A DNA stretch of 64,000 nucleotides from Candidatus Aceula meridiana (GTDB lineage Bacteria; Omnitrophota; Gorgyraeia; Zapsychrales; Aceulaceae): assembly GCA_030765185.1 (NCBI GenBank), contig JAVCDE010000026.1, positions 17,276-81,275 of the forward strand. Direction: 5' to 3'. A program made the translations under genes and the position numbers. The notes under the pieces are model-generated. The model saw nothing but the letters and a program-made list of their open reading frames with translations, searched no databases and had not been told where the DNA came from. Shown in pieces: positions 1-64,000 of the stretch. Position 1 is the stretch's first letter; each line of letters begins with the position of its first letter.

Positions 1-3000
1 GTAGAAAAACAACTTACTCTTTTAGACCAACTCGAAGCGATAAGGCGTCATATCTCAAGAACACTGGGTGAAGAGGTTGCTCTTAATCAGATCTTCAGCC
101 AGGTTGTTATTCCAGACTTATCTGCTAAGGCACGTGAATCTTTAAGAAATGACCCAGAGGGAAGCAGGGTTGAGATAAAAAGTAAAGCATTAGCTGAAAA
201 ATTAAGAAAAGCACTTGAGAAGGGTGAGGCACAAGTAAGCAAATACTTAGAAGGCGCACAGCCAGAGGTAACTGCGGAACATATTCAAATTTTGGAGTCT
301 CAAGGGATAGAAGTTCTTAAGGTTCCTGAAGACAAGATAACAGGAATTGATAAGAGAAAGCCTCTCTACGACAATGATTACTTAGCAACGCTTCTGCTTA
401 ATGTTGGGAAGATAACTGTGAAGAATACAGCGTCTTCCGGAAGTTTAATCAAAAAATCAACAACGCTGCTAACAACAAAGGAATTGAAGCGAATCGATAG
501 AAAGTATAAAGAAATTCTTGCTGTCTATAACGAGAAGGGCGAATTTCATGGCAACAAGAAGAGAGGGGAAATTTATAGCGAGGCAGGTAATTTTGTCAAA
601 ATAGCTGATGTTATTGCGTTCGGATCCAATGGTTTTGTTTTGCAGAGGAGAAGTAAGCCGCAATCTCCCGCAACATTGTCTGTCCACGGAGGGCATGTAG
701 AGCTTGGAGATTGTCCTGTTGAGGCCGCCGTCAGAGAAGTAGAGGAAGAAATCGGCATAGCGATAGACCCTTCTAGGTTGATCCAGGTGGGAGAAGGCGA
801 CTTGATGTTTAAGATGCTTGAAAATGATGCAGTAGAAAATCCTCATATTGATGAACAAGGGCGATATATTTCCAACTCGGGAGTGAAGGGAAGAATTGTT
901 AATCGATTTATGGCCGTTTATGTTTTATTTATGACGCGAGAAGAAATAGAGAAAGCAAAGCAATATGTCGCAAGTAGAAAGGCTAAAAATCTCAGCGATG
1001 TCGATGTCCGCAACGAAGTCAGTGAGATCGTTGAGAAGAATATAGAGGAGCTCATTGAGGATGTAGCGATTTCTCCAGCGGAGTATGCTACAGGTATTCG
1101 GTATTATTTAACGTGGCAGAGATCGTTAAGTCTTATTCAGAAAATCATTAAAGGCACGGAAACAGCAAGATTAATTAAAAAAGATATAAATTGTGATATT
1201 GCAAGACAAGCTGGAGAAGCGGAAGAGGCGTCCTCAAATATTTTATGTATATGCAATTCTAATTTTAATCGTAGTCCAGCGATAGAGCTAGTATTTGATT
1301 ATTTAATTAAAACAGCAGGCATGATTGACAAGCTGTTAGTTGATTCAGGGGCAGTAGAGCAGGAAAGCAAATTTGGCTGGGGAGGTGTTAACGAAACACT
1401 TGCTGATGCTTTTAGAGCGCAATTTAATGTTGAACCAAAGAGGATACTATCAGAACCGCTATCTTTAGAACAGATAAGAGAAGCCCATATTATTGTTATA
1501 GCAACAAATAAAATTAGACAGAAAGTACAGGGTAGATTTGCTGGTGAGTTAGGGAAGAAGAAGATATTTGTTATGGAAGAGCTAGAACAGCAGATGGACA
1601 TTGTTGAATTCAGAAATAGTCCAAACGATGATGCGTCAATTTTATTTAAATATTGCCAGATTATTGATGCGATGATTTGGCCTTTGATCATTCAGTCGCA
1701 GCAGAAACCAGGGGTATTGTCAAATGAAGATCTTGCGATAAAGGTTAAGCGCGATCGTTTATTATTGTATTTGAAGAAAACACCGTTAAAGGAGGAATTA
1801 GCTGTTTCTGAATTATCAAAAAGATTTGATATTCATGAAAATGTGATAAGAGCAATGATTCGCGAGAATTTTAAGTATCCAGAGAGCTCAGACTCTTATT
1901 TGGATGTACTGACTGAGGGTGGCAAATCAACAGATAAGGTTAAATTATTTACTGCTATCCATAGGGATGGGGATTGGCATTTAGGGATACAGGTTATACT
2001 GATAACTTCTGAAGGAGAATTCGTATTATTCAAACGCCCTAGCGGGAAATTTGGGTTTATTGGTGGACATGTTGATGTTGGAGAGGAATCAAAAGTAGCA
2101 GGAATACGAGAAACGATAGAAGAAACTTCGCTTACGGTTGTTGATCAAAAAAGGATCATTCGTGTTGGAAGATTTAAAAAGGAAGGAATTCTTGGTATCG
2201 CGGGAATTAAGCTTAATGATTTCTCAGAATTTCCAACAGTTAATATTTCGCTTAAGGGTACGGAAAAGAATGTCGATCTTGAGGATATTTATGTTTATAT
2301 GCTGAACAGAAAAGAATATAGACAATTGCAGAAGATGGCTGATGAACAAGATGCTTTGAAAGTTAGTGAAGGGGAGCTTTCTGGATTAACAACCGAGTCT
2401 TTTGAAGAAATAAGCGATGGGCTGCAGCATAGAGCTGAAAGATATTCTATTGGCAGTCAGATGGTTTTTAAGGTTGCTTCTATAAAGAAAGGTTTAAAAG
2501 ATATAGCAGGGGCACTTGTTCAGAAGGAAATTATTAATAAAGATAGAAAATCAAACGAAGATTTCTCATCGTCAATTAATAATTTAGAGAAAAATTCCGT
2601 AGGATATACAAGATTAATGCAGAAGTTCTGGTCTTTGTTTACTAATAGCATTAAGGACGGGATTTCTAAGGAAGATCTAGCCTTCTTTAAAACAAGACGT
2701 AATCTAGAAACAGGTAAGTTGATTAATATATATTGTGCTTCTTATTCTTTTTGGATTGATGCAAAAACAGAAATTGGTATTAAATTATCAGATTTCCAGA
2801 AAAAGATGATGAAGGTGCTTCCAGCTGATTTGCAAAATAAGATAGTCTTATTTAAAAATTTTCATATAACGATTGCGGTGCCACTACGCGACATAGATAG
2901 TCCTTATTCAGAAGAAACAATTAATTTTATTGCTAATGATTTAGATGGGATTGCCTCAGAAGTAAAGAGTACTGAGTTTGACATCGTAGGATTAAATGCA

Positions 3001-6000
3001 TTTCCGGGAGGCATCTTATTTGCTCAAGCTTATCCTGTTTATGATAATAATGGAGAATTTGAATTGGATAAATTCGAAGAGGCAGTGAACCAGAGAAGCC
3101 CGCATGCTTTGCATTACGAGTCAAATGTCTTTCACATAACGCTTGGTTTCTTAAAAGATAAATTAACACCCAAGCAATCAGCAGAATTTGTTGATTCTTT
3201 AGCTAAATTGCGCACTTCTCCGATAGGTAAATTAAGAGTAACCGAAATGCAGCTTGATTATTACAACAATTTACTTATTCCGGAAAAAATATTAAAGAAA
3301 TATTCGTTATCGTCATCAGGTATTAGAGAAAACAGCAAAAACTTCAAACCGTTTGAGAAAATCACGGAAGACGCAGTAACGATTGATGTCCTTTATCAAA
3401 GACCGGGTCAAAACTTTCAGCAAGTGCCCCAGGTAAAAATACCTTCTTATAAGGATACTAAGAATGGGAAATTATCGTCAGCTACTGAAGCTCTAGGCAG
3501 AGAAGGATATTCAAGAGATGAAGAATTCTTAACACAGAAAAGCAAGAACGCGGAGTCGACAGAGGAAAGATCCAGGCAAGAGCCGTTGTCTTCATCTCGA
3601 GGCAATTCACCGGTTGAGTCTGCGCCGAATATGCCTATCTCAACACCGGTTAAAATCAATGCGCCTATAACGCCGATACTGCTTATGCCATCTGTGGTAT
3701 CTAGCGCAGCATTCTTGTTGAGCCGAAACGCAAAGAACGGTAAAGCAGATATGCCGATAGGCATTTTAGGAAATGGTCTTGCCGAATGGTTCGCTGAAAA
3801 TAATAACAGTGCACCAAACGTAATCAGAAATAAAAATATTGATAAAAACGAGCCGTTGTCAGTTGCTTTTTCCTCCCGTGGCGGGATATTAAGCAGATTT
3901 AAAAAGACAGCGGCTCTTCTATTTATACGGGCGGCTCTTCTTTCTATAGAAAAGCTAGCACAAAAGCCGTTGTCAGTTGCTTTTTCCTCCCGTGGCGGGA
4001 TATTAAGCAGCTTTAAAAAGACAACGGCTTTTTTATTTATAAGGGCGACTCTTCTTTTCATAGAAAAGTTAGCACAAAAGCCGCTGTCAAGACAGCTCTC
4101 CTCCCGTGGCGGGAACGAGCTTGAGGCAGCGGCATCTTCTATTGTTCAAAAAACAATCATTGTTGCCTCAATCATCCTTTCTTTAATCTTCTTGACCCCG
4201 ACTGCAACGCCAGCACAGGCACAAACAGAAAGCTATTCTATCGAAAACGTTGACTATTTAACTGAAGCAGATGAACAAAAACTTTCTGTGGCTATTAGCG
4301 AAATAGGGTATCCGCAAGATTTTCAAGAATTTTATGCTGCTGGCTTTGAGCAAGTTCTTGCCGATATCGATGCTTATGAATTAGGTCGTAGATGGCAAGA
4401 GTCTGATATCGATGGCTATAAAGATATTATGAAAGATTTCCGAAAGCGCATGCGCAAGAATGATTACTTCCAAAGAACCTATCCTTTAAGCAATAAGCCT
4501 CGCAATCCGTTTGTACAAAAATGGGCAAATGCTTTGCGTCTAGAGGAAGGACATATCTTTGATGTTGTCAAAGCCACTGAACTCGGGCGTGTAGACCAGA
4601 CTGAACAATTTAAAGATTATCGACTTCATAGATGGCAGAATCATGTTCTCTATTTTATGTTGAAAGTGTGGGGCATCGACTTTGATGTCGTAGCAACAGA
4701 GAAATATTATGTTTACCTTATTGAGCGAGATCGAACAAAAGATACTCTTGCCCCAGAGCTAACGCATCTTTATCTTGATGGCTACGAGGGGGTTTTAGGC
4801 GCAGTGAACCTAGAAGACGAAGTCTATACTCTTAAGGGGCAGCAATGGATAAGCGATATTACTGTTTCAAAAAAGACCTTTTGCGAGAATACAGCCATGC
4901 TTGCTACGCCACCACTTAGAGGTTTCTTTTTTACTCCATATTATTTTCATTATGGCCAGAACGAATCTGACTTCTTAAAAGCAGACATGTATTTCGGTTA
5001 TGCGTTTGCTTATCTTAATGCTGAGAAATATAGTAAAGGAATTGAATATCTTACTCGAGGACTTAGACTAAATCCGTTTGTCAAAGATCGGTGGATTGAG
5101 CTTGCACGTATTTATCGATATTTAGCATGGCTAAAGACGAGAGGAAAATATCAAACTCAAGAGTCCTCAGAGTCTTTATATAAAAAAGCTGCTGCAGCTT
5201 ATAACGAAGCCATTGAGCTTGATCCATATGACTTAACAAAAGTTTTTGAATTAGCAGAAGACGTTTATTTAGAAATAGGGGAGATTGAAAAAGCAGAAGA
5301 ATGTTTTGCTAAAGCGATCATGCTCGATATGCGCGTTAAATATCGGATGGAGCGGTTAGTTAAAAAAGCGGAGAAAGATCAAAAGAAAAAAGACCAAAAG
5401 GTGAATAATAAGGCTTCATCGAATAATGAAACAAAGTTAAATCTACTTCAAGCTTTCATTAATAGCGAGGATGTTTCAAAGTTCCTCCCTCTCAAGCTTC
5501 GAAACATTGAACAAAGAAGTAACAGCGGCATCATCTCCAGCGCCTGTGAATCGCTTTCTTTGGCAATTTCAAAAGAAAAAAATAAATCTTCATCGAATTC
5601 AATTTTAAAAACTGATGTTATAATAAATTTAAACACGTCAAGCTGGGGAGATTTACCAGACCGTCTTACCTCGTCCGTGGCTGGTGGGGGGCGGTTTACC
5701 CCGGCTTGGCGTGTTTCTTCTTCAGCGGCCTCAAGTGCGCAAAACGCTAGAAAATTCAACAAAGAACTTGAGATTTTTTGGGATATTTATCAAGCACTTA
5801 TTAGAGCTGCACTAAAAACGAATAATCATATTTTGACCCGCCAAGAGATACGAGGATTTATTAACCATTATATCCTTGTTATCGATAAGGACAGAGACCT
5901 TGCTTCTGAATTTCTAAAAATTTTAGATATTATGGATTTTCGCCCGCCTCAGCTGTGGGATGCCTATCCGCCGGCTTGCCCTAAGGTTGAAAAACGTTTT

Positions 6001-9000
6001 TATGAATCTTTAATTATCAGGAATCCAGCGCCCTTTGTGGAAAAAGGAAAGTTAGATTTTAGCGCGGTCCTTGATTTACCTGAAGGAAGAAAAATTAGCC
6101 AGGATGAATATCATTTTCTTTCAAAGCTTCGTGGTGAAAGAAACAGCCTTTTGGTGGATCCTATTTTTATTGTTGCCCGCATTGAAAGACAGTGGGCGCT
6201 CTATAATCTGCAAGGCATGATTTGCAAGGAGGTTTTTAAAGAAAATCAAAAGACGGGAACTTTTAAAATTTTGCGAAACTCAAGATTTTTAAACGTTTTC
6301 GATACATGTTATTTTAAAAATCAGAACAGCCATCTGAATTTTGAGGCTTTACCAAATCTTTTTAGTTCGGGACAAGAAGTTCATCAAGAGATTTTCTTAT
6401 CAATGCGAAAACACCATCAGAAAGAGCTATCGTTCACTGAACTTTTATCTAATTATTTCTTAAAACCTTTTATTTTATCTCAAATTTATTTGTTTAGAAA
6501 CATTTTTGATATTCCCATTAAGCCAAAAAAGAAGATGGAAAAAGCCCTAAAAGAAATCAAGGCATCTTCAAATGCAAAAAACAACAAGATTTTTTCTCCA
6601 AAAGATATTATTCAAGCAATTAAGGAAACTGAAGAAGTTCTTCGGGAGATTTCTCGTTTTAAGGCGGTAAGGATTTCAGAGCCTAGGGCTTTTGGACTCT
6701 TAGGAGCAAAACTTAAAAGTGCAGGCCTTCAGACGGCATTGACCTTACAGATTCTCACAACTTATAGAGAAGACATCGAAAATAGCAAGAGGACGCCTAC
6801 TCAAAGCTTCTTTAAACGCATTCAATCTTTAAAATTTCGGGCTCAACATGAACTACAGTGGCGTGAAGGAAAGATAGATGACGCTTTTGAGTCCTTGCTT
6901 AGCGCTTTAGCTCTAGCTGTTGAAGTAGAAACACAGGAAGTTGTTGATGAGATGTTTCAAGAACTTCTAAATAAAATTATTGTTGAGGGCAAAGGGCAAA
7001 GCGAGGAGTTGATGCGTAGAAGGACTCAAATATTTTACGACGCTATTATTGCAGGAGAAGATAAAGATTTTAACGAAAAAGTCCTTCTTCGAGCATTAAC
7101 GGATCTAAGAAAGATTATATACACAGCAGCGATTAGTCAAAGCCAGAGTGCGATTAACCGGGTTATTCGGTTTGGACTTGTGCTTTTTATCGCTCAGAAA
7201 GAAATTAACCTTTTTGAAAAGAGCGTTGTCGATTCAAACAACATTGAAATACAAAAAGATGTTGCTGGGGCTTATGAAAACAGCGCCCGCGCTTTAATAG
7301 AGCTTGATGCAGATATCAAAGATCTTCAAAAGGCAGAGCAATATATCCAAAAAGCAGTTAAGTTGCAGCCTGAAGAAGATGCCTATAAATGCTATCTTAA
7401 CAATGTGTATCTTAAGCAGACGATTCACTATATTAACGAAGGGGAGCTTATCAAAGCTGAGAAGGCTTTTGAAAAAGCTGTTGCCGATGATTTAATTGAT
7501 GCCCTTGAGCGTCAAGATCTTGAAACAATCGGTATTGATCTATATTTAGGGGTTATTTATCTTCTTCAGGGAAAATCCATAGCTGAAATCGATGGCACCT
7601 TTGCGGAGGCTTTTGAGGCAACAGATGTTTCTATCTTGCTGAGTTATTCTGAGCGCTTAGAGTCTCGTGAAAAATTTCTGACATATCTTTCTGAAGCCAT
7701 TCAAAGAGATTTGTCCGTTGAAGCAAAAACTGCGATGGCAGAATTCTTAAAGAAAACAAGTTATTCTATAGGAGGAGCGATTATGGCCTTTCGCAAAAAG
7801 ATTAAAAATCTTTTCGCGAAAGGAAAATATGAAGAGGCAAAGGAGCATCTTACGGTTTATTTTAGCTTAGTTAGCCAAGACGCAGCGTTAAAGGATCTTG
7901 GGATAAAGATTGATAAAATTATAACAATATTGGCTAGGGCAAAAATTTCTGAGGGTTCAGAGAATGTGTCAAAGGTATTGGCTGAGTACGAGAAAGTATT
8001 GGCTATTAATCCTGCAGATGAAAATCTTGTTGAGAAGATTGCACAAATTAAAAAGAAAGAAATTGAGAGAATTGCACAGATTAAGGAGCAAGAAGAAAAA
8101 GACCAAAGAGAAGCTAAAAAAATTAATACGATTGGGATGCATTTAAGGAATGCCGGCAATCAGATTGCAGCTAAGAAATTTGACCGTGCTCAAAAGAATC
8201 TAGAAAAAGCTAGAGAGGTAATCGATAGTTTAGAAGAGCCGCAGGAGTCTTTATCTTTGCTATGGAAGAAAATTAGCGATGATCTTACGCGCAACAGAAA
8301 AGCTCCTAAGACAGTAGAGAAAGAGGTTGTAGGCGAGACTGGAAAGAGAAAGAAGCCTAGCCTTATTGTTGCTCCGAGTAACGAAGAAACCAAAACCAAC
8401 AAAGAGGAAACGACTCATCAGAAAATCAACGTTTATGCCATTGGAGCGGTCCGCACCTTATTAAAAGGAAAGGAAGAGCAAGAACAAAAAAGAATTTGGC
8501 AGGCGGTTTATTTCGAGAGAGACTTAAAGCCGGTTGAAGGGGCGAGCTTCAGTCTTTACACTGTCCGGTTTGGTAGTGTAAGAATTTTAATTATTCCACG
8601 AGAGGTAAACAAAAAAAGGAAAAGCTGGATTATTGCCGCAGTTGTTAACCGTGCAATATTAAACAATACAGCTAAATATGGGAAGATTATTTCAAATATC
8701 GGAAAGAGATGGGATGTTTATCAAAAAGATGCACGCCTTATTAAGCCTAAAAAAGACTGGGGATCTTCCTCTGCATCAATAGTTCAGGATAAAATAATTT
8801 GGATAGCAACCTATCAACAGATGGCTTCTTCTTTAGGAAGCGCGCAAATTAAAGATCAAGTTCAGGATATTGATTTTTCTTCTAATTTTTTAAACGCAGA
8901 TTGCCTTCTTTGTCAGTCTCTTGATAAGCAGGGGGCTGTCTTTTTTGCGGTTTGTGATAAAAGGATTATTGGGTATGTTATTTTAAAAGAAACAGGATTT

Positions 9001-12000
9001 ATTCCTCGCATCGCTGTCCATGAAGATTTTCATAGGCAGCATGTTGGAGCACAACTTTTTGAGTCCTGCAAAAAAAGAGCTTTAGAGCAAGGGATAAGAT
9101 CTCTTTTTCTGGATTTTTATAATCTAAACAACGCGTGTGGAAAAAGAAGAAAAGCTTTTTTTGAATCTTTAGGGATGAGCATATCCTCACTTAGTAAAAA
9201 GCAGTATCTTTTTCGGGCAAAGTATGAATTAAAGATTTCTTCAGGTGCACGTCTTATTAATCCTAAGAAAGCCTGGGTGTCTTCTGCAGCTAAAGCGCGT
9301 TCTCTACCCTTAGGAAGAAAAAGCTCAAGCTCTATATACCTTATAAACCTTTTAGGCGTAAGCCATGATACTTTGGCAAACACAGAGAATTTCTGGAACA
9401 AGATTGTTACGCTTCTCAAAGAGGACGGGGTCGCACCTGAGAAAATTAGTATTCTTAACAATTTATATGAACATATAAAAGGTTTTTATCAAGCTGATGA
9501 CATTATCTCGCACGGATATCATTGTTTATTGCATAGCTTAGAGGTTGCAGTAGATGGCTACATCGCTGGAAAAAATAAAGGTTATACTAAAGAAGAAAGA
9601 TTAGAACTTCTTGTAAGCGGGATTTTGCACGATCTTGACCCTCGCAACGGAGTCTTTAGAATTCCTAGGGTTGTAAACACAGTTGCATTTTTAGAGAGTG
9701 ACAAAATTATTCAAGGATACATCGAAGACTTAGAATTATCTTTTGAGAAAGTTATTATCAATATTCTTCGCACACATTATCCTTGGAAAGAGGGTGCGCC
9801 ACTTAAATTTATTCAAAGACTTAACAAGAGTATTAAGGGAGACGAAAAAAGAAGTCGGCAAAAAGAGATTGCTGAAACTTTGGCTCTTATAGACAAAGTT
9901 GCGGTTTACGCGCGACTTAATCCTTTGGTCGCTGAATATCGCGTGCGTCAATTAGCTAAAGAAACAAAATGCAATGCGGATGAGTTGGTTAAAAATACAT
10001 TGTTATTTTTAGAAAAAGAAATGAAAGATTTTGATGCAATGTTAGGCAATTTTTTACCATCAGAATTCACAAAGAATTTTGGTAAAACGAAAGCACATTT
10101 TGAGAAAAGAAGAGAAGAGCTATCCTCTTCAACGATTCGGCCTTCCAAAAGTTTTTCAGTTCCTAAAGCCAATTTCAAAAGGGTTGTTAAAAAAGCACAG
10201 ACTGTCTCATCTACCATTAAGGTTAAAGTTGATGAACAAGTCTCAAAGAGAGCAGAAACTCTTCATCTAGAAAAGACTTTGCACGAGGCGATTAAGCATA
10301 TTGAAGATTCTACTGGAACAATTATTCAATTAGGCTGGAAGCATTTGAATCTAGGCCTTTCCAAGAAAATAATAAAAATGGTTAGCATGCGTCAGCTTCT
10401 TTATAATCAGTATAATTTTTTACATTTTGTTTTGCCAGATGATTCTATTTGTTTGATTGAAATGGTTAACGTTCATGCTGATTGGTGGGATCATCAATGG
10501 AGGAAAAGCTTGAAGTGTTCTATTGAGCGTGCCTTAAAGCCTTTTATTGAGGATCAAAAAGGCAAGGATCAAAAAGGAAAAGAAAGACCTGTGGATATAC
10601 TAGAAGAGTTTGTGAAACAAAATCTTGAGAATATGAGCCTTGTAAATCTTAAAAACAGTCGTAGGCCTTTTGTGGTAGTTAATTTTCCTGTTGATTCTAT
10701 AGTTTCGCTAAAGAAGCTTCTTGCGAAAGATGGCGTGAGATTTCAGGACGCTGAAGATGATGATCAATTTGATGTTTGTTCGAAAGAAAGGCCTCACTGT
10801 CGTGTCGGAATCGATAGAGGCAAAAAGACAGTAATTTTTTCGCCTTCATTCTTTAAGGGTAAATCGGCGCCTTTCGATGTTTGGTTTACTACTAACTTGA
10901 TAAACGAATTTCTAGAAAAAAAGAAAGCCGTAGAAAAGAAAGAAAAATCTTTTCCAGGAAAAGGAAAGGCGTCGTCCACCGCCTTTCGAGCAGAAAAAAC
11001 AGAAAGCAAGGACAGGATTAATTTAGAGGACGTGGTTTTAAAAGATTATTTAAAGAACCATTCTAAAACCGAATTAAAGAAGGTCTTACAAGAGATAAAT
11101 TATGAGGCTTATATGGATTGGGAATTATTAATCACTGATTGGATTGAGGAAGAAGATGCGGCAGTAGACTACGGGGAAGGCAGTATTGTTTTTGCGCGGA
11201 AAAATGGAAAAGAGGTGGGATATTTTTTAAGACGAGGAAATAAATTTTCTTTTATGGCTGTCCGAGAAAATGAACGTGGCAATCGTATTGGGCCGGACAT
11301 GTTTATTTATGCATTGAACAAAGCAAAAGCCGATGGTTTTTCTATCGTTACATTTGATGTTGAATACACCAATGAGGAGCAATTACGGTCACTTGATCGA
11401 CTAAAGAAAGAAAAGAAGATATCTTTTCAAAAACAATATTTTTCTCGGGTTTTCATCTACACCGCTCGCCTTGTTTCCTCCTCAGCCAAGAGTAAAAAAG
11501 GCAAAGTGTCGTCTATTAAAGCTTGTGCAAGCTCATTAATTTTAACAGAACAAGATCTAAGGTTATCAAGGCAGCATGGACTTGGTATTCGTTACGTTAG
11601 CCCTGTTGGCGGAGAAATTGTTGAGGAAAATAAGCGCGTTGTTAATATTCTAAATCGTGAATATCCAAATTATCTTGATGAAAAGATTAATTTTATTGTT
11701 TTAACAGAGCAAAGAGCTAAAAAGTTTTCTTTAGATTCTAAAGAAATTAGAGTTGCTTTTAGTGGTCACCCGTCTCATGGCAGACAGCTATTTTATCCAT
11801 TAAGAAATAAGATAGATGATATTTATTTATATTTAGGCGCTAAGGGATGTGGTGATTTAGTTTCTAAATGCTTAACGCATTCTATCTCAAGATACAGGAA
11901 CAATGGACTAGCTTATTTAGATGATTTTCAGAATGCACAAGTTTTTACGGATATTCTTAGAATGAAAGGTGCTCGCGTTCCTTTGCATGTCGCGGCATGT

Positions 12001-15000
12001 AAGTTAGATTACATTCTTGATCAAGACGGAAATGTTATAGAAATTTCTGATGATATGCGCGCTTCTACTGCAGATCATCAAGTCGGATTTCAAAGAAAGC
12101 CAAGCCTGCATTTTATTCTTTATGATTATTACGATAGGTTGGGGTACTTAACGTATGCTGTAAAAAAAGATCCAGGGCTTTTAAAAATAAGAAAACAACT
12201 TGGGAATTTATCACAAGAACAATATTTTCTTCATATAATCAAAGAATTGGCTTATACAGAGGCTAAAAAAGTAGAACTAGGGGTCACAAAAGTTTCTTTT
12301 CATGAAAATGATATTACACTTTCTGGAATGGAAGTAGATTGGGATGAAGCTTCTTATGTAAAGGATATTGCTTTTGGTGATCCTTATTCACGTTTAACAA
12401 AAAATATGGAGGAAAAGAAATTTTATAGAAAATATGGATTTCTTTTGTTTGACTATAGAAGAAAATTAGAAATCTTGCAGAGATTTCAAATTTCATTAAC
12501 AGAACACGCTTTATTCAAAATTTCGAATATAAATGTGCAGCAAGAATTTTATCGTACGTTTTTAGATAGTTTAAGTTTAGATATGCGCCGCAGGGTTATC
12601 GCTGCGACTTCATCAAATATTAAAATAAAAACTGCTACAAGCGACGATATTCCATTCATTTTATCTCAATTCAGAAAAAGAATTAAGTCGTGGAGTCAAG
12701 TAAAGATGAATTATAAAAAGGATAATTCTAAGAATTTTTTCAGCTCACCATTAGCATTGAGTAATATACGAAGCGTTTTTTATTCGGTGAAAGAGATTTT
12801 TGGTGAAAAAATGCCCTGTAAAGAACAAAATCGACCAATGTTGCCTTTTGATTCAAAAAGTCTGCCTATTCTTTTTTCTGTTAGCCCCATTGTTTTAGTG
12901 CCGCTGATACTTGTTTCCGGTGTCAGCGTTGCTGTGATGGCAAAAAGTGCATTAAGTATTGCTATTATTTTTGGTATTCTTGGTTTTATTGTGTTACTTC
13001 GAGAATGGTTTGCTCAAATGAGGGCTGCACCAAATTCAAAAGAAATTTTATATGTTATGGTCTTAAATGAGCCGCTGATGCACAAATCGCCTTCCCGTGG
13101 CGGGGAGATTTCGTCAGCGGCTCATTTGTTTGCAAGGGCTTTTTCTGCAGCTTCTTCAGCCGTATCTGCTCCAAGAGCTTCTTCTACTGCTAAGCTGAAG
13201 AAAAAGAAAAACACTTTTGACTATCATTGCTTTTTTGATGTTTTAGGTATGCCAAAGTATTTTCAAGAAAATCCAGAGTCGTACAATATCATTAATTATA
13301 TGAATTACACCATTCAAGCGCTGCGTACGCCAGAGAATTTTAAAGGTAAAGTTGCTAGAATCCTTTCTTTATTGAATAGAACTTCAGAGGAATCTTTGGG
13401 TTATCTTGAGTCTGTGGCTAAGGATATTTATGCGCCTTTAGCTAATCGCGTTGGTTTTTTAGAAATTGCTGAACAGATCAAAGATTCTATTTTTAAAGCC
13501 CGTTTTCCAGATTTATGGCTTAAGTCTGAGCGTCAGATTCTTCAGGCTTTAGGAGGTATAAGCCGCGAGGAAGCAAACCGTTATCTTTTAGAAGTTAGTA
13601 ATAAGATTAAATCAAGGTTAAAGGAATTGGGTGTTGAGGTTGAAGCGGTTTATTTGAGAGTTAAAGGGGCGAGCTCTGGCTATGAAAAGGTTAAAAACAA
13701 AAGGGGCGACAAGACTTCGTATAATAAAATTGCAAGATTGCAAGATTTATTTGGTCTTCATATTATTTTAAAAAATAATGATGATTACTGGAAAGTTGCC
13801 GGACTTTTATTAGGCTGGGACAGTACTATGGCTCCATATCAAGATCTAGGAGGCGAGTTAGACGTGCAACAAACAGAAGAAAAAAGGCGCTTTAAAGGTG
13901 ATAAGTATGATGCGTATCATTTTGGCATTAAGATTCCTGTGTCTCCCAAGGCTAAAGAAAAAAGAAAATTTGTTATGATGGAGATAAAACTTTTTGATCC
14001 TGATAAGTATCTATATTTTCGATATAGTCAAGAAATTGCCGCATGGATTTATGAGCTAACCCGGCGTTATCCGAATCAAGAATTTCTTTCAGGTGGCCTA
14101 ACCCTAATGTCAAGTGATCCGGAGAAAAACTTTAAAAATCTTTATTTTTATTTTAAGAATTGGATTTATTTTTTCTTTGTTCAGGACAATAATCTTGACG
14201 ATTGCTGCATTTTAAAACCTGCAGGACTTAAAAAAGGCGTTATTATGGCAGATGTTTTGGGCTTGCTCGGAGTTGATGAGTTTTTGGCTCTTACGCAGAG
14301 TGAGCCTGTTTTACGGGAAGGTATGAATCAAAAGGATCATGCACTGCTTTCTGGTTTTAGTTTTGGACAAATGATTCGAAAAAATCAGGATCCAGATGTA
14401 AAGAAATTTAATAAGACCGTCATCCAAGAGCTTAGGGTGGGAGATTTTCTTCAGGTTGATCCTATGAGAAGGGCAGAATTTACTGATCAAGAAAAAAAGA
14501 AAATAAGTGAAAAAGCAAGACATTTAAGGACTCTCCTAAGACTCCAGCTTAAACCTGGAGATTTTTATAACATGTCTTTCCCGAGTAATGAGAGGCAGAA
14601 AAAAGCGACTCTTGGCATAATAAAGTTAACCAAGGCAGGCGAGGACAGAGTAGTGTACAAGTTTTTATTTAGAGATGAAATTGCGCAAGCCGTAGGTTTT
14701 AATGATGGGATTTATATGTGTGCTGTTTTTGGTCTTTGTGAAGTCTCTATAACGACTGAAGTTGCTAAGCAGGCGATTGAGGGAAAACCATGGCTTATGT
14801 CTAGGGTTGTAACCATTAAGGCAAAGGGTGGACAAGCTAAGAAGACTTTCGTGGAGCTGACGTTAAGCCTTGATTATGATTATTCTGAATTAATGAAAGC
14901 TGTTGTTAGCGTTGTTGCTCAAGTTGGAGCCGAGATTTTCGACAGTCAATATTTTGGAAAAAAAGTTAAGATGACGATATCGATTCTTGAAGAAAATATT

Positions 15001-18000
15001 CTAAAATTAAAAGATCTTTTAGGGAAAATTAAAGCATTGGATAAAGAAGCTAAGATTATGGATGAGAATTTTTTGAAAAAAGAAATACACATTCTTGCGA
15101 ATCTTAACAAGGACTATCAAAGTTTTTCTGTTACGCTTAATAGCATTTTATCTGTATTTGAAACTTTAAAGATTTATGTTTATGAAAATGTTAGTAGCTG
15201 GCAACCGAAAGATGAGAGATTAACGCCTAAAAAAGAAACTCCATTTCTTGTTCCGCTAAGAAGACTTCGCAAGCTAGACGACAAAGTTGTTTTGTATGAA
15301 TTTGTAATTGGAATACCGGCTACTTCAGAAGAGAAAATTTTGATAGAAAAACTTCAGCAAGTAACAAATGGCGGAGTTGTTGAAATTGTAGAGGCTTCGT
15401 CAGCGATTTCGTCTTTAGCGTTTTTTGACTTTATTCCGCAAGATGAGGATGCTGAGACGAAAAACGCGCGTCCAATAATCATTATGGAAGACGACGATAA
15501 AGAAACAACTAGGGTGATGTTGAACATATGGTTTTTTGATCGTGAGAATTTTGATGCCATGATGGAAACGTTTAAAGGAACAATGAAGGCTAAAAAGTCG
15601 GGGGTTATAAATATTAGCCTTGATCAAGAATTATCGAGACTTCATAAGATGCAGCGGAATATCCAGCGGCTGGAACGAATAAAAAAGACTATGGATCCGA
15701 ATGCGGGGAGCCTAGAATTTTTCGATAGTACTGTTGGTCTTGGACAAATTAGAATTAATAGGCTTAGAGGGGGAGCATCGTACGAAATAACAATCAGAAA
15801 AGACGATAAATTAGGGTATGTTTTAGTTTGCAAGGAGCAAGAGGGTGCTGAAGAAGTTATTATTGTAGGTCTGAAATCGACCTTGTCTCCGGGAATGACA
15901 ACCTTACCTCTTTTAGGGCGAGGCAAGACTTTTGGGGAGGCGGCTAAAAATGCGCATTCAGTCCTGACGGCAGACCAAGAGCTGGACAGAGAAATGTATG
16001 ATGTAATGATGCATATATGGTTTAAGGCTCGGAAAAGGTTTGGGCGTATGCTTAAGATCTTCAAGGTCAAGATCAGAACGAATGGCGCAGGGGAGATAAC
16101 CTTGAGTATTGGCGGGCATCGAATAGCCATCGGAAAATTAAAAAAGAACACTTTTTATACAGTAACTCTAAGGCGAGATGCTCATTTTGGATATATTTTG
16201 GTGTTGAGGACGAAAACGGGAGAGACGGCTATCGTAAAGTTAAATGTGTCATTGACGAAGAACACATATCTTTCTTCTTTGGGGCGGGGGAAAACTTTAG
16301 GGAAGGCTATGGAGAGGGTACAACAGAAATATCCAAAATCTGCGCACTCTCTTTCAAAGGGCAAGTTGAGAAAAGTCGAAATAAGGGATCTAGTCAAATT
16401 CGTTCAGGCTGGATTTGAGCCAGGGGAAGAATTGAGTTGCGCATACGAATATGAACGAGTATTGAGCTGTGGATTTCTGATGGATACCTATCGCGTAAAG
16501 GAGGGGAAGTTGGCTTCTCGTTTAAAAGAAACGATTGTTGCCGAAGCTCCTCCAGGCATACAAAAAGCACTTGATGCTTTTGAAGCTGTCTATGGGAAGG
16601 AAGTTTCTTCCGTACCGTTTACCCACGAAGGTCAAGATTATATTTTTATCAATTCTTTGTGTGACCTATCTTTTACCCAACTCTGTGAAGCCATTATTTA
16701 CGATACCTGCACTCTGGCAGGAATGTATCATTCGGGTGCTAGCCTGAAATCTCAAAATTTGATGTATGGGCATAAAAATGAAGATGAGAAAAACAGGGTT
16801 TATTTAAAGGCTATGTATAGTGTTTTGACTAACTATCAGGAAAAGGCTGATGTTATTGTTGATGATTTTTATGTGGAGGCAGAAACTGACAGTCTTGGGA
16901 TAATAGAGGTTTTTACACAGGGAACCACATTGCAGATTTGTGCCCCCAAAAGGGATACTGTCTATGAAATAACGCTTAGGGACGATAAACGATTAGGATA
17001 TGTCTTGATTTTGAAGGCGAAAGACGGTGCCCAAGAGTTTGTTATAGTCGGGATGAGACGCAATCTTAACAAAATATCAACAACCTTCCCGATCTTAGGA
17101 CAGGAGCCAACCCTTGAGGAGGCTCTTGAGAACGCAGATTTGACGATTATTGAGGAGCAAGAAGAGAGAGGTGAGATTCGGACAATGCTGAACACATGGT
17201 TCTTTTTTGATCGTGAGAAATTTGATGCCATGATGGAAACATTTAAAGGAACAATAAAGGCTAAAAGGTCGGGTTGTATTGATATTAATGTTGATCGAAA
17301 ATTATCGATGCTCAGTAAAGCGATGTGGAATGCTTGGAGGTTAAATGGAATAAGGGAAAAGATTGATTCAGCTGCCCAAAGAATAGAATTTTTGGATAGT
17401 ACTATTCGGCTGGGAAACATTAGAATTAATGGGCTCAAAGGGGGTGCCTCGTATGAAATAACTATTAGAAAAGACCGTCGATTAGGGTATGTTTTGGTTT
17501 TCACCGAACAAGATGAGGCCCCAGAAGTTATTGTCATTGGGATGAAAGAGGTAATAAGTACGAAAAAGACAACATTGCCTATTTTAGGACGAGGCAAGAG
17601 TTTTGATGATGCGATAGCAACCGCGCAGCCGGTATTAACGGCAGGCCAAGAGCTGGATTGGGAAATGTATGAAGTAATGCTAAATATATGGTTTAAGGCT
17701 CGGAAAAGGTTTGGGCGTATGCTTAAGATCTTCAAGGTCAAGATCAGAACGAATGGCGCAGGGGAGATAACCTCGAGTATTGGCGGTCATCAAATAGCCA
17801 TCGGAAAATTAGGAAAGAACACTTTCTATACAGTAACTTTAAGGCAAGATGCTCATCTTGGATATATTTTGGTATTGAAATCGGAAAGAGGAGAGACGGT
17901 AATCGCAAAATTAAACGAGTCATTGACGGAGAATACATCCTTATCTCTTGGGGGGAGGGGAAAAAGTTATTCAGAAGCCTTGGATAACGCCTTGGCGAAG

Positions 18001-21000
18001 GGGATTATTGAGGGGGTAGTAAAAACAATAATGAATGAAGGAAGAATAAAGCAACATTTAAAAGCTTATGGAGAGAAAGGAAGTCTTAGCCAAAAAGATT
18101 ATTTGGAATTAATTCAAGAGGTAAAGGGAATGAATTTTTCAGCTATTTTATTATTGAACAGTATCTTTTTAGGGAATCTTAGTGATGAAGTGCAAGAGCG
18201 GGTTATTATTCGAAAGTTATTTCGTTATCGAGCAGAAAAACATGGTCTTTTTGAGGCGTATATGAGAAATGCGATTGCCATTTCGGAATCTTTTTATAAA
18301 AAAACAATGCAAAGGTTTTCTGAGGATATTCCTGAAGATAGAAATAAATTTCTTATTGTGGAGGAGGATCTAGGCTCTTTCGTATTTGATTGGCTACAAA
18401 TTGCCAAGAGATTGCGCGGGATAAGTGAAGAAGAGAGAGCGTTATTGATCAAGTCAATCCAAAGCATAGACGCTGAATTTTTTGATGTTGAAGAATTTCT
18501 TAGCAATGGAGTTGATAAAAGAACTTTGATTCTCTTCGGAGAAGCTCTCCAGGAAGAGGGTTCGGAGGATTATCCTCTTGTCACATCTTCGGCAGTGACG
18601 GGCAGGAAAAACATTTCCTCCTCAGCCAAGAGTAAAGAGGAAAAAGCGTCGTCCACCGCAGAAGGTTTGCCTAACTTGACAAAAGGACAGTTTAGAAAGT
18701 TTGCTCAAAGATTTATAAGGTCGCAACCTTGGGATACGAGAAGTAAGTATAAAAGCTCTCTTTTTGAATACGGAGATTTATCAGATTTTGAAAATCTTGT
18801 GGAGACTGATTATCTTAAGCATCCTGCCGAGACTAATTTGAGTGGGAAGTATTTTTGCTTTGAAGATTATAAGATTTTTAGCCTTGGCCAGTCTCAGATA
18901 GGATTTCTAAGGAATGCTACAAATTTTTTAATTTTTATGCCTGAATTTACCGGATGTAAATGTTTATCGCTTCATTGCTTGGATAAGAAGCCTAGCATTT
19001 ATGCTACACATTTAGGCAGCACTTTTGATTGGAAGCGATTTTTTGAATATTTTGTTAATCTTTCAACTGATCAAAAGGAAAATATGAAGTGTTGGAGTTT
19101 ATTTTGGGAGCATCCTTTTTCTGAGAAGAGCATGGAATATCTTATTAGGATTAATAAAGAGTTGCCGCAACAGATTTTTGATATTAAAAAGAAATATAAG
19201 CACTCTTCATTATTTTTTTCTCGTCAATTTTCTTTTTTAATTCATTTTGATTATATCGCCATGTTGTCGAACAGAAGGGTTGAGAAAGTTCTTGCGCTTC
19301 CTTCGCAGCGGTCTTTTCGTCCTGATCTATTGCAAAATTTCTTCTCTTTGATTCAGCAACGGTATCCTCTTATCCCATCTCGGAGGGAAGTTGTTGATGG
19401 GATTAAGGGCATTGCGCCAACAGTCTTCCAAAAACAAGTCATCTCCTCAGCAGTAACCTCATCGGCGGTAGCGACAATGGTAGCAGACGTATCCGCGGCA
19501 ATAGCGCCTATTGCCTCGATGTGGGCGCCTATTATCGTTTTTAGCTCAATAGGTGGATTATTGCGATTTGCAATAGCTAAGCATATTGACAAGTATTTTA
19601 AAGGAATTTTTCCTTATGGCACGCTGGGCGTGAATTTATTAGGTTCCTTGATGATGGGATTTATAGTCGGAGGCGTTGAAGTTATTGGTGATATTCCTGC
19701 GTGGCTTATCGGCGGATTTCTAGGCGCTTTTACAACTTTCTCAACATTTATTTTTGATATTGAAACTTTAAGAAAAAGTGGAAAATATCGAAGTCTTGCG
19801 GGATACACTCTTTTAAGCATTTTAGGAGGTTATTTTGTATTTATTTTTGGGTATTTCGCAGGGTCTTTTGGTTTAAACACGAATATGAAAATCATTTTTG
19901 TTTCATTGATCATTATTCCTCTTTTTGCTTTTCTTGCCTTTAAAAATTCAGAAAATAAAATTCCATCTTTGCGAAAAATCCCTTCCTTTGTTTCCGGGCG
20001 AGAGACTCTTTATTTGTCGATAGGAGTTACGCTTGGGGTTGTTTCAAGGATGCTTTTTCCAGGCCAAACACTTTTTGTCAATATTCTCGGATCCTTTTTA
20101 ATTGGCGCGGCTGATTTTGGCTTAGGCGATGCATCGAAAAAAAGAAAACTTCTGCTTATTACTGGTTTTTGCGGAACACTGACAACCTTTTCAGGGTTTA
20201 TTTTAAAAACTCATGGTTATTTAGCCGCGATAACGCCTTTTGAGGCAGCCGCATATATATTGGCGAGTGTCGGTTTAGGGTATTTATTTTTAAAAATTGG
20301 GGAAAAATTTAGTGCTTTTCTGCTTGGAAATAAAAAAGATACAGGATACAAAGGGCAAAATAGGAAAAAAAAGGAGGAGGTTTCTTCGGCAACCCAACCC
20401 CATGGAGCCTTAGGCGAACATTCTTCAAAGCCTTGGCGAAGAATGGATAAAAATCTTACCGCAAAGGAAAGTTCTTCCTCGACACAGCCCAAAACGTCTA
20501 AAAATGTGGCAGAGACAAAAAAAGAATATAAATTCTTTTCCCGTTTTAAAAATGGCAAGGTTATTGAAATTGAAGATTATTATGGTGCTCCAGCCGAAGA
20601 GGCTCAGGCTATAGATTTAAGAAAAGCGGTTGAGGACGCAAACCTATCTTATGCTAATGCTGACGACCCGGACGATTTATCGACTGATGATTATTTTAAA
20701 GATATCAACTTGCAGGCAGCTGAAGACATTCAGTGGTTGATTTTTGGAGGGGCTTTTAACGGGTGTCTGAAAGATGTTATGGAAAGAATCTTGCATTGTG
20801 ATGAAGTTTTTTCTGATGAATCGACATTGCGGATCACATTGCCGCTTTTTGCTATTAAGAAGCTCTATAGCCTTCAAGTGAGCAAGTACACATATGATGT
20901 TCGTAATTATCTCAACCCTGAGAGGATTCCCGAAAGAATCGCCGAATACTCTAAAGAAGGATTAGGGGTTTTAACAACAGGCCAGGAGGATGTAATCAGC

Positions 21001-24000
21001 CCTGGCTATCATTATTTTATGTTACCATACAACTCTAATTATAAAATCATCATCCGAAAAGATGGAAAAGTTTTGCGAACCATCAAGGAAGATGGTGCTC
21101 CGATAGTGATTCTTGACTTCTTTACGTCTCTTGACTCCATGAGAACTCACGCCTTTAGGCCAGTTGCCTCTTCCTCGTCTGCCAGCAAAACTATTTTACC
21201 AGCTAACAAGGGCGGATTAGAGTTGCTACGCAAGATGATACTCGATGTTTTGAACGAAAAAGGTCAGGTCAGATTGGCAATCGATGGTGGAGTCGCAGTT
21301 GGTAAGAAGTTTTTGGTCGCAGCCATTCTAGAGGGAAAATTAGGCTTGACTCGTGATGAAATTTGTATTGCTCTCTTTAATAAGTATGCTTTCAAAAGAC
21401 TAAAGGATGGTAGAGATCTCTCTAGCAAGAAATTGTTAATATTCCCTGGACACTTCTCTAGCCGTTTGTCCGATGTTGATATTAAGGTCCATTTGGTTAC
21501 TGACGGTACCACGCAGCGGTCTGATATAGTACTTAGAGGTCAGGACCTTAGCGATTACCCAGAGCTTATGAATTTTCATTCATTAGTTTTAAATGAGCTA
21601 GAAAAGAAAGAATTTGACCTAACAATCGATAATAGCCAACGGTATCGGATGCCTTTTAAGCAGATGGTAGAGCTGTTTAGCGAGCCGCGCACAAATGGAG
21701 CCTTAGGCGAATATCCTTCGAAATCTTGCCGAAGAGCGGATAAAAATCTTATCACAAAGGGAAGTGCTTCCTCGGCACAGCCCAAAACGCCTAAAAATGT
21801 GGTGGTTACTAAGCGTGAAAAGGATGACTTGAGAGATATGAAGCTCTTTAAAAGATTTTATGACGGGGATGATGATGCCTTAGGCGAGTTCTTTGAAATT
21901 CGTAGACCTTATTTTATGGGATTTTTGATAAAATGCAAACCTGGGGCTATTTCCCGCGATGACGCTGAAGATATTTACCACGATGTTTTTATCAAGGTGT
22001 TTGATAGAGAACGTACACCTTTTAAGGGAGAAGACAAGCCGAGGATTTGGATAAGAACCATTTTACGAAATGCACTTTTTGATCGCATGAAACAAAAAAA
22101 GAGCAAGAGAACAGTTCCCCTTGACCTCAAAACGTTAGAGAATTTTCTCACCCTGTCAGGTGTATTTACACCGGAAGATTGGAAGAGTAGAGAAAAAATG
22201 CGTTTGTTGATACAGAGGAGGATTAGTCAACTACCAGCGACGTATAAAAATTATTTTCTTGCCCACCATTACGATGGTTTTAAGTATAGGGAAATTGCAA
22301 AGAAGGAAGGTGTTGCGGAAGGCACCGCTAAGAGTACTGTCCATAAGGCACTTTTTTACATGATAAAGGTGTTGGCGCCGGATATAAGAGAAGATCCGAA
22401 ATTGTTGGAGTATTGCCGGGAGCACTTGAAGGATTCTCTCAAAAAGGTTCTTGGAGCAGTTGTAGTTGCGGTTTTAAGTGGCGGACTATTGGCATATGGT
22501 ATGTGTAATAATGCCGGAATGACAGAAGGGGTTGTATGCGCTTTTATCCTGCCGTTTTTCACCTACGCAAGTTATTCTAAGTTGTTAAAGACAATACATG
22601 CGTTATTCGAGGATATAAAAAGGTGCATTTCTTCATTCTTTGTTTCCTTGACCAAGGCGGCAACTTTTATTTTACACATAAGTATTTCTGGCATACGTCT
22701 TGTGTCGGGGGGTTTAAACTTTGGCACGCATTTTGCGTCGGGGGTTTTAAGACCGCTAGCTCAAAAGTATATTTCTTTACGAAAAAAATTCCGATCAAAA
22801 GATAAGCAGGCTAATCAGAGCGGTTGGGGCACAATAGCTGCGAAGGCGTCTTATTTGAAGAAACCATATCAAAATAAATCGCTAGGGAAAAGGGATGATG
22901 CGCCTAACAGTTCTTACTGGAAGAATGGTAGGCGCTATGTAAAAGAAAGAGGTTCTTGGTTTTTTAGCTTTAGCCCGGTGTTATTTTTCTTCAAAGGAGA
23001 AATTTATGCTCTGCTACAGGCCTTAGAGATTCCTTGGCAAGAGATAGGGATGACGGGATTAGTTGTCTTAGGGGTAGTGGTGATAAAGTTTTTTGCTGCA
23101 GAGAAAGGTGTTCGCATTGACACAAAAGAAAACAATAAAAATAAAAATTCTTTAGATATCACGCCGTTATCCAAAAGAAGAAATTTTTTAAAGACTGCGA
23201 CAAATGTTTTTTCTATTTTATTAGTTATCGGACTAGTGTTTTTGATACCGCTTGATGCTGTCTATGCGCAGGGTGTAGCTGACCCTGTTGAGAAGACTTT
23301 TGACCAAGAAAAAGAAATCTTTTATAAAAATTTAAAGCAATCTGCCTTGCCTTTTATCCAGCCGTTTGTTGCAACACAAGAGGACGCCAATAGGTTTGCT
23401 AATGACTTTATCTATGAGGTAGCGGGATGGAAAAGAAGCGACGGGGAACCCATTCTTTACGTCTGGAGCCAGCGGCTTAAGAATGCGCGAAGAGGGGGTC
23501 ATAATAAAGAAGTGGCTCTAGATGAGGTGATCGCCCTTGAGCTTGAAGCCATAAAAGAAATCCGCACCATTATTCACAATCGTTTTTCTCTTCATGACAA
23601 CAGTCAGGATGCGTTTCTTATTCATGAGATTTTATCGACAAATCAGGCCTGTTCTTTAGGCAGGGCACAGATTCTTTTTATCGCGCTTAATGCATTGGAA
23701 ATTCAAACATTAGGGGTCACCATGGAGGATCTTGAGGCAAACTCCCAAGGAGAGCGTGGAACATCTATTGTTGTCTCAGCTCGTTTGGCAGATTCTCGCC
23801 AAGTTTTGATAAACGTTACACTTGATTCGCCGAATTTTTTAAGCGCTGCATGTGCTTTAAGTGAGATATTTATTGCCCATGATTGCGCTGTTGAATTTAA
23901 TCCTCAGTACGCCGGAAGTCAATTTTACAGAAATATTCATATTCTTGGTATGAGAGGGCTTATCTCCGCAGCTCATACAGATTTGGCCGTAAAATATAAT

Positions 24001-24531
24001 AGAAATTGTTCTTATGCGGCCGCACTTTATCATGCTAGAGAGGCTGTTGATTTGGACTGTTGTAATGAACGGGCTTCTTTGGTTTTGGGAAATATTTATT
24101 TTAACCAAGGAGAATATGATGAGGCGATTCGTTATTTTCGTAAAACTCTTTATATCCAAGATAGCAGGGAAGGCTATTTTAATTTGGGAGCAGCTTATCA
24201 AAAAACAGGTCGCCTTAAACTAGCTAAAACTTTTTTTGGCAAAGCGATACGTGAGGATCCACTTTTTTCATTGGCGTATGCTTACCGCGGCCATATTTTT
24301 TATCAACTTGGAAAATATAAAAAGGCACAAAAGTTTTATCGCCGAGCCCTTAAGATAGAGCCTCAAAGCGTTGATGCTGCTTATGGGCGGATACTATGCC
24401 TGATGAAATCTAATCAGATTGAGCAGGCAAGACAAGAATTCCTTAAAATGCTTGAGCTTCGCTCTCTTAAAGAGTCTGTAGATGAGGAGCAGATAATCAA
24501 GCTTGCTAAAGAGCTTGGTGTAGAGATTTAA
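1..24531 (+). CDS. giant multidomain membrane-associated protein; 5' end lies upstream of the window (>=8,176 codons in window)
   Basis: Frame 1 is open from nt 1. I translated nt 1-300 by hand and found no stop; the ORF track starts at a TTG at 292 only by convention. There is no TAA/TAG/TGA for ~24.5 kb of AT-rich DNA, which is essentially impossible without selection. The stop TAA is at 24529-24531. Multiple recognisable domains are listed as separate features below. Confidence 0.85.
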   Translation, partial: VEKQLTLLDQLEAIRRHISRTLGEEVALNQIFSQVVIPDLSAKARESLRNDPEGSRVEIKSKALAEKLRKALEKGEAQVSKYLEGAQPEVTAEHIQILESQGIEVLKVPEDKITGIDKRKPLYDNDYLATLLLNVGKITVKNTASSGSLIKKSTTLLTTKELKRIDRKYKEILAVYNEKGEFHGNKKRGEIYSEAGNFVKIADVIAFGSNGFVLQRRSKPQSPATLSVHGGHVELGDCPVEAAVREVEEEIGIAIDPSRLIQVGEGDLMFKMLENDAVENPHIDEQGRYISNSGVKGRIVNRFMAVYVLFMTREEIEKAKQYVASRKAKNLSDVDVRNEVSEIVEKNIEELIEDVAISPAEYATGIRYYLTWQRSLSLIQKIIKGTETARLIKKDINCDIARQAGEAEEASSNILCICNSNFNRSPAIELVFDYLIKTAGMIDKLLVDSGAVEQESKFGWGGVNETLADAFRAQFNVEPKRILSEPLSLEQIREAHIIVIATNKIRQKVQGRFAGELGKKKIFVMEELEQQMDIVEFRNSPNDDASILFKYCQIIDAMIWPLIIQSQQKPGVLSNEDLAIKVKRDRLLLYLKKTPLKEELAVSELSKRFDIHENVIRAMIRENFKYPESSDSYLDVLTEGGKSTDKVKLFTAIHRDGDWHLGIQVILITSEGEFVLFKRPSGKFGFIGGHVDVGEESKVAGIRETIEETSLTVVDQKRIIRVGRFKKEGILGIAGIKLNDFSEFPTVNISLKGTEKNVDLEDIYVYMLNRKEYRQLQKMADEQDALKVSEGELSGLTTESFEEISDGLQHRAERYSIGSQMVFKVASIKKGLKDIAGALVQKEIINKDRKSNEDFSSSINNLEKNSVGYTRLMQKFWSLFTNSIKDGISKEDLAFFKTRRNLETGKLINIYCASYSFWIDAKTEIGIKLSDFQKKMMKVLPADLQNKIVLFKNFHITIAVPLRDIDSPYSEETINFIANDLDGIASEVKSTEFDIVGLNAFPGGILFAQAYPVYDNNGEFELDKFEEAVNQRSPHALHYESNVFHITLGFLKDKLTPKQSAEFVDSLAKLRTSPIGKLRVTEMQLDYYNNLLIPEKILKKYSLSSSGIRENSKNFKPFEKITEDAVTIDVLYQRPGQNFQQVPQVKIPSYKDTKNGKLSSATEALGREGYSRDEEFLTQKSKNAESTEERSRQEPLSSSRGNSPVESAPNMPISTPVKINAPITPILLMPSVVSSAAFLLSRNAKNGKADMPIGILGNGLAEWFAENNNSAPNVIRNKNIDKNEPLSVAFSSRGGILSRFKKTAALLFIRAALLSIEKLAQKPLSVAFSSRGGILSSFKKTTAFLFIRATLLFIEKLAQKPLSRQLSSRGGNELEAAASSIVQKTIIVASIILSLIFLTPTATPAQAQTESYSIENVDYLTEADEQKLSVAISEIGYPQDFQEFYAAGFEQVLADIDAYELGRRWQESDIDGYKDIMKDFRKRMRKNDYFQRTYPLSNKPRNPFVQKWANALRLEEGHIFDVVKATELGRVDQTEQFKDYRLHRWQNHVLYFMLKVWGIDFDVVATEKYYVYLIERDRTKDTLAPELTHLYLDGYEGVLGAVNLEDEVYTLKGQQWISDITVSKKTFCENTAMLATPPLRGFFFTPYYFHYGQNESDFLKADMYFGYAFAYLNAEKYSKGIEYLTRGLRLNPFVKDRWIELARIYRYLAWLKTRGKYQTQESSESLYKKAAAAYNEAIELDPYDLTKVFELAEDVYLEIGEIEKAEECFAKAIMLDMRVKYRMERLVKKAEKDQKKKDQKVNNKASSNNETKLNLLQAFINSEDVSKFLPLKLRNIEQRSNSGIISSACESLSLAISKEKNKSSSNSILKTDVIINLNTSSWGDLPDRLTSSVAGGGRFTPAWRVSSSAASSAQNARKFNKELEIFWDIYQALIRAALKTNNHILTRQEIRGFINHYILVIDKDRDLASEFLKILDIMDFRPPQLWDAYPPACPKVEKRFYESLIIRNPAPFVEKGKLDFSAVLDLPEGRKISQDEYHFLSKLRGERNSLLVDPIFIVARIERQWALYNLQGMICKEVFKENQKTGTFKILRNSRFLNVFDTCYFKNQNSHLNFEALPNLFSSGQEVHQEIFLSMRKHHQKELSFTELLSNYFLKPFILSQIYLFRNIFDIPIKPKKKMEKALKEIKASSNAKNNKIFSPKDIIQAIKETEEVLREISRFKAVRISEPRAFGLLGAKLKSAGLQTALTLQILTTYREDIENSKRTPTQSFFKRIQSLKFRAQHELQWREGKIDDAFESLLSALALAVEVETQEVVDEMFQELLNKIIVEGKGQSEELMRRRTQIFYDAIIAGEDKDFNEKVLLRALTDLRKIIYTAAISQSQSAINRVIRFGLVLFIAQKEINLFEKSVVDSNNIEIQKDVAGAYENSARALIELDADIKDLQKAEQYIQKAVKLQPEEDAYKCYLNNVYLKQTIHYINEGELIKAEKAFEKAVADDLIDALERQDLETIGIDLYLGVIYLLQGKSIAEIDGTFAEAFEATDVSILLSYSERLESREKFLTYLSEAIQRDLSVEAKTAMAEFLKKTSYSIGGAIMAFRKKIKNLFAKGKYEEAKEHLTVYFSLVSQDAALKDLGIKIDKIITILARAKISEGSENVSKVLAEYEKVLAINPADENLVEKIAQIKKKEIERIAQIKEQEEKDQREAKKINTIGMHLRNAGNQIAAKKFDRAQKNLEKAREVIDSLEEPQESLSLLWKKISDDLTRNRKAPKTVEKEVVGETGKRKKPSLIVAPSNEETKTNKEETTHQKINVYAIGAVRTLLKGKEEQEQKRIWQAVYFERDLKPVEGASFSLYTVRFGSVRILIIPREVNKKRKSWIIAAVVNRAILNNTAKYGKIISNIGKRWDVYQKDARLIKPKKDWGSSSASIVQDKIIWIATYQQMASSLGSAQIKDQVQDIDFSSNFLNADCLLCQSLDKQGAVFFAVCDKRIIGYVILKETGFIPRIAVHEDFHRQHVGAQLFESCKKRALEQGIRSLFLDFYNLNNACGKRRKAFFESLGMSISSLSKKQYLFRAKYELKISSGARLINPKKAWVSSAAKARSLPLGRKSSSSIYLINLLGVSHDTLANTENFWNKIVTLLKEDGVAPEKISILNNLYEHIKGFYQADDIISHGYHCLLHSLEVAVDGYIAGKNKGYTKEERLELLVSGILHDLDPRNGVFRIPRVVNTVAFLESDKIIQGYIEDLELSFEKVIINILRTHYPWKEGAPLKFIQRLNKSIKGDEKRSRQKEIAETLALIDKVAVYARLNPLVAEYRVRQLAKETKCNADELVKNTLLFLEKEMKDFDAMLGNFLPSEFTKNFGKTKAHFEKRREELSSSTIRPSKSFSVPKANFKRVVKKAQTVSSTIKVKVDEQVSKRAETLHLEKTLHEAIKHIEDSTGTIIQLGWKHLNLGLSKKIIKMVSMRQLLYNQYNFLHFVLPDDSICLIEMVNVHADWWDHQWRKSLKCSIERALKPFIEDQKGKDQKGKERPVDILEEFVKQNLENMSLVNLKNSRRPFVVVNFPVDSIVSLKKLLAKDGVRFQDAEDDDQFDVCSKERPHCRVGIDRGKKTVIFSPSFFKGKSAPFDVWFTTNLINEFLEKKKAVEKKEKSFPGKGKASSTAFRAEKTESKDRINLEDVVLKDYLKNHSKTELKKVLQEINYEAYMDWELLITDWIEEEDAAVDYGEGSIVFARKNGKEVGYFLRRGNKFSFMAVRENERGNRIGPDMFIYALNKAKADGFSIVTFDVEYTNEEQLRSLDRLKKEKKISFQKQYFSRVFIYTARLVSSSAKSKKGKVSSIKACASSLILTEQDLRLSRQHGLGIRYVSPVGGEIVEENKRVVNILNREYPNYLDEKINFIVLTEQRAKKFSLDSKEIRVAFSGHPSHGRQLFYPLRNKIDDIYLYLGAKGCGDLVSKCLTHSISRYRNNGLAYLDDFQNAQVFTDILRMKGARVPLHVAACKLDYILDQDGNVIEISDDMRASTADHQVGFQRKPSLHFILYDYYDRLGYLTYAVKKDPGLLKIRKQLGNLSQEQYFLHIIKELAYTEAKKVELGVTKVSFHENDITLSGMEVDWDEASYVKDIAFGDPYSRLTKNMEEKKFYRKYGFLLFDYRRKLEILQRFQISLTEHALFKISNINVQQEFYRTFLDSLSLDMRRRVIAATSSNIKIKTATSDDIPFILSQFRKRIKSWSQVKMNYKKDNSKNFFSSPLALSNIRSVFYSVKEIFGEKMPCKEQNRPMLPFDSKSLPILFSVSPIVLVPLILVSGVSVAVMAKSALSIAIIFGILGFIVLLREWFAQMRAAPNSKEILYVMVLNEPLMHKSPSRGGEISSAAHLFARAFSAASSAVSAPRASSTAKLKKKKNTFDYHCFFDVLGMPKYFQENPESYNIINYMNYTIQALRTPENFKGKVARILSLLNRTSEESLGYLESVAKDIYAPLANRVGFLEIAEQIKDSIFKARFPDLWLKSERQILQALGGISREEANRYLLEVSNKIKSRLKELGVEVEAVYLRVKGASSGYEKVKNKRGDKTSYNKIARLQDLFGLHIILKNNDDYWKVAGLLLGWDSTMAPYQDLGGELDVQQTEEKRRFKGDKYDAYHFGIKIPVSPKAKEKRKFVMMEIKLFDPDKYLYFRYSQEIAAWIYELTRRYPNQEFLSGGLTLMSSDPEKNFKNLYFYFKNWIYFFFVQDNNLDDCCILKPAGLKKGVIMADVLGLLGVDEFLALTQSEPVLREGMNQKDHALLSGFSFGQMIRKNQDPDVKKFNKTVIQELRVGDFLQVDPMRRAEFTDQEKKKISEKARHLRTLLRLQLKPGDFYNMSFPSNERQKKATLGIIKLTKAGEDRVVYKFLFRDEIAQAVGFNDGIYMCAVFGLCEVSITTEVAKQAIEGKPWLMSRVVTIKAKGGQAKKTFVELTLSLDYDYSELMKAVVSVVAQVGAEIFDSQYFGKKVKMTISILEENILKLKDLLGKIKALDKEAKIMDENFLKKEIHILANLNKDYQSFSVTLNSILSVFETLKIYVYENVSSWQPKDERLTPKKETPFLVPLRRLRKLDDKVVLYEFVIGIPATSEEKILIEKLQQVTNGGVVEIVEASSAISSLAFFDFIPQDEDAETKNARPIIIMEDDDKETTRVMLNIWFFDRENFDAMMETFKGTMKAKKSGVINISLDQELSRLHKMQRNIQRLERIKKTMDPNAGSLEFFDSTVGLGQIRINRLRGGASYEITIRKDDKLGYVLVCKEQEGAEEVIIVGLKSTLSPGMTTLPLLGRGKTFGEAAKNAHSVLTADQELDREMYDVMMHIWFKARKRFGRMLKIFKVKIRTNGAGEITLSIGGHRIAIGKLKKNTFYTVTLRRDAHFGYILVLRTKTGETAIVKLNVSLTKNTYLSSLGRGKTLGKAMERVQQKYPKSAHSLSKGKLRKVEIRDLVKFVQAGFEPGEELSCAYEYERVLSCGFLMDTYRVKEGKLASRLKETIVAEAPPGIQKALDAFEAVYGKEVSSVPFTHEGQDYIFINSLCDLSFTQLCEAIIYDTCTLAGMYHSGASLKSQNLMYGHKNEDEKNRVYLKAMYSVLTNYQEKADVIVDDFYVEAETDSLGIIEVFTQGTTLQICAPKRDTVYEITLRDDKRLGYVLILKAKDGAQEFVIVGMRRNLNKISTTFPILGQEPTLEEALENADLTIIEEQEERGEIRTMLNTWFFFDREKFDAMMETFKGTIKAKRSGCIDINVDRKLSMLSKAMWNAWRLNGIREKIDSAAQRIEFLDSTIRLGNIRINGLKGGASYEITIRKDRRLGYVLVFTEQDEAPEVIVIGMKEVISTKKTTLPILGRGKSFDDAIATAQPVLTAGQELDWEMYEVMLNIWFKARKRFGRMLKIFKVKIRTNGAGEITSSIGGHQIAIGKLGKNTFYTVTLRQDAHLGYILVLKSERGETVIAKLNESLTENTSLSLGGRGKSYSEALDNALAKGIIEGVVKTIMNEGRIKQHLKAYGEKGSLSQKDYLELIQEVKGMNFSAILLLNSIFLGNLSDEVQERVIIRKLFRYRAEKHGLFEAYMRNAIAISESFYKKTMQRFSEDIPEDRNKFLIVEEDLGSFVFDWLQIAKRLRGISEEERALLIKSIQSIDAEFFDVEEFLSNGVDKRTLILFGEALQEEGSEDYPLVTSSAVTGRKNISSSAKSKEEKASSTAEGLPNLTKGQFRKFAQRFIRSQPWDTRSKYKSSLFEYGDLSDFENLVETDYLKHPAETNLSGKYFCFEDYKIFSLGQSQIGFLRNATNFLIFMPEFTGCKCLSLHCLDKKPSIYATHLGSTFDWKRFFEYFVNLSTDQKENMKCWSLFWEHPFSEKSMEYLIRINKELPQQIFDIKKKYKHSSLFFSRQFSFLIHFDYIAMLSNRRVEKVLALPSQRSFRPDLLQNFFSLIQQRYPLIPSRREVVDGIKGIAPTVFQKQVISSAVTSSAVATMVADVSAAIAPIASMWAPIIVFSSIGGLLRFAIAKHIDKYFKGIFPYGTLGVNLLGSLMMGFIVGGVEVIGDIPAWLIGGFLGAFTTFSTFIFDIETLRKSGKYRSLAGYTLLSILGGYFVFIFGYFAGSFGLNTNMKIIFVSLIIIPLFAFLAFKNSENKIPSLRKIPSFVSGRETLYLSIGVTLGVVSRMLFPGQTLFVNILGSFLIGAADFGLGDASKKRKLLLITGFCGTLTTFSGFILKTHGYLAAITPFEAAAYILASVGLGYLFLKIGEKFSAFLLGNKKDTGYKGQNRKKKEEVSSATQPHGALGEHSSKPWRRMDKNLTAKESSSSTQPKTSKNVAETKKEYKFFSRFKNGKVIEIEDYYGAPAEEAQAIDLRKAVEDANLSYANADDPDDLSTDDYFKDINLQAAEDIQWLIFGGAFNGCLKDVMERILHCDEVFSDESTLRITLPLFAIKKLYSLQVSKYTYDVRNYLNPERIPERIAEYSKEGLGVLTTGQEDVISPGYHYFMLPYNSNYKIIIRKDGKVLRTIKEDGAPIVILDFFTSLDSMRTHAFRPVASSSSASKTILPANKGGLELLRKMILDVLNEKGQVRLAIDGGVAVGKKFLVAAILEGKLGLTRDEICIALFNKYAFKRLKDGRDLSSKKLLIFPGHFSSRLSDVDIKVHLVTDGTTQRSDIVLRGQDLSDYPELMNFHSLVLNELEKKEFDLTIDNSQRYRMPFKQMVELFSEPRTNGALGEYPSKSCRRADKNLITKGSASSAQPKTPKNVVVTKREKDDLRDMKLFKRFYDGDDDALGEFFEIRRPYFMGFLIKCKPGAISRDDAEDIYHDVFIKVFDRERTPFKGEDKPRIWIRTILRNALFDRMKQKKSKRTVPLDLKTLENFLTLSGVFTPEDWKSREKMRLLIQRRISQLPATYKNYFLAHHYDGFKYREIAKKEGVAEGTAKSTVHKALFYMIKVLAPDIREDPKLLEYCREHLKDSLKKVLGAVVVAVLSGGLLAYGMCNNAGMTEGVVCAFILPFFTYASYSKLLKTIHALFEDIKRCISSFFVSLTKAATFILHISISGIRLVSGGLNFGTHFASGVLRPLAQKYISLRKKFRSKDKQANQSGWGTIAAKASYLKKPYQNKSLGKRDDAPNSSYWKNGRRYVKERGSWFFSFSPVLFFFKGEIYALLQALEIPWQEIGMTGLVVLGVVVIKFFAAEKGVRIDTKENNKNKNSLDITPLSKRRNFLKTATNVFSILLVIGLVFLIPLDAVYAQGVADPVEKTFDQEKEIFYKNLKQSALPFIQPFVATQEDANRFANDFIYEVAGWKRSDGEPILYVWSQRLKNARRGGHNKEVALDEVIALELEAIKEIRTIIHNRFSLHDNSQDAFLIHEILSTNQACSLGRAQILFIALNALEIQTLGVTMEDLEANSQGERGTSIVVSARLADSRQVLINVTLDSPNFLSAACALSEIFIAHDCAVEFNPQYAGSQFYRNIHILGMRGLISAAHTDLAVKYNRNCSYAAALYHAREAVDLDCCNERASLVLGNIYFNQGEYDEAIRYFRKTLYIQDSREGYFNLGAAYQKTGRLKLAKTFFGKAIREDPLFSLAYAYRGHIFYQLGKYKKAQKFYRRALKIEPQSVDAAYGRILCLMKSNQIEQARQEFLKMLELRSLKESVDEEQIIKLAKELGVEI
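590..975 (+). other. domain within giant ORF: Nudix hydrolase fold (Nudix box 1)
   Basis: GGHVELGDCPVEAAVREVEEEIGI at nt ~688-755 matches the Nudix box G-x5-E-x7-REUxEExGU (compare MutT GGKIEMGETPEQAVVRELQEEVGI), with D substituted for the first E. Domain boundaries are approximate. Confidence 0.65.
1234..1640 (+). other. domain within giant ORF: low-molecular-weight phosphotyrosine phosphatase / ArsC-like fold (C-X5-R P-loop)
   Basis: ILCICNSNFNRSPAIELVF...SGAV...EPLSLEQIREAHIIVIAT aligns with the LMW-PTP N-terminus (e.g. YwlE IIFVCTGNTCRSPMAEALF...SAGV...SPLTEELMESADLVLAMT). The C-N-S-N-F-N-R-S-P stretch matches the C-x5-R(S/T) P-loop with the conserved Asn. Confidence 0.5.
1970..2330 (+). 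other. domain within giant ORF: second Nudix hydrolase fold (Nudix box 2)
   Basis: GGHVDVGEESKVAGIRETIEETSL at nt ~2062-2130. The G-x5-E-x7-R-E-U-x-E-E motif is present; the terminal G is replaced by S. Confidence 0.55.
2780..3250 (+). other. domain within giant ORF: possible 2H phosphoesterase (LigT / cyclic nucleotide phosphodiesterase-like) fold
   Basis: Two H-x-T-x motifs, FHITIAVPL (nt ~2861) and FHITLGFL (nt ~3131), lie ~90 aa apart. This is the hallmark arrangement of the 2H phosphoesterase superfamily. The assignment rests on this motif pair only. Confidence 0.35.
3849..4125 (+). repeat. in-frame tandem repeat (~120-nt / 40-aa unit, 2.3 copies) inside giant ORF
   Basis: EPLSVAFSSRGGILSRFKKTAALLFIRAALLSIEKLAQK / PLSVAFSSRGGILSSFKKTTAFLFIRATLLFIEKLAQK / PLSRQLSSRGGNE. 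A 44-nt block (ccgttgtcagttgctttttcctcccgtggcgggatattaagcag) is identical in copies 1 and 2. The SRGG motif recurs at nt ~13089. Confidence 0.8.
4948..5330 (+). other. domain within giant ORF: TPR-like helical repeats
   Basis: AYLNAEKYSKGIEYLTRGLRLNP...AYNEAIELDP...AEECFAKAIMLD shows the TPR-like 34-aa periodicity (W/LG/Y...A...F...A...P). Confidence 0.45.
8830..9190 (+). other. domain within giant ORF: GNAT-like N-acetyltransferase fold (tentative)
   Basis: RIIGYVILKETGFIPRIAVHEDFHRQHVGAQLFESCKKRALEQGIRSLFLD...KRRKAFFESLG resembles GNAT motif A/B (V.E.R..G.G..L...A...G...L.L...N..A...YEK.GF). The match is imperfect. Confidence 0.4.
9480..9930 (+). other. domain within giant ORF: HD-domain phosphohydrolase-like
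   Basis: HGYHCLLHSLEVAV...(~25 aa)...GILHDLDPRNG gives the H...H...HD...D metal-binding pattern of the HD superfamily. Confidence 0.45.
11110..11375 (+). other. domain within giant ORF: second GNAT-like segment (weak)
   Basis: GYFLRRGNKFSFMAVRENERGNRIGPDMFIYALNKAKADGFSIVTFDV resembles the GNAT core (V.E..RG.GIG..L...A...G). The motif is degenerate. Confidence 0.3.
13222..14000 (+). other. domain within giant ORF: RelA/SpoT-homolog (p)ppGpp-synthetase-like nucleotidyltransferase domain
   Basis: YAPLANRVGFLEIAEQIKDSIFKARFPDLW aligns with RelA LAHRLGIHHIKTELEELGFEALYP. VYLRVKGASSGYEKVKNKRGDKTSYNKIARLQDLFGLHIIL aligns with GRPKHIYSIWRKMQKK...DVRAVRIV. DDYWKVAGLLLGW aligns with DCYAALGIVHTHY. 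YDAYHFGIKIP...FVMMEIKLFD aligns with YQSIHTVV...VEVQIRT. A possible ACT-like segment follows at ~14830-15060 (FVELTLSLDYDYSELMKAVVSVVAQVGAEIF...MTISILE). Confidence 0.6.
15506..18010 (+). repeat. in-frame tandem duplication (~1.67-kb unit, 2 copies) containing five copies of a ~95-aa module of unknown function
   Basis: RVMLNIWFFDRENFDAMMETFKGT (nt 15511) and RTMLNTWFFFDREKFDAMMETFKGT (nt 17176). An 84-nt block encoding WFKARKRFGRMLKIFKVKIRTNGAGEIT is 100% identical at 16018-16101 and 17689-17772. The module consensus is x-Y-E-I-T-[IL]-R-x-D-x-x-LGY[IV]L[IV]...LP[IL]LG[RQ]GK[ST]...EA...A, with copies at ~15770, 16140, 16950, 17440 and 17810. Confidence 0.8.
19519..20300 (+). other. domain within giant ORF: fused tandem pair of CrcB/Fluc fluoride-channel domains (integral membrane)
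   Basis: Copy 1 is SIGGLLRFAI...FPYGTLGVNLLGSLMMG...LIGGFLGAFTTFSTFIFD, compared with E. coli CrcB GGGTGSVARW...IPLGTLAANLIGAFIIG...ITTGFCGGLTTFSTFSAE. Copy 2 is FPGQTLFVNILGSFLIG...ITGFCGTLTTFSGF. Both carry the GTLxVN and TTFS(T/G)F signatures. Confidence 0.8.
21850..22390 (+). other. domain within giant ORF: ECF-type sigma-70 factor (regions 2 and 4)
   Basis: Region 2 is DDALGEFFEIRRPYFMGFLIKCKPG...AEDIYHDVFIKVFD...WIRTILRNALFDRMKQ, matching ECF AEDLVQETFLKAW...WLyrIarN. Region 4 is LPATYKNYFLAHHYDGFKYREIAKKEGVAEGTAKSTVHKALFYMIKVL, matching LP...R.VF.L...EGLSY.EIA..LG.S.GTVKSRL.RAR..L. A predicted TM helix follows at ~22440-22560. Confidence 0.75.
24005..24465 (+). other. domain within giant ORF: C-terminal TPR repeats
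   Basis: ASLVLGNIYFNQGEYDEAIRYFRKTL...GYFNLGAAYQKTGRLKLAKTFFGKAIREDP...LAYAYRGHIFYQLGKYKKAQKFYRRALKIEP are canonical 34-aa TPR units (LG..Y...G.Y.EA...F..AL...P). Confidence 0.7.
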
Positions 24532-24860
24532 AAGAGAGCGCACCAACCCTTAGTTAACCCTTTCGGCTTAAGATAACAAAAAAAACGCCAATAACTCGTG
24601 CCCACACCAGCAATGGCTAGTTTGGATTTCTAAGTTATGTCGCAGGTTTCATAGCTTAAACTTTCATTAAAAGGTAGCGCTTTCCCGAAAGCACCCTTAT
24701 CCCCTTACATTCCCCCTATATATGTTCTATACTTATTGTAGATTCTTTTAATTGTAGGATGGTTCTTTGACGATCAGAAAAAGGCAAACTACCCGTAAGG
24801 GTAGGGCGCAAAGTTATAGGGTCCTTTATAGGATAGCCAACTATCAGAAAAATATACACC

Positions 24861-24900
24861 AAACCTATTTCTTTTCGCTGAAATAGGTTTTTTTGTTTTT
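24861..24900 (+). terminator. rho-independent terminator-like hairpin followed by a T-run
   Basis: aaacctattt (24861-70) is perfectly complementary to aaataggttt (24881-90), with a 10-nt loop, followed by ttttgttttt. The stem is AT-rich. It sits 330 nt downstream of the giant-ORF stop and ~118 nt upstream of the next start. Confidence 0.4.
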
Positions 24901-25017
24901 AGGCTAAAGGCCTAAAAGCATCCTTGAGCGTAAGCGAAAGGATCTCCTTTTGGAGCAGCTCTTTCCTTAATAGCATCTGATCGTACAGAAACCAAAATTT
25001 TTAGGAGAAATGCAAAG

Positions 25018-28000
25018 ATGCAATTATTTAGCAGAAAAAGACCAATTTTGAAGGCAACAAGCACTCTTGTTGTGCTTTTGGCCTTTTTGGTGAATTTTGC
25101 GCTTTCTCCATCTATTGGATATGCGGGGTTATTGGGATTGCCAAGTCCTGGAACGATGGTTCCTTTAAGTTCCGGATTCATTCCTACCATCCTACGTGGC
25201 ATTAGAATCCATCCTGATAATCCCTTTGAATTTGATTTTATTGTAGATAATGGTAACAGTGGGTTAGAAGGCGATGAGCTAAAGAAAGAAGGCGAAAAGA
25301 TTATTCGTTACTTCTTGGCTTCTATGACCCTTCCTGAAAAAGATGTGTGGGTCAACCTGTCTCCTTATGAAAAAGACCGCATTGTTTCAGATTCTCTTGG
25401 GTTTACAGAGATGGGCCGGGACATGCTTGCGCAGGATTATTTGCTAAAGCAAGTTACTGCATCCTTAATTTATCCAGAAAATGACTTGGGGAAAGAATTT
25501 TGGGATCGCGTTTATGAAAAAGCTTACCTTGAGCATGGCACAACCAATATTCCTATGAATACCTTTAATAAGGTATGGATTATTCCTGAAGAGGCCACGG
25601 TTTTCGAAGAAGGCGACACAGCATATGTTGTTGAAAGCAAGCTAAAGGTTATGCTCGAAGAAGATTATCTTGCCATGACTCAAGGCAAAAAACATAAGGC
25701 AGCCGGCAAAGAAGCTACAAGCTCTATTTCCTCGGAGATTGTTCGTGAAATTATTATTCCTGAGATTGAAAAAGAAGTTAATGAGGGTAAGAACTTTTCC
25801 GCTTTGCGCCAGATTACTAATTCTTGGATTTTGGCAACATGGTTTAAAAAGAATTTTAAAAAGTCTCTCTTAGGTCGTGTTTATAGCGACCAAAGCAAAG
25901 TAGAAGGTATTGATATTGAAGATAAAGAAGTTAGTAAAAAGATTTATGGACGATATCTTCAAGCTTTTAAAAAAGGTGTTTGCGATTATATTAAAATTGA
26001 TTACGACAAGTATTCTAAAAAACATGTTCCGCGTAAGTATTTTTCTGGTGGGGTAGTTTTAGCCAGCAGCGCTATAAAGTCGTATGAAAGAGGGTCAGAT
26101 GCTGTTATCCCTGAAAAAGCTCAGCAAGGACTTACAACATTTACAAGAAGGGCAGAGCGTGCAATTTCTAGAGGAGGCATGTTTATTTTAACAGGGGTGA
26201 TGCTTGTAGCAGGCTCGATTGCCCCAAAATTCAGCTTGGCCAAAGACGGTGGAGAAGCTGCCTCCAAGAAGGTAGTTCCTTCTGGCATTACGTATCCTAA
26301 CGAATACGGTGCGGATCAGCATATGCCAGGCCTGCTAAATATGCCAGGCCTGCCAGTAGCAGAAGGTGGGAGTGGCGATGCGCCGGCTAATCCACCGGTT
26401 GGTGAGACGGGAAAACATGATTACTTGGAGAATTTAGGGGGCCAGCATGGAATGATAGAATCAAAGTTTAAAGGAGTTGTCACAGAGGGTAGCCGTTCTT
26501 TTTATACATTTGAGAACACAAGTATTAAGACAGGAGCATCCTTAGGGGAGACCCACTTTCGAGTCACTGTAAGAGGAGGACAACCATTTCTTGAATATAC
26601 GGTTTATTCTGGAGAGGAAAGCAATAATTATTATAACAACTCTGCAAAGAAATGGTCTCGTGCAGGGAGGGGTGAGGTAACAGATCGGATAGAGCTAAAG
26701 GGCGAAGCCCAAGATGAGGGTAGGTTTTTAAAAATTCGCGAAGAGGCTCAAGCAGTTGTCGATCATGCTTATAATTTTGGTGTTGGAGCTGATGTTGCTC
26801 CGACGACACTCGGAAACCTAGTTGCTTTAGCTTATCGAAATATACAACAGCGAATCTGGGAGATAATTAAAGACGCAGGGGATTTGTTTGAAGGAAAAAA
26901 ATCTTATTCTTTAGATGTAGATTCTTCGGGAAGAGTATCTATCTCCACTGAAGGCTTGAGTTCTGATAAAGAAGTTTATGAAAAACCGACAAATTACGAG
27001 GTGACCTATAACCCTCAGCAGGATCAGTCAGTCACTTTGAGGGTTGTTCAGATCGATGTTTCAGGAACAATAGATTCAAAAGAACTTCAGCAGGAATTTA
27101 ACGCATTAACCTTTATGGTTGAGAATGGCGGCGAACAAGATTTGTATCTTATTGGTCTTTCAGGCGGGAATAATGCCGAACTTGAGAATTTGGATTTTAT
27201 GTCTAAGCAGAACGCACTTAAAACTATAGAAGAGATGGGAAGTCGTTATGATAAGGGCAATGGCAATACTCTTTATATCGAAAAGACATTGGATGTACAG
27301 AAAAAAACAAGAGAGAAGAAAGAAGAACTAGAGGCGTTAGGAAAAGAAGTAAAAGTGGAAGCTTCTGCTATTTCTGATTATCAACAAGATTCTGATGAAA
27401 TAGGTGATCAAAGATTAACAGAGGATGAATATGTTAATGGAGCAACACGTGAAGGAGGATACACCCTAGAAGGCGGTATCTATAAAAAAGTCGTTCAAGG
27501 GTGGAAAGATCTTGGGGTGAAGAATGTAAATAATTTTCATGTTGAAACAGAGGGAGAAGTGTCACCTTTAAAAGATTTAATGGAGAAGGAAGGAGGGCAA
27601 ATTTTTATTCCTGTTAAGGCAGATTTGAGCAACTTGGTTAAAGTTGTTGAAGAAAGCCAAAAGGAAGAAGTTCTTTCTATTCAAGTGCCGGCAACAGTCA
27701 ACAAAGAGAAGGTTTCTGTTTATGTTGTTAATAAAGAAGGAGGAATTCTCGAGAATTTGGTTGTCAACGGCGCTAACCAAAAACTCAATGAAAATCAAGT
27801 TTCTTATGACACAACAGGCTTTAATGATGGATTTGTCTATTTAGACCAGACTTTAGACCAGACAAATCTTATTTTTTCTGATTCGCTTAATGTAAAATTA
27901 ACTGGTGCTGAAGAAGTGACGGTTAAGATGATTCCCAGAATTAAAAAACACGATCTTCAGGCACAACAAGGGGAAAAAATTGTTGGTGTTGATGTTAGTA

Positions 28001-29163
28001 CTTCGATGACAGGGAGTACATTAAGAAAGATTCTTAAGGTGACTAAAGAGATCTCAAGCGAAGGATCATATGTCCAGTACGTCAGTGATGAGGTTAAAGC
28101 AGAAGGGGAAATCGGCGGAAACACTAATCTTCCTTTATTGGCTACGGATGTTTTTGATAAGGCACTTGAAAAGGGGGATCAGGGAGAAGTTGTTGACGTT
28201 ATTTTTATTAGCGATGTCAATTCAAACGAAGGAGATCTTTCAAGATATCTTCTGTCGAAGAGGCCAGGAAGCAGTATGTCCCGCGCAGAAGAATTTATTG
28301 AACAGGGACACAGGCTGACCCTTGTTACAAAAGACGAGACTAGGCAGAGAATGGAGTTTGCTCTTAAAAAGCAAGGGGCGGAGGGGAAGGTGCCTAGCCC
28401 TAGCGATGTCTTAAAACAAGATATGAGTGTTGTTGGTAATCGAAATTGGCATATGATTATGGCCTATCTTGTTGAACTTACAAGGGAAAATGGAAGTAAA
28501 ATTATAAGTTCAGGAAGACTTGAAGGAGCGGTTGAGAAGTTAAGCGAAAGCCATCTGCGCACAGGAGAGTTTGAAATTTCAGAAGATTTTGATGTTCAGT
28601 TTGTCGAGGTTAAGTGGACAGATCAAGACGGAGCTACGCATACTCGACGCCTAACAGTTCAAAAGACACCTGGCCATGCAAAAGATTTTAAGAATGTTAA
28701 AGAAATAACAGGCGGAGAATTTGAGAAGCTGGAGATTAAGAAAGCAGAGGCCAAGAAACCGTCAGTAGAGGAAAATAGCTCTGGTGACAAAACTTTTTTT
28801 GTTGACCCAAAAAATATCAACGATGCATATTCTGCAGAACAACAAAGAATAAGCGATCAGGCCAACAAAGCGATAAATCCTACGCCTAATGAGATTAAGG
28901 CAGGGATTGAGAAAGCGGTTAACAAAGCGTTGGGCGGCTCATCTAAGGCTTCTCCCACTGGTGGTATTGACCTTGATGCCGAAGAACTTGAACTCAAAAT
29001 AAAGGGAAGCGGTATTGATTTTACATTACCTGAAAATCTTAAGAATCTTGATCCGTCACAAATCCCTGGCCTGATTCCTACTATTATTAATATTGTTCCT
29101 ATTACGAATATTTCTAATCTTTGGGACGAGTCCTCCCCAGAGCCTTTAGCTTATCTTGATTAA
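25018..29163 (+). CDS. large (1,381 aa) signal-peptide-bearing acidic protein of unknown function (secreted/surface-associated)
   Basis: The N-terminus MQLFSRKRPILKATSTLVVLLAFLVNFALSPSIGYAG is signal-peptide-like. A second hydrophobic stretch GGMFILTGVMLVAGSIAPKF occurs at ~aa 385. The sequence is E/K/G/V-rich with an MPGLLNMPGLP repeat. I recognise no catalytic motif. Confidence 0.7.
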   Translation: MQLFSRKRPILKATSTLVVLLAFLVNFALSPSIGYAGLLGLPSPGTMVPLSSGFIPTILRGIRIHPDNPFEFDFIVDNGNSGLEGDELKKEGEKIIRYFLASMTLPEKDVWVNLSPYEKDRIVSDSLGFTEMGRDMLAQDYLLKQVTASLIYPENDLGKEFWDRVYEKAYLEHGTTNIPMNTFNKVWIIPEEATVFEEGDTAYVVESKLKVMLEEDYLAMTQGKKHKAAGKEATSSISSEIVREIIIPEIEKEVNEGKNFSALRQITNSWILATWFKKNFKKSLLGRVYSDQSKVEGIDIEDKEVSKKIYGRYLQAFKKGVCDYIKIDYDKYSKKHVPRKYFSGGVVLASSAIKSYERGSDAVIPEKAQQGLTTFTRRAERAISRGGMFILTGVMLVAGSIAPKFSLAKDGGEAASKKVVPSGITYPNEYGADQHMPGLLNMPGLPVAEGGSGDAPANPPVGETGKHDYLENLGGQHGMIESKFKGVVTEGSRSFYTFENTSIKTGASLGETHFRVTVRGGQPFLEYTVYSGEESNNYYNNSAKKWSRAGRGEVTDRIELKGEAQDEGRFLKIREEAQAVVDHAYNFGVGADVAPTTLGNLVALAYRNIQQRIWEIIKDAGDLFEGKKSYSLDVDSSGRVSISTEGLSSDKEVYEKPTNYEVTYNPQQDQSVTLRVVQIDVSGTIDSKELQQEFNALTFMVENGGEQDLYLIGLSGGNNAELENLDFMSKQNALKTIEEMGSRYDKGNGNTLYIEKTLDVQKKTREKKEELEALGKEVKVEASAISDYQQDSDEIGDQRLTEDEYVNGATREGGYTLEGGIYKKVVQGWKDLGVKNVNNFHVETEGEVSPLKDLMEKEGGQIFIPVKADLSNLVKVVEESQKEEVLSIQVPATVNKEKVSVYVVNKEGGILENLVVNGANQKLNENQVSYDTTGFNDGFVYLDQTLDQTNLIFSDSLNVKLTGAEEVTVKMIPRIKKHDLQAQQGEKIVGVDVSTSMTGSTLRKILKVTKEISSEGSYVQYVSDEVKAEGEIGGNTNLPLLATDVFDKALEKGDQGEVVDVIFISDVNSNEGDLSRYLLSKRPGSSMSRAEEFIEQGHRLTLVTKDETRQRMEFALKKQGAEGKVPSPSDVLKQDMSVVGNRNWHMIMAYLVELTRENGSKIISSGRLEGAVEKLSESHLRTGEFEISEDFDVQFVEVKWTDQDGATHTRRLTVQKTPGHAKDFKNVKEITGGEFEKLEIKKAEAKKPSVEENSSGDKTFFVDPKNINDAYSAEQQRISDQANKAINPTPNEIKAGIEKAVNKALGGSSKASPTGGIDLDAEELELKIKGSGIDFTLPENLKNLDPSQIPGLIPTIINIVPITNISNLWDESSPEPLAYLD

Positions 29164-29237
29164 CCTTTTTTATTGGATCCTTTCACTCGAACCCTCTAAT
29201 CCTTTAATCCTTTATTCCTTTCTGATATACTATTTTC

Positions 29238-30470
29238 ATGCCTTTAAAGAAATTATCTTACCATCCAGAGCTTGTTTGTCCTGCCGGAGACTGGCCGTCT
29301 TTGATGGCAGCTGCTGATTCTGGTGCTGACAGCGTATATTTTGGCGTTAAAGGAATAAACATGCGCGCACGAGCTTCTAATTTTGACATCCTTGAGATTA
29401 AAAAGGTTATTGGGTTTCTGCACGACCGCAAAATCAAAGGATATCTTGCCCTTAATACGGTTATTCAAAATGAAGAGATTAAGAAAGTTGAAAAGATTTT
29501 ATCTGAGGCTAAAAAGGCAAAAGTAGATAGTGTGATTTTGTGGGACATGGCGGTTTTAGGGCTGGCGAAGAAGAAAGGATTGCGCATCCATCTGTCAACT
29601 CAGGCGAGCGTTTCCAACATAGAAGCGGTTAGGTTTTACGTTAAGCTTGGTGTTAAACGTATTGTCTTAGCACGCGAGTGCACGCTTGCAGATATTAAGA
29701 AAATTACAGCGCAAATTAAAAAAGAAAAGATTAAGTGTGAGGTCGAAGCCTTTATTCACGGCGCGATGTGTGTAAGTGTCTCGGGCCGTTGTTTTTTATC
29801 AGAATACACTTTTGACAAATCAGCTAACCGGGGCGATTGCCTGCAGCCATGCCGCAGAGAATTTCATATTAAAGATATCAATGGTGAAAGCGAATATATT
29901 CTCGGCAGTGATTATGTTCTAAGCCCTAAAGATCTTTGTACTATTGATTTTATTGATGAGCTTATCAAAGTTGGTATCCGTGGACTTAAGATCGAAGGAC
30001 GGATGCGCTCACCGGAATATATCCGTACAGCTGCAGGCTGCTATCGCAAGGCTATTGATTATTTCTTAGAAGGCAAGCTAACTTCTAAGATAAAAACGGA
30101 TTTGAAAAAAGAATTAAAGACAGTTTATAATCGAGGCTTTTCTTCCGGATTTTACTATGGCGCCCCAGGTGCCAAGGACATGAGCCAGGGCCTTGAGCAT
30201 ACCCATGAAAAAGTTTATATAGGCGAAGTAAAGAAGTTTTATTCACGGCTAGGGGTGGCAGATATTCGTATGCGTAGCGGAACTCTAAAAAAAGGAAATG
30301 AGTTGCTTTTTATCGGGCAGACGACGCCGGCTTTAAAAGCAGTTGTTAGCCAAATGCAGAGTAATCATGTTTTTGTAAGTCAAGCAATAAAGGGAACATC
30401 GGTAGGTGTTAAGCTTCCCTTTATTGTTAAGGCAAAAGACAAAGTATTTTTATGGAAAGAAAAAGAATGA
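29238..30470 (+). CDS. peptidase U32 family protein (collagenase-like / UbiU-TrhP-type)
   Basis: EAFIHGAMCVSVSGRCFLS matches the U32 signature E-x-F-x-x-G-[SA]-[LIVM]-C-x4-G-x-C-x-[LIVM]-S exactly. The size (410 aa) and N-terminal TIM-barrel-like region fit the family. Confidence 0.8.
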   Translation: MPLKKLSYHPELVCPAGDWPSLMAAADSGADSVYFGVKGINMRARASNFDILEIKKVIGFLHDRKIKGYLALNTVIQNEEIKKVEKILSEAKKAKVDSVILWDMAVLGLAKKKGLRIHLSTQASVSNIEAVRFYVKLGVKRIVLARECTLADIKKITAQIKKEKIKCEVEAFIHGAMCVSVSGRCFLSEYTFDKSANRGDCLQPCRREFHIKDINGESEYILGSDYVLSPKDLCTIDFIDELIKVGIRGLKIEGRMRSPEYIRTAAGCYRKAIDYFLEGKLTSKIKTDLKKELKTVYNRGFSSGFYYGAPGAKDMSQGLEHTHEKVYIGEVKKFYSRLGVADIRMRSGTLKKGNELLFIGQTTPALKAVVSQMQSNHVFVSQAIKGTSVGVKLPFIVKAKDKVFLWKEKE

Positions 30471-32173
30471 GTGATTTAAATAATCTCATCAAAAACTTCT
30501 ACAGAAAAATTGTCGGATTTTTGTCTTTACCAAGAGTGATAGCAGTTTTTATTGCGATTGGGATTATTGTCCGCGCCAAGCAATATTTGGCCAACTGTTC
30601 TTTTTGGATGGATGAAACTTGGGTTGCGGCGATGATCATAAGCCAATCACCGGCTGAGTTGATTGATGGATCAGGTATTTTTTCTGAGCTTCCAACGACA
30701 CCTTTGGGATTTATGTTAATTGCGAAAGCCTTTACTATGGCTTTAGGGAACTCCGAGCTCGTTCTTCGATTATTTCCTTTTTTATGCTCGATTGCCGCAT
30801 TATTTGTTTTTAACCGGTTTTCTAGGAGAGTATTACCTTTAAAAGAAGCCGCAGTTGCTACAGGGCTTTTTGCGTTTTCGCCGATTCTCATTTCTTATGC
30901 CGCTGAATTAAAACAATATTCATCAGATCTTTTTATTGTGCTTTTGTTTTATTATTATTTTGTATTTCTTTTAGATAAAAAAATTTTATTTAGAAATTTC
31001 TTTATTCTTGCTTTTGCAGGAAGCGTTGCCATGTGGATATCGAACACATGCGTTTTTGTGTTAGCTGCCGGCGGGATAACGTTATCTGTTGCAAGCCTTG
31101 TTAAAAAACAAGGAAAGAGATTTTTTGTCTTGATTGGCGTTTATGCAATATGGATTCTTAATTTCGCTGTTCTTTATAAACAGAAGTTAGCTCCATTAGT
31201 CGGAGAAGAGTCATTGGTTGCGACATGGCCAGGGGCCTTTGCCTCAAATCCGATTTTATCTTTTGAAAATCTTTTTTGGGCTAAAGAGGTTTTTGTTGAA
31301 ATGTTTAAAGACCTTGGAGGCTTTATTTTGCCTTCGATTGCGGCTATTCTTTTTATTGTTGGGTTGGTTAGTCTTTTTTTAAAGAAAAAATATCAAGCTA
31401 TGCTGTTTGCGCTCCCTGTTGTTTTAGCTTTTATGGCTGCTGTTTTTCAGAAATATCCGTTTCGCGAACGCGTCATTCTTTTTCTTGTTCCTTGCGTTCT
31501 TATTTTTGTGGTGCAGGGCGTTGCCTTTTTTGTGGCAAAGACAAAGAAGTTTTCACTGCTGGTCTTTGCAGTTTTTGTTGTTTTCCTATTTTTTAATCCT
31601 GTAAGACAAGCTATTAAAGGATTTAGCCTCAGTCCTTGCAAACAAGATCTCAGGGCGATGATGGAATTTTTTAATGAAAATTATCAGCCGGAAGACGCTA
31701 TTTTTCTTGATTCGGTTGCCCAAACATCAAGCTGGTACTACGGAGATCTTTTAGGATTTAACAAGCGGTTTCCGGAAACATTATCTTTTAAGGACCCGCG
31801 AGACGGAAGAGTCAGTCTCCATGAAATAGGAAAATTTCATATTGGCTACAAAACCATCAGAGGCATCGACCTTCTAATTTATCGTCAAGAATTTAACGTT
31901 TATAACACAAATGGAGATTTCCGGGGTGCCCGAGTTCGAAGAGGTAATTCTGGAAAAGACTATTACTATATTTTAGAAAACATTCCACACATCGAACCTA
32001 TTAAGGGAAAGAGAGTGTGGTTGATGTTTGGTGACTCAGAGTTTGAGAAAATGGCAGACATTGCCAAAAGTTCGTTTGATAAGAAATTTTTTCTTCTTAA
32101 GGTTTTTGAAGGAAAAGGCGCTAAGGCCTTGTTGTATGATACGCGTGTAGAGAGAAAAAATCCCACCCAATAA
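30452..32173 (+). CDS. polytopic membrane protein, putative GT-C glycosyltransferase (ArnT/PMT-like)
   Basis: There are ~11 predicted hydrophobic helices. A WMDE motif sits in the first extracytoplasmic loop after TM1, as in the GT39/GT83 DE motif. The C-terminus is soluble. Overlaps the U32 gene by 19 nt. Confidence 0.4.
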   Translation: MERKRMSDLNNLIKNFYRKIVGFLSLPRVIAVFIAIGIIVRAKQYLANCSFWMDETWVAAMIISQSPAELIDGSGIFSELPTTPLGFMLIAKAFTMALGNSELVLRLFPFLCSIAALFVFNRFSRRVLPLKEAAVATGLFAFSPILISYAAELKQYSSDLFIVLLFYYYFVFLLDKKILFRNFFILAFAGSVAMWISNTCVFVLAAGGITLSVASLVKKQGKRFFVLIGVYAIWILNFAVLYKQKLAPLVGEESLVATWPGAFASNPILSFENLFWAKEVFVEMFKDLGGFILPSIAAILFIVGLVSLFLKKKYQAMLFALPVVLAFMAAVFQKYPFRERVILFLVPCVLIFVVQGVAFFVAKTKKFSLLVFAVFVVFLFFNPVRQAIKGFSLSPCKQDLRAMMEFFNENYQPEDAIFLDSVAQTSSWYYGDLLGFNKRFPETLSFKDPRDGRVSLHEIGKFHIGYKTIRGIDLLIYRQEFNVYNTNGDFRGARVRRGNSGKDYYYILENIPHIEPIKGKRVWLMFGDSEFEKMADIAKSSFDKKFFLLKVFEGKGAKALLYDTRVERKNPTQ

Positions 32174-32176
32174 TTA

Positions 32177-33709
32177 TTAAACCCACAGGCTTCTATCTAA
32201 GCTTCGGTATTGAATGGCTTCGGAGATATGTTCAGGAAGGATTGCCTTTTCGTTGTCAAGGTCGGCGATGGTGCGCGCGATTTTAAGAATTTTATCATGC
32301 GCGCGGGCTGATAAGGCTAATTCTTCAATGGCAACTTTTAGAAGGTTTTTGGATTGTTCTTGAAGTGCGCAGAATTCTTTGATTTGGCGCTGACTCATTT
32401 GAGCATTGCAGAAGATTTCTTTATCTTTAAAGCGTTTTTGCTGATGCTGTCTTGCTGCTGAAGTTCTTTTTTTAATGTCCGTAGAAGATTCCGGAGCTTC
32501 TTTAGAAAAAAGCTCCTGCGTTTTAAGAGAAGGGACTTCAATGTGGATATCGATACGATCTAGTAGAGGTCCTGAAATTTTCGCGAGATATTTTTGAATT
32601 TTTTGCGGAGGACAGTGGCACTCTTTTTTAGGGTCCGTATAGTAGCCGCACGGGCAGGGGTTCATCGCGCAAGCGAGCATAAATTTTGTTGGAAATTTTA
32701 CAGATTTATGGGCGCGGGCCACGTTGACATAACCGTCTTCGAGGGGTTGGCGCAGTGCTTCTAAAACATTGCGATTAAATTCTGGAAGTTCGTCTAAAAA
32801 CAAGATTCCGTTGTGTGCCAAGCTTACTTCGCCGGGCTTAGGAATTGTTCCCCCGCCGACTAAAGCCACATCAGATGAGGTGTGGTGCGGCGAGCGGAAA
32901 GGCCTGATTCCGATACTGGATAAGTCGGGTTTTACAAGGCCTGCGATAGAATGAATTTTAAGAATTTCTAAGGCCTCTTCGCGTTCAAGGTTTGGCAAAA
33001 TTGTAGTTAGGCGTTTGGCAAGCATGGTTTTTCCGCTACCTGGCGGTCCGATTAAAAGAATATTATGGCCTCCAGCTGCTGCTACTTCTAAGCCCCTTTT
33101 GGCAAAAGCCTGTCCTTTAACATCTTGAAAATCAATATTATAGTTATGGCGACCTTGAAAATAATTTTTTTTCGTTGTTTTAAAAGGTTTGATAGACGTG
33201 GGGTCTTGTAAAAAGTGAACGACTTCCGTTAAGGTATGTGCAGGATAAATAGCGATAGATCCGGCAAGGGCAGCCTCGGCAGCATTTTCTTGTGGCAAGA
33301 GGATACCGTCAAATTTTTCTTTCGAGGCAGCTAGCGCAATCGAAAAAGTACCTTTAACAGGACGGATTTTTCCATCTAAAGAGAGTTCGCCTAAAACAAT
33401 ATATTTTTTAGCAGCATTTGTATTGATTTTGCCATTTGAAGCCAAGACGCCCAAGGCAATGCTTAAATCAAAGCAGGGGCCTTCTTTTTTGATGTTTGCC
33501 GGGGAAAGGTTGACTGTAATGCGCTGAGCCGGGAAATCATAGTGGCTATTTTTGATAGCCGAACGTACGCGTTCTTTACTTTCTTTAACCGCATTATCCG
33601 GTAAGCCTACGATGATAACTGATGGTAGGCCATGGGAGATATCTACCTCTACTGTAACCGGAGAGGCTTCTAAGCCGCAGATAGCATAACTATGAATTTT
33701 CGAGAACAT
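32177..33709 (-). CDS. yifB: YifB/ComM family Mg-chelatase-like AAA+ ATPase
   Basis: The N-terminal Lon-protease-like subdomain is MFSKIHSYAICGLEASPVTVEVDISHGLPSVIIVGLPDNAVKESKERV, typical of YifB. The Walker A is LLIGPPGSGKTM. The C-terminus has a Cys-rich CxxC segment. Confidence 0.85.
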   Translation of the reverse strand: MFSKIHSYAICGLEASPVTVEVDISHGLPSVIIVGLPDNAVKESKERVRSAIKNSHYDFPAQRITVNLSPANIKKEGPCFDLSIALGVLASNGKINTNAAKKYIVLGELSLDGKIRPVKGTFSIALAASKEKFDGILLPQENAAEAALAGSIAIYPAHTLTEVVHFLQDPTSIKPFKTTKKNYFQGRHNYNIDFQDVKGQAFAKRGLEVAAAGGHNILLIGPPGSGKTMLAKRLTTILPNLEREEALEILKIHSIAGLVKPDLSSIGIRPFRSPHHTSSDVALVGGGTIPKPGEVSLAHNGILFLDELPEFNRNVLEALRQPLEDGYVNVARAHKSVKFPTKFMLACAMNPCPCGYYTDPKKECHCPPQKIQKYLAKISGPLLDRIDIHIEVPSLKTQELFSKEAPESSTDIKKRTSAARQHQQKRFKDKEIFCNAQMSQRQIKEFCALQEQSKNLLKVAIEELALSARAHDKILKIARTIADLDNEKAILPEHISEAIQYRSLDRSLWV

Positions 33710-33780
33710 TGCTGATAACTGTATATTTATTGTGTATAATATACTTAATAATACTTATTTAAACGTCCTGTGAAAAGACC

Positions 33781-33809
33781 TTGCTTTTTTGATGTTCAAA
33801 ATTTATAAT
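33781..33809 (+). promoter_or_regulatory. sigma-70-like promoter (TTGCTT - 17 nt - TATAAT)
   Basis: ttgctt (33781-86), a 17-nt spacer, then tataat (33804-09). It lies ~50 nt upstream of the GTG start at 33862, which is preceded by aggagg. An extended -10 (tgtgtataat, 33730-39) also occurs further upstream. Confidence 0.4.
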
Positions 33810-33861
33810 GTTAAACTAACATACTAGATGTAACACGTCAAGATAAGAACAGGAGGAACGT

Positions 33862-34317
33862 GTGAGCAGCCTTTTTCACGAAATTTCTACGAACAAAGTG
33901 CTTATGGTCACGGTTTCCGTATGGATTATTGCTCAGGCCCTTAAGGTTGTTTTCGGGTTTATCGTTGAGCGAAAATTTAACTTTAGGTGGTTTATAGGAA
34001 CAGGGGGCATGCCCTCAAGCCATGCGGCAGGCGTAACAGCTCTTGCAACAACTTGCGGGATTCACTTAGGATTTAACTCTGTCGCTTTTGCCATGGCAAC
34101 AGTTTTTGCAATGGTTACTATGTTTGATGCTCAAGGCGTGAGGCGTTCTACAGGTCAGCAGGCGCAGATTTTAAATAAAATTATTGATGATATTTATTGG
34201 CGAGGAAAGGTTGAGCCCCAGAAGCTTAAAGAACTTATTGGGCATACCCCTTTTCAGGTTTTAGTCGGTTCTTTTTTAGGGTTTGTTGTTTCGCTTTATC
34301 TTTATTATCAGCTTTAG
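33862..34317 (+). CDS. divergent PAP2 / DUF212 (YuiD-like) membrane protein
   Basis: GTGGMPSSHAA...MFDAQGVRR with ~4 TM helices is the characteristic DUF212 (acid phosphatase/vanadium-haloperoxidase-related) signature. An AGGAGG RBS sits 7 nt upstream of the GTG. Confidence 0.65.
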   Translation: MSSLFHEISTNKVLMVTVSVWIIAQALKVVFGFIVERKFNFRWFIGTGGMPSSHAAGVTALATTCGIHLGFNSVAFAMATVFAMVTMFDAQGVRRSTGQQAQILNKIIDDIYWRGKVEPQKLKELIGHTPFQVLVGSFLGFVVSLYLYYQL

Positions 34318-34473
34318 CTGTTAAGTTAAGGAAATTACGATGTATTTCGTGAGCGGGATCAACGCATGCAAGAATTATAATCATTTACCCCGCTTGCGCG
34401 GGGTAAATTCGTCCAACAAGTTTACGTTCACTGTCGTTCCGTAAACATAGGGCTCATTTAAGGAGAGAACTTA

Positions 34474-35286
34474 ATGAAAAAGAAAATTCTTATTGTTGCC
34501 GGAGTTATTGCTTTTCTCTTTTTTCTGAAAGTTTTAGCTTCGCCTAGAGGGGACACTACGCCTACTCAAGTTAAGTCTAATCCTAAAGAGGTGCAGGCTC
34601 TTTACAAGGAGGCGGTTACTGCAGAAGAAGGAAATGATTTAGCTACAGCGAAAGAACTTTACAAAAATATCATGAATGATTATCCTGATTTTTCTGAGAT
34701 GGAAGATGTTCAAAAACGCCTTGAACAAGCAAATTTGGGTATTATTTTTTCAAAAGCGCAAACACCTCAAACTGTTATTCATGTTGTTGAAAAAGGTGAT
34801 TCTTTAAGCAAACTTGGGAAAAAGTATAATTGTACTGTTGCCTTAATCAAAAAGAGCAATAATTTAAAGAACGATATCATCCGCATAGGGCAGCGCCTGC
34901 GCATTTGGGCAGAACCTTTTTCTGTCTTGGTGGACAAGTCACAAAATAAATTGATTTTAAAGTCAGGCGATGAGGTTGTTAAAGTTTATACGGTTGCTAC
35001 CGGAAAAGACAATTCTACTCCCGTTGGGACATTTATTATTGAAACTAAACTTGTTGATCCAGTATGGTTTAAAAGTGGGGCGATTATTCCTCCGGATAGC
35101 GCTCAAAATGAACTTGGTGCTCGCTGGATGGGATTTGATATTCAAGGCTATGGTATTCATGGGACCACGCACCCTGAAAGCTTGGGCCAGCAGGCAACAG
35201 CCGGTTGTGTTCGTATGCACAATGATGATGTCAAAGAGCTGTATGACCTTTTAACTTTGAACACACAAGTTACGATTGTTGATTAA
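34474..35286 (+). CDS. LysM domain-containing L,D-transpeptidase (YkuD family)
   Basis: Signal peptide, then a LysM segment (HVVEKGDSLSKLGKKYNCTVALIKKSNNL...IRIGQRLRI), then the YkuD catalytic motif HGTTHPESLGQQATAGCVRMHNDD. Confidence 0.8.
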   Translation: MKKKILIVAGVIAFLFFLKVLASPRGDTTPTQVKSNPKEVQALYKEAVTAEEGNDLATAKELYKNIMNDYPDFSEMEDVQKRLEQANLGIIFSKAQTPQTVIHVVEKGDSLSKLGKKYNCTVALIKKSNNLKNDIIRIGQRLRIWAEPFSVLVDKSQNKLILKSGDEVVKVYTVATGKDNSTPVGTFIIETKLVDPVWFKSGAIIPPDSAQNELGARWMGFDIQGYGIHGTTHPESLGQQATAGCVRMHNDDVKELYDLLTLNTQVTIVD

Positions 35287-35289
35287 AAT

Positions 35290-36258
35290 ATGAGTCGATT
35301 AGATTTTGAAAAACCGATTGGCAAGCTTGAGGATAAAATTAATGAGCTTAAGAGTTTTAACTCTGAAGAAAAAGCGAATTTAAATCCCGAGATCAAAAAG
35401 CTTGAAGAAAAACTTGGCAAGCTAAAAAAGCAGGTCTATGGAGACCTTTCTCCTTGGCAGCGCATTCAAATCGCACGCCATTCGGACAGGCCGTATACTT
35501 TAGACTATATCCGATTAATTCTTAATAATTTTATAGAACTTCACGGTGATAGACTTTTTTCTGATGACCCTGCTCTTATAGCTGGGCTTGCAACGATAGA
35601 TGGCCAGAAAGTCATGGTTATGGGACATCAAAAAGGGCGTGATGTTAAAGAAAATATTATGCGTCATTTTGGTTGCGCACATCCTGAAGGATATCGCAAG
35701 GCTATGCGTCTGATGCATTTCGCAGAGAAATTTAACCTCCCTATTGTTATTTTTATTGATACACCCGGAGCCTATCCCGGCATTGGTGCAGAAGAAAGAG
35801 GCCAGGCTCAGGCTATTGCAAGCAATTTGAAGGACATGGCTCAGATTAAGGTTCCTATTATTGCGGTTGTTATCGGAGAAGGTGGAAGCGGTGGAGCCTT
35901 AGGGATTGGCGTTGCCGATAAGGTTCTTATCTTGCAGCATGCGTATTATTCGGTTATCTCACCGGAAGGATGCGCGTCTATTCTCTGGCGAAACAGTGTA
36001 CGTGCTCCGGATGCAGCCAAGGCTTTAAGAATTATGGGCGAAGATTTAGTCGAGTTTGGCATTGTTGATGAAATTATTCCGGAGCCTTTAGGCGGAGCCC
36101 ATCGGGACCCGGAGGCGATAGCCACCGATGTTAAAAAGATAATTTTAAAGCATCTTAAAAAGATGCAAGAGATCCCTGATTCTAAGCTGTTAGACAGCCG
36201 GTATGAGCGTTTTCGTAAAATGGGCGAATTTCAAGAAACGCAACCTTCCTCTAAATAA
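35290..36258 (+). CDS. accA: acetyl-CoA carboxylase carboxyltransferase subunit alpha
   Basis: MSRLDFEKPIGKLEDKINELK...LSPWQRIQIARHSDRPYTLDY...GEGGSGGALGIG shows the typical AccA N-terminus and oxyanion-hole GG motif. Confidence 0.9.
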   Translation: MSRLDFEKPIGKLEDKINELKSFNSEEKANLNPEIKKLEEKLGKLKKQVYGDLSPWQRIQIARHSDRPYTLDYIRLILNNFIELHGDRLFSDDPALIAGLATIDGQKVMVMGHQKGRDVKENIMRHFGCAHPEGYRKAMRLMHFAEKFNLPIVIFIDTPGAYPGIGAEERGQAQAIASNLKDMAQIKVPIIAVVIGEGGSGGALGIGVADKVLILQHAYYSVISPEGCASILWRNSVRAPDAAKALRIMGEDLVEFGIVDEIIPEPLGGAHRDPEAIATDVKKIILKHLKKMQEIPDSKLLDSRYERFRKMGEFQETQPSSK

Positions 36259-36267
36259 TTTTAAAAA

Positions 36268-37323
36268 ATGAATTCTCAAAGAAATTTAAAGCCTGATATC
36301 AAGGCCTCTAGCCTCGAAGAGTTTTTGAATTATTTTTCCGACCAAGGCTTAAAATCTTTTCATGCGAAACAGCTTTTTAAATGGATTTATCAAAAAGGTG
36401 CTGAGTATTTTGAAGATATGACAGATTTGTCTGCTGATTTACGAAAAAAGCTAAAGAATGACTTTGCCTTTTCGCATTTTTCTCCCGAAAAAGTTTTAAC
36501 GTCAAAGGACGGAACAAAGAAGTTTTTGTTCGCTGTTGGGGAGAATGAATATATTGAAAGCGTTATTATCCCTTCTTCTAAGCGCACAACGCTATGCATT
36601 TCTTCTCAGGTTGGATGCAAGTTTGCCTGCCGGTTTTGTGCCAGCGGCCTTAACGGTTTTTCTCGTAATTTAACAACGGCAGAAATCCTTAATCAAATTT
36701 TATATATTAAGAATCATGAAAAAGGAGCAATGATTACGCATGTTGTTTTTATGGGCGTTGGCGAGCCTATGGATAACTATGATAACGTTTTTAAAAGCAT
36801 CAGAATAATTAATTCTTCTTCTGGCCTTAACATTGCTGCCCGACGGATAACAGTCTCAACTTGCGGCCTTATTCCTCAAATTCGGGCTATGGCTAAAGAG
36901 GGCTTGCAGATTGAGCTTGCGGTTTCTTTGCATGCGGCGAACAATACAACTCGCAGTCAGCTTATGCCGGTTAATAGAAAAGATCCTCTTGATAAACTTC
37001 TTGCAACTTGTAAAAGTTATTCAAAGGCCACAAAGCGGCAAATTACCTTTGAGTATGTTTTAATTAAGGGTGTTAATGATTCTCAAGAAGATGCCCGGCA
37101 GTTGGCTCGTCAGGTTAAAGGGATGCTTTGTAAGATTAATCTTATCACTTGTAATCAAGTTAAGGCGTTGGCCTGCTGCTCGGCAGACCGTCAGCAGGCT
37201 GTTAAATTTCAGAATATTTTATTACAAAAAGGTATTTTGGTAACTATTCGCGCTCCGCGGGGAGAGGATATTGCCGCAGCCTGTGGACAACTTCGCTATT
37301 CTCTTTCTAAGAAAAAAAGATAG
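36268..37323 (+). CDS. rlmN: 23S rRNA (adenine2503-C2)-methyltransferase, radical SAM
   Basis: The radical-SAM CxxxCxxC motif is SSQVGCKFACRFCASG. The GVGEP, size and flanking conserved blocks fit RlmN/Cfr. Confidence 0.85.
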   Translation: MNSQRNLKPDIKASSLEEFLNYFSDQGLKSFHAKQLFKWIYQKGAEYFEDMTDLSADLRKKLKNDFAFSHFSPEKVLTSKDGTKKFLFAVGENEYIESVIIPSSKRTTLCISSQVGCKFACRFCASGLNGFSRNLTTAEILNQILYIKNHEKGAMITHVVFMGVGEPMDNYDNVFKSIRIINSSSGLNIAARRITVSTCGLIPQIRAMAKEGLQIELAVSLHAANNTTRSQLMPVNRKDPLDKLLATCKSYSKATKRQITFEYVLIKGVNDSQEDARQLARQVKGMLCKINLITCNQVKALACCSADRQQAVKFQNILLQKGILVTIRAPRGEDIAAACGQLRYSLSKKKR

Positions 37324-37330
37324 AAAAATT

Positions 37331-37825
37331 TTACATATTGAGTTTTTGTCCGGCTTTATTAATAAGATTTTGAATTTTTGGATTTTGAAGAAGTTTCTGA
37401 AATTTTGGATTATTTTGCATAGCATCAAAATCTTGCGCCATGACCGCCTTCATAAAGGCAGGGTCAGAGAAGGCTTGGATGACTTCTTCATCCTGGGCAA
37501 TCGTTTGGATGTCATTCATGATGGCAGGATCGCTAACAATTTTTTGTTGATATTCTGCAATTTGATTGTTGGAAACAGGAGGGTTGTTTTGGGCCTGAAC
37601 AGGAAGGGCAGCTTGGTCGCGGCCGATACTCATAATTTTACCACCTTTTATTTCAATTTCACCAAAAGATGTCTCAATTGTATAGATATCATTCGAAACA
37701 GAGAGGATTTTTCCTTTGACTTGAGATCCATCATCTAGCGTGATGACTTTTGTTTCTTGCGCAAAGGACGGACAGGCGATAAGGAAAAAACAGCAAGAAA
37801 GCATGGCTAGAAATATTTTTTTCAT
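37331..37825 (-). CDS. small secreted/periplasmic protein of unknown function
   Basis: The N-terminal signal peptide is MKKIFLAMLSCCFFLIACPSFAQE. No recognisable catalytic motif. Confidence 0.55.
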   Translation of the reverse strand: MKKIFLAMLSCCFFLIACPSFAQETKVITLDDGSQVKGKILSVSNDIYTIETSFGEIEIKGGKIMSIGRDQAALPVQAQNNPPVSNNQIAEYQQKIVSDPAIMNDIQTIAQDEEVIQAFSDPAFMKAVMAQDFDAMQNNPKFQKLLQNPKIQNLINKAGQKLNM

Positions 37826-38033
37826 TTAAATTCTCCTTAAAATTAAAGTTTAGAAATTGAATTTGTTGCTTTAAATGGTTATTATAGAGGAAAACAAAGA
37901 AAAGCACAACATCGTTTCAGGAGCTGAAATATATAAGAAGCAAATGGTGTTTTTTTTAAAACAATTTATTTTTTTGAGTTATAATAAGGTTTAATATTAG
38001 CGGTATAAGAATATCAGGAAAGAAGGGGCCATT

Positions 38034-38441
38034 ATGGGGACAATTGAACACCGTAAACTTTTTCGCGCTGAAGCTTATTTAAAAATAAGCTATGAATCCA
38101 AACGGGAACCCATCATCAAAGGGGAATTTGTGACAGTGGATATTAGCTCTATTGGGCTCCATGTTATTGGTCCAGATAAATTAGAAATTGGTACAGATCT
38201 TATTATCAAGCTGCAGATTAAAGACAGGCCGGAGTCGGTTACAGCCCTTTCGAAAGTTGTTTGGCAGAAGCCATGCAGCTATGTTCCTGCGAGCAAAAAT
38301 GCTTATTTTGCGGCAGGCTTAATGCTTCTAGACATGTCACCTGAAGATGCTATTTTAACTTCTGATTTTATTTTTGATGTTGCCAAAGAACATCAGTTCA
38401 AATACGAAAAGAAAATCATTGATCAGCTTGAGCCTTCATAA
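38034..38441 (+). CDS. PilZ domain protein (putative c-di-GMP receptor)
   Basis: An RxxxR motif (HRKLFRAE) near the N-terminus and a D-x-S-x-x-G motif (DISSIGL) about 30 aa later are the two c-di-GMP-binding signatures of PilZ domains. Confidence 0.6.
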   Translation: MGTIEHRKLFRAEAYLKISYESKREPIIKGEFVTVDISSIGLHVIGPDKLEIGTDLIIKLQIKDRPESVTALSKVVWQKPCSYVPASKNAYFAAGLMLLDMSPEDAILTSDFIFDVAKEHQFKYEKKIIDQLEPS

Positions 38442-38453
38442 ATTATTTATACC

Positions 38454-39119
38454 ATGAATATTTCCGTTATTATTCCAGTTTGCGAGTTCCAATCTGACCT
38501 ACAAAAAGCACACGAAGTTCTTATCCGTGTATTGAGAAATTTATCTTTGGAGTTTGAGGTCTTGATATGCGACGACACAGCCTCTTCTCAGTCTCATGTC
38601 GTATGCAAATTAATTAAAGATAGAGGTGCTCATACTAAGATTTTTTTGCATGAAAAAAGACTAGGATTAGGGCAAAGCCTTAGAGAGCTTTTTACCGAAG
38701 CTAAGGGAGATATTGTTTTGTATCTGAACCCTCGCGCTCTTTTTGATTATCAGGCTTTAGCAGTTTTTCTGAACAGTGTGCGACAATGTGACGTGATTGT
38801 TTCTTCTCATTACAAGGCAAAGGAGGGAGAGAAGTTGTCCCTTGCGCTGGGAGAAAGACTTTATTCTTTTTTCTGCCGATTTTTGTTAAGAATACCTATA
38901 TGTGAGATTATTCCTAGCCTAATGCTGGTGCGTCGTAAAGTATTTGCGGTTTTGCCTTTAAAGGCGTCCGGAGAAGATTTTTTAACGGAGTTTCTTGCTC
39001 GTGCGCATGGCCAAGGATTCTTGGTTAGAGAGGTGAATTTTGGTTTTCCCCCTAAAAGACGTAATGGTTTTTTCCGTTTTTTTTCTGCTTTAAATTTTCG
39101 AAAACAAATGTCTTCTTAA
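38454..39119 (+). CDS. family 2 glycosyltransferase (DPM1/GtrB-like, soluble)
   Basis: ISVIIPVCEF...EVLICDDTAS places the GT2 N-terminal Rossmann region upstream of the metal-binding DxD motif. The gene lies 12 nt after the PilZ gene and is probably co-transcribed. Confidence 0.6.
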   Translation: MNISVIIPVCEFQSDLQKAHEVLIRVLRNLSLEFEVLICDDTASSQSHVVCKLIKDRGAHTKIFLHEKRLGLGQSLRELFTEAKGDIVLYLNPRALFDYQALAVFLNSVRQCDVIVSSHYKAKEGEKLSLALGERLYSFFCRFLLRIPICEIIPSLMLVRRKVFAVLPLKASGEDFLTEFLARAHGQGFLVREVNFGFPPKRRNGFFRFFSALNFRKQMSS

Positions 39120-39152
39120 TTTATATTTAAGTAAGTTTTAGGGTAAGGATTT

Positions 39153-39239
39153 TGGTGCTGGAGGAGGGAGTCGAACCCTCATGCCCGCGAAGACACTGGT
39201 TTTTGAGACCAGCGCGTATACCAGTTCCGCCACTCCAGC
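39153..39239 (-). tRNA. tRNA-Leu (anticodon CAA), class II with long variable arm, CCA encoded
   Basis: The reverse complement reads GCTGGAGTGGCGGAACTGGTATACGCGCTGGTCTCAAAAACCAGTGTCTTCGCGGGCATGAGGGTTCGACTCCCTCCTCCAGCACCA. It folds with an acceptor stem, D-arm, anticodon stem CTGGT/ACCAG with loop CTCAAAA, a long variable arm and the T-arm GGTTCGACTCC. Confidence 0.9.
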
Positions 39240-39295
39240 AGAAAAAAAAGCTACATCCAAGCGTAGTTTTCAAATGTAAAGCTTAAAACGAAGCC

Positions 39296-39371
39296 TGGTG
39301 GAGCTGGAGGGATTCGAACCCTCGACCCCTTGCATGCCATGCAAGTACTCTCCCAGCTGAGCTACAGCCCC
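39296..39371 (-). tRNA. tRNA-Ala (anticodon GGC), G3:U70 identity pair present, CCA encoded
   Basis: The reverse complement reads GGGGCTGTAGCTCAGCTGGGAGAGTACTTGCATGGCATGCAAGGGGTCGAGGGTTCGAATCCCTCCAGCTCCACCA. The anticodon loop is AUGGCAU and G3 pairs with U70. Confidence 0.9.
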
Positions 39372-39613
39372 AATGATTTTAATTAAAAATTAATGAATTG
39401 GGTGTGTGCTTCTTCCTCTTTAATAAGAGATAGAAGTTAACGGCCAACCCCAAACTTCTAATAAAGAATGAGTCAATATAGCATTTGTTGATATTTTTGT
39501 CAATCCCTCGGAAAACCCTCAACTTTCAACTTAAAAAGTGCATGTTTTGTTTTTTGCTCAGGAGGGAGCCTTGGACTAAAATCCAAAGCAGGCTCCGCTA
39601 AAGTTTTAGGGAA

Positions 39614-39647
39614 ATTGTCAACCTAGATACATTTTAAAGTTGACAAT
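39614..39647 (+). promoter_or_regulatory. BirA operator-like perfect inverted repeat (bioO candidate) upstream of the birA-bio operon
   Basis: ATTGTCAAC-N16-GTTGACAAT is a perfect 9-bp-arm palindrome of the TGTnAACC...GGTTnACA type seen in E. coli and Bacillus BirA sites. It ends 31 nt before the birA start. Confidence 0.6.
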
Positions 39648-39677
39648 TAAAAATAGAGAAGTTAAGATGTTTTCATT

Positions 39678-40634
39678 ATGAATGAGAAAATTATTTCTTT
39701 TTTAAAGAAAGCTGACGGATATTTCTCCGGAGAGCAAATTAGCAAAGCCCTTCGCATTAGCCGAACAGCTGTCTGGAAGCATATTAAGCAGCTTAAACAA
39801 GAGGGCTACAATATTGAAGCAGTTTCACGCAGAGGGTATCGATTAATTTCTGCGCCGGATAAGCTTTTACCCTCGGAGATTAAAAATGGACTTCAAGCAA
39901 AAATTTTTGGCCAAAAGATTGTTTATTTTGATACCGTAGGCTCAACCATGGATGAGGCTTCTGTTTTGGGTTTTCAGAATGAAATGGAAGGGACCCTTGT
40001 TTGCGCTGAGAGTCAGACAAAAGGACGTGGACGCTTAGGAAGAACATGGATTTCGTCTAAAGGCAAAGGCATTTATTTTTCTCTTATTTTGCGTCCTGTG
40101 ATACCTGTGGCAGAGGCAGCAAAGCTGACGCTTCTTTTTGCTATTTCCGTTTGCCAGGCTATTAGGAAAAGTACCGGCATTAACGCTATGATTAAATGGC
40201 CCAACGACATTATGGTCGGAAAAAAGAAAATCTCCGGTATTTTAACTGAGCTTAATGCTGAGATGGACCGCATTAATTTTGTCATTGTTGGTCTAGGGGT
40301 TAATGTCAATGAAACAAAGTCTGTGCTTTTAAAAAGCGCAACCTCTATCTATCAAGAAATAGGAAAGAAATTTTCGCGAGCTGTGCTTTTAAAAGAAATT
40401 TTAGAAAAATCTGAGGAAAATTATTTATTATTTCAAAAGAAGGGATTTTCTCCTATTGCGAGTCAGTGGAGATCACTTTCTGATACCCTAGGCAGACGCG
40501 TTAAAGTTGATGAAACCAAGAAGACAACAGAAGGCGAAGCTGTTGATATTGATACTGATGGTGGCCTTTTGATCCGCAAGGATGATGGGGTTGTTATCAA
40601 AAAAATATCTGGCGACGTTATTCATTTAAGATAA
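39678..40634 (+). CDS. birA: bifunctional biotin-[acetyl-CoA-carboxylase] ligase / biotin operon repressor
   Basis: An N-terminal winged-HTH (FSGEQISKALRISRTAVWKHIKQLKQEGYNIEAVSRRGYRL) is followed by the BPL catalytic core GRGRLGRTW...KWPNDI and a C-terminal SH3-like domain. Confidence 0.85.
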   Translation: MNEKIISFLKKADGYFSGEQISKALRISRTAVWKHIKQLKQEGYNIEAVSRRGYRLISAPDKLLPSEIKNGLQAKIFGQKIVYFDTVGSTMDEASVLGFQNEMEGTLVCAESQTKGRGRLGRTWISSKGKGIYFSLILRPVIPVAEAAKLTLLFAISVCQAIRKSTGINAMIKWPNDIMVGKKKISGILTELNAEMDRINFVIVGLGVNVNETKSVLLKSATSIYQEIGKKFSRAVLLKEILEKSEENYLLFQKKGFSPIASQWRSLSDTLGRRVKVDETKKTTEGEAVDIDTDGGLLIRKDDGVVIKKISGDVIHLR

Positions 40635-40638
40635 AAAT

Positions 40639-41811
40639 ATGAAGACAGAATTTTTAAATACATATCTTGAAAAACTTGAGAGGGACGGTTTAAAGAGGCA
40701 TCTAAAAGAGCTTTCCGGGCCGCAAGGAGCGCATGTTATTCTTGACGGAAAGCAGGTTGTAAATTTTTGTTCGAATAATTATTTAGGATTAGCTTCAGAT
40801 AAACGCCTTTTGCAAGCCGCTGCGAATTCTTTGGCTCAAGAGGGTATGGGGTCTGGAGCATCGCGGCTTGTTTGCGGTAATTTAAAGCGGCATCGGGCTC
40901 TTGAGAAAAAGATTGCAGCATTTAAGGGCACAGAAGATTGTCTTGTTTTTAGCACAGGATACATGGCCAACGTTGGCATCATTTCAAGTTTATGCGAGAG
41001 AGGCGATATTATTTTATCCGATAAGTTGAATCATGCCTCGATTGTAGATGGTATTCGTTTAAGCCGTGCGGAATTTAGACGGTATCCGCATAAGAATATG
41101 AACGCCTTAGAAGAAGAATTAAAAAAGGCAGAGCATTTTCAAGAACGTTTTATTGTGACAGATAGCGTTTTTAGCATGGATGGCGACATTGCTCCTTTAG
41201 ATAAAATTGTTGAACTGGCGCAGAAATATAAAGCTTTTGTGATGGTCGATGAGGCACATAGTTTTGGCGTGTTAGGAAAAAACGGCAAAGGAGCTGTTGA
41301 GCATTTTGGCCTTCAAGATAAAATTGATATTCAGATGGGAACTCTTAGCAAGGCCGCTGGGTCTTTTGGGGCGTATTGTTGCGGGTCAAAAAACTTAGTT
41401 GATTTTTTGATTAACAAAGCGCGGAGCTTTATTTATACGACAGGAATGCCGGCGTGTGTTGCGGCAGCCTCACTCAAAGCCGTTGAAATTATAGAAAAAG
41501 AGCCGCAAAGGCGACAAGATCTTTTGGATAATGCACATAATGTTCGACAGGCATTCCAGGAGGTAGGGTTTGATATTTTACAATCGCAAACACCGATTAT
41601 TCCTGTTGTCGTTTCGGAAACATCAAAGGCTGTTGAATTTTCAAAGCAGCTTTTTGAGAAGAATATTTTTGTCCAGGCCATTCGCCCACCGACTGTTCCT
41701 GAAAATACAGCACGGCTTCGCGTTACTGTGATGGCAACACATAATCAAGAAGACATCGCAAAACTTTTATCAGCCTTTGAAGAAATAGGAAAGAAATTAT
41801 GCCTTATTTGA
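40639..41811 (+). CDS. bioF: 8-amino-7-oxononanoate synthase (PLP-dependent)
   Basis: VVNFCSNNYLGLASD is the class-II aminotransferase / alpha-oxoamine synthase signature. The PLP-lysine region is QMGTLSKAAG. Confidence 0.85.
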   Translation: MKTEFLNTYLEKLERDGLKRHLKELSGPQGAHVILDGKQVVNFCSNNYLGLASDKRLLQAAANSLAQEGMGSGASRLVCGNLKRHRALEKKIAAFKGTEDCLVFSTGYMANVGIISSLCERGDIILSDKLNHASIVDGIRLSRAEFRRYPHKNMNALEEELKKAEHFQERFIVTDSVFSMDGDIAPLDKIVELAQKYKAFVMVDEAHSFGVLGKNGKGAVEHFGLQDKIDIQMGTLSKAAGSFGAYCCGSKNLVDFLINKARSFIYTTGMPACVAAASLKAVEIIEKEPQRRQDLLDNAHNVRQAFQEVGFDILQSQTPIIPVVVSETSKAVEFSKQLFEKNIFVQAIRPPTVPENTARLRVTVMATHNQEDIAKLLSAFEEIGKKLCLI

Positions 41812-42608
41812 CAATTAGCGAAAATAAAAAATGGTATTATGAAGTTAAGGGTGAGGGCCCGTGCTTGGTTTTTATTCATGGATGGGCGTCTAGCGGACGG
41901 GTTTTTAGTCAGCAGATAGAATATTTTTCAAAAGATTATAAGGTTTTTTCTGTTGATTTGCCCGGACATGGAAATACTCCATGGCAACAGATGGGCTTGG
42001 AAGACATGGCAAAAGATATTGTCTCACTCATAAAAAATTTAGGAGAAAAGGAAGTTTTTGTTGTTGGAAGTTCTTTAGGAGGAATGGTAGGTTTAAAATG
42101 TGCTGAGCTTCCTCAAAAGATTGTAAAGAAACTTGTTATGGTAGGATCTTTGCCTCGGTTTTTAAAAACACAGCAGCGGCCCATAGGGCTGATGCCGGTT
42201 GAAATGGCAAGGCTTCAAAAACAATTACGTGAAAGGTATCCTGCTATTTTAGATATTTTTTTCCGGTCTCTGTTTACGCTCGAGGAGAGGGAGACACAAA
42301 AGTTTAAATGGATTCATCAATTTCGAAAGACTGAAAAAAATCCTGACAAAGAGGCCCTAGAAAGCCTTTTGGACATGCTTTCAAAGGCAGACCTTACGGA
42401 TTTTTTAACAACGACACATATTCCGATTTTATTTCTAGTCGGAGAAAAAGATTATATTTGTCCGCCTTCATCTTTGGAATTTCTTAAAAATATTATTCCG
42501 GATGCACATTACGACATTATCAAAGCCAGTGGGCATTTTCCGTTCATCATTCATGCTCAGGAATTTAATGAAAAAGTCGAACGCTTTTTAGACCTGAAGA
42601 ATGTGTAA
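41799..42608 (+). CDS. bioH: alpha/beta-hydrolase, pimeloyl-ACP methyl ester esterase candidate
   Basis: The fold shows HGW (oxyanion), a GSSLGG nucleophile elbow and a C-terminal His (SGHFPF). Function is assigned by its position between bioF and bioC. Another BioH-analog family (BioG/BioK-type) cannot be excluded. Confidence 0.55.
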   Translation: MPYLTISENKKWYYEVKGEGPCLVFIHGWASSGRVFSQQIEYFSKDYKVFSVDLPGHGNTPWQQMGLEDMAKDIVSLIKNLGEKEVFVVGSSLGGMVGLKCAELPQKIVKKLVMVGSLPRFLKTQQRPIGLMPVEMARLQKQLRERYPAILDIFFRSLFTLEERETQKFKWIHQFRKTEKNPDKEALESLLDMLSKADLTDFLTTTHIPILFLVGEKDYICPPSSLEFLKNIIPDAHYDIIKASGHFPFIIHAQEFNEKVERFLDLKNV

Positions 42609-42720
42609 ATATTTTCTGTTTGCCATTTTGGGATTCTTATTTTGAGTCCCGATTCAGGGGCGAGGGAAGGATTGGGGGCCCTCGATCGGCTTGAGGTCAT
42701 TTTTTAGGATAAGATTATAA

Positions 42721-43476
42721 ATGAATATTTTAAGACAAAGCAAACCACAAGCATCTTTTTCAAAAGCCGCCTTATCTTACGAGGAGTTTTCTGATATCCA
42801 AAAGAAGGTTGGGCTTACGCTTTTAGAAAATCTTCCAACGAATATTAAGGGAGGGCGTATTTTAGATGTTGGTATGGGAACCGGGTGGCTTACCGAGAAA
42901 GTGGCTGAGCGTTTTCCTGACGCAGATATTTTTGGAGTTGATTTTGCAGAAGGTATGGTGCAGAGTGCTAGAAAAAAGAATATTGATTTTGTTATTCAGG
43001 CAGATGCGCGCGCCTTGCCTTTTCAAAAAGAAAGTTTTGACCTTATTGTGTCTAATTGTGCGTATCAATGGGTTGAAGATTTAAAAAAGACTTTTACACT
43101 TAATCGAGAGATTCTTAGAAGCCATGGCTATTTTTGTTTTACATGTTTTGGAGAAAGCACATTGAAAGAGCTGTGGGAGTCTTTAGGAACAGTGAATCGT
43201 TTGCATTGCCCGACGGAGAAGGATATCCGCGATGCCCTTAGAACTGGTGGTTTTTACTCGTTTGAGGTAAGTTCAGTGATGATGAGGCAGGAGTTTGGTG
43301 ATATGTTTGATTTAGTGCGATGGCTTAAAAGAATTGGGGCAAATCAAACTAAAAGAGAAATTTTTATTGGACGGGATGCTTTATCTTGCGCCAATGATTT
43401 TTATTGTCAGAATTTCGAAAGCGATAATGGTGTTTTTGCGACCTTTGAAATAATTATGGGAAAAACACAAAAATGA
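42721..43476 (+). CDS. bioC: malonyl-ACP O-methyltransferase (class I SAM MTase)
   Basis: SAM-binding motif I is ILDVGMGTGWLT. Size (~250 aa) and bio operon context fit BioC. Confidence 0.65.
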   Translation: MNILRQSKPQASFSKAALSYEEFSDIQKKVGLTLLENLPTNIKGGRILDVGMGTGWLTEKVAERFPDADIFGVDFAEGMVQSARKKNIDFVIQADARALPFQKESFDLIVSNCAYQWVEDLKKTFTLNREILRSHGYFCFTCFGESTLKELWESLGTVNRLHCPTEKDIRDALRTGGFYSFEVSSVMMRQEFGDMFDLVRWLKRIGANQTKREIFIGRDALSCANDFYCQNFESDNGVFATFEIIMGKTQK

Positions 43477-45512
43477 AACCTAAGGGAATTTTTATAACTG
43501 CAACGGATACAGATGCCGGAAAAACAACGGTAAGTTTTGTTCTTGGTGTTTTATTACATCAGAAGGGGATTGATGTCGGCATCATGAAGCCGATTCAGTG
43601 CGCAGGGCGCGACGCACAATTTTTAAAAAAAAATTTGAGGATTAAAGATTCGTTAAGAGAAATTAATCCCTATTTTGCTAAGGAACCGATATCTCCGCAT
43701 TTAGCCTTTGCCCGTCAGAAAATCGCTATCGACATAGAAAAAATTAAAAAACAATATCAAGCTTTAAGCTTAATCCATGATTTTGTCATTGTTGAGGGAG
43801 CCGGAGGATTGATGGTTCCCATTAAAGATAATTATTTGATGGCAGACTTAGCCAGAGATTTAGAGCTTGATGTCGTTGTCGTATCAAAGCTGTCCTTAGG
43901 AACAATTAATCACACTTTGCTGACTATTGAACAGGCAAGGTCTTGTGGTCTTGATGTACGCGGAATTATTTTTAATCAAATAAAAAAAGGCAAAGGGGGA
44001 ATTCCTGAGAAAACGAATTCGCAAGCGATTAAAAAATTTGGCCAAGTTCCGATTTTAGGGACAGTGTCGTATATGCCTAAGGCAACAAGAAACAGTGTTT
44101 TAAGGCAGTGTAAGAATAAAATAAATTTAAAACCTTTGCTAAAACAAGAAACAAAAAAAGCGAGCCAGCGTTTAAAAAAAGAAGATAGAGAATATATTTG
44201 GCATCCGTTTACACAGATGCAGGATTGGCAGAAAGAAAATCCGCTTATTATAGACCAAGCTAAAGGATGTTATTTAAGAGATAGCAACGGAAAATGGTAT
44301 TTAGATGGTGTTTCAAGCCTCTGGGTTAATTTACATGGACATCAACATAAAACAATTGATCAGGCTGTCTGCCGCCAGGTAAAAAAGGTAAGCCATTCAA
44401 CATTGCTTGGGCTTTCAAATGTTCCGGCTGTTGAGCTTGCGCGCGAGCTTGCTAAAATAACACCCAAGACTTTAAGGAAAGTTTTTTATTCCGACAGTGG
44501 TTCAACTGCAGTTGAAATCGCGATAAAGATTGCGTATCAGTATTGGCAGAATATCGGCCAAAAGAAAAAGACAAAAATTATTCATCTTGCGCATTCTTAT
44601 CATGGGGACACTTTAGGAAGCGTAAGCATTGGAGGCATTGATTTATTTCATAAGGTCTATCGGCATTTGATTTTTAAGACAATAAAATGGCCGACGCCTT
44701 ATCCGGATGCTTTTGGGGATAAGAAAATTTTTGCAAAAGATTTCTCAAGGTCTATCGATAGGCTTGAAATATTTTTAAAAAAATCAAATCAAACAATTGC
44801 CGCTTTCGTCGTAGAACCTATTGTTCAAGGTGCTGCTGGCATGATTGTTTGGCCTAAAGGTATTTTAAAAAGAATCGAGAAATTATGTCGTCAACACAAT
44901 ATTCTTTTTATTGCCGATGAGGTGGCAACGGGTTTTGGGCGGACAGGAAAAATGTTTGCGTGCGAACATGAGAACGTAACGCCGGATGTGATGTGCTTGG
45001 CTAAAGGAATAAGTGCAGGATATCTTCCTTTGGCTGCAACTCTGACAACGCAGAAGATTTATGATGGATTTTTATTTGATTATAAAGAGCAAAAGACATT
45101 TTTTCACGGTCACACCTATACGGGAAATCCTTTAGCGTGCGCGGCTGCGTTAGCAAATTTAGAAGTTTTCAAAAAAGAGAAGACATTAAAGAAGATACAG
45201 GCGAAGATTAAATTGTTAGAAGCTGAATTAAAAAATTTTAAGAATCTTTTCCACGTCGGTGATATTAGACAAAAAGGCTTGATGGTTGGCATTGAACTCG
45301 TTAAGTCTAAGAAAAAAAGACAACAGTATCCTTGGCAAGAAAAGATAGGTGTTAAGGTCTGTCAAAAGGTGCGTGAGCATGGAGTTATTTTGCGGCCTTT
45401 AGGGAATGTGGTTGTTTTAATGCCGCCTTTGAGCATCAGTCGTAGCGAGCTTAAGAAGCTTTTATCAGCCACTTATCAGGCGATTGACGAGGTAACAGAA
45501 TCTTATGTTTAG
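43473..45512 (+). CDS. fused dethiobiotin synthetase (N-term, BioD) + adenosylmethionine-8-amino-7-oxononanoate aminotransferase (C-term, BioA)
   Basis: The N-terminus GIFITATDTDAGKTTVS (BioD P-loop) with ...VVEGAGG is followed, from ~aa 230, by a class-III aminotransferase (HGHTYTGNPLACAAALANL, with PLP Lys in CLAKGISAG). It is one 679-aa ORF with a 4-nt overlap to bioC. Confidence 0.8.
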   Translation: MKPKGIFITATDTDAGKTTVSFVLGVLLHQKGIDVGIMKPIQCAGRDAQFLKKNLRIKDSLREINPYFAKEPISPHLAFARQKIAIDIEKIKKQYQALSLIHDFVIVEGAGGLMVPIKDNYLMADLARDLELDVVVVSKLSLGTINHTLLTIEQARSCGLDVRGIIFNQIKKGKGGIPEKTNSQAIKKFGQVPILGTVSYMPKATRNSVLRQCKNKINLKPLLKQETKKASQRLKKEDREYIWHPFTQMQDWQKENPLIIDQAKGCYLRDSNGKWYLDGVSSLWVNLHGHQHKTIDQAVCRQVKKVSHSTLLGLSNVPAVELARELAKITPKTLRKVFYSDSGSTAVEIAIKIAYQYWQNIGQKKKTKIIHLAHSYHGDTLGSVSIGGIDLFHKVYRHLIFKTIKWPTPYPDAFGDKKIFAKDFSRSIDRLEIFLKKSNQTIAAFVVEPIVQGAAGMIVWPKGILKRIEKLCRQHNILFIADEVATGFGRTGKMFACEHENVTPDVMCLAKGISAGYLPLAATLTTQKIYDGFLFDYKEQKTFFHGHTYTGNPLACAAALANLEVFKKEKTLKKIQAKIKLLEAELKNFKNLFHVGDIRQKGLMVGIELVKSKKKRQQYPWQEKIGVKVCQKVREHGVILRPLGNVVVLMPPLSISRSELKKLLSATYQAIDEVTESYV

Positions 45513-46599
45513 AAAAAAGAAACAAAAGACCGTTTTTGTTGCCATGAGTGGCGGGGTAGACTCCTCGGTAGCCGCTGCTTTGTTAAAGAAAAAAGGATAC
45601 AAAGTTGTTGGTGTTACGATGTGTTTTAATATTTCCTCTTCGCAGGGCAAGCGGCCGTCTTGTTGTGGCGCAGAGGCAATTGAAGAGGCAAAAAGAGCAG
45701 CACAAGTTTTAGATATTCCCCATTATGTGCTTAGCTTTGGAGACGACCTTCAAAAATATGTTATTGATGACTTTGTCAAAGAATATCTTGATGCACGGAC
45801 ACCCAACCCTTGCGTGCAGTGTAATCGGATGGTTAAGTTTGGCTCTCTTTTAAAGAAGGTAAAATTGATGGGGGCTGATTTTTTAGCCACGGGCCATTAC
45901 GCCCGTGCTGATTATAGCAAAACTCGACGACGGTTTGAGCTTAAAAAGGGCAAGGATAAAAAGAAAGATCAGGGGTATTTTCTTTATAAAATTCAGAAAG
46001 AAAATCTTTCATCTATTTTATTTCCTTTGGGAGGCCTTAAAAAAAAGAAGGTTCGTCTGCTGGCAAAGAAACTTCACCTCCCGAGTGCTGAGCGCAGAGA
46101 AAGCCAAGATATTTGTTTTATTCCAAAAGGTAGCTATCAGGAATTTATTCAAGACCGTTTAGGAAAGAAAGCTTTTAAGCCCGGAGAAATTTGTGATTTT
46201 AAAGGAAATGTTTTAGGCCAGCATAAAGGTATTGCTTTTTACACTATTGGCCAAAGAGACAAGCTTGGCATTGCCGTTGGCAAGCCGGTTTATGTTTATC
46301 GAATTGACAAGACGACAAATACCATCTTTGTCGGGGACAAAAAATGCTTGTTGGCACACGGATTAATCGCTGAGGATGTTAATTTTGTTTCTATGAATAT
46401 TCCAAAGAAAAAAATAGAGGTTCAAATCAAAATCCGATATAATCAACCTGAAGTTAAAGCATGGCTGTCGCAAGATAAAGGCGGCCGAGTAAGGGTTGAT
46501 TTTTATACGCCGCAGATGGCTGTTACGCCAGGCCAGTCGGTTGTATTTTACAGGAAAGATATTATTTTAGGCGGCGGTATTATTAAAGACGTTTTTTAA
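45505..46599 (+). CDS. mnmA: tRNA-specific 2-thiouridylase
   Basis: The PP-loop is VFVAMSGGVDSSVAA. The catalytic Cys region is NPCVQCNRMVKFGSLL, with a C-terminal OB-like region. Confidence 0.85.
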   Translation: MFRKKKQKTVFVAMSGGVDSSVAAALLKKKGYKVVGVTMCFNISSSQGKRPSCCGAEAIEEAKRAAQVLDIPHYVLSFGDDLQKYVIDDFVKEYLDARTPNPCVQCNRMVKFGSLLKKVKLMGADFLATGHYARADYSKTRRRFELKKGKDKKKDQGYFLYKIQKENLSSILFPLGGLKKKKVRLLAKKLHLPSAERRESQDICFIPKGSYQEFIQDRLGKKAFKPGEICDFKGNVLGQHKGIAFYTIGQRDKLGIAVGKPVYVYRIDKTTNTIFVGDKKCLLAHGLIAEDVNFVSMNIPKKKIEVQIKIRYNQPEVKAWLSQDKGGRVRVDFYTPQMAVTPGQSVVFYRKDIILGGGIIKDVF

Positions 46600-46771
46600 C
46601 CTGGATTTTGCATTGCAAAATCCACCCGGAGGGCCGCATCGGCGCAATTTATTGCGACTTGCGGGGTTACCCTCGCCGTAAGGCGTTTTGCATTTGAATA
46701 CTTTTATTCCGTGTTTTAAAATAGGAAAAATATTCAAATGAAAAATTCCGGTTAAAGACAGGAGAGATAGT

Positions 46772-48046
46772 ATGGATATTAAGTTTGATATAGCAAATCT
46801 TAAAGGATTTATCGAAAAGAAGGAATGGGATGATATTGTTCCTCAAGTTAAGAAGGCTCACGAGGAATTGGTTAACAAGACAGGGCAAGGGAGCAACTTT
46901 ACCGGATGGCTTGACCTTGCTTCGCGCACCGACAACGCTCTTTTAGATGAGCTTAAAATCCTCGGAGAAGAGGTCAGAGAAAATTCTGATTGCATTATTA
47001 GCTTAGGGATTGGCGGTTCTTACCTTGGCATCCGAGCAACGGTAGAATTTTTAATTGCTGATCAAAAAATTCCTATTCATTATGCCGGTAATAATTTAAG
47101 CTCCGGGTATCTTTATCATCTTTTAAAAGGGCTTGAAGACAAACGTGTAACCATTGTGGTTATTTCGAAATCCGGCACCACAACAGAGACGGCATTAGCT
47201 TTTCGTATTATTAAAGAATTTATGGAAAAGAAATATGATGCCAATGAATTAAAGAAAAGAATTATCTGTGTGACGGATCAAGAAAAAGGGGCTTTACGAA
47301 AAAGTATTAACAGCGAAGGCTATCGTTCGTATCCTATTCACGACGATGTCGGTGGACGGTTTTCTGTTTTGTGCCCGGCTGGGTTAGTTTCTTTGGCTCT
47401 GGCAGGCTTAGACATCCATCAACTTATTGAAGGAGCCCGAGATGCTGAGAAGGCCTTTGACGAAATGGACTTAGAAAAAAACATCGCCTATCAGTATGCG
47501 GCGGCACGATATCTTTTGTATAAAAAAGGAAAAAAGATAGAAGTTTTATCTACGTTTTATCAACGACTTTCCTATGTGGCTGAGTGGTGGAAGCAGCTTT
47601 TTGGGGAAAGCGAAGGGAAAGATGGCAAAGGAATTTTCCCGGCATCGCTTAATTTAACAGCTGACTTGCATTCGATGGGGCAGCTGATGCAAGAAGGCGA
47701 GCGTAATGTTTTTGAAACTTTTTTAATGGTTGAAGACTCCGGGCACAAGATGATTATTCCGCCGGCTGAAGAGAACCTTGATAATTTTAATTGCGTGGCT
47801 GGAAAAGATTTGGATTTTGTTAATAAGCAGGGTTACAAAGCAACATCGAGCGCTCATTATGAGGGTGGGGTTCCTAACATGACCATTACCTTGCCTAATT
47901 GTCAAGCGCATGCTTTAGGTCAGTTGTATTATTTTTTTCAAAAGGCGGTTGCGATTACCGGATATCTTATCGGTGTTAATCCGTTTAATCAGCCTGGTGT
48001 TGAGGCCTACAAGAAAAAGATGTTTGCGCTTTTAGGGAGAGAATAA
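46772..48046 (+). CDS. pgi: glucose-6-phosphate isomerase (short bacterial/archaeal-type)
   Basis: Two SIS-like halves are present. GGRFSVLCPAGL and FGESEGKDGKG match the conserved PGI blocks. Confidence 0.7.
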   Translation: MDIKFDIANLKGFIEKKEWDDIVPQVKKAHEELVNKTGQGSNFTGWLDLASRTDNALLDELKILGEEVRENSDCIISLGIGGSYLGIRATVEFLIADQKIPIHYAGNNLSSGYLYHLLKGLEDKRVTIVVISKSGTTTETALAFRIIKEFMEKKYDANELKKRIICVTDQEKGALRKSINSEGYRSYPIHDDVGGRFSVLCPAGLVSLALAGLDIHQLIEGARDAEKAFDEMDLEKNIAYQYAAARYLLYKKGKKIEVLSTFYQRLSYVAEWWKQLFGESEGKDGKGIFPASLNLTADLHSMGQLMQEGERNVFETFLMVEDSGHKMIIPPAEENLDNFNCVAGKDLDFVNKQGYKATSSAHYEGGVPNMTITLPNCQAHALGQLYYFFQKAVAITGYLIGVNPFNQPGVEAYKKKMFALLGRE

Positions 48047-48080
48047 AAAAGAAGAAAATAAAAAGTAAACTAAAACATCA

Positions 48081-48112
48081 AGCCCCGGACTGGATGCCCG
48101 GGGCTCGTTTGT
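48081..48112 (+). terminator. rho-independent terminator after pgi
   Basis: agccccgg / ccggggct form an 8-bp GC-rich stem with a 9-nt loop, followed by cgtttgt. Confidence 0.55.
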
Positions 48113-48288
48113 AAGGTGATAGGCCTTAAGTTGCTCTCGCTATCTTGCGACCTCCTTGATATCTAATTTAAGTATGGCATAAAAATTCTCATTTTTCAAG
48201 GTATCGACAAAAGTTGTTTCTTAAAGACTTTTGCATATTCTTCCAACTTGAATTGACAACGGTATCTGCACATGTTAAAAATAGTAAT

Positions 48289-48822
48289 ATGAGTAATAAA
48301 TTAAAAGTAATATTAGGCTTGGGCCTGATTGCGGTGGCCTTTATTTGCATAATCGCGGTTTCTTTTTCAATTGACCGTAGAAATCAGTCTTCTGTCCAAG
48401 AAATTGATGTCCTTCAAGTAGAATTAGCTAATCTTATCGCTCAGCAAAGCGAAGACATCCTTTCTGATTCGGACAAAGAAAAAGTAGAGCGCGATCCTAT
48501 TCGCCTGGAAGATGTTTTGGCTCGTGCGCAGAGCATCTATGGCGAGGCAGAACTTGAGCGTAAGAATGGAATTCTTTGGATTGACCGCAAAAGCTCCCAA
48601 ATGATGGTTACTTTAGGGGTTGTCAACGGCCTGATGCCAGGAACTTATTTAGGTGTTTATCAAGAAAAGCTTCAAGCTGATGGCACGGTTATTAATGAAA
48701 AAGTCGATGATGTTGTTGTTGAAAAAGCGTATGACATCATCTCTTATGTTAAGTCCACAAAAAAAGCGCAAGATGATTTTAACCGCGATTATTACCGCGT
48801 TAGCATGAAGGGTTCTTTTTAG
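48289..48822 (+). CDS. single-pass membrane protein of unknown function upstream of gspE
   Basis: MSNKLKVILGLGLIAVAFICIIAVSF is an N-terminal TM anchor, followed by a ~150-aa periplasmic region. The track ORF starts at a TTG at 48214. I prefer the ATG at 48289, but the start is uncertain. Confidence 0.45.
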   Translation: MSNKLKVILGLGLIAVAFICIIAVSFSIDRRNQSSVQEIDVLQVELANLIAQQSEDILSDSDKEKVERDPIRLEDVLARAQSIYGEAELERKNGILWIDRKSSQMMVTLGVVNGLMPGTYLGVYQEKLQADGTVINEKVDDVVVEKAYDIISYVKSTKKAQDDFNRDYYRVSMKGSF

Positions 48823-48847
48823 CCCTTTTTTAAGTAACCTGCAAATT

Positions 48848-50542
48848 ATGCGAAACAGATCCCCTATAGGTCAACTTCTTGTCGACAAAAAGATTATCAC
48901 TCCTGAGCAGCTTAAGATTGCCCTCCATGAACAGAAAAAAACAAGAGAACTTTTAGGGATTACGCTTATCCGCCTTGGATTTGTTGATGAAGAAAAGATT
49001 TATCTTCCGATTCTCGCCGGAGAGCTTGGGGTTGATTTTCTTAATTTAAAAGATTTTGAGATTCCTTCTGAGGTTATTAATAAAATTCCTGCCAAAGTTG
49101 CTGACCACTACAAAGTTATCCCCGTTGATTACAGAGATGATGTTTTAACCATTGCTCTCACGAATCCTTTAGACATCCATACCTTAGATGATGTTTCTTT
49201 GGTTGCCGGGTCTAAAGTTAAATCTGTTTTAGCAGCTCAAAAAGATATTGCAGAGGCTATCCGTAAATATTATGGCTTAGGAGCAGACACGATCGAACAG
49301 ATGATGGATACGGTAACGGTCTTGCCGCAGTCCACAGAAAGAGTTGAAGATATTCAGGAGTTGGACTCAGAAGCTTCTATCGGAAAATTTATCAATCAGC
49401 TCCTTTTAGAGTCTTATCAAAACCGGGCTACAGATATTCACATCGAACCTTTTGAAAATGAACTCAAAGTTCGTTATCGTGTTGATGGCATTCTCTATGA
49501 TGCTAAGGTTCCTATTAATATTAAGCATTTTAAAGATTCTGTTAGCTCGCGTATTAAGATTATTTCTAATTTGGATATTGCCGAAAAACGCCTGCCGCAA
49601 GATGGACGTTTTAAGGTGCGTGTCGGCGATGTTGATTTGGATTTGCGCGTATCGTTTTTACCGACACCTTACGGGGAGAGTATTGTTATCCGTATCTTAA
49701 GCTCAACAAAATTATATAGCTTGGCAGAGCTAGGGCTTGCTAGTGAAGAAGAAAAGATTCTCGACGGGTTAATTAAAAGGCCGCATGGCATTCTTTTTCT
49801 AACGGGCCCTACTGGCAGTGGAAAAACAACAACGCTTTATTCTTGCCTTTCCCGCATTAATAAGGTTGATAAGAAAATTATTACCATTGAGGACCCAATT
49901 GAATATCAACTTAATGGTATTACGCAAATTCAAATTCATCCAGCGATTGGGTTAAATTTTGCTGTGGGCCTGCGTTCGATGTTAAGGCATGATCCTGATA
50001 TTATGATGGTTGGAGAAGTCCGCGACACGGAAACTGCAGAAATTACTATTCAGGTTGCTTTAACAGGGCATTTAGTTTTCTCTACGCTGCATACCAACGA
50101 TGCCGCTTCAGCCGTGGCACGTCTTTTAGACATGGGGGTTGAACCATATTTGGTCGCAAGTTCAGTTTTGTGTTTTATCGCGCAGCGTTTAGTGCGCGTG
50201 ATTTGCCCAAAGTGCAAAAAACCAGTCCATGTATCCGCGGAAATGTTTAAGGAAATGGGCATTGATCCGAAGGCGCTTGAGGGCGTGACGATTTATGAAG
50301 GCAAAGGGTGTGAGGATTGCAATCTTACCGGATATAAAGGACGCCAGGGTATTTATGAATTTTTACCCATTACCGAAGAGATTCGTAATCTTATTATTGA
50401 AAGAGCATCGGCTGCAAAAATTAAAGATAAAGCTGTTGAGCTCGGCATGCGAACTTTGCGCGAGAGAGGATGGGAGAAAGTAAAGAGAGGAATCACCACT
50501 CCGAGTGAGGTTATCCGCGTTACTCAGCAAGAAGAAATTTAA
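48848..50542 (+). CDS. gspE: type II secretion / type IV pilus assembly ATPase with MshEN-type N-terminal domain
   Basis: The N-terminus has two tandem 24-aa motifs (IGQLLVDKKIITPEQLKIALHEQ and LGITLIRLGFVDEEKIYLPILAGELG) resembling the MshEN c-di-GMP-binding motif. The Walker A is GPTGSGKTTT. Asp-box, His-box and a tetracysteine CPKC...CEDC are present. Confidence 0.85.
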   Translation: MRNRSPIGQLLVDKKIITPEQLKIALHEQKKTRELLGITLIRLGFVDEEKIYLPILAGELGVDFLNLKDFEIPSEVINKIPAKVADHYKVIPVDYRDDVLTIALTNPLDIHTLDDVSLVAGSKVKSVLAAQKDIAEAIRKYYGLGADTIEQMMDTVTVLPQSTERVEDIQELDSEASIGKFINQLLLESYQNRATDIHIEPFENELKVRYRVDGILYDAKVPINIKHFKDSVSSRIKIISNLDIAEKRLPQDGRFKVRVGDVDLDLRVSFLPTPYGESIVIRILSSTKLYSLAELGLASEEEKILDGLIKRPHGILFLTGPTGSGKTTTLYSCLSRINKVDKKIITIEDPIEYQLNGITQIQIHPAIGLNFAVGLRSMLRHDPDIMMVGEVRDTETAEITIQVALTGHLVFSTLHTNDAASAVARLLDMGVEPYLVASSVLCFIAQRLVRVICPKCKKPVHVSAEMFKEMGIDPKALEGVTIYEGKGCEDCNLTGYKGRQGIYEFLPITEEIRNLIIERASAAKIKDKAVELGMRTLRERGWEKVKRGITTPSEVIRVTQQEEI

Positions 50543-50564
50543 GAGTAAGAACCAACTGATGTAA

Positions 50565-50606
50565 AAGGGCCCTGCCAAGAAATACGGCTGGGCCCTTTTG
50601 TTTTGG
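50565..50606 (+). terminator. rho-independent terminator after gspE (first of two)
   Basis: aagggccc ... gggccctt stem followed by ttgttttgg. Confidence 0.55.
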
Positions 50607-50620
50607 TAGCGTTTCCTCCA

Positions 50621-50650
50621 ACAAGGCCACAGGGCCTTGTTTTTAGTTTT
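50621..50650 (+). terminator. second terminator hairpin after gspE
   Basis: acaaggcc acag ggccttgt is an 8-bp stem with a tetraloop, followed by ttttagtttt. Confidence 0.5.
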
Positions 50651-50685
50651 GTGGATGCTATCTTTGAGTTAAGGGGCACACGATA

Positions 50686-51042
50686 ATGAGAGAGATGACA
50701 ATTCAAAATTTAACTTCAAAAGATAAAACAAGAAATGAAGTTTTGTTTTGCGAAGCCTTTGAGAGAGAAGGAATACGGCGAGCTCTCGAGAGAAGAAATA
50801 CCTGCAAGATTATCAATGTTCTTGAATTTGAAGACCAGGCCCATGCTGAAGATTTTCTAAGCAGAGAATCAAAGAAATGCCCACCTCCTGAAACGCGCAT
50901 TGTTCATCTTTTTAACAGTGATTTAGCTAAAGATGAAGTCATTTACAAGATTTCTGGCAATCAATATGTTGTTTTAGGCAATCGCCTTTTTGCCTTAAAA
51001 GTTTCCCATTCCTTGAAAAAAATCGTTTCCATAGCAAAATAA
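50686..51042 (+). CDS. hypothetical small protein (118 aa)
   Basis: Open frame between the gspE terminators and gspF. No recognisable motif. Calling it coding is tentative. Confidence 0.35.
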   Translation: MREMTIQNLTSKDKTRNEVLFCEAFEREGIRRALERRNTCKIINVLEFEDQAHAEDFLSRESKKCPPPETRIVHLFNSDLAKDEVIYKISGNQYVVLGNRLFALKVSHSLKKIVSIAK

Positions 51043-51121
51043 TTCTTACATAATATTAATATTAATATTCTATATGCGTTATCTTGCAAAGCCTTTTTGG
51101 CTATGTTAGAATGATTTTGTT

Positions 51122-52348
51122 ATGGCGAAATTTTCTTTTAAGGCTAAAAAAGGCCCTCAGGAGTTTATTGAAGACGTCTTAGAGGCAGAGAGTTTAGATA
51201 GGGCTGTTGAGAAAATTACCGCCTTAGGATATGTTCCTATTGATGTTAGTCTCTATAGGCCAACTAAAATAAAGTCTTTTTCTAAAAAAAAGAAGGTTTT
51301 ATTTTTTTATAAAAAAGTTTCCCTATCTGAGCTTGTCATGCTAACTCGACAGCTTTATGATTTGCTTGATTCCGGCGTTCCCCTTCTTAAAGCCCTAAGA
51401 TTAACATTAGAGCAGGGGACAAATCCTCATCTTAAGAAAGTTCTTGCACAGATCTATAGTTCTGTTCAGGACGGTGGTTTGTTTTCTGATGCGCTCGCGC
51501 AGCACAGAGATGTCTTTTCTCCTCTCTATGTCAACATGGTTAAGGCTGGAGAAATCAGCGGAAAATTAGACGTTGTTTTAGAGCGCCTGGCAACATTTTT
51601 AGAAAAAGATTCAGAGGCGCGCGCAAAAATACAAAATAGTCTTATTTATCCATCGCTTATTTTAGGTGTAGGAATGCTGACCATTTTTGTTCTTCTTACT
51701 TTTGTTATTCCACGGCTGACTGAGATGTTTGAAGACTTGAGCGCGAATCTTCCGCTTCCGACTGTTATTTTGATAGCGGTGAGTGATTTTCTTTCTCGGT
51801 TTTGGTGGCTTTTAGCTATTTTAATCCTGGCAGCAGTTTTTTATTTTAAAAACTTTGCATCTTCTGAAAAAGGAACGCTGCAGGTTGACCGTTTAAAATT
51901 AAAGATTCCTGTCCTAGGAAATTTTATTCAATGTATTGAAATTGCACGTTTTTCAAGGACCTTAAGCACGCTTTTAGAAAGCGGGGTCGTGATTGTCTCA
52001 GGGCTGGAATCTGTCAGCGATCTTTTGGATAATGCGGTATTAAAAAAAGAGGCCCGCGAAATTGCGCGACAAGTAGCCGCTGGAGCAAGTTTAAGTGAGG
52101 CCTTAAAAGCGAGCACGTTTTTTCCAGCGGACGCCCAAAACATGATTAGCATCGGAGAAGAGGCGGGACGGCTTGAAGCGTCTCTTTTAAAACTCGCGGT
52201 TTCTTATGAAAAGAAATCTGACGCGTTAACCAAGACGCTAACATCAATGCTCGAGCCGCTTTTAATTGTTTTTATTGGCCTTGTCGTCGGGTTTGTGGTT
52301 ATTTCCATGCTGCTGCCAATTTTTCAGATGAATTTTATTGTTCAATAG
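51122..52348 (+). CDS. gspF: type II secretion / T4P inner-membrane platform protein
   Basis: Two GspF repeats, each with a cytoplasmic domain followed by TM segments, plus the conserved C-terminal LLEPLLIVFIGLVVGFVVISMLLPIF block. Confidence 0.8.
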   Translation: MAKFSFKAKKGPQEFIEDVLEAESLDRAVEKITALGYVPIDVSLYRPTKIKSFSKKKKVLFFYKKVSLSELVMLTRQLYDLLDSGVPLLKALRLTLEQGTNPHLKKVLAQIYSSVQDGGLFSDALAQHRDVFSPLYVNMVKAGEISGKLDVVLERLATFLEKDSEARAKIQNSLIYPSLILGVGMLTIFVLLTFVIPRLTEMFEDLSANLPLPTVILIAVSDFLSRFWWLLAILILAAVFYFKNFASSEKGTLQVDRLKLKIPVLGNFIQCIEIARFSRTLSTLLESGVVIVSGLESVSDLLDNAVLKKEAREIARQVAAGASLSEALKASTFFPADAQNMISIGEEAGRLEASLLKLAVSYEKKSDALTKTLTSMLEPLLIVFIGLVVGFVVISMLLPIFQMNFIVQ

Positions 52349-52360
52349 AAAGGAACTTTT

Positions 52361-52792
52361 ATGAAGAGACGAGGTGGATTTACTTTAATTGAAATTATGC
52401 TTGTTGTCATCATCTTAGGTATTCTCGTTGCTATGGTTGTTCCGAACTTAGCCGGGCGAGGACAGCAGGCCCGCGAGGCTGCCGCCCGCGCGGACATAGA
52501 AGCTAACCTTGCAACGTCTTTGGATTTGTATGAGATGGATAATGGGAAGTATCCTAGCACGGAGCAGGGGCTGAAGGCACTTTTAGTAGAGCCGTCAACA
52601 TCACCTGTTCCTCCAAATTGGAGCGGTCCGTATCTAAAGAAAAAGAGAATTCCTCTCGATCCATGGGGCGTGGAGTATGTTTACGTTTTTCCCGGCATTC
52701 AAAATATACAAGAATATGACCTATCTTCTCTAGGCCCAGACGGCATTGAAAGCGAAGACGATATTACAAATTGGGCAGAAATCGACATTTAA
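52361..52792 (+). CDS. gspG: major pseudopilin (type II secretion GspG)
   Basis: The prepilin leader is MKRRGG|FTLIEIMLVVIILGIL (G-1, F+1, E+5). The GspG-specific C-terminal motif is LDPWGVEYVY. Confidence 0.8.
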   Translation: MKRRGGFTLIEIMLVVIILGILVAMVVPNLAGRGQQAREAAARADIEANLATSLDLYEMDNGKYPSTEQGLKALLVEPSTSPVPPNWSGPYLKKKRIPLDPWGVEYVYVFPGIQNIQEYDLSSLGPDGIESEDDITNWAEIDI

Positions 52793-53267
52793 GTTGAAAA
52801 CAAGAAAGTTTTTTTTAGGAAATGCTTTTAGCCTTATTGAGCTTCTTTTAGTTGTCATTTTAATTGGAGTTCTCGCTGGGTTGTCCCTACCACGTTTTAG
52901 TCAAAGCTATTCTCAAATTCGCCTTGAACAAACTGCTTATAACCTAGCGTCGATGATGCGCTATGCCCAAGGACGCGCTCTTTCGCGCCAAGAAGAAATT
53001 CAGCTTCAGTTTGATTCTGATTTTACGCGATATCATCTTATGGAAAGAAAAGGTGATAATTTTGAAGTGATTGAAGGCCGCAGAGGACGGGCGCAGCTTA
53101 TTCCAAAGGGAATCTCAATTGAATCAGAAGAAACAACTGTGGGATTTTCTCCAGGGGGGGCAATGGATAAGGTAAGAATTTATCTGTCTAATGAAAAAGG
53201 GAAAATATTCACCGTTACCACGAGGGAGCTAAGAGGAAGTGTTAAAGTTTTTGATTCAGAAATTTAG
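52746..53267 (+). CDS. minor pseudopilin (GspH-like)
   Basis: The N-terminal hydrophobic pilin-like helix is GNAFSLIELLLVVILIGVLAGL. An alternative in-frame TTG start at 52794 would give a short leader directly after the gspG stop; the ORF-track start overlaps gspG by 47 nt. Confidence 0.55.
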   Translation: MKAKTILQIGQKSTFKLKTRKFFLGNAFSLIELLLVVILIGVLAGLSLPRFSQSYSQIRLEQTAYNLASMMRYAQGRALSRQEEIQLQFDSDFTRYHLMERKGDNFEVIEGRRGRAQLIPKGISIESEETTVGFSPGGAMDKVRIYLSNEKGKIFTVTTRELRGSVKVFDSEI

Positions 53268-53640
53268 CCGCAGAGGGTTTGTTCTTGTTGAAGTGCTGAT
53301 GACAGTGGCCATCCTATCTGTTGTCTTAACGATGATTATACGTTCGCACATGGCAAGTTTACGCGCTTCCACATACACGGAGGAATATTCAACGGCTGTA
53401 TTACTTTTAGAAAACAAGATGACGGAATTAATCCAAAAAGGGTTTATCCGAAGAGACCTTGAGGAACAAGAAGCTTTTGATTTTCCTTACGAAAAGTTTT
53501 CTTATTTGTTTCAATCGAAAAAAAGTGAAAACGCCGAAGATTCTGACAACTTAAATGAGGTCACATTGACTTTGTTTTGGCCATCAGGAAAAGGCGAGCG
53601 TAAAATTTTAGCAACAACATATTTATTTAATTCATTTTAA
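53239..53640 (+). CDS. minor pseudopilin (GspI-like)
   Basis: The prepilin leader ...RRG|FVLVEVLMTVAILSVVL has a canonical E+5. Size is ~120 aa. Confidence 0.55.
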   Translation: MLKFLIQKFSRRGFVLVEVLMTVAILSVVLTMIIRSHMASLRASTYTEEYSTAVLLLENKMTELIQKGFIRRDLEEQEAFDFPYEKFSYLFQSKKSENAEDSDNLNEVTLTLFWPSGKGERKILATTYLFNSF

Positions 53641-53643
53641 AAT

Positions 53644-54372
53644 ATGAAAATACAAAACTCTTTAAAAGAAAATCTTAAAGCCTTCACGCTTATTGAAATC
53701 CTTATTGCCTTAGGAATTTTTTCGGTGGTCATTTTAAGTCTTTATAGCAGTTTTTGGGCGGGAATGAAGATTAATAAGCGGGCACACCAAAATGATAATA
53801 TTTATCGCCAGATCGCCTTAGGACTAGAAGAGATGGCGCATGAGCTTGAGCAGGCGGCCTCATATGATTTTTCACAATCTCAAGAGGATGCCGGTGCTTT
53901 TTATGGGACAGCAGGAGAGATCTCTTTTTTGCTCCCGACGGCGGAGGGATTGAAGCATATTCGTTATTACCTAGAGGCTGAGGAGGAAACATCTATTCAT
54001 CGTATTATTGTCGGAGAAAGTTATCAAAAAAATGTTTCTTTTACCTTAACTAATCAATCTTCACCGAGCCGGTATGCTCTTATCCGTGAAGAAAATTCAT
54101 TTGTAGACGCCATGGGAGATTCTTTTTCTTCTGACCCAGAGGTGGTTACCTTAGGAATTGCTGAAGAGGGTCTTCAATTTTCTTATGCGTTTCTGAAGCA
54201 AGAGGGCGACGGGGTAGAGATTGTATGGAAAGATGTTTGGGATGAAAACTATATTCCCGCAGGGGTGAAGCTTAAAGTGTCTTTTTTAAACGCTGAGAAT
54301 AAAAACGGTTTTCAAGAAATTGAAAAAAATATTTATATCCCAACAGGCTTTTGGGGGGAAGATGAAGTTTAA
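53644..54372 (+). CDS. minor pseudopilin (GspJ-like)
   Basis: The leader ...NLKA|FTLIEILIALGIF has E+5 and A at -1. Size is ~240 aa. Confidence 0.5.
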   Translation: MKIQNSLKENLKAFTLIEILIALGIFSVVILSLYSSFWAGMKINKRAHQNDNIYRQIALGLEEMAHELEQAASYDFSQSQEDAGAFYGTAGEISFLLPTAEGLKHIRYYLEAEEETSIHRIIVGESYQKNVSFTLTNQSSPSRYALIREENSFVDAMGDSFSSDPEVVTLGIAEEGLQFSYAFLKQEGDGVEIVWKDVWDENYIPAGVKLKVSFLNAENKNGFQEIEKNIYIPTGFWGEDEV

Positions 54373-55459
54373 TATTCTGCGATTGAGACTTCAAGATAAT
54401 TCTGGCATAATAATGATAGTCACGTTGTGGATTTTAATTATTCTTAGCGTGCTAGCCGTGGGGTTAGGCAGGCGGACGAGCTTGGATTTAGCTCTAACCA
54501 AATATAGCATCGCGAGGGCAAAGGCAATGTCTTTGGCATGGGGTGCTTTAACCTATAGTATGAATGAAATCCGCAAGGATTCAGAAGATGACGATGCGGA
54601 AAAATTTGACAGCTTTTATCAATGCGGTTTTTATCTTCCTGAAGAAAGTTCTGCCGAGGAGATTTTTGAGAATAGACCTTTAGGAGATGGGTTTTTTGAT
54701 GTGAGGTATAAAATAGAGCAGGGGAAAGGCGCAGATCGTATTTGTTATGGGTTTGAGGATGAAGAGAGACGATTAAACCTTAATTCGATTTATTCTGGAA
54801 ATTATAAAGTTCTTTACCACTTGATTGTTCTTTTAGGATTTGATGAGGCAACAGCTTTGACGATTTCGTGTTCGGTTGTTGATTGGCATGATGACGACAG
54901 CATTGTTACCGAGGCACCTCATGGGGCTGAAGATGATTATTATGTGGCATTAATTAAGCCTTATCGTTGCAAGAATACAACGTTTGAAACTATCGAAGAG
55001 CTTTTACTTGTTAAGGGCGTCACAAAAGAAATTTTCGATTCTCTTAAGGACTACGTGACAGTTTTTCCTTTAGAGGCGAGGGATTTAAAAGTAAATATTA
55101 ATACCGTCAAAGAGGATATTTTAAAGGCCATTTTTCGGGCAACAGCCGAAAGAAATCCCGGCGCCGAGGAGCTTGACGCTGATTCACTCACTCAAAAGAT
55201 TGTATCTTATCGATTAGGAGAAGATGCAATGGCCTGCACAGCTGATGACCGAATTATCGAAAAGGCCAATAGCGAGCCACTTAGCTTAAATCAGAGTGAG
55301 CAAGCGATTTTTCTTTCTGCCGTAAATCATTTTATTGAAAGCGCGCAGTATTTCCGCATTACGGTGCATGGGTACGATGAACCTTCAGGGGTTAAGGCGC
55401 AGATACAAGCTGTTGTTGACCGTGAAGACTTAACCATTTTACGCTGGCGCAGGAACTAA
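54362..55459 (+). CDS. minor pseudopilin GspK-like (no Glu+5)
   Basis: MKFNILRLRLQDNSG|IIMIVTLWILIILSVLAV is a pilin-like TM lacking E+5, as in GspK. The size is large (~365 aa). The ATG at 54362 overlaps the gspJ end by 11 nt and is preferred over the track start at 54320. Confidence 0.5.
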   Translation: MKFNILRLRLQDNSGIIMIVTLWILIILSVLAVGLGRRTSLDLALTKYSIARAKAMSLAWGALTYSMNEIRKDSEDDDAEKFDSFYQCGFYLPEESSAEEIFENRPLGDGFFDVRYKIEQGKGADRICYGFEDEERRLNLNSIYSGNYKVLYHLIVLLGFDEATALTISCSVVDWHDDDSIVTEAPHGAEDDYYVALIKPYRCKNTTFETIEELLLVKGVTKEIFDSLKDYVTVFPLEARDLKVNINTVKEDILKAIFRATAERNPGAEELDADSLTQKIVSYRLGEDAMACTADDRIIEKANSEPLSLNQSEQAIFLSAVNHFIESAQYFRITVHGYDEPSGVKAQIQAVVDREDLTILRWRRN

Positions 55460-55470
55460 CTTTAAAAAAG

Positions 55471-56895
55471 ATGAAAAAACACCTGACAACTATTATCGAA
55501 ATTACCGAAACACACGTTAAGTTTCTTGAGGCTGCTCTGTCGCGCAGAAAGCCGGTACTGTTACGGTCGTCTGTCGCGAAAATTACAGAGCCTTCCGAAC
55601 AAGGGATTTCTAAGCTTTTGACAACCATGGCTGACCCTCGCATGAAAAAAACTTATGTTGTGGCTGTTGTTCCTCGCAGGCAGGTCATGGTAAGGTATTT
55701 TTCTTTTCCGTCCCACTCAGAAGAAGAAATTAAAAAAATGATTTCTCTACAGGTTGTCCAGCAAGTGCCTTATGCGCGCGAAGACATTGTTTTTGATTAT
55801 ACAATTTTAGATAAGGACTCATCAGGCTATGCAAAAGTTTTAGCCGCTATTGCGCACAAAGAAGTGATCAGCCGGTATTTTAAAGTATTCGCAAAAGCCG
55901 GCCTCACTATCAACAGTATTGTTTTAAGTTCTATCGCAGTTGTCAATTGGCTTTCTAGTTACGAAAAGAAAGAAAAGACATCTCATGGCGTTTCTATTTT
56001 AAATATCGACACATCGACGAGCGAGATTTGTTTTTGCAAAAAGGGAAGGCTTCTTTTCTCACGCCATATTGGGTTTGGTGTAAAAGATTTAGGTGCTGAT
56101 CAAGAAGACGCTTTTGTTAGAGAAGTCGGGATGACGCTCGAGTCATATCAAAAAGAAAAGATTGGGCCGCTTCCTCAAAAGATTATCCTGCTGGCCCCGC
56201 CAGAGGCTATTGTTGGATTCTCGCAGAAAATTCAATCTGAGCTGCAGCTTAATGCAGAATTTATTGATCCGTATCAATATTTTATTGAAGCAAAAGAGAT
56301 TGCTATTCCTATCATTTCAAAAGGGGATTATTATTCTTTGGTTGTTCCGTCAGGGCTGGCTGTTAAAGGTGGACAGAAGAATTTTAATCTTTTGCCAAAA
56401 GTTGTCAGTGACCAGAGGAAGGCAAAAGCAAAAAAAAGCGCTTGGATAAAATTTTTACTGCTTGCTAGTTTAATTATTCTATTCGGCAGCGGGATTTTAT
56501 TAACAAAAGTGCAGCAGGAGAAAAATCGTTTTGATAACATTAAAGAGAAGCTAGCTGAACTTAAGCCCCGCATTGAGGAAATTAAGCGCAAAAAAGAACA
56601 CATCGAAGCTATCGAGAAATATTTGAATGTAAAGCCTTTGTCCGTGGACATTATTTATGAGTTGTATAATTTAACGCCCAAAGATGCTTCGTTTCGTCTT
56701 ATCTATGTTGACCCACAAGACAATGTAACTTTGCAGGGAATTGCAGAAAAATTATCAAGCGTTAACGGATTTCAGAGTCGTTTGGTAAATTCGTCATTAT
56801 TTACAAATGTTAATTTGCAGTATGCGACTCAGCGAAAGATTTTTCAGGGAGAGATAACAGACTTTAAAATAACGGCAGAAATCGTAAGGCCTTAA
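55471..56895 (+). CDS. GspL-like (PilM-type actin-like cytoplasmic domain + TM + PilN-like periplasmic region)
   Basis: The N-terminal ~330 aa form a PilM/FtsA-like fold. A single TM follows (WIKFLLLASLIILFGSGILL), then a coiled-coil periplasmic segment. Confidence 0.5.
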   Translation: MKKHLTTIIEITETHVKFLEAALSRRKPVLLRSSVAKITEPSEQGISKLLTTMADPRMKKTYVVAVVPRRQVMVRYFSFPSHSEEEIKKMISLQVVQQVPYAREDIVFDYTILDKDSSGYAKVLAAIAHKEVISRYFKVFAKAGLTINSIVLSSIAVVNWLSSYEKKEKTSHGVSILNIDTSTSEICFCKKGRLLFSRHIGFGVKDLGADQEDAFVREVGMTLESYQKEKIGPLPQKIILLAPPEAIVGFSQKIQSELQLNAEFIDPYQYFIEAKEIAIPIISKGDYYSLVVPSGLAVKGGQKNFNLLPKVVSDQRKAKAKKSAWIKFLLLASLIILFGSGILLTKVQQEKNRFDNIKEKLAELKPRIEEIKRKKEHIEAIEKYLNVKPLSVDIIYELYNLTPKDASFRLIYVDPQDNVTLQGIAEKLSSVNGFQSRLVNSSLFTNVNLQYATQRKIFQGEITDFKITAEIVRP

Positions 56896-56915
56896 TAAAA
56901 TAAAGGAACAAGGGC

Positions 56916-57452
56916 ATGGCCCAATTTAATCCTAGCCAAAGAGAAAAGTGGATTTTTATTTCTTGTATTCTGATGATTTGTATTTACATCGGATACCGTT
57001 TTGTTTTTATTGCGATGCAAGAGGAAGAGACATTCTGGAAGGCAAAAGTTTTAACTGCCCAACGAAAAGCAAGGAAGGACTTAAGCGTTCTTCGCGAAGA
57101 GTTCTCCGTTAATGCACGCTATGGTGAATATCTAAAAAGGCTAAAGCAAAAAACTCCAGATACTCAAGAGATGGCCTCGATTTTATCAGAGATCGAGTCT
57201 ATCGCCGGCAACATCAACTTAAAAATTGAAGATATGAAGCCGAAAAAGATTAAAAAACAAGATTTTTATAATCATTTTTCAGTTAACATCCGCATCAAAG
57301 GGGACATGGGAACTATCACAAAGTTTCTTTATGCCCTTCAAGCCAAGCCTCATTTTTTTCATATCAATGAAATGCGTCTTGAAAAACGTTCAGCCCGGAC
57401 TCAAGAAATTAAATGCGAGATTGTGGCAAGCCGCTTGCTGATCCAGCAATAG
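56916..57452 (+). CDS. GspM/PilO-like bitopic inner-membrane protein
   Basis: Short cytoplasmic N-terminus, TM helix WIFISCILMICIYIGYRFVFIA and a ~140-aa periplasmic domain. Position after the gspL-like gene supports the call. Confidence 0.45.
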   Translation: MAQFNPSQREKWIFISCILMICIYIGYRFVFIAMQEEETFWKAKVLTAQRKARKDLSVLREEFSVNARYGEYLKRLKQKTPDTQEMASILSEIESIAGNINLKIEDMKPKKIKKQDFYNHFSVNIRIKGDMGTITKFLYALQAKPHFFHINEMRLEKRSARTQEIKCEIVASRLLIQQ

Positions 57453-57608
57453 CGTTAGCCTTCCTATAAATACGTATATAAACATAAGCTACGCGTGTGA
57501 GGGGTAATTTGGACATGTGATTTACGTTACTGCCGCGGCCGTAAATCGTCTCTTTATTAAAAAATTCAGCTTTTTTCTTGTTCACCCTATTAATATTTGT
57601 TAATCTAT

Positions 57609-57640
57609 AAGTACAACTCTCTGAGTAGAGAGTTGTACTT
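57609..57640 (+). promoter_or_regulatory. perfect 14-bp-arm inverted repeat (operator / regulatory hairpin) immediately upstream of the MerR-family gene
   Basis: AAGTACAACTCTCT-gagt-AGAGAGTTGTACTT ends 7 nt before the ATG at 57647. Candidate -35 ttgttc (57580) and -10 taatct (57603) hexamers lie upstream. It is not followed by a U-tract. Confidence 0.5.
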
Positions 57641-57646
57641 AAGTCT

Positions 57647-57871
57647 ATGAAGCATATATATTTAATAAAAGATTTAGCCCTTGAAACAGGGTATTCGACC
57701 CATACTTTAAAGTATTACCTCAAGGAAGGACTTTTTGAGGAAATGGGGCGTAGCCCGTCGACTAATTTTCGATATTTCGACGAAGGGGCAATCATGTGTT
57801 TGCAGAAAATCCGCAAGATGAAAAACCGCGGGCTTTCTTTAAGCGAAATAAAGGAAAGATTGAAGAATTAA
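57647..57871 (+). CDS. MerR-family HTH transcriptional regulator (small, 74 aa)
   Basis: MKHIYLIKDLALETGYSTHTLKYYLKEGL matches the MerR N-terminal HTH (M..ytIgelA..tGvs..TLRyYE..GL). The stop TAA overlaps the next gene's ATG (TAATG). Confidence 0.6.
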   Translation: MKHIYLIKDLALETGYSTHTLKYYLKEGLFEEMGRSPSTNFRYFDEGAIMCLQKIRKMKNRGLSLSEIKERLKN

Positions 57872-58707
57872 TGAGTTATTACCAAGCTTTACGTCTTAAA
57901 AAAGAACCTTTCTCGACGTCTCCGGATCCGGAGTTCTTTTATCATTCTAGAGAACATACAACCGCGTTAAAACGGCTAGAAATTGCTGTGCGCCTAAAGC
58001 GGGGCTTAAGCCTTATCTTAGGCGATGTTGGCGCAGGAAAAACAACCTTGTCGCGTGCCTTGTTGCAAAGTTTTGCCGGTGAAGAAAAAGATTTTATTTT
58101 TCACATGATCCTTGATCCGGATTTTAAAAGCGAATATCAATTTTTGTCGCATCTTACAAAGATGTTTGGAGTTTCGCCGTTTATGCGCTCGGCTATGGAT
58201 CATCGCGAGGCCATTGAAAAATATCTTTTTCAAAAAGGTGTTGAAGAGGGAAAGACAATTATTTTATTAGTCGACGAGGGACAAAAGCTTTCTATGCCGT
58301 TTATCGAAATTTTGCGAACGCTTTTAAATTATGAAACGAATGAATATAAATTACTCCAGCTGGTTATTTTAGGGCAGATGGAACTTTTACCTCGCATTAA
58401 GAAGGTGAAGAATTTTATGGATCGCGTTGCCTTAAAGTATATTATTAATCCCTTAGACGAGAGAGAAACCGAGAAAATGATTGATTTTCGTCTTCATCAG
58501 GCTGGCTTAAACGGCAACAGCCCGTTGTTTAGTCATGAGGCGATTCGAAGAATTTATGAAATTACACAAGGGTATCCACGTCAGATTACGCTTTGTTGCC
58601 ATAACGCACTTGAACGTTTGGTAATGGATGGGCGGGAAACTATTACAGTGGAACTTATTGATTCGTTAGTTGCAGAAGAGCAAAGGTGGCTTGAACATGT
58701 CGCATGA
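57871..58707 (+). CDS. gspA: ExeA/GspA-family AAA ATPase (general secretion pathway protein A)
   Basis: GLSLILGDVGAGKTTLSRAL is the Walker A. DEGQKL is Walker B-like. Size is ~280 aa. Start chosen at the ATG at 57871 (TAATG coupling with the upstream gene) rather than the track's 57796. Confidence 0.65.
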   Translation: MSYYQALRLKKEPFSTSPDPEFFYHSREHTTALKRLEIAVRLKRGLSLILGDVGAGKTTLSRALLQSFAGEEKDFIFHMILDPDFKSEYQFLSHLTKMFGVSPFMRSAMDHREAIEKYLFQKGVEEGKTIILLVDEGQKLSMPFIEILRTLLNYETNEYKLLQLVILGQMELLPRIKKVKNFMDRVALKYIINPLDERETEKMIDFRLHQAGLNGNSPLFSHEAIRRIYEITQGYPRQITLCCHNALERLVMDGRETITVELIDSLVAEEQRWLEHVA

Positions 58708-59287
58708 GGATTTACCCGAAGACAAATTATTAAATCTTATCCGAAATGGAAAGGCGAAAGATTCTTCGGAGAAAAAGGGACTAAGCCCTTCTTCCGTTGG
58801 GCCAAAGCCTTTAAGGCCGGTGCAAGAAAAAAAAGCAAGGAACTTCTTGGGCCCCATCAATAGACTCATGCTTATTGTTGTAGCGGGATTGTTAGGGTAT
58901 CTTTGTTATGAATTGTTTTATGAAAGCAAGGCTGAAGAAAGCATTCTCGAAACCGCTGCATCTCAGCCGGCTCAACCTGTTACTGTTATTGCCTTAGAGG
59001 AAAAACCTCTTTCTTATTATGAGAATCAAATTAAAAAGCGTGATATTTTTGAAAGGCCTAAGCAAGGTGTCGTCGCAACGGCCGCAGACAACGCGCTTTC
59101 AAAGAATTTTAGGCTTGTCGGAATTGTTTTAGGCGAAACCCCGGAGGCTATTGTTGAGGATGTCCTTGGAAAAAGGACATTATTTTTGCACGTTGGCGAC
59201 AAGGTTGAAGAAGCAGAAATTATTCTTATCGAAGAGGGAAAAGTTACATTCTTTTATCAAGAAGAAGAATTTGAGTTAACGCAATAA
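58697..59287 (+). CDS. bitopic membrane protein, GspB/ExeB-like partner candidate
   Basis: Single TM (LMLIVVAGLLGYLCYELFY) after an ~65-aa cytoplasmic N-terminus, then a periplasmic region. AGGTGG lies 8 nt upstream of the ATG at 58697. Overlaps gspA by 11 nt. Assignment is by position only. Confidence 0.4.
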   Translation: MSHEDLPEDKLLNLIRNGKAKDSSEKKGLSPSSVGPKPLRPVQEKKARNFLGPINRLMLIVVAGLLGYLCYELFYESKAEESILETAASQPAQPVTVIALEEKPLSYYENQIKKRDIFERPKQGVVATAADNALSKNFRLVGIVLGETPEAIVEDVLGKRTLFLHVGDKVEEAEIILIEEGKVTFFYQEEEFELTQ

Positions 59288-59310
59288 TTGAAAAAATATA
59301 GGAGATTTTT

Positions 59311-61017
59311 ATGAAAAAAATATTAATGTTGTGCTTTATTGTTGGTTTGGGCATTTTTTGGTGTAGTGCCGGAGGAGCCCAGACTTCGGGACAAACGTCC
59401 TCAGTTGATAATGCTTTGGATTTGTTTGATCAAGATGAGCAGGCAATCATAAAAGAGGCTTTAGGCGAGCCTGTGGCTGCCCCTGAGCCTATTGTCGAGC
59501 CTGTCGCTATGTCTGTTAGCGAGCCGGCTGCAGAAAAAGAACTGGTTGCCACCAAGCAACAAAGAACAGGTCCTATTTCAAAAGAGCAACAAGGGACAGC
59601 ATCTTCTTCCGTGAGGGAGGTCGGCGGAAGGCTCGTACTTGATGTTTTAGAGCTTAAAGATATGGATATTGTTGATGTTCTAAAGCTTATTTCAAAAAAA
59701 AGTGGGCTTAATATTGTTGCGGGTGCCAATGTCCGCGGGAAAGTAACGATTTATTTAAAGAATGTTGATGTTCGTGATGCGTTAAGAATTATTCTTGAGG
59801 CCAATGGCCTAGCCTTTGTTGAGGAGAATGACATTATTAAGGTTTTGACCGGAAATGATTTTGAAACGCGTTACGGTTATCAATTTGGACGTCAGACAGA
59901 AACGCGCATTGTTCAGCTTAAAAATGCCTCTGCGGCTGATTTGGTAGCAGCATTAAATCAGATGAAGAATTCGACAGGCTCTGTTGTCGCTGATGCGAAT
60001 TCTAATACCGTCATCATGACCGACCAAATTGATAAAATTATTATGATGGAGAATTTTGCGCACCATGCTGACATTCCCATAGCCTCGGAAATTTTTACCC
60101 TTAAATACTCTAAGGCGGAAGAGGTGGCAAAGAAAATTGAAGGGACTTTGACAAAAGGCATTAGTCAGATTGAATGGGATGAGCGATCGAATAAAATTAT
60201 CGTAACTGATACATCTGAGAAAATTAAAGAAATTTCCAAACTTGTTGAGGCTTTTGACGAAAAGCAGTCACAAGTTTTGATAGAAGCTAAGATCATCCAA
60301 GTTGTTTTAAGTGATACATTCAAGTTTGGAGTAGACTGGGAAGCTATTGTCCGTGATTATCACACGCTTACTTTAAATTCGGCTTTTAATGTTATATCAG
60401 ATACGGACAAAAGCGGAACGCTAAGCATTGGTACGATCGATGACGATGATTATGATGTTTTGATTGAAGCTCTTGAGACTGTTGGAGACACGAACACACT
60501 TTCGAGTCCTCGTATTCTTGCCATTAATAATGAAGAGGCAAAAATTTTAGTTGGGTCTAACGAGCCATATATCACCAGTGAAACCATCACAACAGCATCA
60601 GGGCCGGCAACAACATCAGAGAGTGTTAATTTTATTGATGTGGGTGTTAAATTGTATGTGACTCCAAAGATTCACGGAGATGGATACGTGACGTTGAAGA
60701 TTAAACCTGAGGTAAGTTCAGTTACGCGTTACCTCACAACAAGTACTAACAATGAGATTCCGATTGTGGATACGTCACAGGCAGAGACCACGGTTACCAT
60801 TAAAGATGGGGTAACAATTGTTTTAGGCGGCTTGATTAAAGATGAAGATATCGATAATGTTAACAAGGTGCCCCTTTTGGGCGATATTCCTTTTTTGGGC
60901 GCTGTTTTTCGTAATAAGAGCCAGACGACCCGTAAAACAGAGTTGGTTATTTTCTTAACGTGTCATATCGTTGGCGGGGATGTTGACGTTGAGCCAAAAA
61001 CAACCTTTATCGAATAA
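59311..61017 (+). CDS. gspD: secretin (GspD/PilQ family outer-membrane channel)
   Basis: Signal peptide. N-terminal N0-like domain (LVLDVLELKDMDIVDVLKLISKKSGLNIVAG...VRDALRIILEANGL). C-terminal secretin domain (VPLLGDIPFLGAVFRNKSQTTRKTELVIFLTCHIV). Confidence 0.85.
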   Translation: MKKILMLCFIVGLGIFWCSAGGAQTSGQTSSVDNALDLFDQDEQAIIKEALGEPVAAPEPIVEPVAMSVSEPAAEKELVATKQQRTGPISKEQQGTASSSVREVGGRLVLDVLELKDMDIVDVLKLISKKSGLNIVAGANVRGKVTIYLKNVDVRDALRIILEANGLAFVEENDIIKVLTGNDFETRYGYQFGRQTETRIVQLKNASAADLVAALNQMKNSTGSVVADANSNTVIMTDQIDKIIMMENFAHHADIPIASEIFTLKYSKAEEVAKKIEGTLTKGISQIEWDERSNKIIVTDTSEKIKEISKLVEAFDEKQSQVLIEAKIIQVVLSDTFKFGVDWEAIVRDYHTLTLNSAFNVISDTDKSGTLSIGTIDDDDYDVLIEALETVGDTNTLSSPRILAINNEEAKILVGSNEPYITSETITTASGPATTSESVNFIDVGVKLYVTPKIHGDGYVTLKIKPEVSSVTRYLTTSTNNEIPIVDTSQAETTVTIKDGVTIVLGGLIKDEDIDNVNKVPLLGDIPFLGAVFRNKSQTTRKTELVIFLTCHIVGGDVDVEPKTTFIE

Positions 61018-62055
61018 ATGATGAGTAATTATTTCAGATATTGTTTAACTTTTAGCTTGGCAATTTTTTTGCTGACAATAGGTGGCTGCGCATCTGCGCC
61101 GAAAGGTGGCCCCGGCGTTCCACAAAAAGATCTTGTTCTTAAAGATTTGTGCGTGCGTTATGGAATTAGTTGTGTTTTAGATAGCGTGAGCCAGGTCATC
61201 ACACTAAAACGTAAAGGCGTTAAAGCCAAGGCTATTCTCGCAAGTGATGTGGTTGTTGTCGATAGCAAGAAAGTCAGATTAAGCAAAGCGGTTTGGATGT
61301 CCCGGGGGACAGTTTATGTTCCAGATGACTTTAAAAGGAAGGTCGTTCAGCCGATGTTTGCCAAAACATCGCCATTTGTGCAGAAATTCCGCAAAGTTAT
61401 GCTTGATGCCGGCCACGGCGGCAAAGACCCCGGAGGTATCGGTAACCTCGGTACACGCGAAAAAGAAATTGTTTTAGATATCGCCCAACGGATTCAAGAA
61501 TCTTTAAAAAGAAAAGGCATAGACGCTGTTTTAACAAGAAACAGCGATCAGTTTTTAGAACTAGGAGATCGAACGGCGCTTGCACAGAAAAAAGGGGTGG
61601 ATTTATTTGTTAGTATTCATGCTAATATTGATACGAGCCATAGCGCGCGTGGAATTGAGATATACCATTTAAGGCCTCTTGATACAAAATCATGGGCTGA
61701 AACGTATGCACCTAAGAATTATCAAGTATTGTTTAAAAATTTTAAGATGAAGCAAGGAGATGAAACTTTAGAAAAAATACTCACGGATATGATGTATTCA
61801 CACAAGCAGCAGGTGTCCTATCAACTTTCAAGATATTTAGCTGATAAAATTTCTAAGAAAGTCGGGACAATAGACAGGGGTGCTAAAACAGCAGGATTTT
61901 ATGTTTTAAAAAATACGCTTGTGCCGGCGGTTTTGATTGAAGTAGGATTTTTATCACATCCGAAAGAAGAAAAGAGCCTTTGTTGCCAGGAGTACCGGCA
62001 AAAACTTGCGGATAGTATTGCGGAGTCTTTGATCGATTATGCCGCCTATTATTGA
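61018..62055 (+). CDS. amiC: N-acetylmuramoyl-L-alanine amidase (Amidase_3, AmiC-like) lipoprotein
   Basis: Lipoprotein signal (LLTIGGCAS). Amidase_3 motifs are VMLDAGHGGKDPGG, ...E.. and DLFVSIHAN. Confidence 0.8.
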   Translation: MMSNYFRYCLTFSLAIFLLTIGGCASAPKGGPGVPQKDLVLKDLCVRYGISCVLDSVSQVITLKRKGVKAKAILASDVVVVDSKKVRLSKAVWMSRGTVYVPDDFKRKVVQPMFAKTSPFVQKFRKVMLDAGHGGKDPGGIGNLGTREKEIVLDIAQRIQESLKRKGIDAVLTRNSDQFLELGDRTALAQKKGVDLFVSIHANIDTSHSARGIEIYHLRPLDTKSWAETYAPKNYQVLFKNFKMKQGDETLEKILTDMMYSHKQQVSYQLSRYLADKISKKVGTIDRGAKTAGFYVLKNTLVPAVLIEVGFLSHPKEEKSLCCQEYRQKLADSIAESLIDYAAYY

Positions 62056-62102
62056 TTTTAAAGTTTCGAGAACGCTTGAGTTAAAAATAAAGGATAAAAT
62101 TT

Positions 62103-62900
62103 ATGAATAAAAAAAATTATGCGCTTGGTGTTTTTGATTCAGGGCTAGGGGGCTTAACGGTTGTCCGCGAACTAAAGCGGCAGTTACCCAAGGAAGACAT
62201 TGTTTATTTTGGGGATACGGCACGTGTTCCTTATGGGACAAAGTCAGCGCAGTCTATTGTTCAGTTTTCGGAAGAGAACGTTCAGTTTTTACTAAAACAT
62301 AAAGTTAAAATTATTGTAGTTGCCTGCAATTCTTCATCGAGTTTTGCCATTTCGGTATTAAGAAAGAAATTTTCTTTACCCGTTGTCGGTGTTATCGAAC
62401 CCGGCGCTAAAAAAGCTATTGAAGTTTCAAAGAATAAAAAAGTCGGTGTTATTGCAACGTCAGCAACCATTCAAAGCGGTAAGTATTCTAAGACGATAAA
62501 ACGGTTAAGCAAAAAGATGAAAGTGGTAAGCCAGGCCTGTCCTTTGCTTGTTCCTCTCGTGGAAGAAGGGTGGTTTGAGAAGAAGGCTACTTTTGATATT
62601 GCCAAAGAGTATCTTTTGACGATTAAAAAGTCTGGCGCAGATGTGGTTATCTTAGGTTGTACGCATTATCCGATTTTAAAGCCTGTTATCAGCCGGGTTT
62701 TAGGGCGAAGGGTGAACCTGATTGATTCTGCAAAAGAAGTTGCGTGCGAAGTTAAAGCAATTCTTAAAAAGCATAATCTTTCCCAAGACAAGAAGCGCAA
62801 GGGAAGCTGTAAGGTTTTTGTCAGTGATAAGCCGCAGCATTTTAAAAAGTTGGCAAAACGTTTTTTAGGGTATAATATAGGCCATATTAAGAAGGTATGA
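62103..62900 (+). CDS. murI: glutamate racemase
   Basis: The catalytic Cys blocks are GVFDSGLGGLTV, VVACNSSS and LGCTHYP. Confidence 0.9.
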   Translation: MNKKNYALGVFDSGLGGLTVVRELKRQLPKEDIVYFGDTARVPYGTKSAQSIVQFSEENVQFLLKHKVKIIVVACNSSSSFAISVLRKKFSLPVVGVIEPGAKKAIEVSKNKKVGVIATSATIQSGKYSKTIKRLSKKMKVVSQACPLLVPLVEEGWFEKKATFDIAKEYLLTIKKSGADVVILGCTHYPILKPVISRVLGRRVNLIDSAKEVACEVKAILKKHNLSQDKKRKGSCKVFVSDKPQHFKKLAKRFLGYNIGHIKKV

Positions 62901-62903
62901 TTT

Positions 62904-63263
62904 ATGTATAAACTAACAGTCAAAGGCGATTTTGCCGCATCCCATAGCTTGCGTAATTATGAAGGCAAGTGTAAAAATTTGCATGGCCATACCTGGAAAG
63001 TTGATGTCGGGATTTCTGGCAAAGAATTAAACGCAACAGGAATGTTGGTTGATTTTAAAGAAATTAAGAACAGCCTTAAAAACGTTTTAGAACAGTTTGA
63101 TCATCAGCACCTCAACGACCTTGAGCCGTTTCAGAAAATTAATCCCACATCTGAGAATATTGCCAAGGTTATTTTTGATAAAATATCCAAAGAAAATGCT
63201 TGTGCCGTCTCTGAAGTAACGGTTTGGGAATCTGAAAACGCAAGCGCTACGTATTCTCCATGA
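62904..63263 (+). CDS. queD: 6-carboxy-5,6,7,8-tetrahydropterin synthase
   Basis: AASHSL...CKNLHGHTW...DHQHLND is the Cys-x-x-His-Gly-His zinc/catalytic motif of QueD/PTPS. Confidence 0.85.
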   Translation: MYKLTVKGDFAASHSLRNYEGKCKNLHGHTWKVDVGISGKELNATGMLVDFKEIKNSLKNVLEQFDHQHLNDLEPFQKINPTSENIAKVIFDKISKENACAVSEVTVWESENASATYSP

Positions 63264-63931
63264 AAACAAAAAAAGCCGTTGTGCTTGTTTCCGGTGGATT
63301 AGATTCAGCGACAACACTTTATTACGCTAAGAATAAAGGATTAGAGTGTTTTTGCCTCATTTTTGATTACGGCCAGCGTCATAAAAAAGAAATCCAAAAA
63401 GCAATCCGTATCGCAAAGGTTGCTAGCTGTTCCTTTAAAGTTGTGAAGATTGCTTTTCCCTGGAAGGGCTCGGCGCTTTTGGACAAGACGACGCGTTTGC
63501 CGCAAGGGCGTCCTTTGAAGAAAATAGTTAAAGAAATTCCTTCAACTTATGTCCCGTCAAGGAATATCATTTTCTTAAGCTTTGCAGCTTCTTATGCCGA
63601 GGCCATTGGTGCGCAGGAAATTTTTATCGGTGCCAATAGTTTAGATTACTCGGGTTATCCGGATTGCCGCCCGGAATTTTTTAAGTCTTTTCAGGCTGTT
63701 TTAAAGAAGGGAACAAAAGTAGGTGTCCAAAGCCAATCGATTAAGGTTCGCACGCCGTTAATTCAAAAAACAAAAGTCCAAATTATCCGTATGGGGCTAA
63801 AATTAGAAGTTCCGTATCAGCTGACGTGGTCTTGTTATCAGGGTGGCAAAAGACCATGTGGCAAGTGTGATAGCTGCCTTTTACGCCAAAAAGGCTTTAA
63901 GCAATTAGGGCAGAAGGACCCTTTATTATGA
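63260..63931 (+). CDS. queC: 7-cyano-7-deazaguanine synthase
   Basis: PP-loop AVVLVSGGLDSAT. C-terminal Zn motif CGKCDSC. Confidence 0.9.
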   Translation: MKTKKAVVLVSGGLDSATTLYYAKNKGLECFCLIFDYGQRHKKEIQKAIRIAKVASCSFKVVKIAFPWKGSALLDKTTRLPQGRPLKKIVKEIPSTYVPSRNIIFLSFAASYAEAIGAQEIFIGANSLDYSGYPDCRPEFFKSFQAVLKKGTKVGVQSQSIKVRTPLIQKTKVQIIRMGLKLEVPYQLTWSCYQGGKRPCGKCDSCLLRQKGFKQLGQKDPLL

Positions 63932-64000
63932 TGGGATTCTTTACTCCAAAAGCAAAAATTGTCGAAGTTTTTAAGTCTATCCAGGGTGAGGGAAAATACT
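63928..64000 (+). CDS. queE: 7-carboxy-7-deazaguanine synthase, N-terminal fragment (runs off window)
   Basis: MMGFFTPKAKIVEVFKSIQGEGKY contains the E.F.SIQGEG start of QueE. The ATG overlaps the queC stop (ATGA). Only 24 codons are in the window. Confidence 0.6.
   Translation, partial: MMGFFTPKAKIVEVFKSIQGEGKY

Follow-up and report, generated by a model that had tools for sequence, protein, structure and literature searches.

From its homology, its fold and the conservation of its ligand-contact residues, we infer that the N-terminal domain of a GspE/PilB-type assembly ATPase of the Omnitrophota binds c-di-GMP in a lineage-specific variant of the MshEN pocket, a reading to which we give a probability of about 0.6 on the strength of the sequence and of a structural model. 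The ATPase (564 aa) is the translation of ORF 48848-50542, on the + strand of the window, by which we mean the whole 64,000-nucleotide stretch of DNA analysed; it has an N-terminal MshEN/GSPII domain and heads a conserved T2SS-like operon. A protein of its host, the Omnitrophota MAG 'Candidatus Aceula meridiana' (IMG 3300035698_985), an uncultured bacterium from an Antarctic lake (Ace Lake), matches it with 100% identity. Predatory or host-dependent members of the Omnitrophota have been reported. Within the ATPase gene there are the following elements:

48863..48934, + strand: MshEN motif I, residues 6-29, PIGQLLVDKKIITPEQLKIALHEQ, aligned to MshE R9-Q32
48935..48949, + strand: five-residue spacer KKTRE, the canonical spacing
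48950..49024, + strand: MshEN motif II, residues 35-59, LLGITLIRLGFVDEEKIYLPILAGE, aligned to MshE R38-Q61
49034..49279, + strand: MshEN C-terminal alpha/beta subdomain (residues ~63-144), from Pfam PF05157 and the strands and helices of the AF2 model
49361..50518, + strand: T2SSE ATPase core, Pfam T2SSE at residues 172-557 (E=1.6e-128), with Walker A GPTGSGKT and a CxxC...CxxC zinc motif

In an alignment of 74 sequences, conservation of the four cysteines and of the Walker A residues is 90% or more. While Pfam T2SSE is clearly matched, the ATPase sits between the named families GspE and PilB, scoring below the cutoffs of both equivalog HMMs, TIGR02533 GspE (602.3 bits, cutoff 630.25) and TIGR02538 PilB (594.7 bits, cutoff 675.65), the latter aligned over residues 7-560. 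The genes around it are:

48289..48822, + strand: membrane-anchored conserved protein, 177 aa, immediately upstream of gspE, with ATG 48289 as its probable start
50686..51042, + strand: conserved 118-aa protein between gspE and gspF, with a syntenic 117-aa gene in Omnitrophota genome L001
51122..52348, + strand: gspF/pilC platform protein (Pfam T2SSF twice; TIGR02120, 376 bits)
52361..55459, + strand: major pseudopilin GspG, three minor pseudopilin-like genes and GspK (T2SSG and N_methyl, weak GspH, N_methyl, T2SSK_1st)
55471..57452, + strand: PilM-PilN fusion, GspL-like (Pfam PilM_2 and PilN in one ORF), followed by PilO/GspM (PilO, T2SSM_b)
57796..61017, + strand: AAA_22 (ExeA/MshM-like) ATPase, a 205-aa protein of no assigned family and secretin GspD (AAA_22; Secretin, Secretin_N and N0)

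GspG, GspK, GspF, GspL/M-like proteins and a secretin thus lie in one cluster, which makes it T2SS-like at the operon level, and the gene order is repeated in L001; GspG scores 148.7 bits with TIGR01710 (cutoff 88.85), and PilT is absent from the window. The two small conserved proteins have no match in Pfam or NCBIfam. The 177-aa protein is 48% identical to the product of the same-position gene of another Omnitrophota genome, a 177-aa gene occupying the equivalent place in loci L002 and L003, and the 118-aa protein shares 38% identity (E=2e-28) with the 117-aa gene product of L001.

Residues ~1-145 of the ATPase are a homologous MshEN/GSPII domain, and residues 6-59 are a true motif pair. The Pfam MshEN model PF05157 (E=3.2e-19) aligns to residues 60-144 only; it describes the C-terminal subdomain, holds no information on residues 6-59 and was dropped as a test of the motifs. 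The motif pair of MshE is described by NCBIfam NF053729 'c-di-GMP_motif', a 53-position model with a curated cutoff of 38 bits, and scoring against an MshEN HMM, which the sequence-only reading had proposed as a check, bore the assignment out: the whole ATPase reached 59.0 bits (E=3e-16) and residues 1-69 reached 63.3 bits, with an alignment to the ATPase that ends at profile position 47 of 53, short of the LxxQ tail of motif II. Scored in the same way, the proven binders MshE, Geobacter metallireducens PilB, PilF GSPII-B, PilF GSPII-C and Myxococcus xanthus PilB gave 86.1, 68.1, 63.4, 62.1 and 59.5 bits, respectively, and the proven non-binder PilF GSPII-A also passed the cutoff, at 55.3 bits. 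Because this non-binder passes, the score alone is no guide to binding or gating, and we rejected it as a predictor of binding, a passing score being necessary and insufficient. The earlier proposal that the motif match predicts gating of secretion or pilus assembly by c-di-GMP consequently keeps its homologous MshEN/GSPII domain but loses the predictive value that it had placed in the motif alone.

Searches with phmmer agree with this homology. Residues 1-69 match Vibrio cholerae MshE (5htl) at E=6.5e-7 and Thermus thermophilus PilF at 2.2e-10, the match to MshE 5htl reaches E=4.8e-12 across residues 4-142, and the N-domain finds M. xanthus PilB at E=8.4e-23 and Geobacter PilB at 2e-22; the matches to these four proteins all begin at ATPase residues 4-7. 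In the AF2 model (mean pLDDT 89.8) a four-helix bundle (helices 7-13, 19-32, 36-42 and 48-60) is joined to an alpha/beta subdomain with strands 91-96, 99-104 and 123-128 and helices 110-120 and 131-142, and the two-subdomain GSPII fold is found alike by model, fold search and phmmer. The best match of the fold search was MshE with c-di-GMP (5htl, E=3.3e-11), followed by PilF GSPII-B with c-di-GMP (8pdk), and non-binders came close behind (GSPII-A, 7.7e-9; X. citri PilB N-domain, 1.3e-8; XpsE, 1.9e-6), at TM-scores of only 0.5-0.57. As binders and non-binders ranked together, the fold search was rejected as a means of telling them apart.

The sequence-only reading had placed two tandem 24-aa MshEN motifs at the N-terminus of GspE. 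Its strings, IGQLLVDKKIITPEQLKIALHEQ and LGITLIRLGFVDEEKIYLPILAGELG, are indeed present as residues 7-29 and 36-61 of the translation of ORF 48848-50542, and the HMM and phmmer matches lie far beyond chance, but the consensus is not matched and only motif I has 24 residues, motif II having 25 by alignment against the canonical 24. Neither the 2016 nor the 2024 consensus regular expression matches the N-domain. Even one perfect motif is rare among the orthologs (4 of 120 with the 2016 expression, 6 of 120 with that of 2024), and the consensus expression was set aside as a membership test, being too strict for the MshEN family.

Alignment to MshE, the other check named in that reading, gave a mixed result. 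Gly3 is kept in both motifs (G8, G37), and so are the residues of the hydrophobic triads at positions 2, 17 and 21 (I7, L22 and L26; L36, I51/Y52 and L56) and, in motif I, Gln at position 24 (Q29). Judged from this alignment, however, five key positions depart from the MshEN consensus: the canonical leading Arg is absent from both motifs (R9 to P6, R38 to L35), turn Gly10 of motif I is Lys (G18 to K15), and motif II ends in Glu (Q61 to E59) and has L54 replaced by I51, or by Y52 with a one-residue insertion, next to an in-helix Pro54. The triad position L10 of MshE is I7 here. Measured against the extended consensus, which allows R, K or L at position 1, L35 fits and P6 falls outside.

Residue counts were made over 119 Omnitrophota orthologs of 64-91% identity. 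Invariant among them are G8 and Q29; L22 and L26 occur in 117 and 118 sequences, respectively, and in motif II the conserved residues are L36 (118/119), G37 (116/119), G44 (117/119) and P54 (117/119). The triad positions are hydrophobic throughout, the L56 position being Leu in 102 and Ile in 12, and the five-residue spacer is kept in all 114 scorable orthologs. Position 1 of motif I varies (Pro in 62, Leu in 26, Lys in 9, Arg in 5, Phe in 4), as does its position 10 (Lys in 74, Gly in 25, Asn in 10); residue 35, position 1 of motif II, is Leu in 89 and Met in 19 and is always hydrophobic or Pro. At position 59 most orthologs have Gln (102), with His in 7, Glu in 6 and Asn in 2.

These residues are known from other systems to matter for the ligand. 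Gly3 and Gln24 of MshEN contact c-di-GMP and are not core residues (PMC5013675), the backbone NH of Gly3 being directed to guanine and Gln24 forming hydrogen bonds with phosphate and ribose, and MshE mutants in Gly3 (G11, G40) lose binding (Wang 2016, Neissner 2024). By analogy with PilF, each single deviation seen here (Pro or Leu at position 1, a triad Ile, Glu59) has an experimental precedent and is tolerated (PMC11731258, PMC12207366, PMC12002112). In PilF itself motif II opens with Leu (L196), and L196R binds 4-fold worse; K167L binds at 2 nM and led, together with L196R, to the extended consensus (R/K/L)LG...; and GSPII-C, which binds, has Pro at position 1 (P335) (PMC11731258). This P335 aligns with P6 of the ATPase. 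A change of Leu to Ile in the triad costs 2.4-fold (PMC12002112), and Q218E, which alters the final residue of motif II, weakens binding 77-fold (KD 460 nM vs 6 nM for the wild type), the mutant still having a KD of ~25 nM at pH 4.5 and a c-di-GMP-bound crystal structure, 9GLG (PMC11731258, PMC12207366). The double Q-to-E mutant of PilF does not bind; by analogy, this and the 77-fold loss would count against binding here, and the combination of P6, K15, the insertion, Pro54 and Glu59 is without experimental precedent and also counts against it.

If the preferred reading of a c-di-GMP-binding N-domain holds, the N-terminal four-helix bundle would retain the pocket of MshE and of PilF GSPII-B and would hold one monomeric c-di-GMP. 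I7/G8/Q9 and L36/G37/I38 would direct their backbone NH groups to the phosphates and to the Hoogsteen edges of the guanines, the triads I7, Y52 (or I51) and L56 on the one hand and L36, L22 and L26 on the other would stack on the bases, P6 and L35 could shield the outer base faces in place of the canonical arginines, and Q29 and E59 would touch the ribose-phosphates. As E59 replaces Gln, a lower affinity is to be expected, perhaps sub-micromolar to micromolar and possibly pH-dependent, and for most orthologs, with Gln at 59, it would be nanomolar, in line with Neissner 2024, by which a hydrophobic position 1 without arginine points to a nanomolar KD. On the model of MshE and PilB/PilF, occupancy by c-di-GMP could then change how the N-domain is oriented to the ATPase and to the platform (GspF and the PilM-PilN fusion), and in this way pseudopilus assembly and secretion would be coupled to the level of c-di-GMP.

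It is in our view less probable that the domain is a degenerate GSPII/MshEN that kept its fold and lost c-di-GMP binding, and that it would serve only for docking to the inner-membrane platform, with the PilM-PilN/GspL-like protein and GspF as partners, or for stabilising the hexamer, parallels being PilF GSPII-A, the N1 domains of XpsE/EpsE and Xanthomonas PilB. Such a loss would be consistent with the twofold absence of the canonical Arg, the missing turn Gly of motif I, the insertion with Pro54 and the Glu59 for Gln, with the failure of both the strict and the extended expression while GSPII-A passes NF053729, and with the presence of non-binders at similar scores among the fold matches. 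The T2SS-like operon would also suit it, given that the N-domain of the classical T2SS ATPase XpsE/GspE of X. campestris lacks c-di-GMP binding, but XpsE has lost both Gly3 and several triad leucines (PMC5013675), all of which are kept here, and MshEN-bearing ATPases of T2SS and T4P are already known as c-di-GMP binders (PMC5013675). Gly3, the triads and the ligand-contact Q29 are invariant or nearly so in the 119 orthologs, which a docking role alone would leave unexplained. As for GSPII-A, its full domain did not bind even when the perfect consensus was restored, the site being occluded by an N-capped extra helical turn and by subdomain contacts (PMC12002112). Only five residues precede motif I in the ATPase, unstructured in the AF2 model, which would leave no room for such a blocking N-cap helix. 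A further reading, that the pocket holds another cyclic dinucleotide such as 3'3'-cGAMP, seems very unlikely to us: MshEN binds cGAMP, but weakly (KD 3.3e-4 M; PMC5013675), and the altered motif II, with an aromatic residue at the L54 position and Glu59, might shift the specificity; Gly3, through which the backbone NH recognises guanine O6/N7, is nevertheless kept in both halves, which favours two guanines, and the window gives no sign of cGAMP synthesis.

The regulatory link could in principle also be indirect, by way of a PilZ protein binding c-di-GMP and docking on the N-domain of GspE, as in the FimX-PilZ-PilB system of Xanthomonas, and two genes of the window bear on this:

38034..38441, + strand: PilZ-domain protein of canonical type, 135 aa, at 26.0 bits with Pfam PilZ (cutoff 22.5)
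38454..39119, + strand: GT2 glycosyltransferase (Pfam Glycos_transf_2), directly downstream of the PilZ gene

The PilZ assignment of the sequence-only reading, with its RxxxR ... DxSxxG motifs, was confirmed: the motifs are RKLFR (R7-x3-R11) and DISSIG (D36-x-S38-x2-G41), and in 23 orthologs R7, R11, S38 and G41 do not vary, and D36 hardly does. Its further suggestion of a second receptor candidate near the secretion genes stands in so far as the protein is a credible canonical c-di-GMP receptor, as predicted from its motifs, but the gene is conserved with GT2 and not with the secretion operon. A canonical PilZ gene ~10 kb upstream of gspE, a linkage that recurs in other Omnitrophota contigs, and the presence of the X. 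citri PilB N-domain-PilZ complex (7lkm, E=1.3e-8, TMq 0.56) among the fold matches would agree with an indirect route. In three loci (the window, L002 and L003), however, the PilZ gene is always followed directly by GT2, with gaps of 12-21 nt, and housekeeping genes (birA, the biotin-synthesis genes bioF/H/C/D-A, mnmA and pgi) intervene before gspE; the linkage of PilZ and gspE looks like general synteny. Moreover, the N-domain is only 17% identical to that of X. citri PilB. The PilZ protein of Xanthomonas, which we take to bind PilB without c-di-GMP motifs of its own, differs in this from the PilZ protein described here, which carries them. PilZ as the partner of GspE was rejected as the main reading, and we give the indirect route very little credence.

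For the secretion system the PilZ gene has no evidential weight; it suggests only that c-di-GMP is used in the lineage. Such use is probable, based on the invariant PilZ motifs and on reports of GGDEF domains in or next to Omnitrophota giant genes, with pilZ genes next to them (bioRxiv 10.1101/2023.11.21.568195). In the 37 ORFs of the window scanned with Pfam, each of at least 110 aa and the giant 8079-aa ORF, considered as a source of GGDEF, among them, there was no GGDEF, EAL or HD-GYP domain, which counts against the preferred reading.

The MshEN domain was reported in 2016 in more than 10,000 proteins, with Pfam and NCBIfam models now dedicated to it, and the N-domain of this ATPase is an expected case of a very widespread domain and a plausible addition to a known receptor family. 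If binding is true, the Omnitrophota, an uncultured and ultra-small phylum, would be added to those bacteria in which a secretion or pseudopilus motor is linked to c-di-GMP, and the domain would be a natural example of two features, an arginine-free pocket and a Glu-phosphate contact, that have to date been found in Thermus PilF or engineered mutants alone. As an MshEN motif HMM alone cannot separate binders from non-binders, annotation as 'c-di-GMP receptor' should use the individual contact residues. A bolder proposal, which we consider improbable, joins two ideas: that the GspE proteins of the Omnitrophota form a distinct arginine-free MshEN subtype, and that the Aceula clade has a natural pH-tuned or higher-threshold receptor. 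The subtype would be marked by a motif I that opens with Pro or Leu, a motif II that opens with Leu or Met, an aromatic residue in one triad and an invariant Pro kink, and its role would be to gate a T2SS-like machine located close to genes for giant surface proteins, in a phylum with reported predatory members. In the small clade P0001-P0004 the change from Gln to Glu would be naturally fixed; in engineered PilF, this change makes binding strongly pH-dependent via a hydrogen bond between protonated carboxylate and phosphate.

Among the known systems, GSPII-B of T. thermophilus PilF (8PDK) shares with the domain described here, at ~27-28% identity, the fold, the five-residue spacer, the lack of Arg at position 1 of either motif, and a motif II that has Leu as its first residue (DLLGRIL in PilF, ELLGITL here) and whose second half varies in length; the engineered Glu of its Q218E mutant, which binds at 460 nM (9GLG), corresponds to the natural E59. 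It differs in having Lys where motif I begins with Pro here, in keeping the turn Gly that is Lys here, and in a motif II one residue shorter, whereas that of the ATPase is one longer with an in-helix Pro. PilF also has three GSPII domains and serves a type IV pilus and DNA uptake, whereas here a single domain belongs to a T2SS-like operon. The non-binding GSPII-A (9G1W) resembles the domain in fold, in passing NF053729, in the Ile of the motif II triad and in a non-Gln position 24, but its motif II lacks Gly3 (A41) and begins with Ser, both its motifs lack Gln24 and its site is occluded, while the ATPase keeps both Gly3 and Q29 and has only five residues before the motif.

V. cholerae MshE (5HTL), the best fold match, likewise is an assembly ATPase with a single GSPII domain, placed at its very N-terminus; its Gly3, triads, spacer and Q32 (Q29 here) align, and the operon here also has an AAA_22 (MshM/ExeA-like) ATPase adjoining the secretin gene. 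Unlike the ATPase, MshE has a perfect RLG...Q in both motifs, at 86 bits against 63, and powers the MSHA pilus, while the operon here has a GspG pseudopilin and GspK. The PilB proteins of M. xanthus and Geobacter (3JC8, 5TSG) are the most similar in sequence across the whole N-domain and share a non-Gly residue at the turn of motif I (Asn; Lys here) and the same full-length architecture, that of TIGR02538, but in both of their motifs position 1 is Arg and position 24 Gln, and they belong to T4aP systems with retraction ATPases, in contrast to the window with its lack of PilT. Finally, P. aeruginosa PA14_29490, a second MshE-type secretion/pilus ATPase, is alike in being a demonstrated binder of c-di-GMP and differs in belonging to a proteobacterial system.

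The N-terminus of the GspE/PilB-type ATPase encoded in the window is a genuine MshEN-type domain with conserved pocket residues, and c-di-GMP binding is predicted with a probability of about 0.6.

48848-50542, + strand: GspE/PilB-type ATPase, 564 aa, with the motif pair at its 5' end

The sequence matches, at 100% identity, a protein that NCBI lists for the 'Candidatus Aceula meridiana' MAG; this Omnitrophota genome comes from Ace Lake in Antarctica (PMC8542988). The T2SSE ATPase core occupies residues 172-557 (Pfam, E=1.6e-128), and the protein scores 602 bits with the GspE model TIGR02533, just under the equivalog cutoff of 630, and 595 bits with the PilB model TIGR02538, whose equivalog cutoff of 676 is not reached. 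The Pfam family named MshEN (PF05157), which spans the C-terminal subdomain only and leaves the motif pair outside its reach, covers residues 60-144. NF053729, which NCBIfam dedicates to this motif pair as found in MshE (53 positions, cutoff 38), gave 59.0 bits for the whole protein (E=3e-16) and 63.3 bits for residues 1-69 alone, with the alignment stopping at profile position 47. In phmmer searches, residues 1-69 matched Thermus thermophilus PilF (2.2e-10) and MshE 5htl (6.5e-7), and the 151-aa N-domain matched M. xanthus PilB (8.4e-23), Geobacter PilB and PilF. An AF2 model of the N-domain, built on 74 sequences (mean pLDDT 89.8), contains helices 7-13, 19-32, 36-42 and 48-60 followed by an alpha/beta subdomain, and its top PDB fold matches were MshE with c-di-GMP (3.3e-11) and the PilF domain GSPII-B with c-di-GMP. 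The profile, phmmer and fold searches thus confirm, as homology, the motif pair that the sequence-only reading had placed here.

The fit to the consensus is poorer than that reading claimed: the pair is homologous and both glycines at motif position 3 (Gly3) are kept, but the consensus patterns of 2016 and 2024, written as regular expressions, both fail to match in GspE. Aligned with MshE, motif I shares G8 (MshE G11), L22 (L25), L26 (L29) and Q29 (Q32), and carries P6, I7 and K15 in place of R9, L10 and G18. After a spacer of exactly five residues, motif II shares L36 (L39), G37 (G40), G44 (G47) and L56 (L58); L35 and E59 replace R38 and Q61, so that both arginines and the second glutamine are lost, and L54 corresponds to I51 or to Y52 with a one-residue insertion. 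This helix-4 insertion (nt 49001-49009, residues 52-54) is typical of the Omnitrophota GspE family and occurs in none of the aligned PDB homologs; the inserted residue is aromatic in orthologs (Tyr 56, Phe 45, n=119). Pro54, which sits within helix 4, is nearly invariant (117/119) and absent from the aligned PDB homologs.

Across 119 Omnitrophota orthologs (64-91% identity), G8 and Q29 are invariant, and L22 (117), L26 (118), L36 (118), G37 (116) and G44 (117) nearly so; the spacer length is unchanged in 114/114. The residue counts are Pro 62, Leu 26, Lys 9 and Arg 5 at position 6; Leu 89, Met 19 and Phe 4 at position 35; and Gln 102, His 7, Glu 6 and Asn 2 at position 59. The small Aceula clade that includes the window protein (P0001-P0004) has Glu fixed at position 59, with all else retained. 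Because Gly3 and Gln24 are invariant though they contact ligand rather than form the protein core, this pattern argues that the family would retain a working pocket.

Published mutants and domains indicate that each deviation, taken singly, is tolerated somewhere. In MshE, Gly3 mutations eliminate binding and single triad Leu mutations weaken it more than 10-fold, while the affinity shift reported for Arg9 and Gln32 changes is at most fivefold (Wang et al. 2016, PMC5013675); the non-binder XpsE has lost both Gly3 and several triad residues (PMC5013675). A triad Leu to Ile change costs 2.4-fold (PMC12002112). PilF GSPII-B, which has Lys and Leu instead of Arg at position 1, binds c-di-GMP at 6 nM (Neissner et al. 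2024, PMC11731258), and since L196R binds 4-fold more weakly and K167L at 2 nM, the consensus was widened to (R/K/L)LG... (PMC11731258). PilF GSPII-C binds with Pro (P335) at a position 1 (PMC11731258), and P335 aligns with P6. The exact counterpart of E59 is PilF Q218E, with a KD of 460 nM at neutral pH, ~450 nM at pH 8.5 and ~25 nM at pH 4.5 through a hydrogen bond from protonated Glu to phosphate; its ligand-bound crystal structure is 9GLG (PMC11731258, PMC12207366). Because of E59, the affinity of the window protein would probably be lower, possibly pH-dependent.

Fragments of known domains, taken from PDB alignments, were scored like the window protein.

Table. NF053729 calibration
MshE: binder, 86.1 bits
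G. metallireducens PilB: 68.1 bits
PilF GSPII-B: binder, 63.4 bits
Window protein: 63.3 bits
PilF GSPII-C: binder, 62.1 bits
M. xanthus PilB: c-di-GMP binder, 59.5 bits
PilF GSPII-A: proven non-binder, 55.3 bits

Since GSPII-A passes, an HMM pass is necessary and not sufficient; the c-di-GMP reading of GspE keeps its true MshEN domain and conserved pocket, but the motif match alone cannot carry it. Putting the perfect consensus back into GSPII-A did not regain binding, because subdomain contacts, together with an additional N-capped turn of helix, occlude its site (PMC12002112). Only five residues precede motif I in the window protein, coil in the AF2 model, which would make such an N-cap block unlikely.

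The second proposed c-di-GMP receptor, a PilZ protein, stands as a candidate.

38034-38441, + strand: PilZ protein gene
38034-39119, + strand: tightly spaced PilZ-GT2 pair; also 7494-8579 in L002 and 10001-11085 in L003, two other Omnitrophota loci (three genomes)
43473-45512, + strand: 679-aa ORF with dethiobiotin synthetase-like AAA_26 and class-III aminotransferase in one chain

The protein passes Pfam PilZ, and its R7, R11, S38 and G41 do not vary among 23 orthologs, which would lend indirect support to c-di-GMP use by the organism; Pfam found no GGDEF, EAL or HD-GYP domain in the scanned ORFs of the window, all 110 aa or longer and an 8079-aa giant ORF among them. A GT2 glycosyltransferase gene always lies directly 3' of the PilZ gene, suggesting a c-di-GMP-regulated glycosyltransferase module, and birA, biotin-synthesis genes, mnmA and pgi separate the PilZ gene from gspE in the three genomes. 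A Xanthomonas-style PilZ-PilB contact, with PilZ docking on the GspE N-domain, has 7lkm among the fold matches in its favor and is nevertheless unlikely, the likely PilZ partner being the GT2 rather than the secretion system. The 679-aa ORF, an apparent BioD-BioA fusion, lies within a birA-bioF-bioH-bioC cluster and is conserved in L002 and L003.

The gspE gene heads a T2SS-like cluster.

48289-48822, + strand: conserved membrane protein without known family, 5' of gspE; 48% identity to its counterpart in L001, a locus of another Omnitrophota genome
50686-51042, + strand: conserved 118-aa gene without known family, between gspE and gspF; 38% identity to its L001 counterpart
55471-56895, + strand: PilM-like and PilN-like fusion, one ORF, 474 aa
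57796-58707, + strand: AAA_22 ATPase, ExeA/MshM-like, upstream of the secretin
58670-59287, + strand: 205-aa gene without known family, between the AAA_22 ATPase and the secretin

The order, identical in L001, is the 48289-48822 gene, gspE, the 118-aa gene, gspF, gspG (TIGR01710, 148.7 bits, cutoff 88.85), three minor pseudopilin-like genes, gspK, the PilM-PilN fusion, PilO/GspM, the AAA_22 ATPase, the 205-aa gene and the secretin; no PilT-type retraction ATPase was found within the window. The three genes without Pfam or NCBIfam family occupy matched operon positions in other Omnitrophota loci and are candidate lineage-specific secretion components; the 48289-48822 product has, by eye, a hydrophobic N-terminal anchor. 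The fusion, also found in L001, resembles GspL in layout. The best model for the AAA_22 ATPase was 'XrtA/PEP-CTERM system-associated ATPase' (175.7 bits, cutoff 324.5); we take it to resemble ExeA/GspA or MshM, proteins that aid secretin assembly.

Two large ORFs lie upstream.

292-24531, + strand: giant ORF, 8079 aa, uninterrupted (Pfam scan)
25018-29163, + strand: 1381-aa ORF right after it, no Pfam match at E<0.001

Pfam matches are scattered over the giant ORF: NUDIX, GNAT acetyltransferase, TPR, sigma-70 regions 2 and 4, a pair of CrcB-like segments (114 bits) and, weakly, LigT and RelA_SpoT. A preprint reports that giant genes of Omnitrophota are associated with GGDEF domains, with pilZ and with loci of T2SS-like type (bioRxiv 10.1101/2023.11.21.568195), and the window agrees in its T2SS-like locus and pilZ; in the reported pattern, however, the secretion locus is upstream, whereas here it is ~24 kb downstream of the giant ORF.

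By analogy with MshE and PilB/PilF, c-di-GMP may gate secretion through this GspE. T2SS and T4P ATPases that carry MshEN domains form a well-known and very widespread class, to which the window protein adds one more member.
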